In this document: positions 1 to 64,000 of the stretch, piece after piece | How the letters are laid out: each line of letters begins with the position of its first letter | Numbering within the stretch: the stretch's first letter is position 1 | Source of the DNA: Desulfomicrobium sp. | Lineage (GTDB): Bacteria; Desulfobacterota; Desulfovibrionia; Desulfovibrionales; Desulfomicrobiaceae | NCBI GenBank assembly: GCA_040768745.1 | Contig: JAXGMI010000002.1 | Coordinates: 608,001-672,000, forward strand | DNA: 64,000 bases | Reading direction: 5' to 3' | Made by a program: the position numbers and the translations under genes | Notes under the pieces: generated by a model | What the model was told of the DNA's origin: nothing | The model's input: the letters and a program-made list of their open reading frames with translations, nothing else | Database searches by the model: none

Positions 1-273
1 GCGCATGGTCCGCACCAGATCATAGGGAGCCTCGGGCTTCAGATCACAGGCATGCAGCGCGACCTCTCCCCCCGTGTATTCGGCCTGACAGCCCAGCAAA
101 GCAAGCAGGTTCAAGGTCGTGGCGATGTCCTTCAGATCCGGAACGTTGGACAGACGGACCTGCCCATCCACCAGAATGGACGCCAGCAGGATGGGCAGGG
201 CTGCGTTCTTGGAACCGCTGATGGGGATCTGCCCGCGCAGCGCGGCACCGCCTTCAATGACAAGTTTATCCAT
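1..273 (-). CDS. murA: UDP-N-acetylglucosamine 1-carboxyvinyltransferase, 5' part; runs off the window edge
   Basis: Manual translation from ATG at 273: [32 protein letters not shown]...NVPDLKDI...[10 protein letters not shown], the typical MurA N-terminus. Absent from the ORF track because it is partial. Confidence 0.93.
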
Positions 274-312
274 GTTTTTCCTCTATGGCGGGGGATGCCA
301 TGCACCTGCCGC

Positions 313-900
313 CTATGGCTTTGTTTTGGAAAACGCTGCGCGGACCGCATCGGCCTCGCCCGCATAGACGTCAATGTCCTCCGCAGGGGAGAGCACCTCA
401 CGCCAGACCGCGGTCCGGGCTTCACTCCCCTCCAAGGCCGCCGGGGTCGGTTGGGAATCGATCATGATGGGATGCGCGCGCACGTCAAACTCGGGCACGG
501 AGTAACTGAATTCGATGGGGATATTGTTGGGATCAAAGGCGTACAGGGACAGGATGAAGCCGTGATCGATCACCTCCGAGGCCCAGAACCCGTTTTCCTC
601 CAGCAGGGCCTTCAACCGCCCCAGTTCTTCCCGGGTCTCCACCCCAAAGGAAATGTGGTCAAAGGCAAGAGGACCCCGGACCGGGGCTCCATGGTCCTTC
701 TCGGCGATGGGCTGGACATGGGGCCATTCAAAAAAGGCGATCATGTCCCGGTCCGTGATCTCGAAAAAATAATGACGGTAGCCCGGATGTCCCATCCCGA
801 CCACCAGACGCATGCCGAGCAGGTCGCGCCAGAAGCGCACTGTCTTGTCCATGTCTGCCGTGACCATGGCCAAGTGATTGATGCCGGTGAATTTCCCCAT
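313..900 (-). CDS. VOC/glyoxalase family protein
   Basis: GINHLAMVTADMDKTVRFWRDLLGM, FDHISFG and SLYAFDPNNIPIEF motifs. Start set at ATG 900 (RBS GGAG); the longer ORF start lies inside a tRNA. Confidence 0.85.
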   Translation of the reverse strand: MGKFTGINHLAMVTADMDKTVRFWRDLLGMRLVVGMGHPGYRHYFFEITDRDMIAFFEWPHVQPIAEKDHGAPVRGPLAFDHISFGVETREELGRLKALLEENGFWASEVIDHGFILSLYAFDPNNIPIEFSYSVPEFDVRAHPIMIDSQPTPAALEGSEARTAVWREVLSPAEDIDVYAGEADAVRAAFSKTKP

Positions 901-910
901 GTTTCTCCGC

Positions 911-950
911 AAAAGAAAAAAGCAGAACCAGTTCTTATCCGGTTCTGCTT
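911..950 (-). terminator. Intrinsic terminator after the second tRNA-His
   Basis: AAGCAGAACC/GGTTCTGCTT stem followed by a T-tract on the minus strand. Confidence 0.7.
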
Positions 951-960
951 GGGTGTCAAA

Positions 961-1036
961 TGGGGTGAGTGACGCGGATTGAACGCGCGACAACCTGGGC
1001 CACAACCAGGTGCTCTGCCAGCTGAGCTACACCCAC
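961..1036 (-). tRNA. tRNA-His(GTG), downstream copy
   Basis: Reverse complement GTGGGTGTAGCTCAGCTGGCAGAGCACCTGGTTGTGGCCCAGGTTGTCGCGCGTTCAATCCGCGTCACTCACCCCA; anticodon GTG, encoded CCA, G-1 at 1037. Confidence 0.96.
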
Positions 1037-1043
1037 CATGGGG

Positions 1044-1069
1044 AAAAAAAGGGACAGACGAACTGTCCC
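1044..1069 (-). terminator. Terminator-like hairpin between the two tRNA-His genes
   Basis: GGGACAG-ACGAA-CTGTCCC stem-loop with a T7 tract on the minus strand. Confidence 0.65.
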
Positions 1070-1079
1070 GGATCGGCAA

Positions 1080-1155
1080 TGGGGTGAGTGACGCGGATTG
1101 AACGCGCGACAACCTGGGCCACAACCAGGTGCTCTGCCAGCTGAGCTACACCCAC
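1080..1155 (-). tRNA. tRNA-His(GTG), upstream copy
   Basis: Identical 76-nt sequence to 961-1036; G-1 at 1156. Confidence 0.96.
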
Positions 1156-1290
1156 CACGTAACAGGGGAATCTCTCTATCCAAGGCCCTTGAGCTGGTCA
1201 AGTGAAAAATCGCCACACCCCCGCCATCTTGACAAGACTGATAGGCCATTTATTGGAACTCATACATTTTTTCGGACAAGGAGTACCCGC

Positions 1291-3180
1291 ATGGCCAACC
1301 CAGATCAATTCGAATTCAAAACCGAAATCAAGCAGCTTCTCGATATCATCACCCATTCCCTGTACACCAGCCGGGAAATTTTTCTGCGCGAGCTCGTTTC
1401 CAACGCCTCCGATGCCCTGGACAAGCTGCGCTTCGAGCAGGCCCGGTCCACCCAGATCAAGGACCCTGAGCAGGATCTGCGCATCTCCATCACCTGCGAC
1501 GAAGACAAGAACCAGCTCGTCGTTCAGGATACAGGCATCGGCATGACCCGCGACGAACTGATCGAGAACATCGGCACCATCGCCCACTCCGGCTCGGCCG
1601 AGTTCATCCGCCAGGCCATGGCCGACAAGGAGAACTCGTCCAGCATCATCGGACGCTTCGGGGTGGGCTTCTATTCGGTCTTCATGGTCGCGGACAAGGT
1701 CTCCATCCGCACCCGCTCCTTCCGGCCCGAAGCCAAGGCCGTGGAGTGGATTTCTGACGGGCAGGGGACATACAGCCTCGCCGAGATCGAGGACGACCTG
1801 CCCCGGGGCACGACCATCAGCGTCAGCCTCAAGGAAGACGGCAAGGAATTCGCCGCAAAGCACCGCATCACGGCCATCATCAAGAAACACTCCAATTTCA
1901 TTTCCTTCCCCATCCTGGTCCAGGACGAGAAGGTCAACACGGTGCAGGCCCTGTGGCGGGAAAACAAATTCTCCGTCACCCCGGAGCAGTACGCGGAATT
2001 CTACAGATTCCTGACCTATGATCACGAGGAACCGCTGGACATCCTGCACATGAGCGTGGACGCCCCGGTGCAGTTCTCGGCGCTGGCCTTCGTCCCCGCG
2101 CGCAGTCAGGACACCTTCGGCTTTGACCGCGACAACTACGGACTGGACCTCTACGTGCGCCGGGTGCTGATCCAGAGCAAAAACAAGGACCTCATCCCCG
2201 AATATCTCGGCTTTGTGCGCGGCGTGGTGGACACCGAAGACCTGCCCTTGAACATCTCCCGGGAGACACTGCAGGAGAACATCCTCATCCGCAAAATCTC
2301 CTCCACCCTGACCAAGCAGGTACTGGCGCACCTGAAGAAGCTGAGCCAGGACAAGGACCGTTACGCCAAATTCTGGAAGGAGCACGCCAAGCGCTTCAAG
2401 CTCGGCTACACGGACTTCGCCAACCAGGAAGCCTTTGGCGAGCTGCTGCGCTTCAATTCCTCCCGCCACCCAACCAGGGAGGAGCTCCTGTCCTTGGACG
2501 AGTACATCGAGGCCGCCAAGGCCGGGCAAAAGGAAATCTACTATATTTCCGGCCCCAGCCGCGAGGCCATCGAACAGAATCCGCATCTGGAAATCTTCCG
2601 GGCCAAGGGTCTGGAAGTGCTGTACCTCTACGAGCCCGTGGACGAGTTCGTCATGGAGAGCCTGCGCACCTTCAAGGATTTCAACCTGAAGGCTACGGAA
2701 AACGCGGATATCGGCAGCCTTGAGAAGTTTTCGGACGTCGAGGGCAAGGACAAACCCGAGGGATTGACCACAGAGGAAAGCAAGGACATGGACCGCTTCG
2801 TGAAGCGCGTGCAGGAAATCCTGGGAGACCGCATCACCGAAGCCCGCATCTCCAAACGCCTGAGCCAGAGTCCATCCTGCCTGGTCAGTCCGGATGGATC
2901 CACTTCACAGATGCACAAGATCATGCAGCTGGTGACCAAGGATGCGTCCATCCCCAAAAAAATCTTCGAGATCAACCAGAACCACAAACTGATCCGCAAC
3001 CTTTTGGCCGTTTTTGCCGCCAATGAGCAGGACGACTTCGTGGTCACCGTGGTTGAGCAGCTCTACGAATCCGCCCTGCTCATGGACGGCTACCTGGCCG
3101 ATCCGCACAAGATGGTGAACCGCCTGAACCGCCTGATGGAGGATTCCAGCGTCTGGTACAGAGAACGGGGGGTCAGGTAG
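1291..3180 (+). CDS. htpG: Molecular chaperone HtpG (Hsp90)
   Basis: [38 protein letters not shown] and LPLNISRE motifs; AAGGAG RBS before ATG 1291. Confidence 0.97.
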
Positions 3181-3392
3181 ATCCACCGCAGGCGTGGGCA
3201 ACGGGACTGACAACGGTCCAGGCAATTCCCTGACTGTTCGACAGGCTCGCCAGCTCAGGACAATGGGTCGGCCATGTCACGGCGCCATGACGCCACTGGC
3301 CAGGGGCGCAAGCAGGCAATCCACGGGCAGACGACGCTGATCACACATCCTTTGGAAACGGGAGGCCGGGACAACTCGGCCTTTCTCCATTC

Positions 3393-5168
3393 CTAATCTC
3401 CACTCTGCACCCGCCACAAGCCCGCGTAAACCCCGTCCAAAGCAACCAGTTCCTCGTGGGTGCCGCGCTCCACGATGACCCCGTCCACAATGACCACGAT
3501 CTCGTCGCAGTGCCGTACCGTGGACAACCGATGGGCAATGGCCAGGGTGATGCGGTTTTGGCGCAGGGAGCGGAGGTTGTTCTGGATGACCTCTTCGGTG
3601 CGCGTGTCCACACTGGCCGTGGCCTCGTCCAGGATCAGGAATTCTGGATCGCGCAGGATGGCCCTGGCCAGGGAGATGCGCTGGCGCTGGCCTCCCGAGA
3701 GTTTCATGCCCCGGTCCCCCACCATGGTGGCGTAACCCTGGGGCAGCTTGGCGATGAACTCATCCGCCCCGGCCATGCGCGCCGCCTCTTCCACGGCCTC
3801 GTCAGGGGCGCCGGGTGAACCCAGCCGGATGTTCTCGGCCACTGTGCCGTGAAAGAGGTAGGCCTCCTGAGAGACATAGCCGATGCGCCCGCGCCAGGAA
3901 TCAAGGGAAATGGACGACAACGGGAGATTGTTGACCAGAATTTCCCCGGCGGCCGGATCGTAATAGCGCAACATGAGCTTGGCCAGTGAACTCTTGCCCG
4001 CGCCAGTGGGGCCGACAACGCCCAGCATCCGGCCACACTCCAGATGCAGGTTGATGCCGCAGAGCACCCGCTTCCGTTCAGGGTAGGCAAAGCTCAGATC
4101 GCGGACATGGACATGCTCGAGATGCCCATCCAGGGCCATGGCTTGAGCCTGGTCGAAGACCGTGGGAGTGGTGTCGAAAATCTCGTTGATCCGCAGGGCC
4201 GAGGCTTCGGACTGCTGAATCTGGTTGATGAGCATGCCGAAGATCAGCAGCGGAAAGATAAGGCGCATGGCCATGAGCACAAAGGTGGTGTACTCGCCGA
4301 CACTGGGACCGACCCCGGCAACGGTCATCCACCCCCCGATCCCGATCAGCAGGGCGTAGCCGAAGCCCGCCACTCCATAGAGCAAGGGAATGAAATGGGC
4401 CCGCTCCCGGGCAGCTCGCACAGCGGCGTCACGATATTCCTCCGAGCGGAGGCGGATACGGCCGGTCTGGTGTTCCTGGGCGGAATAGGCCTGGATGACG
4501 TGCATGCCCTGCAGATTGTTCTCCAGAATGGCGTTGATCTCCCCCACAGCCCGCCGGGCTTGGCGATATTGCGGCGCGACGCGGGTGGCGAAGAAGCGCA
4601 CTGCCCAAATGGCGATGGGCATGGGGGCGAGAAGGAGCAAGGCCAGGTGATAGTCCATCCACAAAAGGATGCCGTACACGCCAACAAACGTGATGACGAG
4701 GCGGACGATACTCGTGGAGGTGTCGGAAAAAAAGCGTTCCAGGTTGTCCACATCCCCGGCCAGCACGGCCATGATGTCCCCGGTCTGGCGGGATTCGAAG
4801 TAGGACACATCCAGCTTTTGGGCGTGGATGTACAGCGCCACGCGCAGATCATGCCGGATTCTCTGGGCTGCCGCATCCAGGGTGTAGTCGCTCACGCTCT
4901 GAAACACGGCCAAACCGGCAAATGTGCCGAGGACCAGCAATCCGGCCCAGACGAAATCACCAGGCAGGAGGGCCTGTCCCTCCCGCAGGGACAAGGACAC
5001 CTTGTCCACGACCCGGCCGACCACGATCATGGGCAACAGTTCGAAGAACCGGGCTCCGGCATTGGCCAGCAGGCCCGCCACAATCCGTCGGGCATAGGGT
5101 CTGGCAAAGCGGACCAGACGCCACAGGGATCGACCCATTGGGGATATCTCCCCGAAATCTTTTATCAT
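3393..5168 (-). CDS. ABC transporter ATP-binding/permease fusion (exporter type)
   Basis: N-terminal TM domain; GPTGAGKS, LSGGQRQR and LILDEAT motifs. Confidence 0.93.
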   Translation of the reverse strand: MIKDFGEISPMGRSLWRLVRFARPYARRIVAGLLANAGARFFELLPMIVVGRVVDKVSLSLREGQALLPGDFVWAGLLVLGTFAGLAVFQSVSDYTLDAAAQRIRHDLRVALYIHAQKLDVSYFESRQTGDIMAVLAGDVDNLERFFSDTSTSIVRLVITFVGVYGILLWMDYHLALLLLAPMPIAIWAVRFFATRVAPQYRQARRAVGEINAILENNLQGMHVIQAYSAQEHQTGRIRLRSEEYRDAAVRAARERAHFIPLLYGVAGFGYALLIGIGGWMTVAGVGPSVGEYTTFVLMAMRLIFPLLIFGMLINQIQQSEASALRINEIFDTTPTVFDQAQAMALDGHLEHVHVRDLSFAYPERKRVLCGINLHLECGRMLGVVGPTGAGKSSLAKLMLRYYDPAAGEILVNNLPLSSISLDSWRGRIGYVSQEAYLFHGTVAENIRLGSPGAPDEAVEEAARMAGADEFIAKLPQGYATMVGDRGMKLSGGQRQRISLARAILRDPEFLILDEATASVDTRTEEVIQNNLRSLRQNRITLAIAHRLSTVRHCDEIVVIVDGVIVERGTHEELVALDGVYAGLWRVQSGD

Positions 5169-5326
5169 TTGCCCCCTTGAATCAAACCATCACCATGACG
5201 TATGGCGGAATGCACATAGTCAGGCGCAATGATGCTGTCTTCCCGGTACAACGATGTCGGTCTGAACGCACTGAACAAAAAGGCAGCTCCAAGCTGCCTT
5301 GAAATGCCGCGACCAAAGGATCTTGC

Positions 5327-5767
5327 TCAGAAAACGCCGGGGATAAGACGATTGACCCGCTCTCGGTAGGCCACGTATGCTTCGCCAAATCGGTCTTCCA
5401 GTTCCAGTTCCTCGGCACTGATATGCTTGAAGAAGAGGACCAGGGAATAGATGATGCCCAGAATGCCGATATTGGTATTCAGCAACAGGCACAGACCCGG
5501 CATGACCCCCAGGAGATGGGCGGCGGTTGCGGGGTTGCGGCTGAAAGAGAACAGACCGGATTCCACCAGCATGTAACCTTGCCCCTTGTTCAGTTCCCGC
5601 CTGGAGAACACAAGGCAGACCAGCCCGGCGCACAGCCAGACCGCCCCGAAGAGCCCCCCCAGCTTGAACCAGTTGGTGTGCAGAACGAGGTTTTCGAAAA
5701 CACTGCCGGCCACAATGATCCCATAGCCCGGGGCGAGTATTTTGGTCTCAAGACTTTTCGCGTTCAT
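5327..5767 (-). CDS. Isoprenylcysteine carboxyl methyltransferase / PEMT-like membrane protein
   Basis: LVESGLFSFSRNP and EELELEDRFGEAYVAYRERVNRLIP, typical ICMT/PEMT C-terminal motifs. Confidence 0.75.
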   Translation of the reverse strand: MNAKSLETKILAPGYGIIVAGSVFENLVLHTNWFKLGGLFGAVWLCAGLVCLVFSRRELNKGQGYMLVESGLFSFSRNPATAAHLLGVMPGLCLLLNTNIGILGIIYSLVLFFKHISAEELELEDRFGEAYVAYRERVNRLIPGVF

Positions 5768-5892
5768 GGATGTCTCCTCGTCGCTGAAAAAGATTGCGCA
5801 TTGTCATTATCAACAATAACTCTTTTTAATATTTTAATTCCACTTTGAAAAGAACCCCGTCCCGGTGGATCCGAACCGTTTCCCACGCAGGA

Positions 5893-7575
<1,683 letters not shown>

Positions 7576-7653
7576 GAAAAATCCTCATATCGTATGCATG
7601 GTGTTGTTTGATTCAGCCAAGTCAACGGAAATGTCCCTGGAAAAAATTCCGGT

Positions 7654-8325
7654 TCAATGTCCGAAGCCTGGAATCTCAAGTTTTTTCTCAAGTTTGTGCA
7701 GCAGGAAAGAAGCCACGGTGACCAGGGCCAGGTAGTACACGCCCACGACCATGAATACCTCGCTGAAGCGAAAGCTCTCGCTGGCCACGATCTTGGCCTG
7801 GCCCGTCAGCTCGAAGCAGGTCACCACGTAGGCCAGGGACGAGTACTTGATCAGATAGACGATCTCGTTGCCGCAGCCGGGCAGGGCGCGACGGAAGGCC
7901 TGCGGGATGATGATCCAGACCAGGGTCGTGAAGGTCGAGAAGCCCAGGGCCTGGGCCGCCAGGACCTGGCCGCGCCGGATGGAGAGCAACCCCCCGCGGA
8001 TGTACTCGGAGTGGTAGGCCGCGCTGCAAAGGGTAAACCCGAGTACAGCCGCGGTGTAGGGCTTGAAGTAGATGCCGATGCCCGGCAGCCCGAAATAGAG
8101 GATGAAGAGCTGGATGACCAGGGGCGTGCCCCGGAAGAGGGCTGCGTAGCCTTTGGCCAGAGGGGAAAGGAACCGCCCGCCGTAGGCCCGCAGACTCCCG
8201 ACCACCACGCCCAGGGCCAGACCCAGCACGGCCGAGGGGACAATGAGGCGGACGCTCATCAGCACGCCCTCGTTCAGGGCCGGGATGAGCTTCTGCAGCA
8301 AAAAGGACAGTTCCTCGCTGATCAC
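7654..8325 (-). CDS. Polar amino acid ABC transporter permease
   Basis: FRGTPLVIQLF and SEYIRGGLLSI...AQALG (EAA loop); GTG start at 8325 overlaps the stop of the ATPase gene. Confidence 0.9.
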   Translation of the reverse strand: MISEELSFLLQKLIPALNEGVLMSVRLIVPSAVLGLALGVVVGSLRAYGGRFLSPLAKGYAALFRGTPLVIQLFILYFGLPGIGIYFKPYTAAVLGFTLCSAAYHSEYIRGGLLSIRRGQVLAAQALGFSTFTTLVWIIIPQAFRRALPGCGNEIVYLIKYSSLAYVVTCFELTGQAKIVASESFRFSEVFMVVGVYYLALVTVASFLLHKLEKKLEIPGFGH

Positions 8326-9092
8326 GGCGTGCAGACCTCGACGTCGATGATCTGGGAGCAGAAATCGAGGGTGCGCGTGCCCGAGCCCTCGGCCAGCAGA
8401 TCCCTGGGGCTGCCCTGTTCGATGATGCGCCCCTCCTGCATGAACAGGACCTCGTCGGCCAGGGCGCGGGTGAAGCCCATCTGGTGGGTGGCCATGACCA
8501 TGGTCATGCCGTTCTGGGCCAGGCTGCGGATGACGACCAAAACCTCGCTGACCAGTTCGGGATCCAGGGCCGAGGTGGGCTCGTCCAGGAGCATGACCTT
8601 GGGATCCATGGCCAGGGCGCGGGCGATGGACACGCGCTGCTTCTGGCCACCCGACAGCTCCGCCGGATAGAGACGGGCCTTGTCGGAGAGCCCCACTCGC
8701 GCGAGCTCGGCCATGGCCCGGTCCCTGGCCTCGGCCTTGCCCATGCCGCGCACCTTGCGCAGGGCGATGCTGACGTTGTCCACGGCGGTCAGATGGTCGA
8801 ACAGGTTGAAATCCTGAAAGATCATGCCCACCTGCTGACGGAAGCCGCAGAGCTCGCGGGCGTTGTGCGGGTCCACGTGGCGCCCTTCCAGTTCGATCTC
8901 GCCACGGTCGGGCAGGATGAGGTAGTTCATGCACTGCAGGAGGGTGCTCTTGCCGCCGCCTGAGGGACCGATGAGCACCTTCATCTCGCCCTGGTACAGG
9001 TCGAGGCTCACAGACTTCAGGATCTCGCGGCCGCCAAGCCTGACGGAAATGTCCTGCACCCGCATCAGCGGGGTCTTTTGGTTGGTTTTCAT
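8322..9092 (-). CDS. Polar amino acid ABC transporter ATP-binding protein (GlnQ-like)
   Basis: GPSGGGKS, LSGGQKQRV and LLDEPTSALDPELV. Confidence 0.93.
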   Translation of the reverse strand: MKTNQKTPLMRVQDISVRLGGREILKSVSLDLYQGEMKVLIGPSGGGKSTLLQCMNYLILPDRGEIELEGRHVDPHNARELCGFRQQVGMIFQDFNLFDHLTAVDNVSIALRKVRGMGKAEARDRAMAELARVGLSDKARLYPAELSGGQKQRVSIARALAMDPKVMLLDEPTSALDPELVSEVLVVIRSLAQNGMTMVMATHQMGFTRALADEVLFMQEGRIIEQGSPRDLLAEGSGTRTLDFCSQIIDVEVCTP

Positions 9093-9095
9093 GGT

Positions 9096-9764
9096 CTAGT
9101 GCACATACCCTTTTATTCTGACACGTTTCTCCAATACCCGCAGGGCCGCCACTCCGGCCCAGGTCAGGAGGAAATAGAGCACCGCCGCGCTGACGTAGAG
9201 GGGCAGGTGCTGGTAGGTTCGGGAGGCCACGAAGTGTGTCCGGGCCATGATCTCGCTGGCCCCGAGCACGAAGGCCAGGGCCGAATCCTTGAGGATGATG
9301 GAATACTCGTTGGACCAGCCGGGGATGGACAGGCGCAGGGCCTGGGGCAGGATGATGACCCGGATGGCCATGGAGTCGGACATGCCCAGGGCGCGGGCGG
9401 CCTTGAGCTGCCCCTTGGACAGGGACAGGATGGACCCGCGGAAAATCTGGGACTGGTAGGCCCCGCTGGTCATGCCCAGCACGATGGTCGCCGCGGCCAC
9501 GGCCCCCAGGTTCAGGCCGATGAGATTGAACAGGCCGAAATAGAAGAGAAAAAGGAGCACGAGGATGGGCACGCCGCGAAAAAACCAGACATAGGTGTCG
9601 CAGATGAAGCGCACCGCTCTGCCGCCGTAGACCTGACCCACGGCCAGGGGCACGCCGATGAAAAGCCCCAGGAACATGGCGCCGAGCACCGCGGTGACGG
9701 TGACGGCGGCGCCCTCTATCACGAAAGGCAGGGCGTCGAGGAGGACGGTCAGGGTTTCGTTCAT
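9096..9764 (-). CDS. Polar amino acid ABC transporter permease
   Basis: FRGVPILVLLF, AARALGMS and ILPQALR. Confidence 0.9.
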   Translation of the reverse strand: MNETLTVLLDALPFVIEGAAVTVTAVLGAMFLGLFIGVPLAVGQVYGGRAVRFICDTYVWFFRGVPILVLLFLFYFGLFNLIGLNLGAVAAATIVLGMTSGAYQSQIFRGSILSLSKGQLKAARALGMSDSMAIRVIILPQALRLSIPGWSNEYSIILKDSALAFVLGASEIMARTHFVASRTYQHLPLYVSAAVLYFLLTWAGVAALRVLEKRVRIKGYVH

Positions 9765-9798
9765 GTCCGGGGTGGGTCCTGCAGGGCCGGGCAGCGGC

Positions 9799-9836
9799 AA
9801 AAAAACGGGAAGGCCGGGACATCGCCGGGCCTTCCC
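9799..9836 (-). terminator. Intra-operon hairpin after the substrate-binding protein gene
   Basis: GGGAAGGCC...GGCCTTCCC stem followed by GTTTTTTT on the minus strand. Confidence 0.65.
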
Positions 9837-9858
9837 ATGGATTCATGCGGTGCCGGGC

Positions 9859-10602
9859 CTACTTGTTGAGGTGCTTGGCGATGAGCTGTTCCCAGTAGGG
9901 ATCGGCCCTGAGCATCTCGAAGCCCTTGTTCAGTTTGTCGAGCAGGTCCTTGTCTTCCTTGCGCACGGCGGCGCCGAATTCCTCGACCTCGCCGAAGGTG
10001 CCAATGATCTTAACGGGCTTCTTCTTTTCGGCGTCGCGGGCCGGTGGGTAGTTCATGCCGGCGACTTCGATGCGGCCGTTGACCAGGTCCTCAATGGCCA
10101 TGGGGGCTGAGTCGTAATACTTGATGGTGAACTTCCAGCCCTGCTTTTCCTTTTCCTCGGCCATCCACTTGGCCTCGGAGGTGCCGGCCTGCATGCCCAC
10201 GGTCACGTTCTTGCCATAGATCTCCTCGGCCTTGAGGGCGGAATCCTTCTTGGTCACGAAGACGTTCTTCACTTCCCAGTAGGGCGCGGTGAAGTTGACT
10301 TTCTCGGCGCGCTCCTTGGTGATGGTCATGCCGGAGCAGATGAAGTCGATCTTCTTGGCCAGCAGGTTGGGGATGATGCCGTCCCAGTCCACGGGCATGT
10401 GTTTGACCTTGAAGCCCATCTTGGCTGCGATCCAGTCCACGGCGTCCACGTCGAATCCGCTGGGCTTGCCGCTCTGGTCCACATAGGCGAACGGGGGATA
10501 GTTGGCGTCTATGCCGTTGATCAGAACTTTTTCCGCAGCCAGGACATTGCCGGCAACCATGCACACCAGACAGGCGATCAAAAAGGCAACGCGTTTCAAC
10601 AT
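9859..10602 (-). CDS. Amino acid ABC transporter substrate-binding protein (family 3)
   Basis: Signal peptide; YPPF, GFDVD and SGMTITKERAEKVNFT. Confidence 0.93.
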   Translation of the reverse strand: MLKRVAFLIACLVCMVAGNVLAAEKVLINGIDANYPPFAYVDQSGKPSGFDVDAVDWIAAKMGFKVKHMPVDWDGIIPNLLAKKIDFICSGMTITKERAEKVNFTAPYWEVKNVFVTKKDSALKAEEIYGKNVTVGMQAGTSEAKWMAEEKEKQGWKFTIKYYDSAPMAIEDLVNGRIEVAGMNYPPARDAEKKKPVKIIGTFGEVEEFGAAVRKEDKDLLDKLNKGFEMLRADPYWEQLIAKHLNK

Positions 10603-10808
10603 GCTTCCATCCTTTTGAAAACGTTTGACAAAACAGGGCCACTCCAGAACAAGAACATCATCAGTGGGCGGGCCGAGTTACCGGCCGGCTGACAGGAGGC
10701 TTTTGGCCGATGCCGCCCAGGCATCCGACACAGCCTGCGCTGCAACCAGCACAGCTGGTATCTTTATTTCCCGAAAATCGCAATGTTCCCGAACCAAGCC
10801 GAATTGTG

Positions 10809-11705
10809 ATGGAAAATCAAAAAAAAGCATATTGCTATGCGCTGACAGCGGTTTGTCTTTGGTCCACGGTGGCCACGGCCTTCAAGCTCTCCCTGCGCCA
10901 TCTGGGCCCGGAACCCCTGGTTTTCTATGCCAGCCTGACCTCGGCGGTGGTTCTGGGCGGATTCCTCTTGGCCCGAGGCCGGGCGGGCGAACTCAAGGCC
11001 CTGTCCTGGACTGATGCGTACCCCTCCCTTCTGCTCGGCGCATTGAATCCCTGCCTCTATTATCTCATTCTGATCCGGGCCTACGATCTGTTGCGGGCCC
11101 AGGAAGCCCAGGCCATCAACTACACCTGGGCCATCACCATGAGCGTTCTGGCCATACCGATTCTCAAGCAGCGCATCCACGGACTGCAGTTCGCGGCCAT
11201 CGGCCTGAGCTATTGCGGTGCGCTCATCATCTCCACCCATGGCGATCTGCTTGGATTCCATATGGAAAGCCCACGTGGCTTTGCACTGGCCATGGGCAGT
11301 ACGGTCGTGTGGGCCCTGTTCTGGATTTTTGGAATCAGGGACAACCTGGATCCGACATTGCGCCTGTTCATGAACTTCTGCTGCGGCGTGGTCTACACCG
11401 GAATCTGGGCACTCTTGCGGGGGATTCCCTTGACCCCAAATGAGCCGGGCCTGCTGGGCGCGATCTATATCGGCATTTTCGAGATGGGGGTGACCTTCGT
11501 GCTGTGGATGAAGGCCCTGAAGCTTTCCCGCACCGCCGCCCAGGTCAGCAACCTCATCTATCTGGCCCCCTTTCTGTCCCTTCTCATCATCCATTTTTTG
11601 GTCGGGGAGGCCATTCTCCCCTCCACCCTCGCCGGGCTGGCGTTCATCCTGGGCGGTACTGCCACCCAGAAGCTGGCGGACAGGAAGAACCAAAACAGAA
11701 CCTGA
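10809..11705 (+). CDS. DMT/EamA family transporter
   Basis: About ten hydrophobic segments in two EamA-like repeats; AQAINYTW, NLIYLAPF. Confidence 0.88.
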   Translation: MENQKKAYCYALTAVCLWSTVATAFKLSLRHLGPEPLVFYASLTSAVVLGGFLLARGRAGELKALSWTDAYPSLLLGALNPCLYYLILIRAYDLLRAQEAQAINYTWAITMSVLAIPILKQRIHGLQFAAIGLSYCGALIISTHGDLLGFHMESPRGFALAMGSTVVWALFWIFGIRDNLDPTLRLFMNFCCGVVYTGIWALLRGIPLTPNEPGLLGAIYIGIFEMGVTFVLWMKALKLSRTAAQVSNLIYLAPFLSLLIIHFLVGEAILPSTLAGLAFILGGTATQKLADRKNQNRT

Positions 11706-11809
11706 ACGAAGAAAGCAGCAATCATGCGCCGAAAAAACCTGCTTTCACATCTGCGGGAATCTCTGTTAAAGATGAAGAACATCTTCAATGCATTGCCGGG
11801 AGCCCGAGC

Positions 11810-13057
11810 ATGACCACCCCACACCCCTCTTCCAATGTGCAGCTGCTGTCCCGCAACCCCATTTTCACTCCTTCCATGAACGTCTGGGGCTACGAGATCC
11901 AGACGGCGGCCCATGTGGCGGCGGATGCACCGCCAGAACCCGACCAGCCCCGCGTCGGCAACGCCGTCATTTCCGGAAGTTTCGTTGGTCTGAACGCGAT
12001 CCTGGCTCGCAGCAAAAAGCTTCTCTTGGCCTACAGCGCGGACCAGCTGCATAGCCAGATCCCGCGGGCCCTCCCCCCCAAATCATCCATCGTGCTGGTC
12101 CCGCCAGAAAGCCAGGGAAGCCCTGGCCTGCGCAGCGCATTGGAACAGCTCGCCGCTGAAGGTCACGGCATCGCACTGGACTGGGACAAGGAGGTCACGC
12201 CACACGCTGCTATCTTGGGGGCAGCATCCTTTATTTGCCTGACCAGCCCAGACCAGGCCAGAACGGCTGAACTGGCCACGATCCTGGCCCTCGGCAAAAC
12301 CTGCATTGCCCGCCATGTGCACAGCAGGGAAGCGCTCCATCGCCTCAAGGGCCACGGGGTGGGCCTGTTCCAGGGCCGTTTTTTCAAGGATGCGGAAATC
12401 ATCCCGGGCAAGAAGCTGTCCTCCCATCAGAACTCCCGTCTCGGCATCATGAATGCTGTCATGCAGGGCGGGGACGACCTGGACAGGCTGGTCCAGCCCG
12501 TTCAATCCGACGTCAGTTTAAGCTACCGTCTTTTGTCCTACCTCAACTCACCGTCCTTCGGATTTGTCCGTAAGATCAGCACAATCCGCCAGGCCATCGC
12601 CATGCTTGGCTGGAGCCATGCCCGCAACTGGCTGTTGGCAGTCCTCCTGGCCGACATGGCCCAGGGAGACCAGCAGAACGAACTCCTGCATCTTTCCCTG
12701 CAGCGCGCAAAATTCCTGGAACAAATGGTGCAGACCTACGATTACTGGGGATTCAAACCGGAGGAGATGTTCCTGTTGGGAACATTCTCCCTCTTGGACG
12801 TCATCCTGGGTGTGTCCATGCAGGATGCGCTGGCCTTTCTGCCCTTGAACGACACCCAGAAAAGAGCCCTGTGCGGCGACAAGACCAGCGAATACGCTCC
12901 TTTTCTGACCCTCATGGCCGCCTTCGAGGACCAGGATCAACGGCAACTGGACAAACTGGCTCTGGATTTGAACATCAATCCCGATGCTGCCCGACACATG
13001 TTCCATGCATCAGGCGCCTGGGCTTCCTCCGTGCTGGAGGCCACGCCCGGCGCCTGA
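11810..13057 (+). CDS. EAL-like + HDOD domain protein (YuxH-like)
   Basis: RNPIF...GYEI N-terminus, LFQGRFF, DVSLSYRLLSYLNS and FLLGTFSLLDVIL; the EAL motif is degenerate. Confidence 0.85.
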   Translation: MTTPHPSSNVQLLSRNPIFTPSMNVWGYEIQTAAHVAADAPPEPDQPRVGNAVISGSFVGLNAILARSKKLLLAYSADQLHSQIPRALPPKSSIVLVPPESQGSPGLRSALEQLAAEGHGIALDWDKEVTPHAAILGAASFICLTSPDQARTAELATILALGKTCIARHVHSREALHRLKGHGVGLFQGRFFKDAEIIPGKKLSSHQNSRLGIMNAVMQGGDDLDRLVQPVQSDVSLSYRLLSYLNSPSFGFVRKISTIRQAIAMLGWSHARNWLLAVLLADMAQGDQQNELLHLSLQRAKFLEQMVQTYDYWGFKPEEMFLLGTFSLLDVILGVSMQDALAFLPLNDTQKRALCGDKTSEYAPFLTLMAAFEDQDQRQLDKLALDLNINPDAARHMFHASGAWASSVLEATPGA

Positions 13058-13066
13058 TGCAGCCCG

Positions 13067-15520
13067 CTATGGCAAGGGAGCAACCTTCCAGATGTTCCGG
13101 GCATATTCCATGATCGACCGGTCGCTGGAAAACTTGCCCATGTGCGCCGTGTTCAGGATGGACATCCGCGTCCAGGCGCGGGTGTCCTGGTAGGCCTGTT
13201 CGACCTTGGCCTGTGTGGCCACGTAGTTTTCATAGTCGGCCAGGACCAGGTAATAATCCCCCTGAGCCAGCAGGGAATCAACAATGGGCCTGAACAGGTT
13301 GGGCGCTTCAGGCGAAAAATAACCTGTGGCGATCATGTCCAGGGCGTTTCTCAATTCCAGCGAATTTTCGTAGACCTGCCAGGGATTGTAGCCGCTGGAA
13401 CGCAACTGGACCACTTCGTCCTCGGTGTGCCCGAAGAGAAAGAAGTTTTCTTCACCGACCATTTCCCGGATTTCGATATTCGCCCCGTCCAGCGTGCCGA
13501 TGGTCAGCGCCCCGTTCAGGGCGAATTTCATGTTGCCCGTCCCCGATGCTTCCATCCCGGCCGTGGAAATCTGCTCTGAAAGGTCCGCGGCGGGGATGAT
13601 CCGTTCGGCCTGGGACACGCAGTAATTGGGCAGAAAAACCACCTTCAAGACGTTGCCCACGGCATGGTCCGTGTTGACCATCTGTCCCACCGCATTGATG
13701 AGCTTGATGATGAGCTTGGCCTGAAAATATCCTGGCGCGGCCTTGCCGGCAAAAAAGACCGTGCGGGGAACGTGCTTCTCACCGCTTTCCTTGCGGATGC
13801 GGTTGTAGAGCGTGATGACGTGCAGGATGTTCAAAAGCTGGCGTTTGTACTCGTGAATGCGTTTGACGTGCACGTCAAACAGGGTGCCGGGATTGATACC
13901 CACCCCGAGCTTGCGCAGCACATACCGGGCCAGGAGCTTTTTGTTGCGCGTGCGCACCTCCTGCCAACGCAACTGGAACTGCTCATCGTCGGCGAATTCG
14001 GCCAGCCCTGCCAACTGGTCCAGATCGTAGACCCAGCCCTGGCCAACGGCCGATGAAATCAGTTCCGCAAGGGCCGGATTGGCCTGCAGGAGCCAACGCC
14101 GCGGTGTGATGCCGTTGGTCACGTTGGTGAATTTGCCCGGATAGAGGGCATGGAAGTCCCGGAACAGCCTTGTCTGCAGAATCTGGGAGTGCAGTTCGGC
14201 CACGCCGTTGACCGTATGGCTTCCGATGATGGCCAGGTGGGCCATGCGGACCTGCTTCTCCTGGCCCTCGGCAATGATGGAAAGGGAACGGAGCAGGTCG
14301 GTGTTGCCGGAAAAACGCTGCCCCACATCGTCCAGAAAACGCTGGTTGATCTCAAAAATGATCTGCATGTGCCGAGGCAGAATCCGGCCCACAAGGTCCA
14401 CGGACCATGTTTCCAGGGCCTCGGGCAGGACTGTGTGGTTCGTGTAGGCAAAGGTCTGTCTGCAGATGTGCCACGCCCTTTCCCAGGTCAGGGCCTCCTC
14501 GTCCACCAGCAGGCGCATCAGTTCCGCAATGCTGATGGCCGGGTGGGTGTCGTTGAGTTGAACCGTGACCTGGTCAGGAAAACAGTCGAAGGAGGAGTAG
14601 TTGTTCTTGCGGAATCGTCGCAGGATGTCATGAAAGGTGGCCGCGACGAAGAAATACTGCTGGCTGAGGCGCAGCGCCTTGCCGCGTGGGCTCTGGTCGT
14701 TGGGGTAGAGAACCTTGGAGATGTTTTCGCTCTCAACCTTGGCCTGCATGGCACCGATGTAGTCACCGCGGTTGAAGTATTCAAGGTCGAAATCCCGGCT
14801 GGAAATGGCCTTCCACAAACGCATGTTGGTCACATGGTCGTTGTGATAGCCGGGGATCATGATGTCGCAGGCCATGGCCATGACCGTCTCCGTGTCCACC
14901 CAGCGGAAACGCTGATGCCCTGCACTGTCTTCGTACGCCTCGCTGCGTCCAAAAAAATGCACCGTGAACATGAAATTCCCGCGCCGCACCACCCACGGCG
15001 AGTCCTGGCGCAGCCAGTTATCGCTTCCTTCCTGCTGATAGCCGTTGACGATGGTTTGATAGAAAATCCCATAGTCATAGAGGATCCCATATCCGTAGCC
15101 GGGAATCTTGCAGGTGGCCATGGAATCCATGTAGCAGGATGCCAGACGACCCAGGCCGCCATTGCCCAGACCAGGGTTCCATTCCTCTTCCAGCAGTTCG
15201 TCCAGATCCATGCCGAAATCCCGGACCGCCTCCCGGCATTCGTCCTCGATCCCCAGGGACTGGATGTAATTCATCAGGAATCTGCCAGGGAGAAATTCCA
15301 AGGACATGTAGTACACACGCTTGGTGATGGAATCATAATAGGAACGCTGTGTCTCCAGCCACTTTTCCACAAGCCGATCCCGCACGCTGTAGCACAGGCC
15401 CAGGTAGTAGCGCTCTTTGCGCGGAGGGAAGGGATCACTGCCAAGGGTCAGGGCCACGTGTCGCTGGATGTCGTTCTTGAGGGTCTCGACGATTTGGTTC
15501 TGTTCCGCTGTGGTCATCAT
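13067..15520 (-). CDS. glgP: Glycogen/starch/alpha-glucan phosphorylase
   Basis: GLGNGGLGRLASC, QLNDTHP, KRIHEYKRQ and EASGTGNMK (PLP lysine). Confidence 0.97.
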   Translation of the reverse strand: MMTTAEQNQIVETLKNDIQRHVALTLGSDPFPPRKERYYLGLCYSVRDRLVEKWLETQRSYYDSITKRVYYMSLEFLPGRFLMNYIQSLGIEDECREAVRDFGMDLDELLEEEWNPGLGNGGLGRLASCYMDSMATCKIPGYGYGILYDYGIFYQTIVNGYQQEGSDNWLRQDSPWVVRRGNFMFTVHFFGRSEAYEDSAGHQRFRWVDTETVMAMACDIMIPGYHNDHVTNMRLWKAISSRDFDLEYFNRGDYIGAMQAKVESENISKVLYPNDQSPRGKALRLSQQYFFVAATFHDILRRFRKNNYSSFDCFPDQVTVQLNDTHPAISIAELMRLLVDEEALTWERAWHICRQTFAYTNHTVLPEALETWSVDLVGRILPRHMQIIFEINQRFLDDVGQRFSGNTDLLRSLSIIAEGQEKQVRMAHLAIIGSHTVNGVAELHSQILQTRLFRDFHALYPGKFTNVTNGITPRRWLLQANPALAELISSAVGQGWVYDLDQLAGLAEFADDEQFQLRWQEVRTRNKKLLARYVLRKLGVGINPGTLFDVHVKRIHEYKRQLLNILHVITLYNRIRKESGEKHVPRTVFFAGKAAPGYFQAKLIIKLINAVGQMVNTDHAVGNVLKVVFLPNYCVSQAERIIPAADLSEQISTAGMEASGTGNMKFALNGALTIGTLDGANIEIREMVGEENFFLFGHTEDEVVQLRSSGYNPWQVYENSLELRNALDMIATGYFSPEAPNLFRPIVDSLLAQGDYYLVLADYENYVATQAKVEQAYQDTRAWTRMSILNTAHMGKFSSDRSIMEYARNIWKVAPLP

Positions 15521-15631
15521 GCCTCCTTCACTGTCTATTAAAAAAATCATAGCACACGAACGCACCAAGGCAAACCCGGACCTTTACAGCCCGAACGGAC
15601 AGATTAGAGAAAGAAAAACAAGGAGAATGCC

Positions 15632-16108
15632 ATGATCTCGAACCGAAGGCTGACAGGCTTGTGGGTACTGATCTTCCTTTCACTGCTCTCCTGTCCACGC
15701 CAAGGAGGCGCCATGGAAAACATGCCCAAGACAGAGCACGAGTGGCGGCAAGCCCTGACCCCGGAACAATTCCATGTCCTGCGTCAGAAGGGGACGGAGC
15801 CGGCCTTCAGCGGAAAATTCCACGATCATCATGCCACCGGAACCTATGTCTGTGCTGGATGCAAAACCCCCCTCTTCCATTCCAGTGCCAAATTCGATTC
15901 CGGGACCGGGTGGCCCAGCTTCTTTCAGCCCGTGAATCAGGACAATATCGACCTGCGCGAAGACACCTCCTGGTTCATGGTCAGGACCGAAGTGCTCTGC
16001 AAGGTCTGCGGCGGACACCTGGGCCATGTCTTTCCGGACGGTCCACCCCCGACAGGGCTGCGCTACTGCATCAACTCCCTTTCCCTGGATTTCCGGCCAG
16101 AACCATGA
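15632..16108 (+). CDS. msrB: Peptide-methionine (R)-S-oxide reductase MsrB with an N-terminal hydrophobic extension
   Basis: [29 protein letters not shown] and RYCINS; two CxxC zinc motifs. Confidence 0.95.
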
Positions 16109-16229
16109 CGCAGGCCGGCGACCAGCCACGCCCGAAAACGCGTGCGCACCCCGGATCGTTGATGAACGTCCTGATCTGGTCTGCTCGGCAGTTTGCTGCC
16201 CCGGGCAGAACAGATCAGAGCTGGCGGCT

Positions 16230-16766
16230 TCATGGCATGTTTGATTGGAGCGTGATCGTTTCCCCGGCCACCATGAACTTGCCCCTGCCAAGGTGATGGA
16301 TCGTCTGCGGGTTCCTGACTGCAGGGTCGATCCACGCCGCGATGACTTCGAGAACGAACAGGCAGTATCGTTCCACCATCCCCGTATCCGCCACCCGGCA
16401 CTCGAGGCTGGCGTAGCACTCCGCGATGAGCGGCGCGCTGATCTGTCTCGCGGGTTCGGGTGTGAGATGAAACGCGACGAACTTGTCCAGGTTTGCACCG
16501 GAGGAGTTGCCGCAGGCCACGACCTTGTCCGCCATCTGCACGGTGGGAATGTTGATGGCGCACTCGTTGCTCATCCGCAGCAGCCCGAAGGAGTGATTGC
16601 GATCGCTGATGACACACCCCACCAGCGGCGGCTCGAACTCCATCATGGAGTGCCACGACATGGTCATGACATTGGATCGCCCCTCCCAGAGGGTGGTAAG
16701 CAGGACCACGGGTCCGGGCTCGAGCAGCCTGTAGACCTCGGACAACGGCAGCGCTGTTTTCGACAT
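16230..16766 (-). CDS. Flavin reductase (DIM6/NTAB) family protein
   Basis: YRLLEPGPVVL, NVMTMSW and APLIAECYASLEC; GGGGAG RBS before ATG 16766. Confidence 0.85.
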   Translation of the reverse strand: MSKTALPLSEVYRLLEPGPVVLLTTLWEGRSNVMTMSWHSMMEFEPPLVGCVISDRNHSFGLLRMSNECAINIPTVQMADKVVACGNSSGANLDKFVAFHLTPEPARQISAPLIAECYASLECRVADTGMVERYCLFVLEVIAAWIDPAVRNPQTIHHLGRGKFMVAGETITLQSNMP

Positions 16767-17061
16767 ACTGGACTCCCCTGCCAGAAATGATGCACAACCT
16801 GCCTCCCGCGTATCCGGACAAGCTGGCTTTTGGAAGCAGCGATTTTCCACACCGCATCGCCAGCAAGGACTCAGGCACGTTTGCACGCTGGACCTTAATA
16901 AAATTATCAATTTAAATTAAATAGATAAGCGTTAAATGTGCATCATGGACATATTTTTCAATGCCGTTAGTGGATATTTTTCGTACACTGTTTAGCAAAT
17001 GAATCGCATTCCAGATCCCGCCCAGGTGAAATGCCGGATCTGAGGACAGGAGGTTGATGAT

Positions 17062-17904
17062 ATGAAATGGCAGGGAAGGGAAGAAAGCGCCAATGTGGAG
17101 GATCGCCGGGGGCGCATCATCAGGGCCGGAGGGGTCGGAATCAGCGGCCTCGGGCTGGTTGTGGCCGTAATCTACATGCTCATGGGCGGCAATCCGCTGG
17201 ATCTCCTGCAGATGACCCAGCAGCAGCCCGCACGCTATGAAGAGTCCCAAGGCAATTACCAGGAAACCCCGGAAGAGATGCAACTGCGGAAATTTTCCGC
17301 TGTTGTCCTGCGCGAGACAGAACACGTGTGGCACGATGTGTTTGCCAAAACCGGCCGCCGTTACGAAGAGCCTACCCTGACCATCTATTCAGGAAACGTG
17401 CAGTCGGAATGCGGGGTCGCCTCTGCCGGGTTCGGCCCATTCTACTGTCCCCTGGACAAAAGGATCTACCTCGACCTCAATTTCTACAATGAGATGCGCC
17501 ACAAGTTCAACGCTCCCGGTGATTTCGCCATGGCGTACGTCATCGCCCACGAAGTCGGACACCATGTGCAGAACCTGCTGGGCATTCTCGGAGAATTCCA
17601 TTCCCTGCGATCGAGGGTAAGCCAGGAAGAGTTCAACGCATACTCCGTCAAACTGGAACTCCAGGCGGACTACCTTGCCGGGGTGTTCGCCCACTATATC
17701 CAGAACAAGAACCTGCTGGACCAGGGTGATTTCGAAGAGGCCATGACAGCGGCCAGCGCAGTAGGCGACGACACCATTCAGAAACAGACCCAGGGGTATA
17801 TCATCCCGGAAAGCTTCACCCATGGCACGTCCAAGCAGCGCATGGGCTGGTTCAGAAAGGGTTTCGAGGTGGGAGACCTGTCCCAGGGGGATACGTTCCG
17901 GTGA
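17062..17904 (+). CDS. Neutral zinc metallopeptidase (YpfJ-like)
   Basis: GPFYCP, YVIAHEVGHHVQ (HExxH), ELQAD and SFTHG. Confidence 0.92.
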   Translation: MKWQGREESANVEDRRGRIIRAGGVGISGLGLVVAVIYMLMGGNPLDLLQMTQQQPARYEESQGNYQETPEEMQLRKFSAVVLRETEHVWHDVFAKTGRRYEEPTLTIYSGNVQSECGVASAGFGPFYCPLDKRIYLDLNFYNEMRHKFNAPGDFAMAYVIAHEVGHHVQNLLGILGEFHSLRSRVSQEEFNAYSVKLELQADYLAGVFAHYIQNKNLLDQGDFEEAMTAASAVGDDTIQKQTQGYIIPESFTHGTSKQRMGWFRKGFEVGDLSQGDTFR

Positions 17905-18004
17905 AATCAGTGCCCTGATTTTTGGGTGTTCGTCGCAAGAGGTGCGTTCGTCCTCTGCAACATCTGACGGCCTCGAGAAAAAAGATTCCGGTCAAGGGAA
18001 ACGC

Positions 18005-19216
18005 ATGAAGAGATCATTTGTCCTTTCTTTCGTTCTGATTTTTCTCTCGGCCGTCTGCTGTTTTGCCAATCCCCCGGACACGCTGGACATCCATCTCTTC
18101 TATGGAGAGGGCTGCCCCCACTGCAAAAAGGAGGAACTCCATCTCCAGCTTCTGGAAAAGAGGTTCAGCAACCTGAAAGTCCACAGGTATGAAGTCTATT
18201 ACAACGACAGCAACATGGAGCTGTTCCGCAGGATAGCCAAAAGCCTGGAAGCGGATGTGAGCGGGGTTCCTTTTCTGGTGGTCGGGAACGAATACGTTGT
18301 GGGCTTCGATGAAACCACAACGCCGGGGATCATCACCGCAAAAATTGAAAAGTGCCTGGCAGGCCCCTGCCCAGACTCTTTTCAGATCACGCTTGAAGGA
18401 AGGGAAAAAACCGACCTGGCCCTGAATGCCAGCGCAACGCCTGCAGAGTCCTCCTCCGCACAAAAGGAAAAAATCATCCGCATCCCGCTGCTTGGAGAGA
18501 TAGACGTCTACTCCTTCTCGCTTCCGATGCTGACCATTGTGATGGGGTTTCTGGACGGATTCAACCCCTGCGCCATGTGGACGCTCCTCTTTCTGATCAG
18601 TCTGCTGCTGGGCATGAAGGACAAGAGGAAGATGTGGATCCTGGGCACGGCATTCATCGCTGGATCAGCCCTGGTCTATTTCCTGTTCATGGCTGCCTGG
18701 CTCAACCTGATCCTGCTTCTGGGCCTTGTGCTGTGGATTCGGATCACCATCGGTATCCTGGCGCTGGGCAGCGGGATGTACAGCGTCAGGGACTTCTGGG
18801 TGAACAAGGAGGGGACGTGCACCCTGTCCGGCAATGTACGGCGTCAGCAGATCTACGAAAAAATAAAGGCGATCATCAACCAGCACAGCTTTGTCCTGTC
18901 CCTCTGCGGTATCATCCTGCTGGCCTTTATGGTCAATCTGATAGAAATTGTCTGTTCGGCCGGATTTCCGGCCATCTACACCCAGGTACTTTCCCTAAAC
19001 GAGCTTCCGTTGTGGAAGTACTATGCCTATATTGTCCTGTACATCGTCTTCTTCATGATCGACGACTTCTTTGTCTTCGTCACCGCCATGATCACCTTCG
19101 AGATCACCGGCATGACCACAAAATATGTCAGGTACGCCCGGCTCATCGGCGGGCTGACCATGCTGATGATCGGCATCCTGCTCATTTTCCGCCCGCAATG
19201 GCTCATGTTCGGCTAG
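18005..19216 (+). CDS. Exported thioredoxin/glutaredoxin domain fused to a CcdA/DsbD-like membrane domain
   Basis: Signal peptide, CPHC, GVP cis-Pro motif, then about six TM helices with DGFNPCA and EIVCSAG. Confidence 0.75.
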   Translation: MKRSFVLSFVLIFLSAVCCFANPPDTLDIHLFYGEGCPHCKKEELHLQLLEKRFSNLKVHRYEVYYNDSNMELFRRIAKSLEADVSGVPFLVVGNEYVVGFDETTTPGIITAKIEKCLAGPCPDSFQITLEGREKTDLALNASATPAESSSAQKEKIIRIPLLGEIDVYSFSLPMLTIVMGFLDGFNPCAMWTLLFLISLLLGMKDKRKMWILGTAFIAGSALVYFLFMAAWLNLILLLGLVLWIRITIGILALGSGMYSVRDFWVNKEGTCTLSGNVRRQQIYEKIKAIINQHSFVLSLCGIILLAFMVNLIEIVCSAGFPAIYTQVLSLNELPLWKYYAYIVLYIVFFMIDDFFVFVTAMITFEITGMTTKYVRYARLIGGLTMLMIGILLIFRPQWLMFG

Positions 19217-19252
19217 GCCGGACCAGGAATTGCTGACTGGCTGTGGGCCCTG

Positions 19253-19528
19253 TCAGGACATCTCCGGCCAGGAAAGTCTCCCTGCGATGAGATCGTCTTT
19301 GCGGGCCCTGGACAGGGACTTGATCCAGCGCTCCAGGGCCAGAGCGGAGGATTTCCGTCCGACATGCAGTGAAAATGCAAGCGCCAGCGGCTTCCTGCCG
19401 CGCAGGTATTTCGCGGCCCTGGGTCCGCCCGATGCGTGCTCGGCCAACCGCCTGTCCACGTCGGTGGTGATGCCGGTGTACAGGCTCCCGTCGCCGCAGC
19501 GCACAAGGTACACGAACCAGTCCGACAC
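19253..19528 (-). CDS. GIY-YIG nuclease family protein (UPF0213-like)
   Basis: WFVYLVRCGDGSLYTGITTDVDRRLAEH...AKYLRGR. Confidence 0.9.
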   Translation of the reverse strand: MSDWFVYLVRCGDGSLYTGITTDVDRRLAEHASGGPRAAKYLRGRKPLALAFSLHVGRKSSALALERWIKSLSRARKDDLIAGRLSWPEMS

Positions 19529-19531
19529 GGC

Positions 19532-20206
19532 TCATGCCGACAGGGTCTGCAGCACGGAAAAGAAATGCAGGGTGCTCCCTGCAACGACGAAAAGATGCCA
19601 GATGGCATGACTGTACGGCAGGCGCTTCCAGACATAAAAAATGACGCCCAGGGTGTAGGCCATCCCGCCCAACGCCAACAAGGTCAGGCTCGACGTTGAC
19701 AGGGTTGCCGCCATGTCCCGCATGACCAGGACACACAGCCAGCCCATGCCAAGGTAGATGGTCAGCGACAGGCGTTTGAAACGGTACACGCAACAGCATT
19801 TGAGCACCACCCCGACCACGGCCAGACCCCAGATGACCCCGAATATCGTCCACCCCACTGTTTCGCGCAGGCTGACCAGCATGAATGGCGTGTAGGTCCC
19901 GGCGATGAGCAGAAAAATGGCACTGTGATCCAGGGTTTTCAGGATGCGTTTGGCCCGGGGCAGAGGGATGGCATGATACAGGGTGGACGCCAGGTACAGA
20001 AGGATCAGTGTCGAACCGAAAATGGAAAAACTGACCACGTGCCAGGTGTTGCCCTCGGATACGGCTGCGACGATGAGCACCACCAGGGCGGCAATGGCCA
20101 TCCCCATGGCGACGGCGTGGGTGATGCTGTTGGCGATCTCCTCGCCGGGCGTGTACTGCGGAACGAATTTCTCCACCATGTTCATGCCTCTGGCCTCCTC
20201 GATCAT
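19532..20206 (-). CDS. Hemolysin III / PAQR family membrane protein
   Basis: EEIANSITH, STLYH, DHSAIFLLIAGTYTPF and HAIWHLFV; start uncertain. Confidence 0.92.
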   Translation of the reverse strand: MIEEARGMNMVEKFVPQYTPGEEIANSITHAVAMGMAIAALVVLIVAAVSEGNTWHVVSFSIFGSTLILLYLASTLYHAIPLPRAKRILKTLDHSAIFLLIAGTYTPFMLVSLRETVGWTIFGVIWGLAVVGVVLKCCCVYRFKRLSLTIYLGMGWLCVLVMRDMAATLSTSSLTLLALGGMAYTLGVIFYVWKRLPYSHAIWHLFVVAGSTLHFFSVLQTLSA

Positions 20207-20214
20207 GATTCAAT

Positions 20215-20844
20215 TCACGACACGGGATTATCCCCGACCGACTCGCGGTAGGAATTGTCCACCTCCGCCGCAAAGTCGTTGATCCAATGGATCCTGTCTG
20301 CGCGACACTGCAGCTCCGAGGACACGCCATCCCGAAAGACCACCAGCTCGATGCTCTTCCCCTGCTCGGAAAGATGCTCGATGGCGTCGAGCAGGTCTGC
20401 ATCCCCTGAAGACAAAAGCAGGCTGTCGTAATTGCGCTGGTGGACGAGGGACAACGTGGCGATGCCCACGTCCACGCCCTTCTGGATCTCGTTGAAGACC
20501 CTGTGCGTCACGTCCCCGTTCTGGTTCTGGCATTTGAGCTGCACCTTCTGCCCGCACTCCTCGCAGTAGGCCTTGTCCGCCCTCTGCTGCCGCAGGCTGT
20601 AAAACTTGGTGATGATCTTGGGGCCGAAGGGGGGACCGCTGCGCAGCCAGCGATGGAAATTGTCCTGGGCATCGCTGGGCGGGTTTGGCGAGGAATTGAG
20701 ATAGTAGGCCCGCCAGATGGAACCGCTCAGTTCCAGATACTGGCGCAGCTTCAGGTAGCTGAACTCATACCCGCTGCGCACACTGTGGCGCGCGTTGAAA
20801 AGATATCCGGCATCGATCAGCCAGAGCCTGCGTTTCTCAGTCAT
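20215..20844 (-). CDS. NYN (LabA/PIN-like) domain protein with a Cys-containing insertion
   Basis: IDAGY, QKGVDV and LSSGDADL acidic motifs; CEECGQKVQLKC insertion. Confidence 0.85.
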   Translation of the reverse strand: MTEKRRLWLIDAGYLFNARHSVRSGYEFSYLKLRQYLELSGSIWRAYYLNSSPNPPSDAQDNFHRWLRSGPPFGPKIITKFYSLRQQRADKAYCEECGQKVQLKCQNQNGDVTHRVFNEIQKGVDVGIATLSLVHQRNYDSLLLSSGDADLLDAIEHLSEQGKSIELVVFRDGVSSELQCRADRIHWINDFAAEVDNSYRESVGDNPVS

Positions 20845-20881
20845 GCATCCCCGTGACGATTGGAATTGCAACCGCACACAC

Positions 20882-22105
20882 CTAAGCGGTGAATGTCGGA
20901 CCGAACCTCTCCCCAGTCAGGCACATGCCCCCCCCGGGGGTGACCACGAAGGTGTTCTCCGTCCCGACCATGCCCAGACCGTCGATGCCGATCTTGGGCT
21001 CCAGGGCCAACACCATGTTTTCCTGCAATGGCTGTTCAAACGAGGGGGCGATCACCGGCCATTCATCGATGGCCAGGCCAATACCGTGTCCCAGAAAAGC
21101 GACCTTGTTGCTGCCCAACCCCATGAAACCCTCGCCCATATTGTTCTGCAGCACGATCTTGACGCACGCGCGGTACAATTCCGCCGGAACAGCCCCCGGC
21201 ACCAGACGGCTGGCCAGGAATTCCTGGATCTGCAAGCAGAAATCCTGGGCCCGGTCGGCCTTCTCTGGAATGCAGGTTTCGTCCTGCCAATAGATCTGGG
21301 TCTTGTCCGTATGATAGCCCTCCAGGCAGAATCCGCAGTCGATGGCCAGGGGCTCCCCCTTCTGCCAGACCTTCCCGGCGTAGCCCATGAACGGCAGAAC
21401 CGGATGGGTCCCACGCAGGCCCAGGGGGCCGTTGAACACGCTGGGGTAGTTGGCCGAATCCCCGGCCGAGACATGGCCGAGGAAAATCTCCTCTCCCGCA
21501 TTCTGCATGCGCATCATGCCCTGATGTCCGTACTGATAGAACGCATCCCACACGGCCAGGGCGATTTCCCGCTCGGTCATGCCCGGATGGATGAGTCCCG
21601 GCAGGGTATCGTTCAAAGCCTGGTCGTGACGGGCCCCGGCCAGACGCATCTTGTCCAGTTCCCAAGCGGTTTTGACGGCCCTGGTCCAGTTCAATGCCGC
21701 GTCCCCGGACACAAAGTCTGCACCCGGCAGTTTGGAGCGCAGAAGCTCACCCATGGACCAGGACAGTCCCGTCATTTCCACGGCCACCTGTTCACCCAAT
21801 GGCAAACCGGCCTCCTGGAGAAGGCCAGGCAGCTGCGCATACGATTTGTATTCCAGAATGAGGGAGAGAGGGGAGTCCAGCCGGGAGCGCTGCAGGCCTT
21901 TGCGGCACAGCAGGATCGGTTCCCCTGCCATGGGCACCCACAGGACCCCATTGGCCCATGACCCGCTCAAATAGTAGATGCCCAATCGGGAAAAAACCAG
22001 CAAGCCCGAAGCATTGGGACACAGGGACTGCAAATGCCCCCGCAAACGGCCAACACGATTCTGGACCTCCGCCAGAGGCATCTGCTCCAGGGAAAGGAAA
22101 TTCAC
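20882..22105 (-). CDS. M24 family (Xaa-Pro) metallopeptidase
   Basis: RAVKT, GYHTDKT, GHGIGLAIDE, LALEPK and GTENT. Confidence 0.9.
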   Translation of the reverse strand: MNFLSLEQMPLAEVQNRVGRLRGHLQSLCPNASGLLVFSRLGIYYLSGSWANGVLWVPMAGEPILLCRKGLQRSRLDSPLSLILEYKSYAQLPGLLQEAGLPLGEQVAVEMTGLSWSMGELLRSKLPGADFVSGDAALNWTRAVKTAWELDKMRLAGARHDQALNDTLPGLIHPGMTEREIALAVWDAFYQYGHQGMMRMQNAGEEIFLGHVSAGDSANYPSVFNGPLGLRGTHPVLPFMGYAGKVWQKGEPLAIDCGFCLEGYHTDKTQIYWQDETCIPEKADRAQDFCLQIQEFLASRLVPGAVPAELYRACVKIVLQNNMGEGFMGLGSNKVAFLGHGIGLAIDEWPVIAPSFEQPLQENMVLALEPKIGIDGLGMVGTENTFVVTPGGGMCLTGERFGPTFTA

Positions 22106-23136
22106 TGCTCCACCTCGCACAGGGTATAGTCCATGGTTCTACGTCTGGGAGTGAAACCGGCCCGTTCCACCAGACTGCGCAGTTCCCGCTCAGGGAGTCG
22201 GAAATGGACGCCTGTGGCCGCGACCACATTCTCCTCCAGCATGGTCGAACCAAAATCATTGGCCCCCCAGAACAAGGCCAACTGGCCGACCTTGGGCCCC
22301 TGAGTGACCCAGGAGGCCTGGATGTTGTCGATGTTGTCGAGATAAAGGCGACAGAGGGCCAGGAATTTCAGATATTCGTGGGAAGAGGTTTCTGGCATCT
22401 CCATGCGCGTATTGCGGGGCTGGAAGGTCCAGGGGATGAAGGCCGTGAATCCTCCGGTGCGATCCTGCAGGTCGCGCAGGCTGTCCAGATGTGCGATGCG
22501 CTGTTCAAACGTCTCCCCCTGGCCGAACATCATGGTCGCCGTTGTCCGCATACCCAGGGAGTGGGCCGTCTCCATGACCGAAAGCCACTGCCCGGACGTG
22601 CATTTGCGCGGCGAAACGCGACGGCGCACTTCGTCCACCAGGATCTCAGCCCCGCCTCCTGGCACGGAGTCGAGCCCGGCCTCCCGCAAATCTGTTAAAA
22701 TGTCCGCCACGGACCGATGTTCGCGCTGGCTCAAAAACCAGATTTCAGAAGGGGAAAATCCGTGCACGGCCACCTGCGGGAAATGACTCTTCAGGGTGGA
22801 CAGCAAGTCCGTGTAGTAGCCCAGGGGCAGGTCGGGGTTCATGCCGCCCTGGAGCAGGATCTGGTATCCCCCCACGTCCACGGTCTCCTGGACCTTGGCC
22901 AGGATCTCCCGGGTGGGCAGGACATAGCCGCCCTCTTCGCCCGGGCTTTTGAAAAACGCGCAGAACGTGCAGCCCGACACGCAAACATTGGTGTAATTGA
23001 TGTTTCGATCCACAATGTATGTCACGATCCCCTGGGGGTGCATGGCCAGACGGCGCTCATGGGCCAACGCGCCCAGGGAGAAGACAGTATGCATGTCCCA
23101 AACATAGCGGGCCTCATTCGCGTGCAGTCGTTTCAT
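22102..23136 (-). CDS. mqnC: Cyclic dehypoxanthinyl futalosine synthase (radical SAM)
   Basis: YIVDRNINYTNVCVSGCTFCAF, PGGGAEIL and GANDFGSTMLEENVV. Confidence 0.9.
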   Translation of the reverse strand: MKRLHANEARYVWDMHTVFSLGALAHERRLAMHPQGIVTYIVDRNINYTNVCVSGCTFCAFFKSPGEEGGYVLPTREILAKVQETVDVGGYQILLQGGMNPDLPLGYYTDLLSTLKSHFPQVAVHGFSPSEIWFLSQREHRSVADILTDLREAGLDSVPGGGAEILVDEVRRRVSPRKCTSGQWLSVMETAHSLGMRTTATMMFGQGETFEQRIAHLDSLRDLQDRTGGFTAFIPWTFQPRNTRMEMPETSSHEYLKFLALCRLYLDNIDNIQASWVTQGPKVGQLALFWGANDFGSTMLEENVVAATGVHFRLPERELRSLVERAGFTPRRRTMDYTLCEVEQ

Positions 23137-23251
23137 GGCTCTTCCTTCATGTACAGCGGGATGGGCAAGTGCTAGCTTCTGGCCGGGCAGATGGTCAAGG
23201 CCCTTGCCAAACCTTGACCCTTGTGGTTCAAGACGGCCACACGAGGGAAAT

Positions 23252-23710
23252 ATGAGCATAACCGTATTCGACTGCCAGATGTGCGGACATTGCTGCCACG
23301 GCCAGGGCGGCATCGTGGTTTCTGCGCCCGAACGCCAACGCCTGGCAGAATATCTGGGCCTTTCTGAAGAGGATTTCTGCGCCACCTACACCCAGACCCA
23401 GGACAAGAAGCTGGTGCTGCGCAGCCGCGGGGACGGGTTCTGCATCTTTTTTGACGCTGTCACGGCCTGCACCGTCCATCCCGCCAAACCCGACGTCTGC
23501 CGGGCCTGGCCTTTCTTCAGAGGCAATCTGGTCGACGCGGTGAGCTGGGAAATGGCCCAGGACTATTGCCCGGGCATCCGTCCCGACACGGGTCACGCTG
23601 AATTCGCCCGCCAGGGTAGAGCCTACCTCATCGAAAACAAACTGACCAAAAACGGCCGCGAGGACGAGGCCAACGCCCTGCACCTTCCCGGACTGACGGA
23701 CAAGGACTGA
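23252..23710 (+). CDS. YkgJ family cysteine-cluster protein
   Basis: FDCQMCGHCC, CIFF, CTVHPAKPDVCRAWPF and CPG. Confidence 0.88.
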   Translation: MSITVFDCQMCGHCCHGQGGIVVSAPERQRLAEYLGLSEEDFCATYTQTQDKKLVLRSRGDGFCIFFDAVTACTVHPAKPDVCRAWPFFRGNLVDAVSWEMAQDYCPGIRPDTGHAEFARQGRAYLIENKLTKNGREDEANALHLPGLTDKD

Positions 23711-24444
23711 TGCGCCTCTCCGAATGCCGAGCCCTGCTGGAAGTTCCGCCTGACGCCGACCTTGACGAGATCAAGGCCAGCTACCGCAAGCTGGCCTTCA
23801 AATACCACCCCGACCTGCACCCCGGAGACACCCAGGCGGCCCAGCGTTTCAGCCGTCTGAACCAGGCCTACGTCATCCTGAAAAAGAACCTGGATGACAC
23901 CACCGACCCTTCCGGGAAAAAGGTGTATGACGCGGAAACCATCCGCCAGGAGGAGGAGGACAAGGTCAAGGGGGGGAAACCCCGGCGGCCGAGCGCCTTT
24001 TACGCCAGACAGGAGGAAGTGCTCAAAGACATCCTCAACGACCCGTTCGCCAAGCAGGTGTTCGAGGACATCTTCAGCAAGCTCAAGCGCGGGGTCGATC
24101 CCAACGAACCCCGGTCAGGAGAAGGCCAGGGCAAAACCCCCGGTCTCCAATGGGAGCGCCATCCGTTGAGCCTTGATCGGGGACGGAGTTTGGTCAAGGC
24201 CCTCAAAGATTGGGCCATTCGCCAGCTCGACGACCACCAGACTGTGCACATGCCGGCCCGCAATCTGATCCCCGGCACCACCCTGCTTGTGCAGATCAAG
24301 CACCGTTTTGACCCCGATCCCAGAAGCATCGAAGTCACGCTGCCGCCCGATTTTGTCGTTGGCCGCCCCATCCGCCTGACCGGTCAGGGTCGCCGGATCG
24401 GCCAGTGGCGCGGGGATCTCTACCTCCGCCTTCTCGCCAGGTAG
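23710..24444 (+). CDS. DnaJ (J-domain) protein
   Basis: IKASYRKLAFKYHPD J-domain; C-terminal IRLTGQG...GDLYL. Confidence 0.88.
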   Translation: MRLSECRALLEVPPDADLDEIKASYRKLAFKYHPDLHPGDTQAAQRFSRLNQAYVILKKNLDDTTDPSGKKVYDAETIRQEEEDKVKGGKPRRPSAFYARQEEVLKDILNDPFAKQVFEDIFSKLKRGVDPNEPRSGEGQGKTPGLQWERHPLSLDRGRSLVKALKDWAIRQLDDHQTVHMPARNLIPGTTLLVQIKHRFDPDPRSIEVTLPPDFVVGRPIRLTGQGRRIGQWRGDLYLRLLAR

Positions 24445-24564
24445 CCGGCCAGGCGGCATCGGCTGAATACGTCGGGTGTCCGCTGCAGCCCTCCTTGAGC
24501 ACACTTGTGCGCCTTGTGGCCGGTCCTGATCTCACGCAAAAGGGATGGGCGGACATCAGTCGGA

Positions 24565-26103
24565 CTAGCCCATGGGCTCCTCAAGCAAACTCTTGCCTGT
24601 CATCTCCGCCGGCTGAGGCAATCCCAGGATGTCCAGGATGGTCGGGGCCACATCCGCCAGTCGGCCATCCCGGACATGCACGTTTCTGGACCCTACATAG
24701 ACAAAGGGCACTGGGTTGAGGCTGTGCGCGGTTTTGGCATTGCCCGATTCGTCGAGCATGTCTTCGGCATTGCCGTGGTCTGCAGTAACCAGCAGGGTTC
24801 CCCCGAGGCGGGCCAACGCATCCACGACCAGCCCCAGGCATTCGTCCACCGCCTCGCAGGCCTTCACTGCCGCAGCAATGATCCCAGTGTGTCCGACCAT
24901 GTCCAGGTTGGCGAAATTGCACACCACAAAATCATACTGCCCGGATTCAAGGGCATCCAGCAGGGTCCCGGTGACCTGCCGCACGCTCATCTCCGGCTTC
25001 AAATCATAGGTGGGCACCTCCTTGGGAGAAGGTACGAGTTTTCGCTCCTCGCCTGGAAAGGGCGTCTCCACGCCGCCATTGAAAAAATAGGTCACATGGG
25101 CGTATTTTTCCGTTTCTGCCGTGCGCAGCTGGCGCAGGCCGTTTTCCGAAACGACCTGTCCCAGGATGCGGTCCATGCTTTCTGGCGGGAAAAGGACCGG
25201 AAAATCAAAATTTTTGTCATAGCGGGTCATGGTCACGAAGCTGCTGAAGCGGACCCTTTTTCCGCGTGCGAAACCCGTAAACGCATCCTCGGTCAGGGCC
25301 CGGGTCAACTCTCGGGCACGGTCTGCCCGGAAGTTGTAAAAGAGCACCGCGTCACCGTCATTGATCAGGCCGGAAGGTGCGCCATCCCGCACTACCACCC
25401 GGGGCAGCACGAATTCGTCATTCTCCCCGCTGGCATAGGCGTCCTGAACCGCCTGTGTCGCGCTTTCAACCAGCAGGCCCTGACCCACGGTCAAGGCGTT
25501 GTAGGCCCGTTCAACCCGCTCCCAGCGCTGATCCCGATCCATGGCATAGTAGCGGCCAGTGACCGTGGCTATGCGCCCCACCCCCATGCGGGCCAGGGAG
25601 GCTTCGAGTTCCTCGACATACCCCCATCCGCTCCGGGGCGGGGTGTCCCGTCCGTCAAGAAACGCATGCACGCAGATGTCCGAGATCCCCTGGTTGGCCA
25701 GGGCCTGCACCAACGCCTCCAGATGGTTTAGCATGCTGTGCACGCCGCCATCGGAAACCAGCCCCAGGAAATGAACCCGGCCCGTGGCGGCCTTGGCCTT
25801 TGCAGCCAGGTCGAGGAGCGCAGGATTTGTGGCCAGGCTATGGTCTTCGATGGCCATGTTGATGCGCACGATGTCCTGGTACACGATGCGCCCGGCGCCG
25901 AGATTGAGATGACCCACCTCGGAATTGCCCATGAGCCCGGCGGGAAGGCCGACATCCAGCCCCATGCACTTGAGCTCCCCATGGGGATGCTGGGCAAACA
26001 GGCGGTCCATATGCGGGGTGGCGGCCAGGCTGACGGCGTTGCCCGGTCCTGACGCAGCCTTGCCCCAGCCGTCCAGAATAAGGAGTACGCAAGGTCTGGT
26101 CAT
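24565..26103 (-). CDS. gpmI: 2,3-bisphosphoglycerate-independent phosphoglycerate mutase
   Basis: LILDGWG, MGNSEVGH, GRYYAMDRD, AETEKYAHVT and TADHGNAE. Confidence 0.97.
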   Translation of the reverse strand: MTRPCVLLILDGWGKAASGPGNAVSLAATPHMDRLFAQHPHGELKCMGLDVGLPAGLMGNSEVGHLNLGAGRIVYQDIVRINMAIEDHSLATNPALLDLAAKAKAATGRVHFLGLVSDGGVHSMLNHLEALVQALANQGISDICVHAFLDGRDTPPRSGWGYVEELEASLARMGVGRIATVTGRYYAMDRDQRWERVERAYNALTVGQGLLVESATQAVQDAYASGENDEFVLPRVVVRDGAPSGLINDGDAVLFYNFRADRARELTRALTEDAFTGFARGKRVRFSSFVTMTRYDKNFDFPVLFPPESMDRILGQVVSENGLRQLRTAETEKYAHVTYFFNGGVETPFPGEERKLVPSPKEVPTYDLKPEMSVRQVTGTLLDALESGQYDFVVCNFANLDMVGHTGIIAAAVKACEAVDECLGLVVDALARLGGTLLVTADHGNAEDMLDESGNAKTAHSLNPVPFVYVGSRNVHVRDGRLADVAPTILDILGLPQPAEMTGKSLLEEPMG

Positions 26104-26459
26104 GGCTGTGGCTCCGTCTCGTTTTCAGTCAGGGCAAAGGCTGGCGCCTTGGCATAGAGTCCCTCCACGTTATACAGGGAACGCACCTCTTCCTGAAAAA
26201 TGTGGACGATGACGTCGTTGCAGTCGACCAGCACCCATTGACCGTTGCGGAGGCCTTCGACGCCAAGAAGCTTCCAGTTCTTCTCCCCAAGTCGCTGCAT
26301 GAGTTCATCCGCCAGGGCCTGGGCATGCCGGGCCGACCTGGCCGTGACAAAAATCATGGCTTCTGTCAGCGGGGAGAGCCCCCGCACGTCCAGAGCCTGG
26401 ATGGCTGTTCCTTTTTTCTCCGCAAGCCAGGTCACATACTGACTGATTTTATCTTTCAT
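26100..26459 (-). CDS. rsfS: Ribosome silencing factor RsfS
   Basis: EKKG...LDV and WVLVDCNDVIVHIFQEEVRSLYNVEGL. Confidence 0.92.
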   Translation of the reverse strand: MKDKISQYVTWLAEKKGTAIQALDVRGLSPLTEAMIFVTARSARHAQALADELMQRLGEKNWKLLGVEGLRNGQWVLVDCNDVIVHIFQEEVRSLYNVEGLYAKAPAFALTENETEPQP

Positions 26460-26731
26460 AGATTTCCGCTTTTCGCTCCGTGAGGGGTGTCAAAGATGAA
26501 CGCCGCTGGTCTATGTCAATTCCTCCTCTAGGGCAATGAGGCAAACCTTGACGAATGGCGCCGGGCAAGGCATTGCATCCAGCATGCATGCGAGTGCCTT
26601 TTCCCCCATTTTTCCCATAGTTACCGGCCCCTCACGGGGATGGGCCACGGCGTAGCGCGCAGGAGTGAACAATTCTCCATGCCGTGGACAGCCCCATGTT
26701 CGCGGCTTTTCTTTTTCAACGGAGGTTAACC

Positions 26732-28033
26732 ATGCTTTTCGATGTGTCGAACGAAACCATGCCCAGGGAAGAGCTGGATGCCCTGCAGTTGCGTCGACTC
26801 AAATCCATGGTCGATAGGGTGTACTACAACGTGCCCTTCTACCAGAAACGATTCGATGAAATGGGCATAAAGCCGGAACAGGTCCGCTCCCTGAACGATC
26901 TCAAGTACCTGCCCTTTACCGAGAAGCAGGACCTGCGCAACAACTACCCCTTCGGCCTCTTTGCCGTGCCCCGGGACAATGTGGTCCGTGTCCACGCTTC
27001 CTCCGGAACCACGGGCAAGGCCACGGTGGTCGGCTACACGCAGCGCGACGTGAACACCTGGGCCGAGCTGATGGCCAGGTCCCTCATGGCCGCAGGGGCC
27101 ACCCGCCGCGACATCGTCCACAACGCCTACGGCTATGGCCTCTTCACCGGAGGTTTGGGCATGCATTACGGCGTGGAGCGACTGGGCGCGACCATCCTGC
27201 CCATCTCCGGCGGCAGCACGCGGCGCCAGGTCATGCTCATGCGCGACTTCGGCTCCACCATCCTCTGCAGCACGCCCTCCTACGCCCTGTTCCTCTACGA
27301 ATCCATTCTGGAGGCAGGGATCAGCATCGCCGACATGAAGCTGCATACAGGCATCTTCGGGGCTGAGCCCTGGAGCGAGAAGATGCGCGCCGAAATCGAG
27401 GACAAACTGCAGATCAGGGCCCTGGATATCTATGGTCTGTCAGAAATCATGGGGCCAGGCGTGGGCATGGAATGCTCTGACGCCCAGGACGGCCTGCATA
27501 TCTGGGAGGACCATTTCCTCATCGAAATCATCGATCCCGATTCAGGGGAACAACTCCCCATGGGCGAAACCGGAGAACTGGTCATCACCACCATCACCAA
27601 GGAAGCCCAGCCCCTGATCCGCTACCGCACCAGGGATATCACCCGCATCAACCCCATTCCCTGCCGTTGCGGCCGCACCCACCGCCGCATCTCCCGCATC
27701 CAGGGCCGCAGCGACGACATGCTCATCATCCGCGGCGTGAACGTCTTCCCGCAGCAGATCGAAGCCATCCTGCTGGAAACTCAGGGCATCGCCCCGCACT
27801 ACCAGCTCATTCTGAACCGGGAGGGCAGCCTGGACACCCTGGAAGTCAAGGTCGAGGTGGACGAAAAGCTCTTCTCCGACGAAATCAAGCATTTACAGCG
27901 GATAGAGGGCAAGATACAAAAGAACATCAAGGAATTCCTGGGCGTCACCGCCAAGGTGACCCTCTCCGAACCCAGGAGCATCGAGCGCTCCGAAGGCAAG
28001 GCCAAGCGCATCATTGACCTGCGCAACTCCTAA
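26732..28033 (+). CDS. paaK: Phenylacetate-CoA ligase family protein
   Basis: [27 protein letters not shown] and [24 protein letters not shown]. Confidence 0.9.
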
Positions 28034-28087
28034 ACACCGGACAGGCGCGTCAGACTCCGCGCCCCCAACCCTTGAACGGGAGGAATC

Positions 28088-28519
28088 ATGAAAGTCGAGC
28101 AGATTTCCGTTTTTCTGGAGAACAGGGCCGGCCGCCTGGCCGAAGTGACCAAGACCCTGGCCGAGAACAGTATCAATATCCGCGCCCTGTCCCTGGCCGA
28201 CACATCGGACTTCGGCATCCTCCGCCTCATCGTCACGGACAACGAAAAGGCCAAGGAGGCCCTCAAGGCCAAGGGGTTCACGGTGGGCCGGACCAATGTC
28301 GTGGCCGCCGAGGTCAGCGACCAGCCGGGAGGGCTGCATGCCATCCTGGAAATGCTCAACGCCGGCAGAGTGAATGTCGAGTACATGTACGCCTTTGTGA
28401 CCCAGAGCGGCCGCAACGCCATACTCATCTTCCGTTTCGACCGCACGGACCAGGCCATAGAGGTCCTGCACAAAAACAATGTCCGCATCCTCTCCGGAGA
28501 GGAACTCTATTCCCTGTAG
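28088..28519 (+). CDS. Tandem ACT domain protein
   Basis: [20 protein letters not shown] and NVEYMYAF; usual partner of paaK-like genes. Confidence 0.9.
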
Positions 28520-28527
28520 GCGTCCCC

Positions 28528-28550
28528 GGGCCGGTCCGCCGGCCCTTTTC
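28528..28550 (+). terminator. Intrinsic terminator after the ACT gene
   Basis: GGGCCGG-TCCG-CCGGCCC-TTTTC. Confidence 0.65.
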
Positions 28551-28679
28551 TTCCCCGCCTTGCTCTGCTCCCTGCGTCCATCCTGCCCCGTGGCCTTCCT
28601 GGAAAGTCCGCAACGCCCCCTGCAGGTCCAGGGATCGTTGATCCCCGCGCTTTCGTGCATCGGGCAGGACATCCATCCG

Positions 28680-28979
28680 TCAGAGCATTTCCTCCATCTG
28701 GGCAAAGAAATCCCCGCGCTCAAAGGTCGGCCCGTATGCCGCCTCCAGACGGTCCAAGCTCCCGAGAAACGCCTCCCATCCTTCGATCTCCTCGATTTTC
28801 CTTTTGTCGCTGAAGATTTTGAAACGCGTCCCCCGTGGACATTTGGTCATGTTGATCTCGAAGCTGTGCCCCGGAGTGTAGACCGTCCAGTAGGCCGACC
28901 AACTGGTGCGGTCCCCTTCGGTCTTCTTGAATTTTTCAAAGTATGCTTCGAACACCTCGACGATTTTTTGTGCATCCAT
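28680..28979 (-). CDS. Hypothetical protein (99 aa)
   Basis: GGAGG RBS before ATG 28979; fills the gap between flanking genes; protein-like composition. Confidence 0.65.
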   Translation of the reverse strand: MDAQKIVEVFEAYFEKFKKTEGDRTSWSAYWTVYTPGHSFEINMTKCPRGTRFKIFSDKRKIEEIEGWEAFLGSLDRLEAAYGPTFERGDFFAQMEEML

Positions 28980-29100
28980 GTTTTCCTCCATCTGAAAAAG
29001 GGGCAATGTTTGCATAAGGATCCATCCCTTGTCTGGCCAGACGCCTACTCCCAAGCGCATTTCCTGCTTTCCCAAATTGGCCTTTGACCCAGGTGGCGAT

Positions 29101-29117
29101 AATTGGTAGGACCAATT
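29101..29117. promoter_or_regulatory. FadR/LldR/PdhR-type operator
   Basis: Perfect AATTGGT-AGG-ACCAATT palindrome just upstream of the FadR-type gene. Confidence 0.85.
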
Positions 29118-29132
29118 TTACGAGGAACTCCA

Positions 29133-29837
29133 GTGATCGCCCCACTCCGACAAAAACGCCTGTACGAGGAAATCACGGCGCAGCTGCGAAAGCTGGTGCA
29201 CAACGGCGCGTTTTGTCCCGGCGACCGTCTGCCTCCTGAACGGCAGTTGGCCCACATGTTCAAGGTCTCCCGCAATTCCGTGCGCGAGGCCATCAAAAGC
29301 CTTGAGCAGCAAGGGGTATTGGTCAGCAAACCAGGAGCCGGAACGTTCATCGCACCCACCAGTCAGGCAGATCTCACCACTGCCCTGGGGGAAGCATTCG
29401 CCCGTGAACGGCATCGACTGGCTGATATTTTCGAGCTTCGCCTCCTGCTTGAACCGCAGATCGCCTCCCTTGCGGCCCAGCGGGTCACAGACCAGGACCT
29501 CGCCCTGCTCGGGAACCTCATGGACGCCTATGCCGAGGCCCTGGCTCAAGGCCAGCCCGTTCGCAGGCTGGACCAGGAATTTCACGACGCCATTGCAGCG
29601 GCAACCAAAAATCAATCCATCACCTTGCTCATGGAACGGATGCAGGGCCTTTTGGAGGAAAGCCGGGACGAGGCCCTGCAATCGCCTGACAGGAACCGGG
29701 AGTCTTTGGAAGGGCATCGGCGCATTCTGGACGCCCTGTGCCGCACGGACCCTGACGATGCGAGGACCGCTATGGCTACCCATCTCATCCACACTCGCGG
29801 TCGTGTCTTCAACTCAAACCTGGAGATTGAACAATGA
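29133..29837 (+). CDS. GntR/FadR family transcriptional regulator (LldR-like)
   Basis: PGDRLPPERQLA...VSRNSVREA wHTH and FCD domain (FH..IA.A..N); GTG start after GAGGA. Confidence 0.92.
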   Translation: MIAPLRQKRLYEEITAQLRKLVHNGAFCPGDRLPPERQLAHMFKVSRNSVREAIKSLEQQGVLVSKPGAGTFIAPTSQADLTTALGEAFARERHRLADIFELRLLLEPQIASLAAQRVTDQDLALLGNLMDAYAEALAQGQPVRRLDQEFHDAIAAATKNQSITLLMERMQGLLEESRDEALQSPDRNRESLEGHRRILDALCRTDPDDARTAMATHLIHTRGRVFNSNLEIEQ

Positions 29838-30847
29838 AGGATATTCGCAAACACGCTCGGGACCTGATGAGCGGGTATTGCCGGGTCTGCCCCGTCTGCA
29901 ACGGGAAGGCCTGTGCTGGGGAAGTGCCCGGCATGGGTGGACTGGGCACGGGATCGGCGTTCATGGCCAATGTCGCGGCCCTGGCCCGGTACACCTTCAA
30001 CATGCGTCTTGTGCATGAGATCAGCGAGCCTGACACCCGCGTTTCTCTCCTCGGCCTGGATCTCTCCCTGCCTGTGCTGGCCGCGCCCATCGGAGGCGTG
30101 TCCTTCAACATGGGCGGCAAGCGCACCGAAGAGGAATACATCACCGCCATCATTGACGGCTGCAGGCAGTGTGGCACTATCGGCTGCACCGGTGACGGTG
30201 TGCCGCCCTTCATCCACGAGGCCGGATTTGCTGCCATCTCCAGGGCCCAAGGATGGGGCATACCGTTCATCAAACCCTGGGAGGACAAGGAGCTCTATGA
30301 CAAGCTCGCCAAGGCCAGGGATTGCGGGGCAGTGGCCATCGGGATGGACATCGATGCCGCCGGACTGATCACCCTGCGCAAGATGGGCCGGCCAGTCACG
30401 CCCAAGTCCTTGGATGCATTGCGGCAAATCGTCGCCAAAGTGGGCACGAAATTCATTCTCAAAGGCGTCATGACCGTGCAGGACGCCGAAATGGCCCTGG
30501 AGGCCGGGACGGACGCCATCGTCGTGTCCAACCACGGCGGCCGGGTGCTGGACCATACCCCTGGGACAGCCGAAGTGCTGCCCGGGATCGCCGGACGCCT
30601 GAAAGGCAAAATGGACATCCTGGTGGACGGAGGCGTGCGCACAGGGGCAGACGTGCTGAAGATGCTGGCCCTGGGCGCCGATGCAGTCCTCATCGGGCGG
30701 CCTTTCAGCATTTGCGCCATGGGCGGCCTGACCGACGGAGTGGCGGCCTTCATCGAATCCCTGCGCACGGAGCTCATGCAGGCCATGGTCATGACCGGCA
30801 CGCCCAGCGTGGACAAGGTTTCGGACCGCATCCTGTACCGCAGCTGA
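29834..30847 (+). CDS. FMN-dependent alpha-hydroxy-acid oxidizing enzyme (L-lactate dehydrogenase-like)
   Basis: ILKGV, VVSNHGGRVLD, VDGGVRTGADVLKMLALGA; N-terminal CRVCPVC. Confidence 0.92.
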   Translation: MKDIRKHARDLMSGYCRVCPVCNGKACAGEVPGMGGLGTGSAFMANVAALARYTFNMRLVHEISEPDTRVSLLGLDLSLPVLAAPIGGVSFNMGGKRTEEEYITAIIDGCRQCGTIGCTGDGVPPFIHEAGFAAISRAQGWGIPFIKPWEDKELYDKLAKARDCGAVAIGMDIDAAGLITLRKMGRPVTPKSLDALRQIVAKVGTKFILKGVMTVQDAEMALEAGTDAIVVSNHGGRVLDHTPGTAEVLPGIAGRLKGKMDILVDGGVRTGADVLKMLALGADAVLIGRPFSICAMGGLTDGVAAFIESLRTELMQAMVMTGTPSVDKVSDRILYRS

Positions 30848-30863
30848 CCTGAAGTGAACGCTG

Positions 30864-30892
30864 AAAAAACGAACGGGCCGCATCCGGCCCGT
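30864..30892 (-). terminator. Hairpin between convergent genes
   Basis: ACGGGCCG-CATC-CGGCCCGT with an adjacent A-tract. Confidence 0.55.
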
Positions 30893-30899
30893 CCGCGCT

Positions 30900-31202
30900 T
30901 CATTCGACGTATTTGAGCCCTGTTTCGTAAACAGGCAGACCCCGCTCGGGAATCTTTCTGGTCCAGCACACGGCCATCAGGTAGCGCTCGAATTCCCCCA
31001 GGGAATCCCTGTCCGGACTGTATCCTTCCAGGGAGAGTTCCAGCCGGACGCCATCCTCAATGGGGGTGCGGGTCCTCAGACACAGGCCGCCATCGCCGTA
31101 ATTGATCAGCCTGGCGTAGAATGTCTGCTTTTCCCCTGCGTAGGTGTATCGCACCGGGACGAGACAGCCCTTGCGGATGTGGATCCGCTTGTTTTCAGAC
31201 AT
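30900..31202 (-). CDS. PilZ domain protein
   Basis: KRIHIRK (RxxxR) and INYGDGGL ([D/N]xSxxG-like); GLKY C-terminus. Confidence 0.75.
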   Translation of the reverse strand: MSENKRIHIRKGCLVPVRYTYAGEKQTFYARLINYGDGGLCLRTRTPIEDGVRLELSLEGYSPDRDSLGEFERYLMAVCWTRKIPERGLPVYETGLKYVE

Positions 31203-31396
31203 GGACAGTTCTCCGCTTTGCCCTGGACCACCAGTTCGGCATTGGTCCCATGTTGATCCTGTGGGTGGCACTTACCTCATTCCGCGCCAAGTCGCAAACT
31301 GGCAAAATGGGCAGCGCCCTGAAATTGTACTTGCCATTTGTCCGGGCCGACTATAATAACCGACTTCGCTTTCGGGCACACCCCATAAGCGCTCAT

Positions 31397-31473
31397 GGCG
31401 AGGTAGCTCAGACGGTTAGAGCATGCGGCTCATATCCGCAGTGTCGGGGGTTCAATTCCCTCCCTCGCTACCA
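31397..31473 (+). tRNA. tRNA-Met(CAT), probably elongator
   Basis: GGCGAGGTAGCTCAGACGGTTAGAGCATGCGGCTCATATCCGCAGTGTCGGGGGTTCAATTCCCTCCCTCGCTACCA; lacks the initiator C1 mismatch and the three G-C anticodon-stem pairs. Confidence 0.93.
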
Positions 31474-31481
31474 AATAAAGT

Positions 31482-31517
31482 AAAGGACTCCGGCCAGTTG
31501 GCCAGAGTCCTTTTTTA
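31482..31517 (+). terminator. Intrinsic terminator after tRNA-Met
   Basis: AAAGGACTC-CGGCCAGTTGGCCA-GAGTCCTTTTTT. Confidence 0.8.
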
Positions 31518-31576
31518 TATTCTTTCCATTTGGTCAACCATTGCAGGCGGACGTTAGCGCGAGTGATCTCCTTTAT

Positions 31577-31643
31577 TCCTATCGCTGGTTCTATCGCTGC
31601 CTCAGTCGCTGGCTCTATCCTCCTCCCATCCACCTCCCATCCC
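31577..31643. repeat. Degenerate 12-bp tandem repeat followed by a 10-bp duplication
   Basis: TCCTATCGCTGG / TTCTATCGCTGC / CTCAGTCGCTGG / CTCTATCC, then CCTCCCATCC twice. Confidence 0.55.
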
Positions 31644-31644
31644 C

Positions 31645-32877
31645 TCACAAAAACCCGAACATCCACAGCGGAATCCTGCGCCCCACGCCTATCTCGATAT
31701 TGTCGAGGGCCAGCCAGGCGTTTTCCACCCCTTGTATCTGGCCGCCGTCCTTGCCTTTCCCGCCGATCTCGAAGGTCAGGCGGCCGTCGATCAGGAAATC
31801 ACCCTTGGGGGCAACCCTGACCGTGTGGTCCGCCTGCAGCATGCTCAGGAAGAACGTTTCGCGGACAGCGCCCCTGTCCGCTGCCGAATGGCCGGAAAGG
31901 GCATGGTAGAGATTGGGGTTGTTCAGATAGATCTTCTCGGGCTTCTCCATGGCGCGCAGGCCCTTGTCGCTCTTGGACACGGTCAGCAGAATGCCAGCCT
32001 CCTCCAGAAATCCGAGATACGTTTTCAAGGTGCGCTCATCGCCTATCTCAAGCATGCCCTTGAGGGCTTTCATATCCGGGGTGAACGGCACCAGCCCTGC
32101 AACGACGGCCAGCAGTTTGCGCATCTTGCGGATACTCGCCCCGCCAAGGGCGGGATGGATGGCGGGCAGATCCACCTCCAGGGCGGCCTGGACCTGCTGG
32201 ATCAGCGAGAGCTGGAACTGCGCCATGTCGGGATATTCCAGAAAATACGGATAATACCCGCGCGTCAGATAGTCGTTGAAAAGAGGCAGCACCTTGTGCC
32301 CGCCCTGCTCCAGTTCGTGGACAATCCGCTCCGCCGCCCGCTCATGGCCCTCTGCAAGTTCCGAGAGCGCCAGCCGGCCGAACTCCAGCCCGTGGACCAT
32401 GCCGAGATACTCCCGAAACGACAGTCCCCGCATCCGCAGAACCAGGGCCCTGCGGCTCAGGTCATGGCTGCCGCGCACAATCTCCAGGGCCGAACTGCCC
32501 GAAGCGATGATTTTCAGACCGGGGAAGGTGTCGGCCATGCTTTTGAGTTCCATGGACCAGGATGGATATTTGTGGATTTCATCAAAGCAGATGACCTCCC
32601 CGCCATACTTGTGGAATTCATCGGCGATCTCATACAGCGACGAACGTGCGACCAGAAAATGGTCCGCCTGCACATACAAGCCCTTGCGCGTGAAAACATC
32701 GCCGCCACTGCCGGCCAGGAGGTGCTGGATCATGACCGTGGTCTTCCCGACCCCACGCGGGCCGACGATAATGTGAAATCGCCCTCCTGAAAGAACATCC
32801 TCGAAGAGAGGACGCCTGTAGGGGCGATTGCGGACGCGGATCAATGTCTGACTGAGGCCGAAAAGGTCGTCGAGCAT
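31645..32877 (-). CDS. AAA+ ATPase with DUF4143-type C-terminal domain
   Basis: GPRGVGKTT, FDEIHKY, ASGSSAL, LSRR, RGYYP, KPEKIYLNNPNL and GDFLID...FEIGGK. Confidence 0.88.
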   Translation of the reverse strand: MLDDLFGLSQTLIRVRNRPYRRPLFEDVLSGGRFHIIVGPRGVGKTTVMIQHLLAGSGGDVFTRKGLYVQADHFLVARSSLYEIADEFHKYGGEVICFDEIHKYPSWSMELKSMADTFPGLKIIASGSSALEIVRGSHDLSRRALVLRMRGLSFREYLGMVHGLEFGRLALSELAEGHERAAERIVHELEQGGHKVLPLFNDYLTRGYYPYFLEYPDMAQFQLSLIQQVQAALEVDLPAIHPALGGASIRKMRKLLAVVAGLVPFTPDMKALKGMLEIGDERTLKTYLGFLEEAGILLTVSKSDKGLRAMEKPEKIYLNNPNLYHALSGHSAADRGAVRETFFLSMLQADHTVRVAPKGDFLIDGRLTFEIGGKGKDGGQIQGVENAWLALDNIEIGVGRRIPLWMFGFL

Positions 32878-32968
32878 GGCGATCTCCGGAAAGATAGGAT
32901 TTGAATCCGATCGTATTTGAGCTTTATTAGGATCGCAATACTATTTTTTGCGGCGAGTGGTGATTGGG

Positions 32969-32996
32969 GGAAATCCTGGAAATACTGGGAAATACT
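32969..32996. repeat. Three tandem 9-10 bp units abutting the left inverted repeat of the Y1 element
   Basis: GGAAATCCT GGAAATACT G GGAAATACT directly followed by GGGGTCAGATC. Confidence 0.8.
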
Positions 32997-33913
32997 GGGG
33001 TCAGATCTTGAATCTTGAATTATTCAACCTTCCTGATGATTTTACTGACCGTCGAATAGTGCAATCCTGTTGCGGCAGCAACGTGTGCCTGGGTGTATCC
33101 GTACACATGGCAGGCCTTGAGGATGGCTGCGTCACGCTGCGCACGGCCTTCTGTGCCCTGTAATATCTCCTCCAAGGCCGGACGGTCGGCAAAACGCTGA
33201 ATGCGAGGGATCTCCTTGAAAGCGCTTTTGTCCTTGAGCAGGGGAAAAAGCTTCTCCAGAAACGGGTCGTCTCCGAGCAGGCACTGTCCTTTGAGGTCAT
33301 TCCATGGCGATTCGGAATCCAGCCCTGCCTTGACAAAAAGACGGTACTCTTTCCGGGCCTGGACGCGATCAGTGCCGAACTGTTCCAGAATCCAGTCCAC
33401 AGCCAGAAAATCCGGTTTCTTTCCTAGCCCTGCCGTGGCCCGGTAACTGGACCATGGATACTTTCCAGGCTCCTTGACCATCCCGGCCCTTACGGGGTTG
33501 AGGACAATATATCGGCACAGTTCGAGAAGATAGGCGTCCCGGTCAACGACAATGGATTTGAACCGCCCTTGCAGCACGTGACCAACCCGGGCATGCCGCC
33601 GGTTGAATGCCTGCGTGTAGACGCTGTTGAACTGGCGCATGGCCTTGGACAGATTGGCGTCTGGAGTCTCAAGCAGGAGATGGAAGTGGTTGGTCATCAG
33701 GCAATACCCATGGCAGATCACGTTGAACCGGCGCATTGTCAGTCCGAGGACGGAGAGAAAGGTGTTCCTGTCGATGTCGTCCAGAAAAATGGAAGCCTGG
33801 GCGTTGCCCCGGGATGTCACATGGTAGATGGCTCCCGGAAATTCTATGCGGAGTGGTCGGGCCATGGTGAAGAAATACTCCGAAAAAATTCAATATTCAA
33901 GATCTGACCCCAG
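32995..33913 (-). mobile_element. Y1 HUH (RAYT-like) element bounded by 27-bp inverted repeats
   Basis: CTGGGGTCAGATCTTGAATCTTGAATT (32995-33021) versus the reverse complement of 33887-33913, CTGGGGTCAGATCTTGAATATTGAATT: 26/27 identical; encloses one ORF. Confidence 0.8.
33020..33865 (-). CDS. REP-associated tyrosine transposase-like protein (Y1_Tnp) with C-terminal HTH
   Basis: YHVTSRGN, LMTNHFHLL (HUH), RYIVLNPVRAG (catalytic Tyr), YPWSSY; C-terminal YTQAHVAAATGLHYSTVSKII HTH. Confidence 0.92.
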   Translation of the reverse strand: MARPLRIEFPGAIYHVTSRGNAQASIFLDDIDRNTFLSVLGLTMRRFNVICHGYCLMTNHFHLLLETPDANLSKAMRQFNSVYTQAFNRRHARVGHVLQGRFKSIVVDRDAYLLELCRYIVLNPVRAGMVKEPGKYPWSSYRATAGLGKKPDFLAVDWILEQFGTDRVQARKEYRLFVKAGLDSESPWNDLKGQCLLGDDPFLEKLFPLLKDKSAFKEIPRIQRFADRPALEEILQGTEGRAQRDAAILKACHVYGYTQAHVAAATGLHYSTVSKIIRKVE

Positions 33914-33919
33914 GTTTCC

Positions 33920-34227
33920 GTGCGATGAGCTTGATGAGCGGCAGCAGCACCTGTACGCCGCTCGACCCCACAGTGTAGGCGATCAGCGCGCAAACGCCGT
34001 ACGGGCGTACTGCATGACGGCTGCCGTGATTTTGATCATGACGGCGTTGGCCGCGTCGAAAATCCTGGCCAGCGGGGCTCCTTTCTCGCCCAGGGCGGAC
34101 AGGGCGAAGCCGAAGAAAATGGCAAAGAAAATCGTTTGCAGAAGATTGCCGGTGGCGAGGGATTCAAAGGGGTTCAATGGGATGATGTTCAACAGGGTCT
34201 GGATCGCGCCGGGAGGGCTGACTTCAT
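33920..34227 (-). pseudogene. Internal fragment of a dicarboxylate/amino acid:cation symporter (DAACS)
   Basis: LLNIIPLNPFESLATGNLLQTIFFAIFFGFAL...KITAAVMQYA; after a 1-nt frameshift continues PYGVCALIAYTVGSSGVQVLLPLIKLIA up to the Y1 element end; both termini missing. Confidence 0.82.
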
Positions 34228-34241
34228 GGCTGAACTGCGAC

Positions 34242-35006
34242 TCAGCTTTTCGCTTCCCTGACGATGGCTTCGGCCAGAATCTGGGCAGCATCGAACATTC
34301 GTGTCGCGGGCGTGATCTGACCTCCAATGATGGACAGCTCCGTGCAGGCCACGAGGATTACCTGGGCTCCCCGCCGCGCCAGATTGTCGACGACGTTCTG
34401 GATCGCTTCGACCACCTCGGGCCCGTAACTGCTGGTTTTGATTTTTCGGATGGCGGACATGACGACGCCCTGTTCGCCAGGTTCCATGTCCATGAGCCTG
34501 ACGCCTGCATCGGCGAACCGCTCGTTGTAGAGGCCCAGGTCGAAAACCGCGCTGGAGGCCAGCAGGCCCACGGTTTTCAGGTCCGGGACCTCAGAGGTGA
34601 TGGCGTTCACCGACAGGCCGATCATGTCGAGAAGAGGGATGCTCACCGCCTGCTGGACGCCTTGATGATAGTAGTGGGCCGTGTTGCAGGGGATGGCCAG
34701 GAAATCGACCCCCCATTTCTCCAGGCGACGGGCCATGTCCTGCAGGCATCCAAGAGGGCTTTCTCCGGTTTTTTCGATCAGGGCCCTGATGCGCGAGGGA
34801 ACCTTGGGGTTGTTGTCCACAAGCATGCGGATGTGGTCTATGTCGTCTTTGGCCGTGGTTGCCTTGATGACTCGGTTCATGAGGTCGACGGTTGACTCTG
34901 GCCCCATGCCTCCGAGTATCCCGACTATTTTTTCGCGCCCGCTTGGAGCGGCGGTCGGCTCATGAGCCTGTGAGGATAGGTCGGGCGGTGCGGCGAAGTA
35001 CATCAT
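34242..35006 (-). CDS. Aspartate/glutamate racemase family amino acid racemase
   Basis: GILGGMGPEST, IPCNTAH and ACTELS (two catalytic Cys). Confidence 0.92.
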   Translation of the reverse strand: MMYFAAPPDLSSQAHEPTAAPSGREKIVGILGGMGPESTVDLMNRVIKATTAKDDIDHIRMLVDNNPKVPSRIRALIEKTGESPLGCLQDMARRLEKWGVDFLAIPCNTAHYYHQGVQQAVSIPLLDMIGLSVNAITSEVPDLKTVGLLASSAVFDLGLYNERFADAGVRLMDMEPGEQGVVMSAIRKIKTSSYGPEVVEAIQNVVDNLARRGAQVILVACTELSIIGGQITPATRMFDAAQILAEAIVREAKS

Positions 35007-35095
35007 GTTTCCTTGTTTTAGTTCACTATTTCACAAGTGTTCCGAAAAAAATCCCCGCCAAGGCGGCCCATGGCCGCCCTGACAGGGAGCGTGCA

Positions 35096-36091
35096 TCAGA
35101 ATACCTTCTGGTACGCATACAGGGCGGGCGAACCGCCGGTATGCAGGAACAGGACATTGGACCCTTCGGGGAAATGCCCCTTGCGCACCAGGTCGACCAG
35201 GCCGGCCATGGCTTTGCCCGAATACACGGGGTCAAGGAGGATGGCCTCGGTGGAGGCCAGCAGCTTGACCGCCTCGACCATGGAGTCCGTGGGCAGGGAG
35301 TATCCGGGGCCGACGTAGCCGTCGAAGCATTCCACCGCTTCTTTCGCAATGGGCGTCGCCACACCGACGCGCTCGGCAGTAGCTTCAACCAGCTTGTAAA
35401 CCAGGTTTTCCTGGTCGGCCTTGGTGCGGCTGACGTTAATACCGGAAACGGGGATGCCTGCGTTGTTGCCCTGCATTCCGACTACGATGCCCGCATGAGT
35501 TCCAGCGGAACCGCTGGGAACAACCATGTGATCGATTTTGAGGCCCATGTCGAAGAGCTGTTGCAGGGTCTCCTGGGCGCAGGCGACATAGCCGGTGGCT
35601 CCGATGGTGTTGGAGGCTCCGCCGGGAATGATATAGGGGGTCTTGCCCTTGGCTTTGAGTGCATCGGCCACCGTCTGCATCTCGGCCAGCATGTTGGAGC
35701 CGCCGGGCACCACGGTGATGCTCTTGACGCCCATCAGTTGGAAAAGAAAGTTGTTGCCGGAAGCTTCGGGGCTGTACGAGCCCTTGACGCGTTCTTCGAG
35801 CACCAGATGGCAATCCAGACCTTCCTTGACCGCCCAGGACAGAGTCAGCCGGCAATGGTTGGACTGGACCGCGCCGCAGGTGATGACGGTGTCAGCGCCG
35901 TTGTCGAGGGCGTCCGCGATGCAGAAATCCAGTTTACGGGTTTTGTTGCCGCCGGCGCAACCGGGCAGGAGATCGTCACGCTTGATGAAGATATTGACCT
36001 TGCCTCCAAGGGCTTTGGAAAACGCGGGAAGGGCTTCGATGGGGGTTGGTGTCGTAACGTATCCACGGCGAGAAAATTTTGCCAAATTCAT
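35096..36091 (-). CDS. D-cysteine desulfhydrase / D-cysteate sulfo-lyase family PLP enzyme
   Basis: IKRDDL, GGNKTRKL (PLP Lys), QSNHCR, SGSAGT, LDPVYSGK and FLHTGG. Confidence 0.92.
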   Translation of the reverse strand: MNLAKFSRRGYVTTPTPIEALPAFSKALGGKVNIFIKRDDLLPGCAGGNKTRKLDFCIADALDNGADTVITCGAVQSNHCRLTLSWAVKEGLDCHLVLEERVKGSYSPEASGNNFLFQLMGVKSITVVPGGSNMLAEMQTVADALKAKGKTPYIIPGGASNTIGATGYVACAQETLQQLFDMGLKIDHMVVPSGSAGTHAGIVVGMQGNNAGIPVSGINVSRTKADQENLVYKLVEATAERVGVATPIAKEAVECFDGYVGPGYSLPTDSMVEAVKLLASTEAILLDPVYSGKAMAGLVDLVRKGHFPEGSNVLFLHTGGSPALYAYQKVF

Positions 36092-36113
36092 ATCGGAACT
36101 CCTTGTTGTGAAA

Positions 36114-36500
36114 TTATTTGAGAGAGATGATTGCTTCCATTTCGATGTCCGCTCCAAGAGGCAGGGCCGCCACTTGCACAGCGCTGCGAGCCGGAAATGG
36201 GGCGGAAAAATACGTTGCGTAGACTTCGTTCATTTCCTTGAAATCCTGCAAGTCGGTCAGAAAAACTGTTGTCTTGACGACGTCGTCCAAAGTGCCACCA
36301 GCTTCTTCGACAATGGCGCGCAGGTTTTCAAAAACTTGGCGGGCGCGTTTTCCGATGGAGCCTTCGGGCATTTTTCCGGTCTCCGGATTGATGGGCAACT
36401 GGCCCGATGCGAAAAGCAGGTTTCCGGCGATGATCGCCTGGGAATACGGCCCGATCGCTCCAGGTGCGTTTGTTGACGATACACTCTGTTTGCCAGCCAT
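36114..36500 (-). CDS. RidA family imine deaminase
   Basis: APGAIGPYSQA, SGQLP and FPARSAVQVAALP..ADIEME. Confidence 0.93.
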   Translation of the reverse strand: MAGKQSVSSTNAPGAIGPYSQAIIAGNLLFASGQLPINPETGKMPEGSIGKRARQVFENLRAIVEEAGGTLDDVVKTTVFLTDLQDFKEMNEVYATYFSAPFPARSAVQVAALPLGADIEMEAIISLK

Positions 36501-36627
36501 AAGCGAAACTCCTTAATTCTCGTTTAAGTAATGTCGAATGTCGACATTACAATAAATTTCGTTCCCTCAGCATTGAGAATTTTGTGGTGACATTTTTGTA
36601 GCGACTTCATTTCCAAGTAAGTTTCGC

Positions 36628-37890
36628 TCAAGCAGACCCGGTGAGAGATGATCTGGTCATCGCTGCGAGTTGCAAGTTGTCGATAGCCCGTTCGCGGAGC
36701 AAACATTCGGCTTCTGAAAAACGGGACTGAAGCATATTGATCGCAACGACGATGGTCTGTGCGTACATTTCCAGATCATCATCAGTCAGCATAGGGATCT
36801 GATGGTGCGAGATATACTCCTTTGATACGGCAGATGAGATGACTGCAGCCGTTCCAGGAAGCAATCCGCCATGGTCAACGATATCGTTCACTCCATTGCT
36901 CATGAAGACCACCCCTCCCAAATCATGTTTGACCAAGGTGGCAAGTTCGCCGGCAATGGCGTTTTTCTCGCCACAATTGTCGGCCTTTGCAAAGCGATTA
37001 CCGAGATCGATTATTTTCTGGCCAATTGCCTGGGTCGCCTCCTTCAATGCTCCCGATCTCCTCGGGTATGGATTTGGCGGTAGATAAACAGGATAACCGA
37101 GGCTCTCGGCTGCTGCTGCCAGACAATCGCCGACAACGGAGTTGTCATGCTCTTGGTTGGCGCGAACAATAAGTGTAGTATTTTCTATCACCTCTTTCCA
37201 GAAAGGGACATACGCTTTAGACTCAACGATGATGGTCGGAAGCGTTTTCATGCCGAGAATATCCATCAACAGGCCCTTGTTGCCGACGGGTACATTGCCT
37301 TCAGTGTCCTCGTTAGGGCCAAGGCCGCCCAATCCCGCGTTGACAGTAAGCATTGTCGAGACGGGTACCCCGTTGATCTGCAGAATGGCGCCAAGGTAAC
37401 ATCCACAACTTTGTGGCGTGTCTTCTTCGAAGAAGTGGAATTTGTCTGGATACCTCGCAAGAAAGGTAGCTACGACAGCCCTGGCCAGGGCCGCGATGAA
37501 TGTGGCGGGTATTTCGAGAACACCCTGGCCATGGACCCGGCCAAAGATCGTGGTAGCCAGTGTTTGAGGGCAGAGGCCGTTTTTCCCCAGAGCCGTCTGC
37601 ATCAAAGCCGCCTCGGCTGGGGTGATCCCACATCGGGCAACCGCGGTACCGCAGCCTCCCCCTTCAAGAGTGATGGAGATTTTTCCCTGATCAGTAGCAA
37701 CTTCGATTTGGGCAATCCGTAAATCCACCTGGGCGGCCAGGTGGAATAGTTTGCCAAGAACTGAAAACCCAGCCCCATCTTCTTGAACAAAACCGGAATG
37801 ACTGTGGGCATGACTTACGCCGATGTGCCCAGCCAAGCCAACTTTACCAGTTTTTTCCGTAGAAAATGAAATATCCATGTGTTTATCCAT
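36628..37890 (-). CDS. Hypothetical soluble protein (about 420 aa)
   Basis: Long ORF co-oriented within the operon, 6 nt after the dctM stop; GHIGVSHAHSH motif; no family recognised. Confidence 0.8.
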   Translation of the reverse strand: MDKHMDISFSTEKTGKVGLAGHIGVSHAHSHSGFVQEDGAGFSVLGKLFHLAAQVDLRIAQIEVATDQGKISITLEGGGCGTAVARCGITPAEAALMQTALGKNGLCPQTLATTIFGRVHGQGVLEIPATFIAALARAVVATFLARYPDKFHFFEEDTPQSCGCYLGAILQINGVPVSTMLTVNAGLGGLGPNEDTEGNVPVGNKGLLMDILGMKTLPTIIVESKAYVPFWKEVIENTTLIVRANQEHDNSVVGDCLAAAAESLGYPVYLPPNPYPRRSGALKEATQAIGQKIIDLGNRFAKADNCGEKNAIAGELATLVKHDLGGVVFMSNGVNDIVDHGGLLPGTAAVISSAVSKEYISHHQIPMLTDDDLEMYAQTIVVAINMLQSRFSEAECLLRERAIDNLQLAAMTRSSLTGSA

Positions 37891-37896
37891 TGGATG

Positions 37897-39168
37897 TTAC
37901 AAAAGGCAAAGCACAATTTGCGGGACAAATGCCAAGACAATAATACAACCCACCATTGCCGCGATAAAGGGAAGCACGGCATAGCTCAGTTTTTCGATAC
38001 TAATTCCACTTATTCCGCAACCAACAAAAAGGTTCACTCCTACCGGTGGGGTAAGAAAGCCCACGGAGACAGCGGCGATCATAACTATGCCGAAATGCGT
38101 CATGTCGATACCGGCCTGAACCACCAGAGGTTGAAGCAGGGGGGTCAGGATGAGGATGTTGGCCAGAGCGTCCATAAAAGTGCCGAGAACCAGCAGCATC
38201 AGAATAATAACCAGAAAGAAGATTATTTTGTTCTCGGTCAGGCCAGAGAGCAGGCCGACCATGGCGTTAGGGACATTGTAAATCAAAAGAATCTGCCCCA
38301 GAGCAGAGGCAGTTGCAACTACCAAGAAAATAGTCGCAGTGGTGATGGTGGTATTGCGCAGAATCTGCCAACACTTTGATTTGTCGAGTCTTCTCAACAG
38401 AAATCCTTCAACAATGAAGGCGTAAGTGACGGCGATTGCCCCAGCCTCAGTCGGAGTTGTAATCCCACCATAAATACCGCCGAGGACAATGACAGGAACC
38501 GCCAAGGCGTATTTCGCTCCCTGGAAAGCTTGCCAGGTCTGCTTATGGGAGGCTTTCGGGCTTTTTGTCTCAAAGCCGTGATACTTTGACAGGACATAAC
38601 AGGTAAACATGAGAATGATGCCGATGAACACACCGGGAACGACCCCGGCAATGAACAAATCACCCACCGAAACATTTGCAGTTGTCCCGTAAATGATCAG
38701 CGGGACACTCGGGGGAATCATCACCCCGAGACAGCCGGCTGTAACGTTGGTGGCGGTGGAGAATGATTTCGAGAACCCCTCTTTTTCCATGGAGGGAATC
38801 ATTATCCCGCCAACCGCGGCCACCGTCGCCGGTGCTGACCCGCTGAGCGCCCCGTAAAACATGCAGGTGAGCACGGAGACCTGGGCCAGGCCACCAGTGA
38901 CGTGTCCTATCAAACAGCGTGAGAGACGCAGTAGAGCCTCGGCCATGCTCCCCTTCTGCATGATCTCGCCGGCCATTATAAAAAAAGGCACAGCAAGAAG
39001 CGGGAAGGCGTCCAGGGAAAAAAACATCTTCTGCATGAGAAACTGCACCGGGATGTCGCCCGCGACCACTGCTATGACAACACTCAGACCAAGTGCGACA
39101 GCAATGGGTACGCTCAAAAGCAGCAATATCGGCAGAGAGACAGCAATAAGCAGGATGGGAAGGTCCAT
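37897..39168 (-). CDS. dctM: TRAP transporter large permease
   Basis: LLAVPFFIMAGEIM, GALSGS, MIPPS, TPTEAG and LTPPVGVNLFV. Confidence 0.94.
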   Translation of the reverse strand: MDLPILLIAVSLPILLLLSVPIAVALGLSVVIAVVAGDIPVQFLMQKMFFSLDAFPLLAVPFFIMAGEIMQKGSMAEALLRLSRCLIGHVTGGLAQVSVLTCMFYGALSGSAPATVAAVGGIMIPSMEKEGFSKSFSTATNVTAGCLGVMIPPSVPLIIYGTTANVSVGDLFIAGVVPGVFIGIILMFTCYVLSKYHGFETKSPKASHKQTWQAFQGAKYALAVPVIVLGGIYGGITTPTEAGAIAVTYAFIVEGFLLRRLDKSKCWQILRNTTITTATIFLVVATASALGQILLIYNVPNAMVGLLSGLTENKIIFFLVIILMLLVLGTFMDALANILILTPLLQPLVVQAGIDMTHFGIVMIAAVSVGFLTPPVGVNLFVGCGISGISIEKLSYAVLPFIAAMVGCIIVLAFVPQIVLCLL

Positions 39169-39256
39169 AATGCACTGCTCCTTGTCTTGAACAGGTTGCG
39201 TGACTGAAGTCGGTATTCAGCAGAGTTGCAAAGAGAGACCTGCTGCAAAGCCGAAA

Positions 39257-39754
39257 TTAAATAAATAACGCTTCGTTACCGCCGTCTTTTTTTAATACAA
39301 TATCTTTGATGACAACGATTGTGCGTAGAGCCATCAGTAAAAAACCGAGGGGGATACAGACATAGGCGATCCACATGGGAAATTGCAGGGCGGGGGCAAC
39401 CTGATTGGATTCGATAACGAACTGGGTCATCATGATCCCCCAAACAAACATGATGCCGCAGAATACAACGGTGATCAGATATGCCAGTATGGTAAAATAA
39501 TTGCCGATCTTTGCCCCGAATACTGTTCGGGCTATGGTGACTTCGAGATGGCGTCTCTCCGCTGCGGCAAAACTCGATCCGACATAGACGGCAAAAATAA
39601 ACAGATAACGGGCGAGTTCTTCCGGCCAGTCCAGGGATTGCTGGAGGACATATCTCTGAAAAACCTGAAGAACGATGATTATTGCCATAGCCCCAAGAGC
39701 ACATGACGAGACGATCTCTTCAAATTTGTTGAGCCATTGCCAAAATGTCGCCAT
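39257..39754 (-). CDS. dctQ: TRAP transporter small permease
   Basis: Four TM helices; QVFQRYV...WPEELARY. Confidence 0.9.
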   Translation of the reverse strand: MATFWQWLNKFEEIVSSCALGAMAIIIVLQVFQRYVLQQSLDWPEELARYLFIFAVYVGSSFAAAERRHLEVTIARTVFGAKIGNYFTILAYLITVVFCGIMFVWGIMMTQFVIESNQVAPALQFPMWIAYVCIPLGFLLMALRTIVVIKDIVLKKDGGNEALFI

Positions 39755-40233
39755 TTCAACCTCGATGTGGTGGCCGGGGGATGTGATACATCCCCCGCCT
39801 CCACTCAGTGTTAGGTAATGAAGAATGACTGTTGATTATTGTCCGGCAACTGTCTTTTTCATCTCTTCAATCAACTCCGGCGGCACTTCTTTTGAGAACA
39901 TCGGAGCAACTTTTGACGTTGCGTCAATCCAACGTTGCCGTTCAGCCGGAGAGAGTTCGATGATTTCGCCTCCCATCGCCTTGATCTTTTCCAGAATCAT
40001 TGCTTCGTTGTTACGGATCTTGTCACGTTGGAATTTCTGCATGACGGCAAAAGATTCTCTTACCCACTGCTGCTCATTTGCTGGCAGACCTTCAAAAAAT
40101 TTCTTCGAGATCATTACCAGGTGGGGGCTGTAGAAGCTTCTGGTCAGAGTGACATATTTGGTGATTTCTCCTCTGGGATAGGGTTTTCTTGGACACCAAA
40201 TTGGGAGTAGAGAGACTCCCCATGAGGTGATTC

Positions 40234-40623
40234 ATGAGCAAACAAAGCGACAAGGATATTTCAGCCGTCTCCCCGGTGGAGGGAGGCCGTAGGCCGACTG
40301 GAACCGGGGAGACGAAGGCAACTCCCAAGCGATTCTGGGCACAGCACAAGACCGAGGCCGTCCTCCGGCTTCTGCGTGGTGAAGACATCGAAACGCTCAG
40401 TCGGGAACTCGGCGTGACGGCTGCCACGCTCTCACAATGGAGAGATGCCTTTCTGGCCGGTGGCGCGGATAGTCTCAAAAAACGCTCTCCGGCGGAGGAG
40501 GCCGAATACAAGCGCCTCAATGAGAAAATCGGCGAGCAGACCATGGAGATAGAACTGCTCCGCGAGAAGATCCGAATGATGGAGGCAAAAGACCCTTTGG
40601 GGTTGCGGAGGTCGAGGAAATGA
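40234..40623 (+). CDS. IS3-family OrfA (HTH)
   Basis: KTEAVLRLLRGEDIETLSRELGVTAATLSQWRDAF; overlaps orfB by ATGA. Confidence 0.85.
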   Translation: MSKQSDKDISAVSPVEGGRRPTGTGETKATPKRFWAQHKTEAVLRLLRGEDIETLSRELGVTAATLSQWRDAFLAGGADSLKKRSPAEEAEYKRLNEKIGEQTMEIELLREKIRMMEAKDPLGLRRSRK

Positions 40624-41509
40624 GCCGGTCCACCTCGCCCTCCACTGGTCAGACGTATGGGCTGGTGCTGGTTTGCCGGGTCTGGAATCTCCCCAGGTCC
40701 ACGCATTATGCACGCAAGGTTGCGAATGAGGGCACACCAAGCCGCCGAGGCCCTATTGGCTTCCACAGTGATGGGGAGTTGTTCGGGCACATCGTGGCAT
40801 GCATCCAGAACTCCCCTTTTACTGGTGAAGGCTATCGGAAAGTGTGGGCCAGGTTGCGTTTTGAGGGCATCAGAACGTCCCCCTGCGAACGCTTCGGATC
40901 ATGAGAGAGAACAACCTGCTCGCAGTGCGCAAGCCCGGCAGGCCGCATGGCCCCAAGGCGCATGACGGGACGATCAAGACTGCCCGGGTGGACGAGATGT
41001 GGGGCACGGACATGACCACGACGATGACCATGCAGGAAGGCAACGCTTCGATCTTCCTGGCCGTGGACCACTGCTCTCTGGAGTGTGTCGGCATCCACGC
41101 CGCTAAGTACGGGACGCGCTTTGAAGCCCTGGAGCCGATTCGCCAAGGTGTGCGCCACAGCTTTGGAGCCTTTGGACCCGCCGTGGCAGAGGGCCTGACC
41201 CTGCGACATGACAATGGTAGCCAGTACGTTTCCAGTGTGTTTCAAGAGGAGGTTTCCTTCCTGGGCATCCGGAGTTCGCCTGCTTTCGTCAGAGAACCCC
41301 AAGGCAACGGCATCGCCGAGAGGTTCGTGCGCACGCTCAAGGAAAACCTGCTCTGGGTCCGGCGGTTCGATACGGTCGAGGAACTCCGACTTGCCCTCTT
41401 GGAGTTCAAGGAGACGTACAACCGGGAATGGATCATTGGACGCCACGGCTACAAGACTCCGGCAGCGGTGCGGGCCATCCAGAAAGAGGCCGTGAACGTT
41501 GCGGCTTGA
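40620..41509 (+). pseudogene. IS3-family OrfB DDE transposase, frameshifted at a C5 run (40879-40883)
   Basis: GYRKVWARL in the first frame; WGTDMT, HDNGSQY and NGIAERFVRTLKE in the second; adding one C gives GIRTSPLRTLRIMREN. Confidence 0.8.
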
Positions 41510-42329
41510 TTAACCAAAAACGTGTCAAAAAACCGTAGACCGATACATTTCGGGGAATTTGTTAAACCAAGCAAGATTGAGATCGATGTCGATGGCGTCG
41601 ACGGTCTTCTGCTGCAGAGCGGTATAGACCTCACCCCAGGCAACAGGTGTGGGGTTCATTCCGAGTGACTTGAGAATCTCGATATGCGCCTTGGAGTGGG
41701 TAGCTCGGATTTTCAGGCCTTTGGCATCCTCAAGGCTACGAATTGGCCGGCTGGAAAATATCTGCCGAAAGCCGATTTCAATATAGCCAAGACCCAGAAT
41801 GCCATTTTTTTCCAGGGACTCCGCCAATCGCGTACCGATGGGACCATCGGTGATCAGGTCCGAAGCCGCGTAGCTCGGAACAATAAAAGGCATGTCCAGA
41901 AACATCATTTGCGGGTTGAAGACCGACAGGTTATTGGTAGCGTCCGAGCCCATTTGCAGCATGTTCATCTGCAGCCCCTGAACCACCGCATCGAAATTGC
42001 CATATTTCGAGCTATCGTAGACATCTACTTTAAAGACCCCCCCGGATCTCTCCTCCAAATCCTTTTTAAAAAGCTCATAACCCTCCCCCATGGGGTGTTG
42101 GGGGACGTTCGGATGTGCAAGCTTGATGGTTTTCTGGTTGGCTGCATTGCCGTCGGCAAGGGCCCCCCCACCTACCATCATGATCAGTGCCGCCAGAATA
42201 ACTCCTAATTTCTTTGCCAATTTCATGCGCTGCTCCTCCTTAGGGTTGATAATACCGAGGTCCTCTGACTGATTTTTTGTGAGAAGATCACCTCCACATG
42301 CCCATCCTGAAGAGACGGAAAATACACGT

Positions 42330-43112
42330 TCATGATTCATTCATGGTCACAATTCCTGAAATATCGTTAGCAAGTTTGATCACCTGCCCTGCGTAGGTAT
42401 TTATGACTGATTCGACGGTATATCCATCCGCCGGCAGATCGAAGCTGATTGCCCCGGCAACCTTGTTCGTCCGGTAATTGATCAGCGGGGCGCCGATACA
42501 GATCAATCCCTGCACATATTCCTGATTATTTATTGAATACCCCTGATTGCGAATCTCTTCGATCTCCCGGAGAAGAACATCAGCCCTGTCAATGGTATTG
42601 GGGGTGAGCTTTTGTAATGGAGTCGTGGCCAGAAAGCTTTCAAGATCGCTCTGATCCATTCGGGACAGGACTGCCTTGCCAGTGGCACGAGCATGAAGAT
42701 CTTTACATGCGAGAGGTTGTCGAAAGAAGAGGGTTGAAGTCGCCTCACGTCGATAGAGTGCCAGCAGGGTTAGGCCATCGACGAGGATCGAATCTATGGT
42801 GACATTGCACAGACGGTGTGCTTCATCGATCAGCGGTTTGATCATGTGAAGCAATTCATAACCTTGAACAATAGTATGACCCAAGAGGAGAGCCTTCGGG
42901 CCGAGCCGCAAAGTTTTACTTTGCGGGTTTTTGTCCAAAAGCCCTAAAAGAACGAGGGTGTTGACCAGACGGTACGTAGAGGTTTTGTTGATCCCCAACA
43001 GTCGAGATATCTCTGATAGGGTCCAGCGACTGTGGTCCTTGTCGAAGAGATTAAGAATTGAAAGCCCCTTCTCCAGGGTTGTCGAAAAATAACCATCGGG
43101 ATCTGATGCCAT
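42330..43112 (-). CDS. IclR family transcriptional regulator
   Basis: TLEKGLSIL, LSEISRLLGINKTSTYRLVNTL, ATGKAVL and GLICIGAP. Confidence 0.92.
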   Translation of the reverse strand: MASDPDGYFSTTLEKGLSILNLFDKDHSRWTLSEISRLLGINKTSTYRLVNTLVLLGLLDKNPQSKTLRLGPKALLLGHTIVQGYELLHMIKPLIDEAHRLCNVTIDSILVDGLTLLALYRREATSTLFFRQPLACKDLHARATGKAVLSRMDQSDLESFLATTPLQKLTPNTIDRADVLLREIEEIRNQGYSINNQEYVQGLICIGAPLINYRTNKVAGAISFDLPADGYTVESVINTYAGQVIKLANDISGIVTMNES

Positions 43113-43124
43113 ATCGTTACTCCG

Positions 43125-43139
43125 TTACGATAATAGTAA
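43125..43139. promoter_or_regulatory. Candidate IclR operator
   Basis: TTACGATAATAGTAA, 6 of 7 palindromic pairs, between the promoter and the start codon. Confidence 0.45.
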
Positions 43140-43157
43140 TAAATTTACTTTATTTGA

Positions 43158-43185
43158 AGTATATGGTATTTTTTTAGTAAGTCAA
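43158..43185 (-). promoter_or_regulatory. Sigma70-type promoter of the IclR-TRAP operon
   Basis: TTGACT-N16-TATACT on the minus strand in an AT-rich tract. Confidence 0.6.
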
Positions 43186-43275
43186 TTACTTTTATTAAGC
43201 CAAAAGAAGATTCAATTGATACTGCAGATTTTCTTTGGTTTCAGATGGATATCACGGTATGTTTTCGGCGGATGC

Positions 43276-43307
43276 GAAAGCGCTCAGGCATCCGCATCTT
43301 CCACGGG
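43276..43307 (-). mobile_element. Isolated IS66 right-end remnant
   Basis: GAAAGCGCTCAGGCATCCGCATCTTCCACGGG versus GTAAGCGCTCAGACATCCGCATTTTCCACGGG at 43876. Confidence 0.75.
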
Positions 43308-43360
43308 TGTCAAACAGTATCGAATAATGACCCCGCATCGGCGTCCAATTCTGCCCCCCT
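43308..43360. mobile_element. Probable IS21-family terminal remnant
   Basis: Starts TGTCAA and carries two related units (AATAATGACCCC, AATTCTGCCCCC), as IS21 ends do. Confidence 0.45.
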
Positions 43361-43399
43361 CCGGGCGTGTCTGTAAGCATCCGGCCAAAGGCTGTGCGG

Positions 43400-43709
43400 A
43401 GGCCGCATCACCGCTACTGGCCGGACGAACAGGCAGACCTCCCGGGGTAAGACACGTTAGTGTCCCTTGGGGCTCGCCGGATTTACCCCCGCCATGTCGG
43501 AATGTGTATAGGGCATCGGAATCCATTGCTCCCTTACCCCATGACGGCAGGCCTTGTATCCGGTTTCTGTTCGTCGATCCCAAGGTCTTGTCTCGGGCTT
43601 CCTTCCCACGACTCCTCGCGATGCCGCAGCTGCCTCCGACTCGTGGTTCCGCACATCACGGCCCACAGGGGACTTGCACCCCATAACTGACGCGCCATGC
43701 CCGGCGCAC
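43400..43709 (-). ncRNA. Group IIC intron, 5' fragment (domain I and start of domain II; no RT ORF or domains V-VI)
   Basis: Begins GTGCGCCGGGCATGG at 43709; contains GGGTGCAAGTCCC, GGAAGGAAG, GAACAGAAACCGGATA, GTAAATCCGGCG and CTTACCCCGGGAGGTCT; lies right after a terminator hairpin; 3' breakpoint approximate. Confidence 0.85.
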
Positions 43710-43712
43710 AAT

Positions 43713-43754
43713 CAAAGACTTGCTGCATAAATTGCGGCAAGTCCTTTTTCTTTT
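43713..43754. terminator. Terminator-like hairpin serving as the IIC intron target
   Basis: AAAGACTTGCTGCA-TAAAT-TGCGGCAAGTCCTTTTTCTTTT. Confidence 0.7.
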
Positions 43755-43938
43755 GAAAATCAGAAAAGGCTTTTTGTCCCCCACCTGTCCCCCAAAGACA
43801 GGTTTCACGGCCCTTTTTTACCCCTATCGTCCGGACAATCGCGGCGTTTTTTGCGGCCAGATCCACGCCACCACCGTAAGCGCTCAGACATCCGCATTTT
43901 CCACGGGCGTCCCTGACCTGCGATAGAAGCAGGAGTCT

Positions 43939-45540
43939 TTACTTTTTGCGAGGCTTGGGCTTGGGAAGGCTTGGGAGAAGGGATTTGTCCACGTGCTGCG
44001 GCATGAGCGCCCGCATGTCTTCCGTGGTCCGTGCTGCGGGGAAGCGTTCGAAGAGGAATTTCAGGTAGGCTTGGGGCTCGATCTCGTTGGCCTTGGCGGT
44101 TTCCACCAGGGAAAAGAGCATGGCGCTGGCGTCAGCGCCCTTGGGGACTCCGGCAAAGAGCCAGTTCTTCCGGCCCAGGGCCACGGGGCGGATGGCGTTC
44201 TCGGCCGTGTTGTTGTCGGGCGTGAGCAATCCGCAGTCCACGTAGCGCACGGCCCGGCTCCACTGGTTGCGGGCGTAGGTCATGGCCTGTCCGAGCAGGC
44301 TTTTGGGCGGGACGTGGTCGATGCGCTCGTCGAGGATGGCCCGTATTGCGTTGAGGATGGGAACTGCTTGCTCCAAGCGCATTGGTACCTTTTCCTCCGG
44401 CTCCAGTTCTTTGATATTGTGCTCGACCTTGTAGAGCAGACCGATGAGATCCAGGATTTCCTTGGCCGTCCCGTGCGTGATCTTCTTTGAGGTCGCTTTC
44501 TGGACGTCCATGAACTTACGACGGATGTGGGCCATGCAACCGACATGGATGATGCCGTCCGATTCGCCGAGAGCCTGGTACCCGGAGTAGCCGTCGGTCT
44601 GGATGTAGCCCTTGTACTCGCCCAGATACTCCTTGGGGACAGAGCCCGACCTGGTCGGGTCGTAGCAATAGACCACGGTCGGCCGATCTGGATTGCCGCC
44701 ACGGAAGAGCCACAGATACGATGTGGAAGTATCGGATCGCCCTGGTTCGTTGAGTACTTGCAGTGTGGTTTCGTCCATGTTGATGACCGGGCCGGAGCGG
44801 ATTTCCGCCTGGAACAGTTCATGGAGCGGCTCCAGCGCCTTGGCCACGGCCATGGCCCATCCGGACATGGAATGACGCGGGATGTCCACGCCCAAGCGGG
44901 CAAACTGCTTGGTCTGGCGGTAGAACGGCATGGCATCGACGAACTTGGCGGTAATGACCTGGGCCAAGAGGCTCGGCGTGGCGATGCCCTTGGGGATGAT
45001 CTGCGGCGGCATGGGTGCGATACGCACCACCGGCATACCCTCCTCTCCGTCGCAGGCCGGACAGGCGTACTTCGGGCGGATATGGCGTTCTACCCGCATG
45101 ACGGCCGGGACGTAATCGAGCTTTTCGGAGACTTCTTCGCCGATGCGCTTCAGGCAGGCTCCGCAAGAGCAGAGTTTCTGGTCTTCGGGCAGATCGTGAA
45201 CGACTTCGATGCGCGGCAGGTGATCCGGCAGAGGCTTGCGTCCCCGCTTGGCTCTGGTGTGGGCCGGGACTTCGACGACGGGCATTTCCGCAGGCTTCGC
45301 CTCTGCGATCCTAACCAAGGGCAGAGGTAGGATGCCTTGGTAGAGGTCTTTGGATTTCTCGGACTTGGGAGCATACAGGGCGGCCTGCAACAGGGCCACG
45401 CGATCCTGGAGATGGCGGTTTTGCTGGTAGTAATCCCAGACCAGATGCTTGAGTTGCCCGATGTCATCGGGAAGGTTCTCGATGTCTCCCATGCAAGAAT
45501 ATTTAGCAATAATATCTTGAAATAGCAAGATATTTGTCAC
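43939..45540 (-). CDS. tnpC: IS66 transposase TnpC
   Basis: RKPLPDHLPR, zinc finger, MDETT, QTDGYSGY, CMAHIRRKF and DNNTAENAIRPVALGRKNWLFAG. Confidence 0.95.
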   Translation of the reverse strand: MTNILLFQDIIAKYSCMGDIENLPDDIGQLKHLVWDYYQQNRHLQDRVALLQAALYAPKSEKSKDLYQGILPLPLVRIAEAKPAEMPVVEVPAHTRAKRGRKPLPDHLPRIEVVHDLPEDQKLCSCGACLKRIGEEVSEKLDYVPAVMRVERHIRPKYACPACDGEEGMPVVRIAPMPPQIIPKGIATPSLLAQVITAKFVDAMPFYRQTKQFARLGVDIPRHSMSGWAMAVAKALEPLHELFQAEIRSGPVINMDETTLQVLNEPGRSDTSTSYLWLFRGGNPDRPTVVYCYDPTRSGSVPKEYLGEYKGYIQTDGYSGYQALGESDGIIHVGCMAHIRRKFMDVQKATSKKITHGTAKEILDLIGLLYKVEHNIKELEPEEKVPMRLEQAVPILNAIRAILDERIDHVPPKSLLGQAMTYARNQWSRAVRYVDCGLLTPDNNTAENAIRPVALGRKNWLFAGVPKGADASAMLFSLVETAKANEIEPQAYLKFLFERFPAARTTEDMRALMPQHVDKSLLPSLPKPKPRKK

Positions 45541-45890
45541 TATAGAACCGATCTGTAGTACAACCGCTGATGTGCTCCTTGCGGCGTGAGCGTGAGTCCA
45601 TCGAGGAGCCAGCCAAGCTGTTGCGGGGTGATATTCATGACCTCTGACGCCCGCTCGGGCCAGCAGAATCGATGCTTCTCCAGGCGCTTGTGCCAGAGGC
45701 AGAAGCCGTTGCGATCCCAGTACAGCACCTTGATGGCGTCGCGCCTGCGGTTGCAGAAGACAAAGAGGTGTCCGGAAAAGGGGTCCAGATCGAGAATGCC
45801 CTGGGCCGTCATGCTCAGTCTGTCGATGCCGGCGCGCATGTCCGTGGTACCGGGGGCGAGATAGACCTTGGCCGCGGGCACCCTCAGCAT
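45540..45890 (-). CDS. tnpB: IS66 accessory protein TnpB
   Basis: TDMRAGIDRL and LFVFCNRRRDAIKVLYWDRNGFCLWHKRLE. Confidence 0.93.
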   Translation of the reverse strand: MLRVPAAKVYLAPGTTDMRAGIDRLSMTAQGILDLDPFSGHLFVFCNRRRDAIKVLYWDRNGFCLWHKRLEKHRFCWPERASEVMNITPQQLGWLLDGLTLTPQGAHQRLYYRSVL

Positions 45891-46210
45891 CGGGCTTCCA
45901 GCACGGTCAGCAGCTTGGTCAGCGTGGCTTCGTCGAAGTCAGCCGGGATATCGAGAGCGTAACGCTTACCGACCAGCAGGCCAATGGACGGGGCTTTCGA
46001 GGCGAACGTAAGCGGCAACGCCACAAGAGCAGGAATTGAGGTGGATTCGCCACCAGAAGATGATCGGGACTTTGTTATCCAGTATTGGAACGTGCTCAAA
46101 GCCAAACCATTTTCGCGACAGTATCGGGTCTTGCCGAGGCCACTCTCCCGCCATTGCCGGACATGCGCCATCCAGCGTGCCGCGTGATTCTGTGCAAATT
46201 GAGATTTCAT
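45884..46210 (-). CDS. tnpA: IS66 accessory protein TnpA
   Basis: WRESGLGKTRYCRENGLALSTFQYW; GGAGG RBS before ATG 46210. Confidence 0.85.
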   Translation of the reverse strand: MKSQFAQNHAARWMAHVRQWRESGLGKTRYCRENGLALSTFQYWITKSRSSSGGESTSIPALVALPLTFASKAPSIGLLVGKRYALDIPADFDEATLTKLLTVLEARC

Positions 46211-46420
46211 GAAGACCTCCTTGAATTGGAGGCCCATTATCTCACATGAAAAATTTATGGATAGATGCGGACAGGTGAGCGCTTACAGATACCAAGCCTC
46301 TCCCACGTGGACTGCCGTTTTGAAGAGATGAAAGACGAAACCGTCGGGCCATCGCATCCAACCCATCAAACTGAGTGCAGCCATGTTGACCCGGACCGAG
46401 AGGTCCCTTTCAGACAGTCA

Positions 46421-46822
46421 TCAGTGGTCATGGCCGCGGCAGTCCCGCAGATCTTCCAGGCCCTGTCGCGAACTCGCGCATTCGTCCGTCCCGTCGGCGT
46501 TGCGGATCAGGCTCAGCGCCCTGTTCTCCATCGCCTCCAGCGCATAGGCCGCGGTCATTCCCGTGCCGCAGTAGCGGGTCACGGCAGCGTCGGCGAGCAC
46601 CTGGAAAGCCTCTTCGCTCAGTTTGCCGGCGATGAGCGCCTCACAGTCGTGATCGAGAATCGTTTTGGCCAGGGACACGTCAGACCCCTTCGCGGGAGTG
46701 TGCGGAATGACTGTGCAGCGCATGGTCTCCATGTGCACGATGAGGAGGAAGGGAGCCTGGGCGAATTCGCGGAAAACCATGCTCTCCAGGGCGTCCGATG
46801 CGGTTGTCACGGCTATGTTCAT
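46421..46822 (-). CDS. NifB/NifX-family (FeMo-cofactor-binding-like) protein
   Basis: MNIAVT...FAQAPFLLIV and CEALIAGKL; AAGGAG RBS; Cys/His-containing tail. Confidence 0.72.
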   Translation of the reverse strand: MNIAVTTASDALESMVFREFAQAPFLLIVHMETMRCTVIPHTPAKGSDVSLAKTILDHDCEALIAGKLSEEAFQVLADAAVTRYCGTGMTAAYALEAMENRALSLIRNADGTDECASSRQGLEDLRDCRGHDH

Positions 46823-46960
46823 GTGCGCTCCTTCAATGTTGGCGTTTTGTCCGTGGCTAGCATGTATCATGCCCTTACTGGCATACATGTGGCAAATGTC
46901 ATCCTGCGGAGCCCGCCCCGCCCAGGTTGCCCACCAGATGTCTTTGGAAATGGCCGCAAC

Positions 46961-47221
46961 GAAAGCGCTCAGGCATCCGCATCTTCCTGGGACGTGCCTG
47001 ATGTGTGATATGAGCAGAAGTCTTACTTCTTGCGAGGCTTGGGCTTGGGAAGGCTTGGGAGAAGGGATTTGTCCACGTGCTGCGGCATGAGTACTCGCAT
47101 GTCTTCCGTGGTCCGTGCTGCGGGGAAGCGTTCGAAGAGGAATTTCAGGTAGGTCTGGGGCTCGATCTCGTTGGCCTTGGCGGTTTCCACCAGGGAGAAG
47201 AGCATGGCGCTGGCGTCAGCG
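46961..47221 (-). pseudogene. Second IS66 copy: right end plus the last ~65 codons of tnpC
   Basis: ADASAMLFSLVETAKANEIEPQTYLKFLFERF...KPKPRKK nearly identical to the 43939 copy; end GAAAGCGCTCAGGCATCCGCATC. Confidence 0.9.
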
Positions 47222-47454
47222 GCCGGGGCACTGCAGTGCATCGGCTTCTGATTGCCGAGTTCGGGGCATTTCATGCTTTGTTTCTTTTTGACCCGCCCGA
47301 AGCAACCCGATTGTCCCCTTTTGTCCCAGTTTCGTGACCGGACTGCCCCACCCTGGGTCAGAGCCAAACGGCATAAAGTAGCGATATAAAATAATTCTCC
47401 ATATTTTCAGCAAGATAGCAAGCTAAGGAAGCCAGTCGGCTGCAACCGTGCATG

Positions 47455-47470
47455 TTGGCCTTTTTTTTGC
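47455..47470 (+). promoter_or_regulatory. Candidate sigma54 (-24/-12) promoter of the aldehyde oxidoreductase cluster
   Basis: TTGGCCTTTTTTTTGC: GG-N10-GC spacing with TGGC and TTGC. Confidence 0.45.
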
Positions 47471-47638
47471 CTACCCAACAAAGATGTGTCACCAGTGACA
47501 TAATTTATCGCAGGCTCTTCGCCCCTCTGCTGTACAGGGAGCCCCGGTCGCGATGGCGCTATTGGGCCTTGAAATATGCCATGGTTGGCATAAGACATAT
47601 GTCACAATATCTAACTGGATATAAAGTCGGGATCATCA

Positions 47639-48661
47639 ATGAAAGCCATTCCCGTTGAAGAAGCCGTCGGCACCGTTCTCTGCCACGACATCACCCGCAT
47701 CATCCCAGGGGAAAGCAAGGGCCCCGCCTTCAGGCGCGGCCACATCGTCACCCCCGACGACATTCAGTCGCTGCTGGATATCGGCAAGGAGCATCTCTAC
47801 GTCTTCGATCTCAGGGACGGATACGTGCACGAGGACGAGTGCGCCCTGCGCCTGGCCCACGCCGCGGCAGGACAGGGCATCGCCATTTCTTCCCCCAGCG
47901 AGGGCAAGGCAACCCTGTCCGCAGCCCATGACGGCGTCCTGCACATCGACGTCGAAGGGCTCCTGCGCCTCAACTCCATCACCGACGTCACCTTCGGCAC
48001 CATCCACACGGGCCAGTTCGTCAAGGCCGGTCGCGCCCTTGGAGGCACCCGGGTCATCCCCCTGGCCGTGCCGGAGGAACTCCTGCGCCAGGCCGAGGAC
48101 GTCTGCCGTCAACACGCCCCGCTGATGGAGGTCAGACCCCTCAAGTCCGCGCGCGTGGGCGTCGTGACCACGGGCAGCGAAGTCTACACCGGCCGCATCA
48201 AGGATGGCTTCGGCCCGGTGCTGCGCAGAAAATTCGAACACCTGGGCTCGACGGTCATGGACCAGACCTTCGTCTCGGACCAAGTCGGCATGACGGTCTC
48301 GGCCATCCTGGATCTCGTGCATCGCGGCGCGGACTTCATCGCGGTGACCGGCGGCATGAGCGTGGATCCCGACGACCAGACCCCGGCGGCCATCCGCCTT
48401 ACGGGGGCCGAGGTCGTCTCCTACGGTGCCCCGACCTACCCCGGCGCCATGTTCATGCTTGCCTATCTGGGCGATGTGCCCATCGTCGGCCTGCCCGGAT
48501 GTGTCATGTACTACAAGGCCAGCATCTTCGATCTGGTCGTGCCCCGTCTCTTGAGCGGGGAAAGGCTGAAACGGAAGGATATCGGAGCGTTCGGCCATGG
48601 GGGCCTGTGCGAAAACTGTCCCACCTGTCACTACCCGGCCTGCGGCTTCGGCAAGCTCTAG
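47639..48661 (+). CDS. Molybdopterin-binding protein (MoeA/MoCF-biosynthesis-like domain)
   Basis: GTVLCHDIT, VTTGSEV, TGGMSVDPDDQTP, PGAMF and GLPGCV; C-terminal CxxCxxCxxxxC. Confidence 0.85.
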   Translation: MKAIPVEEAVGTVLCHDITRIIPGESKGPAFRRGHIVTPDDIQSLLDIGKEHLYVFDLRDGYVHEDECALRLAHAAAGQGIAISSPSEGKATLSAAHDGVLHIDVEGLLRLNSITDVTFGTIHTGQFVKAGRALGGTRVIPLAVPEELLRQAEDVCRQHAPLMEVRPLKSARVGVVTTGSEVYTGRIKDGFGPVLRRKFEHLGSTVMDQTFVSDQVGMTVSAILDLVHRGADFIAVTGGMSVDPDDQTPAAIRLTGAEVVSYGAPTYPGAMFMLAYLGDVPIVGLPGCVMYYKASIFDLVVPRLLSGERLKRKDIGAFGHGGLCENCPTCHYPACGFGKL

Positions 48662-48710
48662 ATCCCACGCGAAACCTGTTTGGAACAACACGTTATTTGG
48701 AGGAATCGGA

Positions 48711-51428
48711 ATGATCAAAAAACAAATTGTGGTCAATGGCATCGCCAGGAAGCTGGTGGTCGACGCTGAGGAAACCCTGGCCAACGTGCTGCGCAAGAGC
48801 CTGGGCCTGACCGGCACCAAGGTCGGCTGCGGCGAAGGCCAGTGCGGGGCCTGCTCGGTCATCATGGACGGCAAGGTCGTGCGCGCCTGCGCGACCAAGA
48901 TGAAGCGCGTCGACGACGGCGCGAACATCACCACCATCGAGGGCATCGGCACCCCGGCCAACCCGCATCCCCTGCAGCTGGCATGGATGCTCCATGGCGC
49001 GGCCCAGTGTGGCTTCTGCTCGCCCGGCTTCATCGTCTCCGCCAAGGGCCTGCTGGACACCAATCCCAAGCCCACCCGCGACGAGGTCCGCGACTGGTTC
49101 CAGAAGCACCGCAACGCCTGCCGCTGCACCGGCTACAAACCCCTGGTGGATGCCGTCATGGACGCGGCCAAGGTTCTGCGCGGCGAGAAGAGCGCGGCCG
49201 ACCTGGAGTTCAAGCTGCCCAAGGACGGCAGCGTCTGGGGGACCCGCTATCCCCGGCCCTCGGCCCTGGCCAAGGTCACCGGCACCCTGGATTTCGGCGC
49301 CGACCTCGGCCTGAAGCTGCCCGCGGGCAGTCTGCAGTGCGCCCTGGTGCAGGCCGAAGTGTCCCATGCCAAGATCCTGTCCATCGATACGTCCGAAGCC
49401 GAGAAGATGCCCGGCGTGTTCAAGGTCGTGACCCACAAGGACGTCAAGGGCAAGAACCGCATCACGGGCCTGATCACCTTCCCGACCAACAAGGGCGACG
49501 GGTGGGACCGCCCCATCCTGTGCGACGAGAAGATCTTCCAGTATGGTGACGCCATCGCCATCGTCTGTGCCGACACCATCGAGCAGGCCAAGGCCGCTGC
49601 CAAGAAGGTCACGGTCAAGATCGAGCAGCTGCCCGAGTACATGAGCGCCCCCGCGGCCATGGCCGAGGACGCCATCGAGATCCATCCCGGCACGCCCAAC
49701 GTCTACTACATCCAGAAGATCGCCAAGGGTGCGGACACGAAGCCCATCTTCGAAAAGGCCGACGTGATCGTGGAAGGCAGCTACTACACCTCCCGCCAGC
49801 CCCACCTGCCCATCGAGCCGGACTGCGGCTTTGCCTACATCGACGACGATGGCAAGCTGATCATCCACTCCAAGTCCATCGGCCTGCACCTGCACCTGTA
49901 CATGATCGCCCCGGGTCTGGGCCTGGAACCCGATCAGCTGCATCTGGTACAGAACCCCGCCGGCGGCACCTTCGGCTACAAGTTCAGCCCGACCCTGGAA
50001 GCCCTGGTGGGCGCCGCCGCCCTGGCCACGGGCCGCCCCGTGAACCTGGTCTACGACTATCGCCAGCAGCAGGCCTACACCGGCAAACGCTCCCCCTTCT
50101 GGACCGACGTGCGCCTGGCCGCCACCAGGGACGGCAAGCTCCTGGGCATGGAAACCGACTGGACCGTGGACCACGGCCCGTACTCCGAGTTCGGTGACCT
50201 GTTGACCCTGCGCGGCGCCCAGTACATCGGCGCCGGGTACGACATCCCGGCCATCCGCGGCGAAGGCCGCACGGTGTGCACCAACCACTGCTGGGGCGCT
50301 GCGTTCCGCGGTTACGGCGCTCCCGAATCCGAGTTTCCGTCCGAGACCCTGATGGACGAGCTGGCCGAAAAGCTGGGCATGGACCCCTTCGAGCTGCGCT
50401 ACAAGAACATCTATCGCAAGGGTTCCACCACCCCCACGGGCCAGGATCCCGAGGTGTACAGCCTGCCGGAGATGTTCGACATCATGCGGCCCAAGTACGA
50501 GGAAGCCAAGAAGCGCGCGGCAGCCGCCTCTACCGCTGAAGTCAAGCGCGGTGTCGGCATCTCCCTGGGCGTGTACGGCGCCGGCCTTGACGGTGCCGAC
50601 AGCTCGGCGGTTGATGCTGAACTGATGGCCGACGGCACCGTGACCATCTACGCCTGCTGGCAGGATCACGGTCAGGGCGCCGACATGGGCACCCTGGGTA
50701 CGGCCCACGAGGCCCTGCGGCCCTTGGGGCTGACCCCCGACAAGATCCGCCTGGTCATGAACGACACCCGCGTGGCCCCGAACACCGGCCCCGCCGGCGG
50801 CAGCCGTTCCCAGGTCATGGGCGGCCAGGCCATCATCAACGCCTGCGAGCAGCTGGTGAAGGCCATGACCAAGCCCGCTGGCGGTTTCCGCACCTATAAA
50901 GAAATGGTCGCCGAGAAGCTGCCCCTGCGCTACAACGGCAAGTGGACCGCCCCGGCCAAGGACTGCGACGCCAACGGCCAGGGCAGCCCCTTCTGCTGCT
51001 ACATGTACGGCCTGTTCCTGTCCGAGGTGGCTGTCGAAGTCGCCACCGGCAAGACCACCGTCGAGAAGATGACCATTGTCGGCGACATCGGCAAGGTCAA
51101 CAACTTCTCCCTGGTCGACGGCCAGATCTACGGCGGCGTGGCCCAGGGCATCGGCCTGGCCCTGACCGAGGACTACGAGGACCTGAAGAAGCATGCCACC
51201 ATCCGCGGCGCCGGCATCCCCTACATCCAGGACATCCCGGACGACATGGAGATCATCTATGTGCAAACGCCCCGTCCGGCCGGCCCCTTCGGTGCCTCCG
51301 GCGTCGGTGAGATGCCTCTGACCGCTCCCCACGCCGCGGTCCTCAACGCCGTGTACAATGCGTGCGGCGCTCGCGTTCACGAGATTCCCGCTCTGCCGGA
51401 GAAAATCCTGGCCGCGATGAAGAAATAG
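48711..51428 (+). CDS. mop: Molybdopterin-dependent aldehyde oxidoreductase (Mop-type, xanthine oxidase family)
   Basis: GCGEGQCGAC, QCGFCSPG and CRCTGY [2Fe-2S] motifs; GGTFGYK, AFRGYG, GGSRSQ and GASGVGE; 905 aa. Confidence 0.95.
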   Translation: MIKKQIVVNGIARKLVVDAEETLANVLRKSLGLTGTKVGCGEGQCGACSVIMDGKVVRACATKMKRVDDGANITTIEGIGTPANPHPLQLAWMLHGAAQCGFCSPGFIVSAKGLLDTNPKPTRDEVRDWFQKHRNACRCTGYKPLVDAVMDAAKVLRGEKSAADLEFKLPKDGSVWGTRYPRPSALAKVTGTLDFGADLGLKLPAGSLQCALVQAEVSHAKILSIDTSEAEKMPGVFKVVTHKDVKGKNRITGLITFPTNKGDGWDRPILCDEKIFQYGDAIAIVCADTIEQAKAAAKKVTVKIEQLPEYMSAPAAMAEDAIEIHPGTPNVYYIQKIAKGADTKPIFEKADVIVEGSYYTSRQPHLPIEPDCGFAYIDDDGKLIIHSKSIGLHLHLYMIAPGLGLEPDQLHLVQNPAGGTFGYKFSPTLEALVGAAALATGRPVNLVYDYRQQQAYTGKRSPFWTDVRLAATRDGKLLGMETDWTVDHGPYSEFGDLLTLRGAQYIGAGYDIPAIRGEGRTVCTNHCWGAAFRGYGAPESEFPSETLMDELAEKLGMDPFELRYKNIYRKGSTTPTGQDPEVYSLPEMFDIMRPKYEEAKKRAAAASTAEVKRGVGISLGVYGAGLDGADSSAVDAELMADGTVTIYACWQDHGQGADMGTLGTAHEALRPLGLTPDKIRLVMNDTRVAPNTGPAGGSRSQVMGGQAIINACEQLVKAMTKPAGGFRTYKEMVAEKLPLRYNGKWTAPAKDCDANGQGSPFCCYMYGLFLSEVAVEVATGKTTVEKMTIVGDIGKVNNFSLVDGQIYGGVAQGIGLALTEDYEDLKKHATIRGAGIPYIQDIPDDMEIIYVQTPRPAGPFGASGVGEMPLTAPHAAVLNAVYNACGARVHEIPALPEKILAAMKK

Positions 51429-51443
51429 TGACCCGTTCAACCT

Positions 51444-51481
51444 CCCTCCGGGCGTTTTTGCGCCCGGAGGGCTTTCTATTT
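51444..51481 (+). terminator. Strong hairpin after mop
   Basis: CCCTCCGGGCG-TTTTTG-CGCCCGGAGGG-CTTTCTATTT. Confidence 0.7.
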
Positions 51482-51494
51482 CCAAGGAGAGGGC

Positions 51495-53765
51495 ATGGAC
51501 CAGAAGGAACTGCGGGAATGGGAAGCCAGGTGCATCCAGGAGGAGCCGCCGGCGTGCCGGGCGGGTTGCCCCCTGAACGTCGACGCCAGGGCTTTCGTGC
51601 TGTTCATGGCGCGGGGCGACCTCGATGCGGCCCGGGCCGTTCTGGAAAAAAGCATGCCTCTGGCGGCCGTCACGGCCAGGCTGTGCGAGGCCCCTTGCGA
51701 AGCGTTCTGCGTCCGCAGGGACCTCGGCGGAGCCATCGCCGTGGGCGGGCTGGAGCGGCTGTGCATCCGCGACACGTGCCCCAAGGGCAAGATCCCCCGC
51801 CTGCCGGCCAGACCCAGGAAGGTCGCCGTCTTCGGCTCCGGGCCGAGCGGCCTGACCGTGGCCTTCGACCTGGCCAGAAAAGGCTACCCCATCAGCGTGT
51901 ACCATCTGGGCGAAAAACCCGGCGGATGGCTGCGCCAGCTTCCTGAATCCGTTCTCCCCCCGTCCGCACTCGAGGAGGAGCTGCAACGCCTGGGTGCCCT
52001 GCACGTGACCTTTGTCGCCGTCCCCGCCCTGGACTGCGTACTGGTCGAGACCCACCCGGCCGATGCCGTGTATGTGGGCCAGGATGATACGATATCTCCG
52101 GACCTGGCGGCGCTCCTCGATTCCCCGGACCCCGAAACCATGGCTTTGGAACGTCCGGGCTGGTTCACGGGCGGCATGGAGGGGCGGAGGTTCCGTTTCA
52201 TCGACGCCGTGTCCCACGGCCGCGAGGCCGCCGTGTCCATGGACAGGTTCCTGCAGAACGCCTCCCTGACCGGAAGCCGCGTACCCCTGCGGTGCGGCCG
52301 TACGGACCTCTTCACCCAGACCTTCGGCGTCGAGCCCGTCCATCGCATCCCCCCAGAAGACCCGAGCGGCTACACCCGGGAGGAAGCCTCGCGGGAGGCC
52401 GGGCGCTGCCTTGACTGCCAGTGCCTGGAATGCGTGAAACACTGCGTGTACCTCTCCGGGCACGGTGGCTATCCCAAAGCCTACGCCCGCCGCGTCTTCA
52501 ACAACGCGGCCATTGTCCAGGGCATGCGCCAGGCCAACACCTTCATCAATTCCTGTTCCCTGTGCGGGCAGTGCGAGACCCTGTGTCCCAACGATTTCTC
52601 CATGGCCGATCTGTGCCTGGACGCCCGGCGCGACATGGTCCGGGAAGGGCGCATGCCCCCTTCGGCCCACTGGTTCGCCCTGGAGGAGATGCGCGCGGCC
52701 AAGGACACGCAGTCCGCCCTGCTGCGCCACGCCCCTGAGACGGACAAAAGCGCGGCCCTTTTCTTCCCCGGCTGCCAGCTGGCCGGCATCAGACCGGAGC
52801 AGACCCTCAGACTGTACGACCGGCTGCTGGAATCGGAGCCCGAAACCGGCATCTGGCTCGACTGCTGCGCCGCTCCGGCCCATTGGGCCGGCCGCCAGGA
52901 TGAGTTCAAGGAACTGCTGCGCGCCATGGAAACGGCCTGGGAGGGCGTGGGCCGTCCCAGGGTCCTGACCGCCTGCTCCACCTGCCTCAAGATGTTCCGG
53001 GAGCACCTGCCCGCTTTCGGAGCGGTTTCTGTCTGGACCCTCCTGGCCGAAAACGGGGTGCAGGCCGCCTCGCCCCGACCACCCCTGGCCCTGTCCGACC
53101 CCTGCACGGCCCGCCACGACACGCAGACCCGCGAAGCCGTGCGCAGCCTGCTGGCTGGCCTGGGGCAGCCCTTGGCGGACCTGCCCATGTCCGGCGAACT
53201 GACGGAGTGCTGTGGCTTCGGCGGCCTCATGGACAACGCCAACCCGGCCCTGGCCCGCAAGGTGGCCCAGGCACGGGTGGCCCAATCCACGGCGGACTTC
53301 CTGACCTACTGCGCCATGTGCCGAGAGCAGCTGGCCCGAACCGGCAAAGCTGCTCTGCACATCCTGGATCTGCTTTTCCCGGACGCAGGCCATCCCGCCA
53401 CCGAGGCCCCGGCAGGCATTTCGGCCCGCAGGGTCAACCGGCGCAGACTCAGGAACGAGGTTCTGGCCCGCCACGGCCTGGACCAGGCCCCCAGGGAAGC
53501 CTGGGAGGACGTGCGCATCGCCGTCTCCGACTCGGCCGCGGCCCTGCTGGAGGAACGGCGCATCCTCGAGGATGACGTCCGCCAGGTCCTGTACCTGGCG
53601 GCCAAGGGCGGACGCTGCCTGCGTCACGGCACGGATGGTCGCAGGATTGCCGCGGCCGTCCTGGGCGAAGTTACCTTTTGGGTCGAGTACCGAGATACTG
53701 CGGAGGTGTTCGAAATCCTGGGGGCCTGGAGCCACCGCATGCGCATCACGGGAGGACGGATATGA
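51495..53765 (+). CDS. Pyridine nucleotide-disulfide oxidoreductase-like / Fe-S dicluster / CCG-domain protein
   Basis: GltD-like CRAGCP...CEAPCEAFC, GSGPSG, CSLCGQCETLCP, FFPGC and CCGFGG. Confidence 0.85.
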   Translation: MDQKELREWEARCIQEEPPACRAGCPLNVDARAFVLFMARGDLDAARAVLEKSMPLAAVTARLCEAPCEAFCVRRDLGGAIAVGGLERLCIRDTCPKGKIPRLPARPRKVAVFGSGPSGLTVAFDLARKGYPISVYHLGEKPGGWLRQLPESVLPPSALEEELQRLGALHVTFVAVPALDCVLVETHPADAVYVGQDDTISPDLAALLDSPDPETMALERPGWFTGGMEGRRFRFIDAVSHGREAAVSMDRFLQNASLTGSRVPLRCGRTDLFTQTFGVEPVHRIPPEDPSGYTREEASREAGRCLDCQCLECVKHCVYLSGHGGYPKAYARRVFNNAAIVQGMRQANTFINSCSLCGQCETLCPNDFSMADLCLDARRDMVREGRMPPSAHWFALEEMRAAKDTQSALLRHAPETDKSAALFFPGCQLAGIRPEQTLRLYDRLLESEPETGIWLDCCAAPAHWAGRQDEFKELLRAMETAWEGVGRPRVLTACSTCLKMFREHLPAFGAVSVWTLLAENGVQAASPRPPLALSDPCTARHDTQTREAVRSLLAGLGQPLADLPMSGELTECCGFGGLMDNANPALARKVAQARVAQSTADFLTYCAMCREQLARTGKAALHILDLLFPDAGHPATEAPAGISARRVNRRRLRNEVLARHGLDQAPREAWEDVRIAVSDSAAALLEERRILEDDVRQVLYLAAKGGRCLRHGTDGRRIAAAVLGEVTFWVEYRDTAEVFEILGAWSHRMRITGGRI

Positions 53766-53971
53766 GCATGATTTTCATGCCGCAGGACATGGACTGGGTC
53801 TGCGAACCCTGCGGGGAACGCATGGAATCCGGCAAGGTCGAGCTGACCTACCTGGGCAATGCCTTTCATGTGGAACTGCCGGTCTGCCCCAGGTGCGGGG
53901 CCGTGTACATCTACGAGGAATTGGCATTGGGGCGGATTCGCGAAGTGGAGCAACTGCTTGAAGACAAGTGA
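53762..53971 (+). CDS. Small two-CxxC redox/zinc-ribbon protein (DVU_1557-like)
   Basis: WVCEPC...LPVCPRCGAVYIYEELA...VEQLLEDK; GGAGG RBS. Confidence 0.8.
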   Translation: MSMIFMPQDMDWVCEPCGERMESGKVELTYLGNAFHVELPVCPRCGAVYIYEELALGRIREVEQLLEDK

Positions 53972-54662
53972 ACTGTACACGTCCGCGCCGGTCAGGTCGG
54001 CCCTGGGCCGCACCCTGCGTCCTGGCGGGTTGGCGTTGACACGGCGTTTGCTGCAATTGGCGCCACCTGCGCCCGGAAGCAGAGTGCTGGATGCCGGGTG
54101 CGGGCGTGGGGAGACCCTCGGGCTGCTGCTGGAAAGCGGAGCCCGGGCCCTGGGCCTGGATCTGCATGCCGGCTTTTTGCGGGAAGCGTGCCAGGACGGA
54201 CGTGCCGTTGCGCGGGCAGACCTGAAACGTCTGCCCGTTGCGGACAAGAGCCTGGATCTGATCGTGTGCGAATGCACCTGGAACCTGACGGACAAGGAGG
54301 GGGTGCTGGCGGAGTTCTTCCGGACATTGAGGTCTGGCGGGACCCTCGCCCTGGCCGACATCTACACCCGCGGCTACCGCAGCGGGGAATGGCCCCTGCG
54401 CTGCTGTTTCGAGCAGGCCACAGACCTGCAGACCGTGCTGGAGCAGGTGGCCTGCGCCGGGTTCGAAATCGACGTGGTCGAGGATCACACGGCCATGCTG
54501 AAGAAGACCGCGGCGGATTTCGTCTTCCGCCACGGCTCCCTGTTCGGCTTCTGGCAGGCCGTGACCGGCGATCCGGGCCTGGCTGAGATGGCCTGCGCTG
54601 CGTCGCGGGAATCGAAGCCGGGATTGTTCTTGTTGACGGCGCACGTTCCGTGGGGAGAATAA
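53958..54662 (+). CDS. Class I SAM-dependent methyltransferase (DVU_1556-like)
   Basis: LRPGGLALT and VLDAGCGRG; start (TTG) uncertain. Confidence 0.85.
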   Translation: MKTSELYTSAPVRSALGRTLRPGGLALTRRLLQLAPPAPGSRVLDAGCGRGETLGLLLESGARALGLDLHAGFLREACQDGRAVARADLKRLPVADKSLDLIVCECTWNLTDKEGVLAEFFRTLRSGGTLALADIYTRGYRSGEWPLRCCFEQATDLQTVLEQVACAGFEIDVVEDHTAMLKKTAADFVFRHGSLFGFWQAVTGDPGLAEMACAASRESKPGLFLLTAHVPWGE

Positions 54663-54708
54663 AAAATCTATAGATCCTATGGGATCCATGGGGCCTATAA
54701 CTTTTCGA

Positions 54709-54720
54709 TTGGTATACCAA
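54709..54720. promoter_or_regulatory. GntR-type palindrome inside the operon
   Basis: Perfect TTGGTATACCAA in an AT-rich intergenic spacer. Confidence 0.45.
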
Positions 54721-54739
54721 AAGTCATCACGAGGCCGAC

Positions 54740-55183
54740 ATGAACGAATACGATCTCGACATCCTGCGCCTGCACACGCAGGGTTTCTGTTGCGCCCAGA
54801 TCATCGCGCAGATGGCTCTGGAGACGCAGGGCGTGGAAAATCCGGGGCTCGTGCGGGCCATGTCGGGGTTGTGCATGGGGTTTTCCTCGCCCCAGGGGGC
54901 CTGCGGGGCCCTGACCGGAGCGGCTTGTCTCATCGCCTACTACGCGGGCAAAGGCACCGCTGCCGAGGAACCCGACGACAGGCTGCCGCTCATGCTTTCG
55001 GAGCTGGTTGAATGGTTCGAAGGTCACACCGCTGAGCGCTTCGGAGGCATCAGCTGCTCGGCCATCGTGCCCGACGGCAGGCCCGACGCTTCTGTCTGCG
55101 GCGGGCTGGTCTCCGGGTGTTACGGCAAGGTCCTGACCATTCTCGTGGAGAACGGCATCGACCCGGGGACGGCGCGTGAGTAG
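54740..55183 (+). CDS. C-GCAxxG-C-C family redox protein (DVU_1555-like)
   Basis: GFCCAQ, GACGALTGAAC, ISC and C. Confidence 0.85.
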   Translation: MNEYDLDILRLHTQGFCCAQIIAQMALETQGVENPGLVRAMSGLCMGFSSPQGACGALTGAACLIAYYAGKGTAAEEPDDRLPLMLSELVEWFEGHTAERFGGISCSAIVPDGRPDASVCGGLVSGCYGKVLTILVENGIDPGTARE

Positions 55184-56552
55184 GATGGTCGGCACGGTCG
55201 GCAGCGTCTGTCCCGAGTGCCTGGGTCGGGTCGAGGCGGAACTGGTCGAGGACGGGGACGTCGTACGCATGGTCAAGCGTTGCCCCGAGCATGGCGGGTT
55301 TTCGGCCGTGGTCTGGCGCGGGGAGCCCGCGTTTTCAAGCTGGGTGCGGCCCAAGATCCCCTTCGGCGGCGGGCCGCGCGAGGCCGTGGGCAAAGGGTGT
55401 CCCTACGACTGCGGCCTGTGCGCGCGCCACGCCCAGCGGACCTGCACGGCCCTGGTGGAGATCACCTCGCGCTGCAACCTGGGCTGCCCGGTCTGTTTCG
55501 CCGACAGCGGCGGGCCGGGGACCGAGCCGCAGCGGGAGGTCCTGGCGCGTATGTTCGATCAGGTCATGGCCCGCACGGGCGGCTGCAACCTGCAGCTCTC
55601 GGGCGGCGAGCCCACGGTGCGCGAGGATCTGCCGCAGATCGTGGCCATGGCCAAGCGGGCCGGCTTTGCCTTCGTGCAGCTCAACACCAACGGCCTGCGC
55701 CTGGCCGAGGATCCCGGGCTGGTCGAGGCCCTGGCCAGTGCGGGGCTTTCATCTGTCTTCCTGCAGTTCGACGGGGTGCGCGACGCTGTCTACCGTGCTC
55801 TGCGCGGCCGGGACCTGCTGGAGGTCAAGGGACGGGCCGTGGACAACGCCGCGGCGGCAGGCCTGGGCATCGTCCTCGTGCCCACGGTGGCGCGCGGCGT
55901 GAACACGGACCAGCTGTGGGACATCGTACTCTACGGCCTGGCCCGCCAGCCCTTTATCCGCGGAGTCCATTTCCAGCCCATGAGTTATTTCGGGCGCTAT
56001 CCGGCCGACTTCATACCCGACCATGTCACCCTGCCCGAGCTCATGACCGGTCTGGCCCAACAAAGCGGCGGGATGGTCAAGGTGTCCGACTTCCTGCCCC
56101 CGGGCTGCGAGCACGCCCTGTGTTCCTTCTCGGGCAAGTACATGACCCGCGAAGACGGCAGTTTCGTGCGTCTGGGCAATGTGGTCTGTGACTGCACACC
56201 CAGACCCGCCGAGGCCGGGGCCCTGAAGTCCATCAACGTCACGGCCCGCCAGTGGTCCGCGCCCGCGACGCCGGGGCCGCCATCTCCCCCTTCCCCATTC
56301 CAGGGTCCGGGCGCAGATGGCCCCATCCCCCCCACTCCCCAGGACAATGACCTGGACCGCTTCCTGGCCCGGGCCAGGACCCATACGTTCACCATCTCGG
56401 CCATGGCCTTCCAGGACGCGTGGAGCCTCAACCTGGACCGCCTGCAGGGCTGCTGCATCCATGTGGCCCAGCCAAACGGGCGACTGGTGCCCTTTTGCGC
56501 CTTCAACCTGACCTCCCGTCACGGCCGCAGCCTGTACCGGGGGCGGATGTGA
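55176..56552 (+). CDS. Radical SAM protein (TrsS / DVU_1554-like)
   Basis: N-terminal CPEC...CPEHG and CPYDCGLC; CNLGCPVC; SGGEPT; CCIHV...VPFCAFN. Confidence 0.88.
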   Translation: MSRMVGTVGSVCPECLGRVEAELVEDGDVVRMVKRCPEHGGFSAVVWRGEPAFSSWVRPKIPFGGGPREAVGKGCPYDCGLCARHAQRTCTALVEITSRCNLGCPVCFADSGGPGTEPQREVLARMFDQVMARTGGCNLQLSGGEPTVREDLPQIVAMAKRAGFAFVQLNTNGLRLAEDPGLVEALASAGLSSVFLQFDGVRDAVYRALRGRDLLEVKGRAVDNAAAAGLGIVLVPTVARGVNTDQLWDIVLYGLARQPFIRGVHFQPMSYFGRYPADFIPDHVTLPELMTGLAQQSGGMVKVSDFLPPGCEHALCSFSGKYMTREDGSFVRLGNVVCDCTPRPAEAGALKSINVTARQWSAPATPGPPSPPSPFQGPGADGPIPPTPQDNDLDRFLARARTHTFTISAMAFQDAWSLNLDRLQGCCIHVAQPNGRLVPFCAFNLTSRHGRSLYRGRM

Positions 56553-57856
56553 GAGCCAGCACCGTCGATGCCCTGACGGCACGCAGGCTGGGCATCGACG
56601 GGCCCCTGGACCGCAGTTGTCTGGAAACTGCCCAGATGGCGGCCCTGCGCGCGACCGTGTCCTGGGCCAGGGAGATGGGCCCCTGGTATCGCGGGCGTTT
56701 GGCGGGGGTGAAGCCGGAGAAGCTGCGCTGTCGGGCTGACCTGGCGCGGTTGCCCCTGATGGCCGGGGCGGACGTGGCCGCATTTGGGCAGCGCATGGTC
56801 TGCGTACCCCAGAGCGAGGTGGCGCGCATCGTCACCCTGCAGACCTCGGGCAGCACCGGTGCGCCCAAGCGAGTGCACTTCACGCGGGAGGATCTGGACG
56901 GGACCGTGGATTTTTTCCTGCACGGCATGACGAACCTGGCCGATCAATCGGACCGGGTTCTGGCGCTGCTGCCTTGCAGTCAACCCGACAGCACTGGCGA
57001 CCTGCTCGTGCGAGCCCTGCGGGGCGGTGGGGTTCACTGTGCAGGGTGCTGGCCGCCCGGGAGCGCGACCGGTCTGGCGGAATTCATCGTGGCCGGGAAG
57101 TATTCGTGCGTCGTGGGTCTGCCCCAGCACCTTCTGGCCCTGGCCGGGTCTCTGCCCGTTGGCCAGGTCCGGACCATGCTGCTGTGCTCGGACTACGCCC
57201 CGCCGGCCCTGCGTCGGCGCATCGAGGAGGCCTGCGGCGCCGAGACCTTCCTGCACTACGGGGCCACGGAGACGGGTCTGGGCGGCGGCGTGGAATGCGG
57301 AATCCATGACGGCTGCCATGTGCGGGAGTCCGACCTGCTGTTCGAGATCGTGGACCCGGTTACGGGCGCACTGTTGGGCGAGGGAGAGGAAGGCGAGGTG
57401 GTCGTGACCACCCTGGGCCGGCGGGCCATGCCGCTGGTGCGTTACCGCACGGGGGACCTGGCCCGCCTGGCCAGGGGGCGGTGCGCCTGTGGCGGCGTCA
57501 CGGCGCGGCTGTGCGATGTGACGGGACGGGACAGGGTGTGCGTTCTGGGCGGCGGGCTCAGCGTGACCAGCCGGGAGCTCGACGACAGTCTTTTTGACCT
57601 GGACGGTCTGGTGGACTACCGCGCCAGTCTCTGGTCTGCCGGCGGCAGAGACCACCTGGACATTGAATTCCAGGCCGGATCCGGGCATGAGCACCTGGAG
57701 CGGGACCTGGGGCTGGCCCTGCGGCGCGTGCCTGGGGTGGCCGCGGCCCTGCAACTCGGGACCCTGATCCTGGGTTCCATGCGGCGGGTCGACTCCTTTT
57801 CGCCCTCCCACACCCTCAAGCGCACCATTTTTGATCAACGCCGGAGCACACCGTGA
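56549..57856 (+). CDS. AMP-dependent CoA ligase (DVU_1553 / PaaK-like)
   Basis: TSGSTGAPKR, HYGATE and PLVRYRTGD. Confidence 0.88.
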   Translation: MRASTVDALTARRLGIDGPLDRSCLETAQMAALRATVSWAREMGPWYRGRLAGVKPEKLRCRADLARLPLMAGADVAAFGQRMVCVPQSEVARIVTLQTSGSTGAPKRVHFTREDLDGTVDFFLHGMTNLADQSDRVLALLPCSQPDSTGDLLVRALRGGGVHCAGCWPPGSATGLAEFIVAGKYSCVVGLPQHLLALAGSLPVGQVRTMLLCSDYAPPALRRRIEEACGAETFLHYGATETGLGGGVECGIHDGCHVRESDLLFEIVDPVTGALLGEGEEGEVVVTTLGRRAMPLVRYRTGDLARLARGRCACGGVTARLCDVTGRDRVCVLGGGLSVTSRELDDSLFDLDGLVDYRASLWSAGGRDHLDIEFQAGSGHEHLERDLGLALRRVPGVAAALQLGTLILGSMRRVDSFSPSHTLKRTIFDQRRSTP

Positions 57857-58878
57857 AGGATATTCTCGAGTCCCTGCTGAAAACCCTGGATCAGGGCCAA
57901 GACGCCATCTTTTGCGGCATTGTCGAGAGCTCGGGCTCGGCCCCGCGCACGTCCGGGGCCAGGATGCTGGTCCTGCCCGACGGCGCCATCCGCGGCTCCG
58001 TGGGCGGAGGCCCTGTGGAGGGGGCCAGCCTGGCCCGGGCCAGGAAGATGCTGGACCTGGGCGAGTCGCACGTCCTGCTGCCCTTTGACCTGAATTCACC
58101 CACTGCGGCCCAGGCGGGCATGGTCTGCGGCGGAGCGGTCACGGTGCTCCTGCAACGCCTCGCGCCGGAGCAACGGGGATTGTTCGCAAAGCTGTTGACC
58201 CTGCACGCGGAGCAAAAACGTCCGGCCCTGATCACGATCCTGGCGCCAGGGAAGGAGCCCGTCCTGAACGTGTGGTCCGCAGCGACGGGTCTGGAGAGCA
58301 TGGATCTTCCTGAAAGCATGACGGCGGAACTGGCCCGCAAGGCGTCGAAAACCCGTCAGAACTTTTCCCTCCAAGGAAACGGGCTGACCGTCTTTGCCGA
58401 GCCCCTGGTCGCGCCCACGGTGGTGCATCTGGTCGGCGCGGGGCATGTGGCCTTGGCCACCTCCAGGGTGGCGTCCTTCGCCGGCTTCGAGGTGGTGGTC
58501 ATGGACGACCGGGCCGAGTTCGCCAGCCCCGGGCGCTATCCCGAAGCCCGCGAGGTGCGGGTTCTGGAAAACTTCAACGGATGCTTGAAGGATTTAGGGC
58601 CCGACGACTTCGTGGTCATCGTCACCCGCGGCCACCTGCACGACCGCGACGTCCTGGCCCAGGCCCTGCGAACCGACGCCGGGTATGTCGGCATGATCGG
58701 CAGCCGCGGCAAGCGCGACGCCGTCTACCGCTCCCTGCTGGAGAATGGCTTCACCCGGGCCGACCTCGAACGCGTCTTCTGCCCCATCGGCTTGCCCATC
58801 GGCGCGGACACACCCGAGGAGATCGCCGTCAGCATCGTGGCCGAATTGATCAGGGTGCGCGCCGGAGCCCAGGAGTGA
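57853..58878 (+). CDS. XdhC/CoxF family molybdoenzyme maturation factor
   Basis: GSAPR, GSVGGG, MVCGG, GAGHV, YVGMIGS and PIGLPIGADTPEEIAVSI. Confidence 0.92.
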   Translation: MKDILESLLKTLDQGQDAIFCGIVESSGSAPRTSGARMLVLPDGAIRGSVGGGPVEGASLARARKMLDLGESHVLLPFDLNSPTAAQAGMVCGGAVTVLLQRLAPEQRGLFAKLLTLHAEQKRPALITILAPGKEPVLNVWSAATGLESMDLPESMTAELARKASKTRQNFSLQGNGLTVFAEPLVAPTVVHLVGAGHVALATSRVASFAGFEVVVMDDRAEFASPGRYPEAREVRVLENFNGCLKDLGPDDFVVIVTRGHLHDRDVLAQALRTDAGYVGMIGSRGKRDAVYRSLLENGFTRADLERVFCPIGLPIGADTPEEIAVSIVAELIRVRAGAQE

Positions 58879-59996
58879 CACCGGACAGAAGGCGTTTCGG
58901 GGCCGCCATCCTGGCGGCCGGCTTTTCCTCGCGCATGGGCGCGTTCAAGCCCCTTATGGACTTGGGCGGCAAGTCCGTGCTGGAGCGCTGCGTCGGCGCC
59001 TTCCAGCAGGCCGGCATCGAGAGGCCGCTGGTGGTGGCGGGCCACTGCGCCGCACAGGTGCAATCCGAAGCAAAGCGCCTGGGCGTGCCCACGGTCCATA
59101 ACCCGGGATACGGGGACGGGATGTTCTCCTCGGTGCGAGCGGCCGCGTCCGCCTGCGCAGGCCTGCCCGACCTGGACGCCTTCTTTCTCCTGCCTGTGGA
59201 CATCCCGCTGGTCCGACCGGTCACAATCACCCTGCTCCTCCATGCCTACGACGGTCGCGTGGCCTACCCGGTCTTCGCTGGCGAGCGGGGCCACCCGCCC
59301 CTGATCCCCGCAGGCCTGATCCCGCGCATTCTGGGGCATGACGGCCAAGGCGGGCTGCAAGGGCTGCTGGAAGGCCAGCCCGGCCTGGACGTGCCGGTCT
59401 GGGACCGGGGCATCCTGCTGGACGCGGACACGCCCGACGATTTCGCAGTCCTGCTGTGGCGCGCCGCCCGTCTGCATGTCGGGGAGCGTGACGAGGCCCT
59501 GGCCCTGGCCGGGCAGTCCATGCCCGGCCGCGGCCTGGCCCACGGCCAGGCCGTGGCCGCCGTGGCCGTGGGCCTGGGGGAGGAACTGAACCGCAACGGC
59601 GCACGCCTTGACCTGGACCTGATCCACAACGCCGCCCTGCTGCACGACGTGGCCAAGGACCGCCCCGGGCACGAGGCCGCCGGCGGGGCTCTTCTGGAGC
59701 GTCTGGGCCTGGGTGGCCTGTCTCCGATCGTGGGGGCCCACCGCGACGTGCCGCCGCCGGCCTCAGGCGTGCTCACGGAAAAAGAAGTCGTCTGCCTGGC
59801 CGACAAGCTGGTGCGCTGCGACAGACGCATCCGCGTGGAAGAACGTTTCGGCGAAAAGCTGGCCCTGTATGCCGACAACCCCGAGGCCTGCGCGGCCATC
59901 CGCGGTCGCATGCAGCATGCCCTGGCCCTGCGGGGCATGGTGGAAAAGGCCTGCGGCCGGGGCCTGGAGGACATCCTGGCCGGGGTGTTGCCGTGA
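58875..59996 (+). CDS. MocA-like nucleotidyltransferase fused to an HD domain (DVU_1551-like)
   Basis: ILAAGFSSRMG..KPL, GMFSS, GHPPL and DADTPDD; then H...LLHDVAK...LADK. Confidence 0.88.
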   Translation: MTPDRRRFGAAILAAGFSSRMGAFKPLMDLGGKSVLERCVGAFQQAGIERPLVVAGHCAAQVQSEAKRLGVPTVHNPGYGDGMFSSVRAAASACAGLPDLDAFFLLPVDIPLVRPVTITLLLHAYDGRVAYPVFAGERGHPPLIPAGLIPRILGHDGQGGLQGLLEGQPGLDVPVWDRGILLDADTPDDFAVLLWRAARLHVGERDEALALAGQSMPGRGLAHGQAVAAVAVGLGEELNRNGARLDLDLIHNAALLHDVAKDRPGHEAAGGALLERLGLGGLSPIVGAHRDVPPPASGVLTEKEVVCLADKLVRCDRRIRVEERFGEKLALYADNPEACAAIRGRMQHALALRGMVEKACGRGLEDILAGVLP

Positions 59997-60589
59997 ACGT
60001 GGTCTATCTCCTCCGCCACGGGGAAATCACGCAGTCCTGGCCGCGCCGATTCGTGGGCCAGACGGATCTGCCCCTGACGGACAGGGGACGCGGGCAGATG
60101 GCGGAGTCGGGGGAATTTCTGGCAGGCCGGGGTGTGGGAAGGCTGTTGTGCAGCCCCTTGTCCCGTTGCGTGGAGAGCGCCGGGATCGTCGGCGCGGCCC
60201 TGGGTCTCCTGCCGGAAACGGTCTGGGATCTGCGCGAAATCAGTCTGGGCTCCTGGGAGCGGTTGAGCGTGGACGAGGTTTGCGAGCGTTTTCCCGGCGG
60301 CTACGAGGCCCGGGGTCGAGACCTGGCCGGATTCCGCCCGCCGGGCGGCGAGAGCTTCGGTGACCTGCTGAGCCGGACCTGGCCCGTCTTCGAGCTGGCC
60401 GCCACAAAAGGGGATGCCCCAGTGGCCATGGTGGCCCATGCCGGCGTGAACCGCGTCATCCTGTGCCGCATTCTGGGCATGCCCCTGGAGAACCTGTTCC
60501 GCCTGGAGCAGGACTACGCCTGCATCAACATCCTGCACGCCGGAGAAAACGCATACCGTGTCGTGGCCATGAATCTGAGGGCGGGCTGA
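59993..60589 (+). CDS. Histidine phosphatase family protein
   Basis: LRHGE, SPLSRC, LREISLGSWE and VAHAGV. Confidence 0.9.
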   Translation: MNVVYLLRHGEITQSWPRRFVGQTDLPLTDRGRGQMAESGEFLAGRGVGRLLCSPLSRCVESAGIVGAALGLLPETVWDLREISLGSWERLSVDEVCERFPGGYEARGRDLAGFRPPGGESFGDLLSRTWPVFELAATKGDAPVAMVAHAGVNRVILCRILGMPLENLFRLEQDYACINILHAGENAYRVVAMNLRAG

Positions 60590-61067
60590 ATCACGCCGCT
60601 CGATGGCGCACTTTGCCAACACGCGCCCGCTCTGCCAGGGCTGCCAAGAGCCCGCAGGCTGGCACAGCAGACAATGAAATTGGCGAGCCCCGTTTTTTTC
60701 ACTCCTTCGCCACCACTGTATCATAAAGCCCATAGTGCCGAAGTCCCGCATGGCTTTCGATTCCCGTGTAGCGAAGCGACGCGTCTTCATAGCGGCGAAA
60801 TGCAAAGACCGCCTGGTTCATCTGCTCGGTATTGAGTAAACGCTCACCATCTCCAAAATTTCAAGCAGTCCTTGGTCAGGTCAGTCATCACTCCCTACCA
60901 AATTTCAAAAAATTTCTTGATCCCAAAACGATGAACCAACAGCACAAAACAACCCCTTGAAAATCTTCAAGCGGTTCTGTTCTTTTTTGCTTCTTCAGGG
61001 GGAAGGGATAGCTCGCAGGCTGGCCCCATCTGGGGGTGCCAACTATTTTGTTTGGCTCAGGAAAACG

Positions 61068-61093
61068 AAAAAGCCGCCCTTTTGGACGGCTTT
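61068..61093 (-). terminator. Terminator after tRNA-Ala
   Basis: AAAGCCGCCC-TTTT-GGACGGCTTT with a T-tract on the minus strand. Confidence 0.65.
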
Positions 61094-61130
61094 CAAGCGG
61101 CATTCAAGAATCATTTGAAGCGTTTATAAG

Positions 61131-61206
<76 letters not shown>

Positions 61207-61239
61207 ACAACGCGAAGCAGTTTCCTGCCCAAGGCCCGC

Positions 61240-62457
61240 TCAAAAGGCAAGCACTTTTTCCTGCAATCCACCCTCTTCAAGGATCTTCAGAGCATGCGCG
61301 ACAGAGGCATGACTTGTCAGCGGGATGGAAACCCACGATGCCGGAGAAATGGGGCCCTGCCCCGAACGCTGCAGTCGCACCACGCCCACGCCCGCCCCCT
61401 TGGGCACGGTCGGCAGGTACCAGCCCCGGCCGTCCACTGTCTCCTTCCCGTCTCCCAGAACCACATCCACCCCATCCTGCCCGGCCAGGGCTGCGGCCAC
61501 CTCCGCCCGGCCAAGCTGGGTCAGCAGCACCACGCAATCCGACACGGCCCTTGCCTCCGGCAGGACCCGGGCCAGGGCCTCGCGGGCCTGGAGAATGCGC
61601 ACCCCAGGCGCCACAGCCTGCCCGGCCCCGTCGGCCAGGCCCAGCACGGCCACGCTCACTCCCCCGCGCTGGAGCAGGACGTAGGGTCTGAGCCATGGCC
61701 AGGCCTGGCCGGACTGCTCCAGGTTGGAACACACCAGGGGAAACGTGGCCAGACCAGCCAGTTCCCTCAGCTGCCCTTCCCCCACGCGCAGGTCATGGAG
61801 GCCCAGCCCCATGGCGTGGTAGCCCATGGCATTCATGGACATGATCAAGGCCCGGTTGTTATTCTCCGCGCCTGGGCTCCCGGAGGACAGCGCGTCCCCT
61901 GCGTCCAGGGCGAGGAGGTCGGGGTAGCCGCCCCGGATGGCGTTGACCAGGGACGTGCGCCTGGGAATGCCTCCCACGTCGCCCTTCTTGACCTTCTGCG
62001 GGGCCAGGGCCCCTTGGGTGTCCCCGGTGAAGGCGATGCCGACAACGCCCTTCCCGCCCAGTTGGCTGGTGGGGTTCCCATCCATGGCCAGATCCTCTGT
62101 CTCCCCTTTCAGCCCGGCCTCCAAACGGATTCCCAGCTGGGACGTGACCTGGCTGTCCGCCCCTTCCCTCAGCCAGGCCACGGCCCATACGGCCAGCAAC
62201 CGGGCCCGTTTGGCCAGTTCCGGTTTTTTCTCCAGCAGGGAAACCCGCTGCAGCCAGTCCGCATAGGCGGAACCGGCGGTGAATCCCTGGCGCAGGAAGT
62301 CCTCCCCGGTTCGAAAGCGCTGAAACTCCTCGAACAGGACGAAGACGTCCTCGTACTGGGGCAAACACCGCGGTTCGACATATTCCGGAGAGGGTTCGGG
62401 GGGCCTGGCGCAGGCGCACAAGGCCAGCAGACAGACGAGGCAAAGCACGGACTTCAT
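61240..62457 (-). CDS. Lipoprotein with a C-terminal 5'-nucleotidase-like metallophosphoesterase domain (degenerate)
   Basis: Signal peptide with LCAC; FTGDTQG, LDAGD, GLHD and FPLVCSN. Confidence 0.7.
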   Translation of the reverse strand: MKSVLCLVCLLALCACARPPEPSPEYVEPRCLPQYEDVFVLFEEFQRFRTGEDFLRQGFTAGSAYADWLQRVSLLEKKPELAKRARLLAVWAVAWLREGADSQVTSQLGIRLEAGLKGETEDLAMDGNPTSQLGGKGVVGIAFTGDTQGALAPQKVKKGDVGGIPRRTSLVNAIRGGYPDLLALDAGDALSSGSPGAENNNRALIMSMNAMGYHAMGLGLHDLRVGEGQLRELAGLATFPLVCSNLEQSGQAWPWLRPYVLLQRGGVSVAVLGLADGAGQAVAPGVRILQAREALARVLPEARAVSDCVVLLTQLGRAEVAAALAGQDGVDVVLGDGKETVDGRGWYLPTVPKGAGVGVVRLQRSGQGPISPASWVSIPLTSHASVAHALKILEEGGLQEKVLAF

Positions 62458-62511
62458 GGTGATCTCGACAATGCGGTTACTCGGAAACGGCCCCCCGTAT
62501 ACGGCCCCGGT

Positions 62512-63021
62512 TCACGTCCCGCAAGTGGAATGCGGGGCCATGGTCTTGGTGAAATAGAGAATGTCCTCCCCCGGGGCGTAATACTCCCGGATCCGGGCTT
62601 CCTCCTGGAAACCGCACGCCAGGTAGAATGCGCGGGTCGGTTCGTATTGGGGGCGGGACGATGTTTCGGCTATGAGCTTGCGTCCTCCCCTGGAGCTGAC
62701 CCGGGCCTCCACCTGGGCCAGAAGGGCGCGGCCCAACCCCGTCTTCCGGGCCTCCTGGCGCACGGCGATCCAGTACAGATCAAACGTGCCTGTTGTGCAG
62801 GGGACCGGTCCATAGCAGGCATACCCGAGGGTCTGTCCGCAACGGTCGTCGGCCAGGACAAAAAAATATCCGCTGGCCAGGCCCCTGGTCAGGTTTTCCC
62901 TGACCAGTTCCTCGGCCACGTCGATTTCTTCGGCAGAAAAAAAACCGCTGGACCCGACAATGCCCCGCACGGCCGCCATGTCCGCCCCGGTGACCTCATC
63001 CCGGAAACGCACTTCATCCAT
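62512..63021 (-). CDS. GNAT family N-acetyltransferase
   Basis: FDLYWIAVRQEARKTGLGRALL and AETSS...TRAFYLACGF. Confidence 0.88.
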   Translation of the reverse strand: MDEVRFRDEVTGADMAAVRGIVGSSGFFSAEEIDVAEELVRENLTRGLASGYFFVLADDRCGQTLGYACYGPVPCTTGTFDLYWIAVRQEARKTGLGRALLAQVEARVSSRGGRKLIAETSSRPQYEPTRAFYLACGFQEEARIREYYAPGEDILYFTKTMAPHSTCGT

Positions 63022-64000
63022 GACGGCCTTCCCAGGGCTGCCCCGCCTGTTCCAACGCGGCCATGGCAATCCTGTACACCACGTCCCGGTGGGTCAGTCC
63101 GGCATGCCCTGCGGCAGCAACGAACCCGGAATCCAGGGCGATGCACGGATTGGGATTGACGTCGATGACAAAGACCTGACCCGCGGACGAGACGCGGAAA
63201 TCGACCCGCGCATATCCGGCCAGGCCGAAAATTTCCCAGCAGCGCAGGCCGATCCTGGCCATCTCCCCGCACATGGGCTGACCTTGATCGAGCGCAAATC
63301 TGCGCCAGGATGCGGCATAGGCGGGACTGCCCTCCTCCCATTTGGCGGCATAGTGCAGAATGGCCGGACCAGGCGTGCCCGGGTCGAAGACCATCTCGGC
63401 CAGGGGCAGGGCCTGCACCGATCCATGCGGCGCGGCCAGCAGGGCCAGATTGAATTCCCGCCCGTGCACGTACCTCTCGGCCACGCAGGCACCGCCCATG
63501 GCCGGGGCGCGCAGATCCATGGCCTGCACCAGATCCCCCGCACACCTCGCGTCGATGACCGCGTCGGCATCCAGGCCCAGGGAGGCGTCCTCGAAGCGGG
63601 ATTTGACGATATACGGCCCAGGCCCGGGAAAAACGCCGCGCAGCAATGCGACCCGGTCGACCCCGGCCGGAACAGGAATGTCCGTTGCGGCCATGATCCG
63701 CCGCGCAGCGGACTTGTCCCCGGCCAGGATCATGGCGCACTCGTCCGCGCCGGTGAACGGGAGTCCGGCTTGGCGGCACAGGGCCGGGACAACCGCCCCC
63801 AGGGTCGAGGTCCCCTGGAATGATTCCAGTAGATTGAAGACGAGATGGGGCCCGAAGCGGCGCAGGGTGTCCTGGAACGCGTCCAGGTCCTGGCCCACGG
63901 GGATCTGCGCGCAGGTCCAGTCGAGCTGACCCATGCTGCGGAGCACGGCCTCGGCCTGACGCACGGTGTCCAGGATGTCCGGGGGCGCTGCGTGGCCTGT
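63014..64000 (-). CDS. D-Ala-D-Ala ligase-like ATP-grasp protein; 5' end beyond the window
   Basis: VFNLLE, PFTGA, IVKSRFEDASLG, ERYVHGREF, YARVDFR and IDVNPNP; frame stays open to 64000. Confidence 0.85.
   Translation of the reverse strand, partial: TGHAAPPDILDTVRQAEAVLRSMGQLDWTCAQIPVGQDLDAFQDTLRRFGPHLVFNLLESFQGTSTLGAVVPALCRQAGLPFTGADECAMILAGDKSAARRIMAATDIPVPAGVDRVALLRGVFPGPGPYIVKSRFEDASLGLDADAVIDARCAGDLVQAMDLRAPAMGGACVAERYVHGREFNLALLAAPHGSVQALPLAEMVFDPGTPGPAILHYAAKWEEGSPAYAASWRRFALDQGQPMCGEMARIGLRCWEIFGLAGYARVDFRVSSAGQVFVIDVNPNPCIALDSGFVAAAGHAGLTHRDVVYRIAMAALEQAGQPWEGRHG

Follow-up and report, generated by a model that had tools for sequence, protein, structure and literature searches.

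A gene cluster in a Desulfomicrobium genome joins genes for cysteate breakdown to an acquired module that encodes a regulator, a transporter and a chimeric protein that we call Unk, and this combination points to an undescribed step feeding cysteate into sulfide production. The cluster lies in the window analysed here, a stretch of 64,000 nucleotides whose coordinates we use throughout.

Organization and origin of the cluster

We found eight co-oriented genes on the minus strand, encoding IclR, DctP, DctQ, DctM, Unk, RidA, a PLP lyase and a racemase, but the locus is not a single intact eight-gene operon. The preliminary description had set these genes behind one sigma70-type promoter; the genes and a promoter-like site are indeed present, whereas the split of dctP by an insertion sequence (IS), an internal terminator and a mosaic composition do not fit that picture, and we rejected an eight-gene operon of single descent. 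The 5′ module (iclR, the TRAP genes dctPQM and unk) has low GC3 and DNA about 81% identical to loci of other sulfate-reducer lineages, and its IclR-family regulator (42330..43112, minus strand; PF09339 and PF01614) is 78–83% identical to counterparts in loci L001–L004, L006 and L017. In the 3′ ridA-cuyA-cuyB part, RidA is 90–95% identical to same-genus RidA proteins adjoining cuyA, and CuyA is 97–98% identical to three CuyA proteins of the same genus. Instead of the intact DAACS (SDF) importer that stands next to cuyAB in the Bilophila wadsworthia type of cluster, a deleted remnant lies 3′ of cuyB (~33923..34225, minus strand), covering only positions 95–181 of PF00375; it is internally deleted, truncated next to an IS200-like transposase gene, and 82% identical in nucleotides to the full gene in same-genus locus L163, with ~470 nt missing. 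Sequence comparison thus supports acquisition of iclR-dctPQM-unk and its placement 5′ of a genus-typical ridA-cuyA-cuyB unit whose own importer has decayed.

The promoter-like site (TTGACT-16-TATACT, 43158..43185, minus strand) scores 10/12; over the whole scan such sites do not exceed chance in total (7 found, 7.7 expected from shuffles), and TTGAC with a −10-like box at similar spacing recurs at the corresponding position in the 6 orthologous upstream regions examined. Directly 5′ of iclR, a near-palindrome (43124..43139, minus strand) has 1 match in the window and 0 in 100 shuffles; its pattern matches 9 of 174 loci, in each case where an iclR-type gene begins, a count made in the same loci from which the pattern was built. 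This element is probably the IclR operator, and the regulator may control its own synthesis. The second candidate operator, the palindrome ATGTCGACAT 5′ of ridA (36538..36547, no strand assigned), is weak taken alone, with a match in 7 of 100 shuffles. Similar palindromes occur in 24 of 174 loci, mostly 5′ of ridA or cuyA; they precede dctP in only 2 of 11 TRAP loci (L030 and L063), and the variant in L018 is within chance. We regard it as probably a GntR-type operator that belonged to the native cuyA unit and was kept at the module junction; one query (E 1e-20) retrieved none of the GntR regulators that accompany native cuyA units from this genome. An intrinsic-terminator-like hairpin occupies the cuyA/cuyB gap (35052..35088, minus strand; 17 bp, −39.4 kcal/mol, z −6.4). 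The preliminary description had overlooked this terminator, the ridA operator, the mosaic origin and the IS in dctP. Sequence of the locus is present in anaerobic digesters, and contigs of RNA run X15 cover 26 of 30 bins, one of them spanning 35490–36722, a coverage that, taken without a silent control stretch, does not by itself show transcription of the locus.

A probable cysteate route downstream

The 3′ part corresponds, as judged by family membership, to the published route from L-cysteate through D-cysteate to sulfite, pyruvate and ammonia. All three proteins exceed their model cut-offs: RidA, an enamine/imine deaminase (36114..36500, minus strand; TIGR00004, 176.6 against 106.25), CuyA, a D-cysteate sulfo-lyase that depends on PLP (35096..36094, minus strand; NF052482, 525.8 against 450), and CuyB, a cysteate racemase (34242..35006, minus strand; NF052483, 271.9 against 190). 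CuyA stays below the cut-offs of the PRK03910 D-cysteine desulfhydrase equivalogs (280–308 against 429–610) and retains N50, K51, S78, N79, Y291 and T319; the reference residues in the main text of PMC11193023, in StDcyD numbering, are N50, K51, S78, N79, Y287 and T315 and include the PLP lysine and the D-selective tyrosine. CuyB retains its catalytic cysteine pair (C107 and C221), and DsrA is among the proteins of this genome. CuyB would interconvert L- and D-cysteate, CuyA would cleave D-cysteate to sulfite and aminoacrylate, RidA would accelerate hydrolysis of aminoacrylate to pyruvate and ammonia, and Dsr would reduce the sulfite, which would serve as terminal electron acceptor. We consider it very probable that this core supplies sulfite from cysteate.

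The logic of racemase, lyase and RidA, and its link to CuyB/CuyA, had been proposed in the preliminary description and is borne out by the two family models and by DsrA. The same description held that the substrate could not be read from sequence and that sulfite or sulfide would be released. Model scores and catalytic residues narrow the substrate class further than that, favouring cysteate for the downstream genes, and the caution remains apt for import and for the role of Unk; of the two products sulfite is favoured, whereas sulfide from D-cysteine would be a minor activity, as the main text of PMC11193023 gives characterised CuyA 17% activity on D-serine and 4% on D-cysteine and reports B. 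wadsworthia CuyB inactive on L-cysteine and L-serine.

A TRAP transporter interrupted in this genome

The acquired transporter comprises DctM (37897..39168, minus strand; PF06808, and TIGR00786 above cut-off), DctQ (39257..39754, minus strand; PF04290) and a solute-binding protein, DctP, whose gene is split into a 5′ part (41548..42223, minus strand; PF03480 positions 2–193) and a 3′ part (39836..40168, minus strand; PF03480 positions 192–283), so that the set of three intact DctPQM subunits is not complete in this genome. Between the parts lies an IS on the plus strand (40169..41547; 1379 bp, with an HTH ORF and an rve ORF by Pfam), which we take to be IS3/IS481-like. It is flanked by a 4-bp target duplication, TTTC, its removal brings the 3′ part into frame with the 5′ part, and the genome carries 10 near-full copies, this one counted. 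All three DNA runs examined contain the intact dctP allele (a joint skipping 1383 bases), and we rejected the IS junction as the usual state of the population. With DctP disrupted by the IS, uptake is probably dead in this genome, but intact in alleles from other samples. The nearest solved sequences to an intact, 91%-identical DctP orthologue are 4p47 and the isethionate-binding protein IseP (8t9t). DctP retains the IseP residues R156, R177, W200, N98, S242 and H244, while N217, Y153 and D77 are all replaced, and its sequence places an Asp-Ile-Asp motif at a predicted binding-site position. In a related TRAP system of the same genome, a TIM-barrel amidohydrolase occupies the slot after dctM.

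Unk is predicted to combine an enolase-type cap with another core

Unk (36628..37878, minus strand; 416 aa) had no sequence match in Pfam, NCBIfam or the PDB, searched singly and as alignments; in the ESM Atlas the window protein found matches below 0.9 and one relative found unnamed clusters. Its AlphaFold2 model (pLDDT 95.9) predicts a phosphorylase/hydrolase-like alpha/beta core with a helical hairpin and an inserted enolase-superfamily N-terminal cap at about residues 52–142. A profile search with the cap gave only ankyrin noise, whereas the cap folded alone (pLDDT 93.4) matched the enolase superfamily in 49 of the 50 listed rows of a fold search (best Z 10.6, r.m.s.d. 2.8, 94 residues aligned). 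The (beta/alpha)7-beta barrel of enolases is absent from the model, and the remainder is a mixed-sheet core matching MTAN/PNP-like folds; identity as a true enolase was rejected for want of that barrel, and identity as aspartase was rejected on the separate aspartase that adjoins unk in locus L049. Whole-chain searches returned hydrolases and phosphorylases as best neighbours: MTAN (Z 13.1, r.m.s.d. 3.4, 179 aligned), AF0625 (Z 11.7), TET aminopeptidase (Z 10.2) and IAA-amino-acid hydrolase (Z 9.9). Several clan-MH zinc peptidases of M20, M28 and M42 (Z 9.0–10.2) tie with or fall below the nucleosidase and phosphorylase matches, and the archaeal AF0625 and PH0006, which we take to be of the D-aminoacyl-tRNA deacylase family, come second and fifth in the wide fold search. 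From the model, Unk appears to be a domain combination without a solved representative in the libraries searched.

The protein is predicted to be a homodimer with the helical hairpin in the interface, and a putative metal site would comprise H18, H23, D/E33, D34, E190, D191, E193, E219 and K221. Across 57 sequences, H18, H23, D34, E190, E193 and R239 are invariant, D191, E219 and K201 are conserved in 56 and K221 in 54. Four conserved positions resemble the clan-MH ligands (the H, D, E-E, D/E, H set); no conserved C-terminal His, presumably the motif that supplies the last ligand in these peptidases, was seen in the alignment. Profile comparison by hhalign was not significant against M42 (probability 1.7%; a thin profile, with 6 of 26 M42 loci passing the motif filter) or DUF1177 (0.4%; a thin four-sequence profile), and the best local match, QDDSAG over the M42 ‘DDRxG’ motif, was likewise not significant.

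Genomic context of Unk

The genes are co-conserved elsewhere, as the preliminary description would lead one to expect. CuyA lies within 8 kb of Unk in 39 of 103 loci and in 23 of the 25 TRAP loci with adequate flanks (L092 probably carries a spurious TRAP flag caused by its Opp system, while L053 and L063 have divergent TRAPs that fall below threshold); both remaining TRAP loci have cuyA elsewhere in the genome. Each of the 21 adjoining PLP lyases that we scored exceeds the NF052482 cut-off. Among 61 relatives, CuyA occurs in 17 overall, and all 5 relatives with Unk have it (four above cut-off, one split across contigs); 13 of the 17 lack Unk, so Unk is accessory. Asparaginase adjoins Unk relatives in 17 of 103 loci, never together with TRAP and CuyA, and in L049 of this branch the aspartase directly follows unk. 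In most informative loci unk lies directly 3′ of a transporter gene, of four types in all, which suggests that Unk acts on an imported compound. Unk relatives also adjoin HpfG and, with CuyB already present, the HpsN/CuyC/TauA cysteinolate genes (L080 and L029); a place beside HpsN and CuyC is seen in 3 of 103 loci.

What Unk may do

We tentatively propose that the TRAP system would take up a negatively charged conjugate of cysteate with an N-acyl, peptide or amide linkage, that the enolase-type cap would select its Asp-like residue, and that Unk, as a dimeric metal-dependent amidohydrolase, would release cysteate, perhaps as the D isomer from the outset, to CuyB, CuyA, RidA and Dsr. Amidohydrolase activity for Unk itself is an equally tentative suggestion, plausible yet short of probable. 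Support comes from the co-occurrence with CuyA, the hydrolase and phosphorylase fold neighbours, the invariant residues, the IseP residues in DctP, the HpsN, CuyC, TauA and HpfG neighbours and the amidohydrolase after dctM of the related TRAP system, and the N-acetyltaurine transporter with NaaS, in the available text of PMC4334477, would offer a precedent for the layout by analogy. Against it stand the lack of sequence-level homology to any hydrolase and of a conserved C-terminal His, the IseP residues replaced in DctP and the absence of Unk from most CuyA genomes. Literature searches, which did not reach subscription journals, found no natural cysteate conjugate and no description of a cysteate amidohydrolase, of a D-asparagine racemase with asparaginase or of a TRAP-cuyA cluster.

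It is less likely that Unk is a new metal-dependent racemase or epimerase of Asp-like amino acids, independent of PLP and of cysteines, with the TRAP system importing free cysteate; Unk would then make D-cysteate for CuyA and, in the asparaginase branch, turn D-Asn or D-Asp into the L forms. The enolase superfamily, whose cap fold the inserted domain matches, includes racemases and epimerases, and K221, K201 and the histidines H18 and H23 beside the acidic cluster would suit such chemistry, but the catalytic TIM barrel is missing and the core-fold matches contain no racemase. CuyB above cut-off occurs in 8 of 15 tested genomes with Unk and CuyA and in 11 of 13 CuyA genomes without Unk, a small depletion among related genomes, several of them incomplete; it was not found in the Unk-bearing genomes G407 (99% complete) and G216 (100%), and in L005 and L006 only a 30-aa stub of cuyB is left. 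However, the window keeps CuyB next to unk, as do 7 of 39 CuyA loci, L080 has both CuyB and CuyC, and a D-cysteate-releasing hydrolase would yield the same pattern. The aspartase of L049 and the asparaginase-linked DAACS carriers also speak for a racemase: these carriers keep residues for a free alpha-amino and alpha-carboxyl group, roles that we assume from GltPh, and so fit a free neutral amino acid better than the N-acyl or peptide substrate of the amidohydrolase proposal. We think it improbable that the transporter takes up free cysteate or cysteinolate while Unk has a side role, for example clearing Asp-like amino acids that are mischarged or N-modified as a D-aminoacyl-tRNA deacylase would, or is a non-catalytic partner; the ranks of AF0625 and PH0006, the decay of the native DAACS importer where TRAP arrived and the Unk members without a transporter or catabolic gene nearby agree with this, whereas the position of unk behind four types of transporter gene does not. 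Least probable of all is a substrate other than a form of cysteate, such as D-serine, D-cysteine or cystine, S-sulfocysteine, lanthionine or a conjugate. Equivalog scores are not assays, CuyA has the side activities given above, and neither Taurinivorans muris nor D. psychrophila grew on cysteate although both encode CuyA (accessible text of PMC10507020 and PMC11193023), but the inactivity of B. wadsworthia CuyB on L-cysteine and L-serine and the recurrent sulfonate neighbours favour sulfonates.

Unk might, with some hesitation, be taken to found an undescribed family joining an enolase cap to a phosphorylase/hydrolase-like metal core, either as a racemase for Asp, Asn or cysteate free of PLP and of the cysteine pair or by releasing D-cysteate from a natural conjugate. 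If so, either activity would account for sulfate reducers that have CuyA but no CuyB, and cysteate respiration would gain a third entry route. In the main text of PMC11193023, CuyB adjoins just 668 of the 1720 putative CuyAs and the natural sources of D-cysteate are left open; the module, with DctP and Unk as two soluble proteins, offers a concrete candidate to fill some of that gap. Since Unk is reused with asparaginase in other lineages, a single assay would annotate the family as a whole. In anaerobic digesters, the route would contribute further sulfide from organosulfonates.

Comparison with known systems

With phosphorylase/hydrolase-like enzymes (MTAN/PNP, AF0625, M20/M28/M42 peptidases and peptidyl-tRNA hydrolase), Unk shares core topology (Z 9–13, 155–205 residues aligned), and we presume its acidic and His residues to sit at comparable positions. 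It differs in its 6–15% identity, the enolase cap after the first helix and the helical hairpin, and its likeness to MTAN/PNP nucleosidases is one of fold only. The enolase superfamily (mandelate racemase, dipeptide epimerases and N-acyl amino acid racemases) shares the N-terminal capping domain, with Z up to 10.6; in Unk this cap is predicted to be grafted onto another catalytic fold.

The B. wadsworthia cluster in the main text of PMC11193023 likewise keeps CuyA, CuyB, RidA and a DAACS gene together with catalytic residues retained, but here the DAACS gene is a remnant, and the locus further contains a TRAP system, IclR and Unk; the portions of that text covered by our searches mention no TRAP transporter or Unk-like protein. 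As in the D-cysteinolate pathway HpsN-CuyC-CuyB-CuyA (available portion of PMC12814064), extra upstream enzymes would feed a precursor into CuyB/CuyA; Unk, however, is unrelated to HpsN or CuyC, neither of which is in the locus, and our queries matched elsewhere in the genome at only 28–34% identity. From N-acetyltaurine uptake with the amidohydrolase NaaS we borrow the layout of transporter, deacylase and desulfonation, although uptake is by an ABC system there (accessible text of PMC4334477 and PMC13335735) and by TRAP here, and Unk is set apart from NaaS by its matching no amidohydrolase family rather than by direct comparison. With IseP, the isethionate TRAP binding protein (available text of PMC11668362), one of its two nearest solved sequences, DctP shares both Arg, Trp200, Asn98, Ser242 and His244, and departs from it in Asn217, Tyr153 and Asp77 and in the Asp-Ile-Asp motif at the predicted site.

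Results

All eight genes (iclR, dctP, dctQ, dctM, unk, ridA, a PLP lyase gene and an Asp/Glu-type racemase gene) lie co-oriented on the minus strand, where the preliminary description had placed them, and its linking of the racemase and lyase to CuyB (which racemises cysteate) and CuyA (the D-cysteate sulfo-lyase) is borne out. The lyase scores 525.8 against NF052482 (cut-off 450) and carries N50, K51, S78, N79, Y291 and T319, and the racemase scores 271.9 against NF052483 (cut-off 190) with both cysteines present. Cysteate desulfonation by CuyB, CuyA and the enamine/imine deaminase RidA is likely. The source genome (99.99% complete) encodes DsrA. Elsewhere, three genomes with unk (L115-L117) hold CuyB-model matches unlinked to cuyA and amid unrelated genes, so racemases with a different function may also fall within this model.

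The sigma70-like site proposed before iclR was found and recurs in orthologous loci, as does a palindrome at 43124-43139, but the promoter scan overall was at chance (7 sites found vs 7.7 expected). Missed in that first reading were a 17-bp hairpin with a U-tail between the lyase and racemase genes (z -6.4), the remnant of an SDF-type importer (DAACS) gene directly after the racemase gene, and a 1379-bp insertion sequence (IS) with a 4-bp duplication that interrupts dctP. Ten near-full copies of this IS occur in the genome. The dctP halves are in frame once it is removed, and contigs from 3/3 DNA runs (three studies, none marked as a possible source) join across its position, indicating that an intact allele exists in the population. 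At 40878 and 41525, inside the IS, all four sequencing runs carry one extra base at each position relative to the window copy, which is therefore frameshifted or contains sequencing errors. Mobile DNA lies on both sides of the cluster (33020-33865, 43272-43700 and 43939-46237): an IS200-like transposase gene, a repeated element near 43270-43390 with many loose ends in the sequencing-run contigs, and an IS66 element. Farther along, a GC-rich block (~67%; 47639-59996) encodes a molybdopterin aldehyde/xanthine oxidoreductase, an Fe-S/CCG protein, XdhC and a MobA-like protein.

By composition and identity the locus is a mosaic of two parts, ridA-cuyA-cuyB and iclR-dctPQM-unk. The former shares 87-93% DNA identity with loci of the same genus, upstream of which nothing like iclR-TRAP-unk was found; the closest loci to the latter, at 77-83% identity, have titles that name Desulforhopalus, Desulfobulbaceae or uncultured deltaproteobacteria. 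GC3 is 0.74-0.75 for cuyA and cuyB and 0.59 for ridA (genome median 0.72), and 0.53-0.61 across iclR-dctPQM-unk. The junction falls near 36570-36620 and retains the palindrome ATGTCGACAT, present before ridA/cuyA in many loci; in a 91-93% identical metagenome contig (L030) with the same fusion, it sits before dctP. We infer, taking direction from composition and identity, that iclR-dctPQM-unk was gained horizontally and the native importer decayed. Many genus-level cuyA units (L164, L166, L168, L170, L029) have a PF03553 Na+/H+ antiporter-family gene with GntR, replacing or beside the DAACS gene; the antiporter-family protein is a candidate further cysteate carrier.

For Unk, the 416-residue product of unk (36628-37878, minus strand), the 90% level yielded 98 relatives and the 50% level 182 representatives or fragments, and no Pfam family was passed consistently by any of 57 aligned members. 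It is rare, occurring in 5/61 related genomes and, counting one marginal case, in four of the 401 genomes from the phylum. The neighbourhood comparison covered 103 loci, of which 18 came from genomes, 80 were the best among 326 metagenome matches and 5 were others; some are near-duplicates and many are short. TRAP was flagged in 58, CuyA in 39, RidA in 24, asparaginase in 17, CuyB in 8 and HpsN/CuyC in 3. The co-conservation on which the preliminary description depended does extend elsewhere for TRAP and CuyA: cuyA is present in 23 of 25 Unk TRAP loci with adequate flanks, and for the remaining two it lies elsewhere in the genome. With partial and duplicate ORFs excluded, 21/21 tested neighbouring lyases passed the CuyA model and 7/7 racemases the CuyB model.

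The 17 asparaginase-type loci never contained TRAP or CuyA, their carrier being a divergent DAACS (13) or CitMHS-like (4). In a FastTree phylogeny rooted at its midpoint, both contexts appear scattered, each on more than one branch. These DAACS carriers keep D394, T398 and N401, with R397 replaced by N, D390 by Y and NMDGT by NMHAC/NMHAV (residue numbering and roles as in GltPh), a pattern suggesting that the substrate is a free amino acid whose side chain is neutral. With Asn at the acidic-substrate Arg position and ties to unk and asparaginase, the NMHAC/NMHAV subfamily looks like an uncharacterised specificity class; its gene precedes unk in L041, L042, L043, L054, L058, L073, L075, L083, L087, L097 and L106. 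Among other neighbourhoods, one Unk member in a Fusobacteria record adjoins the sulfopropanediol dehydratase HpfG, unk is directly followed at L049:9156-10070 by an aspartate ammonia-lyase that has a cyclic-nucleotide-binding domain at its N terminus, and P0118 (729 aa) joins Unk and asparaginase-like sequence, a candidate fusion or read-through.

The AlphaFold2 model of Unk (pLDDT 95.9, pTM 0.94) has a phosphorylase/hydrolase-like core, best matching MTAN (Z 13.1, rmsd 3.4, 179 aligned), then AF0625 (11.7), TET aminopeptidase (10.2) and M20 hydrolases (9.3-9.9). Residues 49-146, folded alone (pLDDT 93.4), resemble the enolase-superfamily cap in 49 of the 50 matches listed (best Z 10.6, rmsd 2.8, 94 aligned). 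This domain combination was found neither among 48,161 representative solved chains nor in literature searches. All 57 sequences share H18, H23, D34, N180, E190, E193, R239 and M326; D191, E219 and K201 are kept in 56 and K221 in 54. D33/D34, E190/D191 and E219 fall at what we take to be metal-ligand positions of peptidases and HybD-type proteases, a correspondence that was not significant in a profile test. A homodimer model scored 0.95 (best control 0.00), with runs sharing >=98% of contacts at pLDDT >=94; 20/30 solved pairs and 1/23 single chains reach the same mark, rates only roughly valid for Unk. Because the predicted interface comprises the cap, the 186-191 loop and a helical hairpin, both subunits may contribute to the active site.

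Among solved sequences, 4p47 and the isethionate-binding IseP come nearest to the DctP of an intact orthologue. Of the IseP residues listed in PMC11668362, DctP retains R156, R177, W200, N98, S242 and H244 but not N217, Y153 or D77, and at S95 it has Ala, with Ser in another branch, a pattern that fits an anion other than isethionate itself. The genome has a second related TRAP (DctP 50%, DctM 59%; L175:6400-13100 = G000:C1:600412-607093), in which an IS66-type element separates a short dctP ORF from dctQ; an amidohydrolase gene follows, and a TPP enzyme, a CoA-acylating semialdehyde dehydrogenase, an SDR and TctA are encoded upstream.

Discussion

We envision a route in which TRAP would import a cysteate conjugate, Unk would free cysteate, and CuyB, CuyA and RidA would then desulfonate it. 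Tentatively, we favour reading Unk as a metal amidohydrolase acting on the conjugate: in whole-chain fold comparison its best neighbours are enzymes of hydrolysis or phosphorolysis, many loci retain CuyB, and the related TRAP of the same genome is followed by an amidohydrolase at the corresponding place. The main alternative, that Unk is itself a racemase, seems less likely, although the enolase-type origin of the cap and the residues of the asparaginase-linked DAACS site speak for it, as does the presence of CuyB in 8/15 genomes with Unk and CuyA vs 11/13 CuyA-only relatives, a difference drawn from few, related and partly incomplete genomes. We consider a side role for Unk improbable, and a substrate other than cysteate more improbable still, even though T. 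muris has CuyA yet did not grow on cysteate (PMC10507020). Unk bears directly on D-cysteate supply in sulfate reducers that lack CuyB.

Bile salt hydrolases of the TIM-barrel type are described in PMC13081988, the consulted portion of which showed no link to Unk. The main-text parts of PMC11193023 and PMC12814064 that we covered make no mention of a TRAP-linked unknown protein. There, L-cysteate is racemised by CuyB and D-cysteate converted by CuyA to sulfite, pyruvate and ammonia, RidA and DAACS genes lie within the described cuyAB cluster, and CuyA has an adjoining CuyB in 668/1720 cases (PMC11193023); CuyC and HpsN extend the pathway to cysteinolate (PMC12814064). The CuyB/CuyA/RidA core is thus an already known pathway, and the new part is the accessory module.
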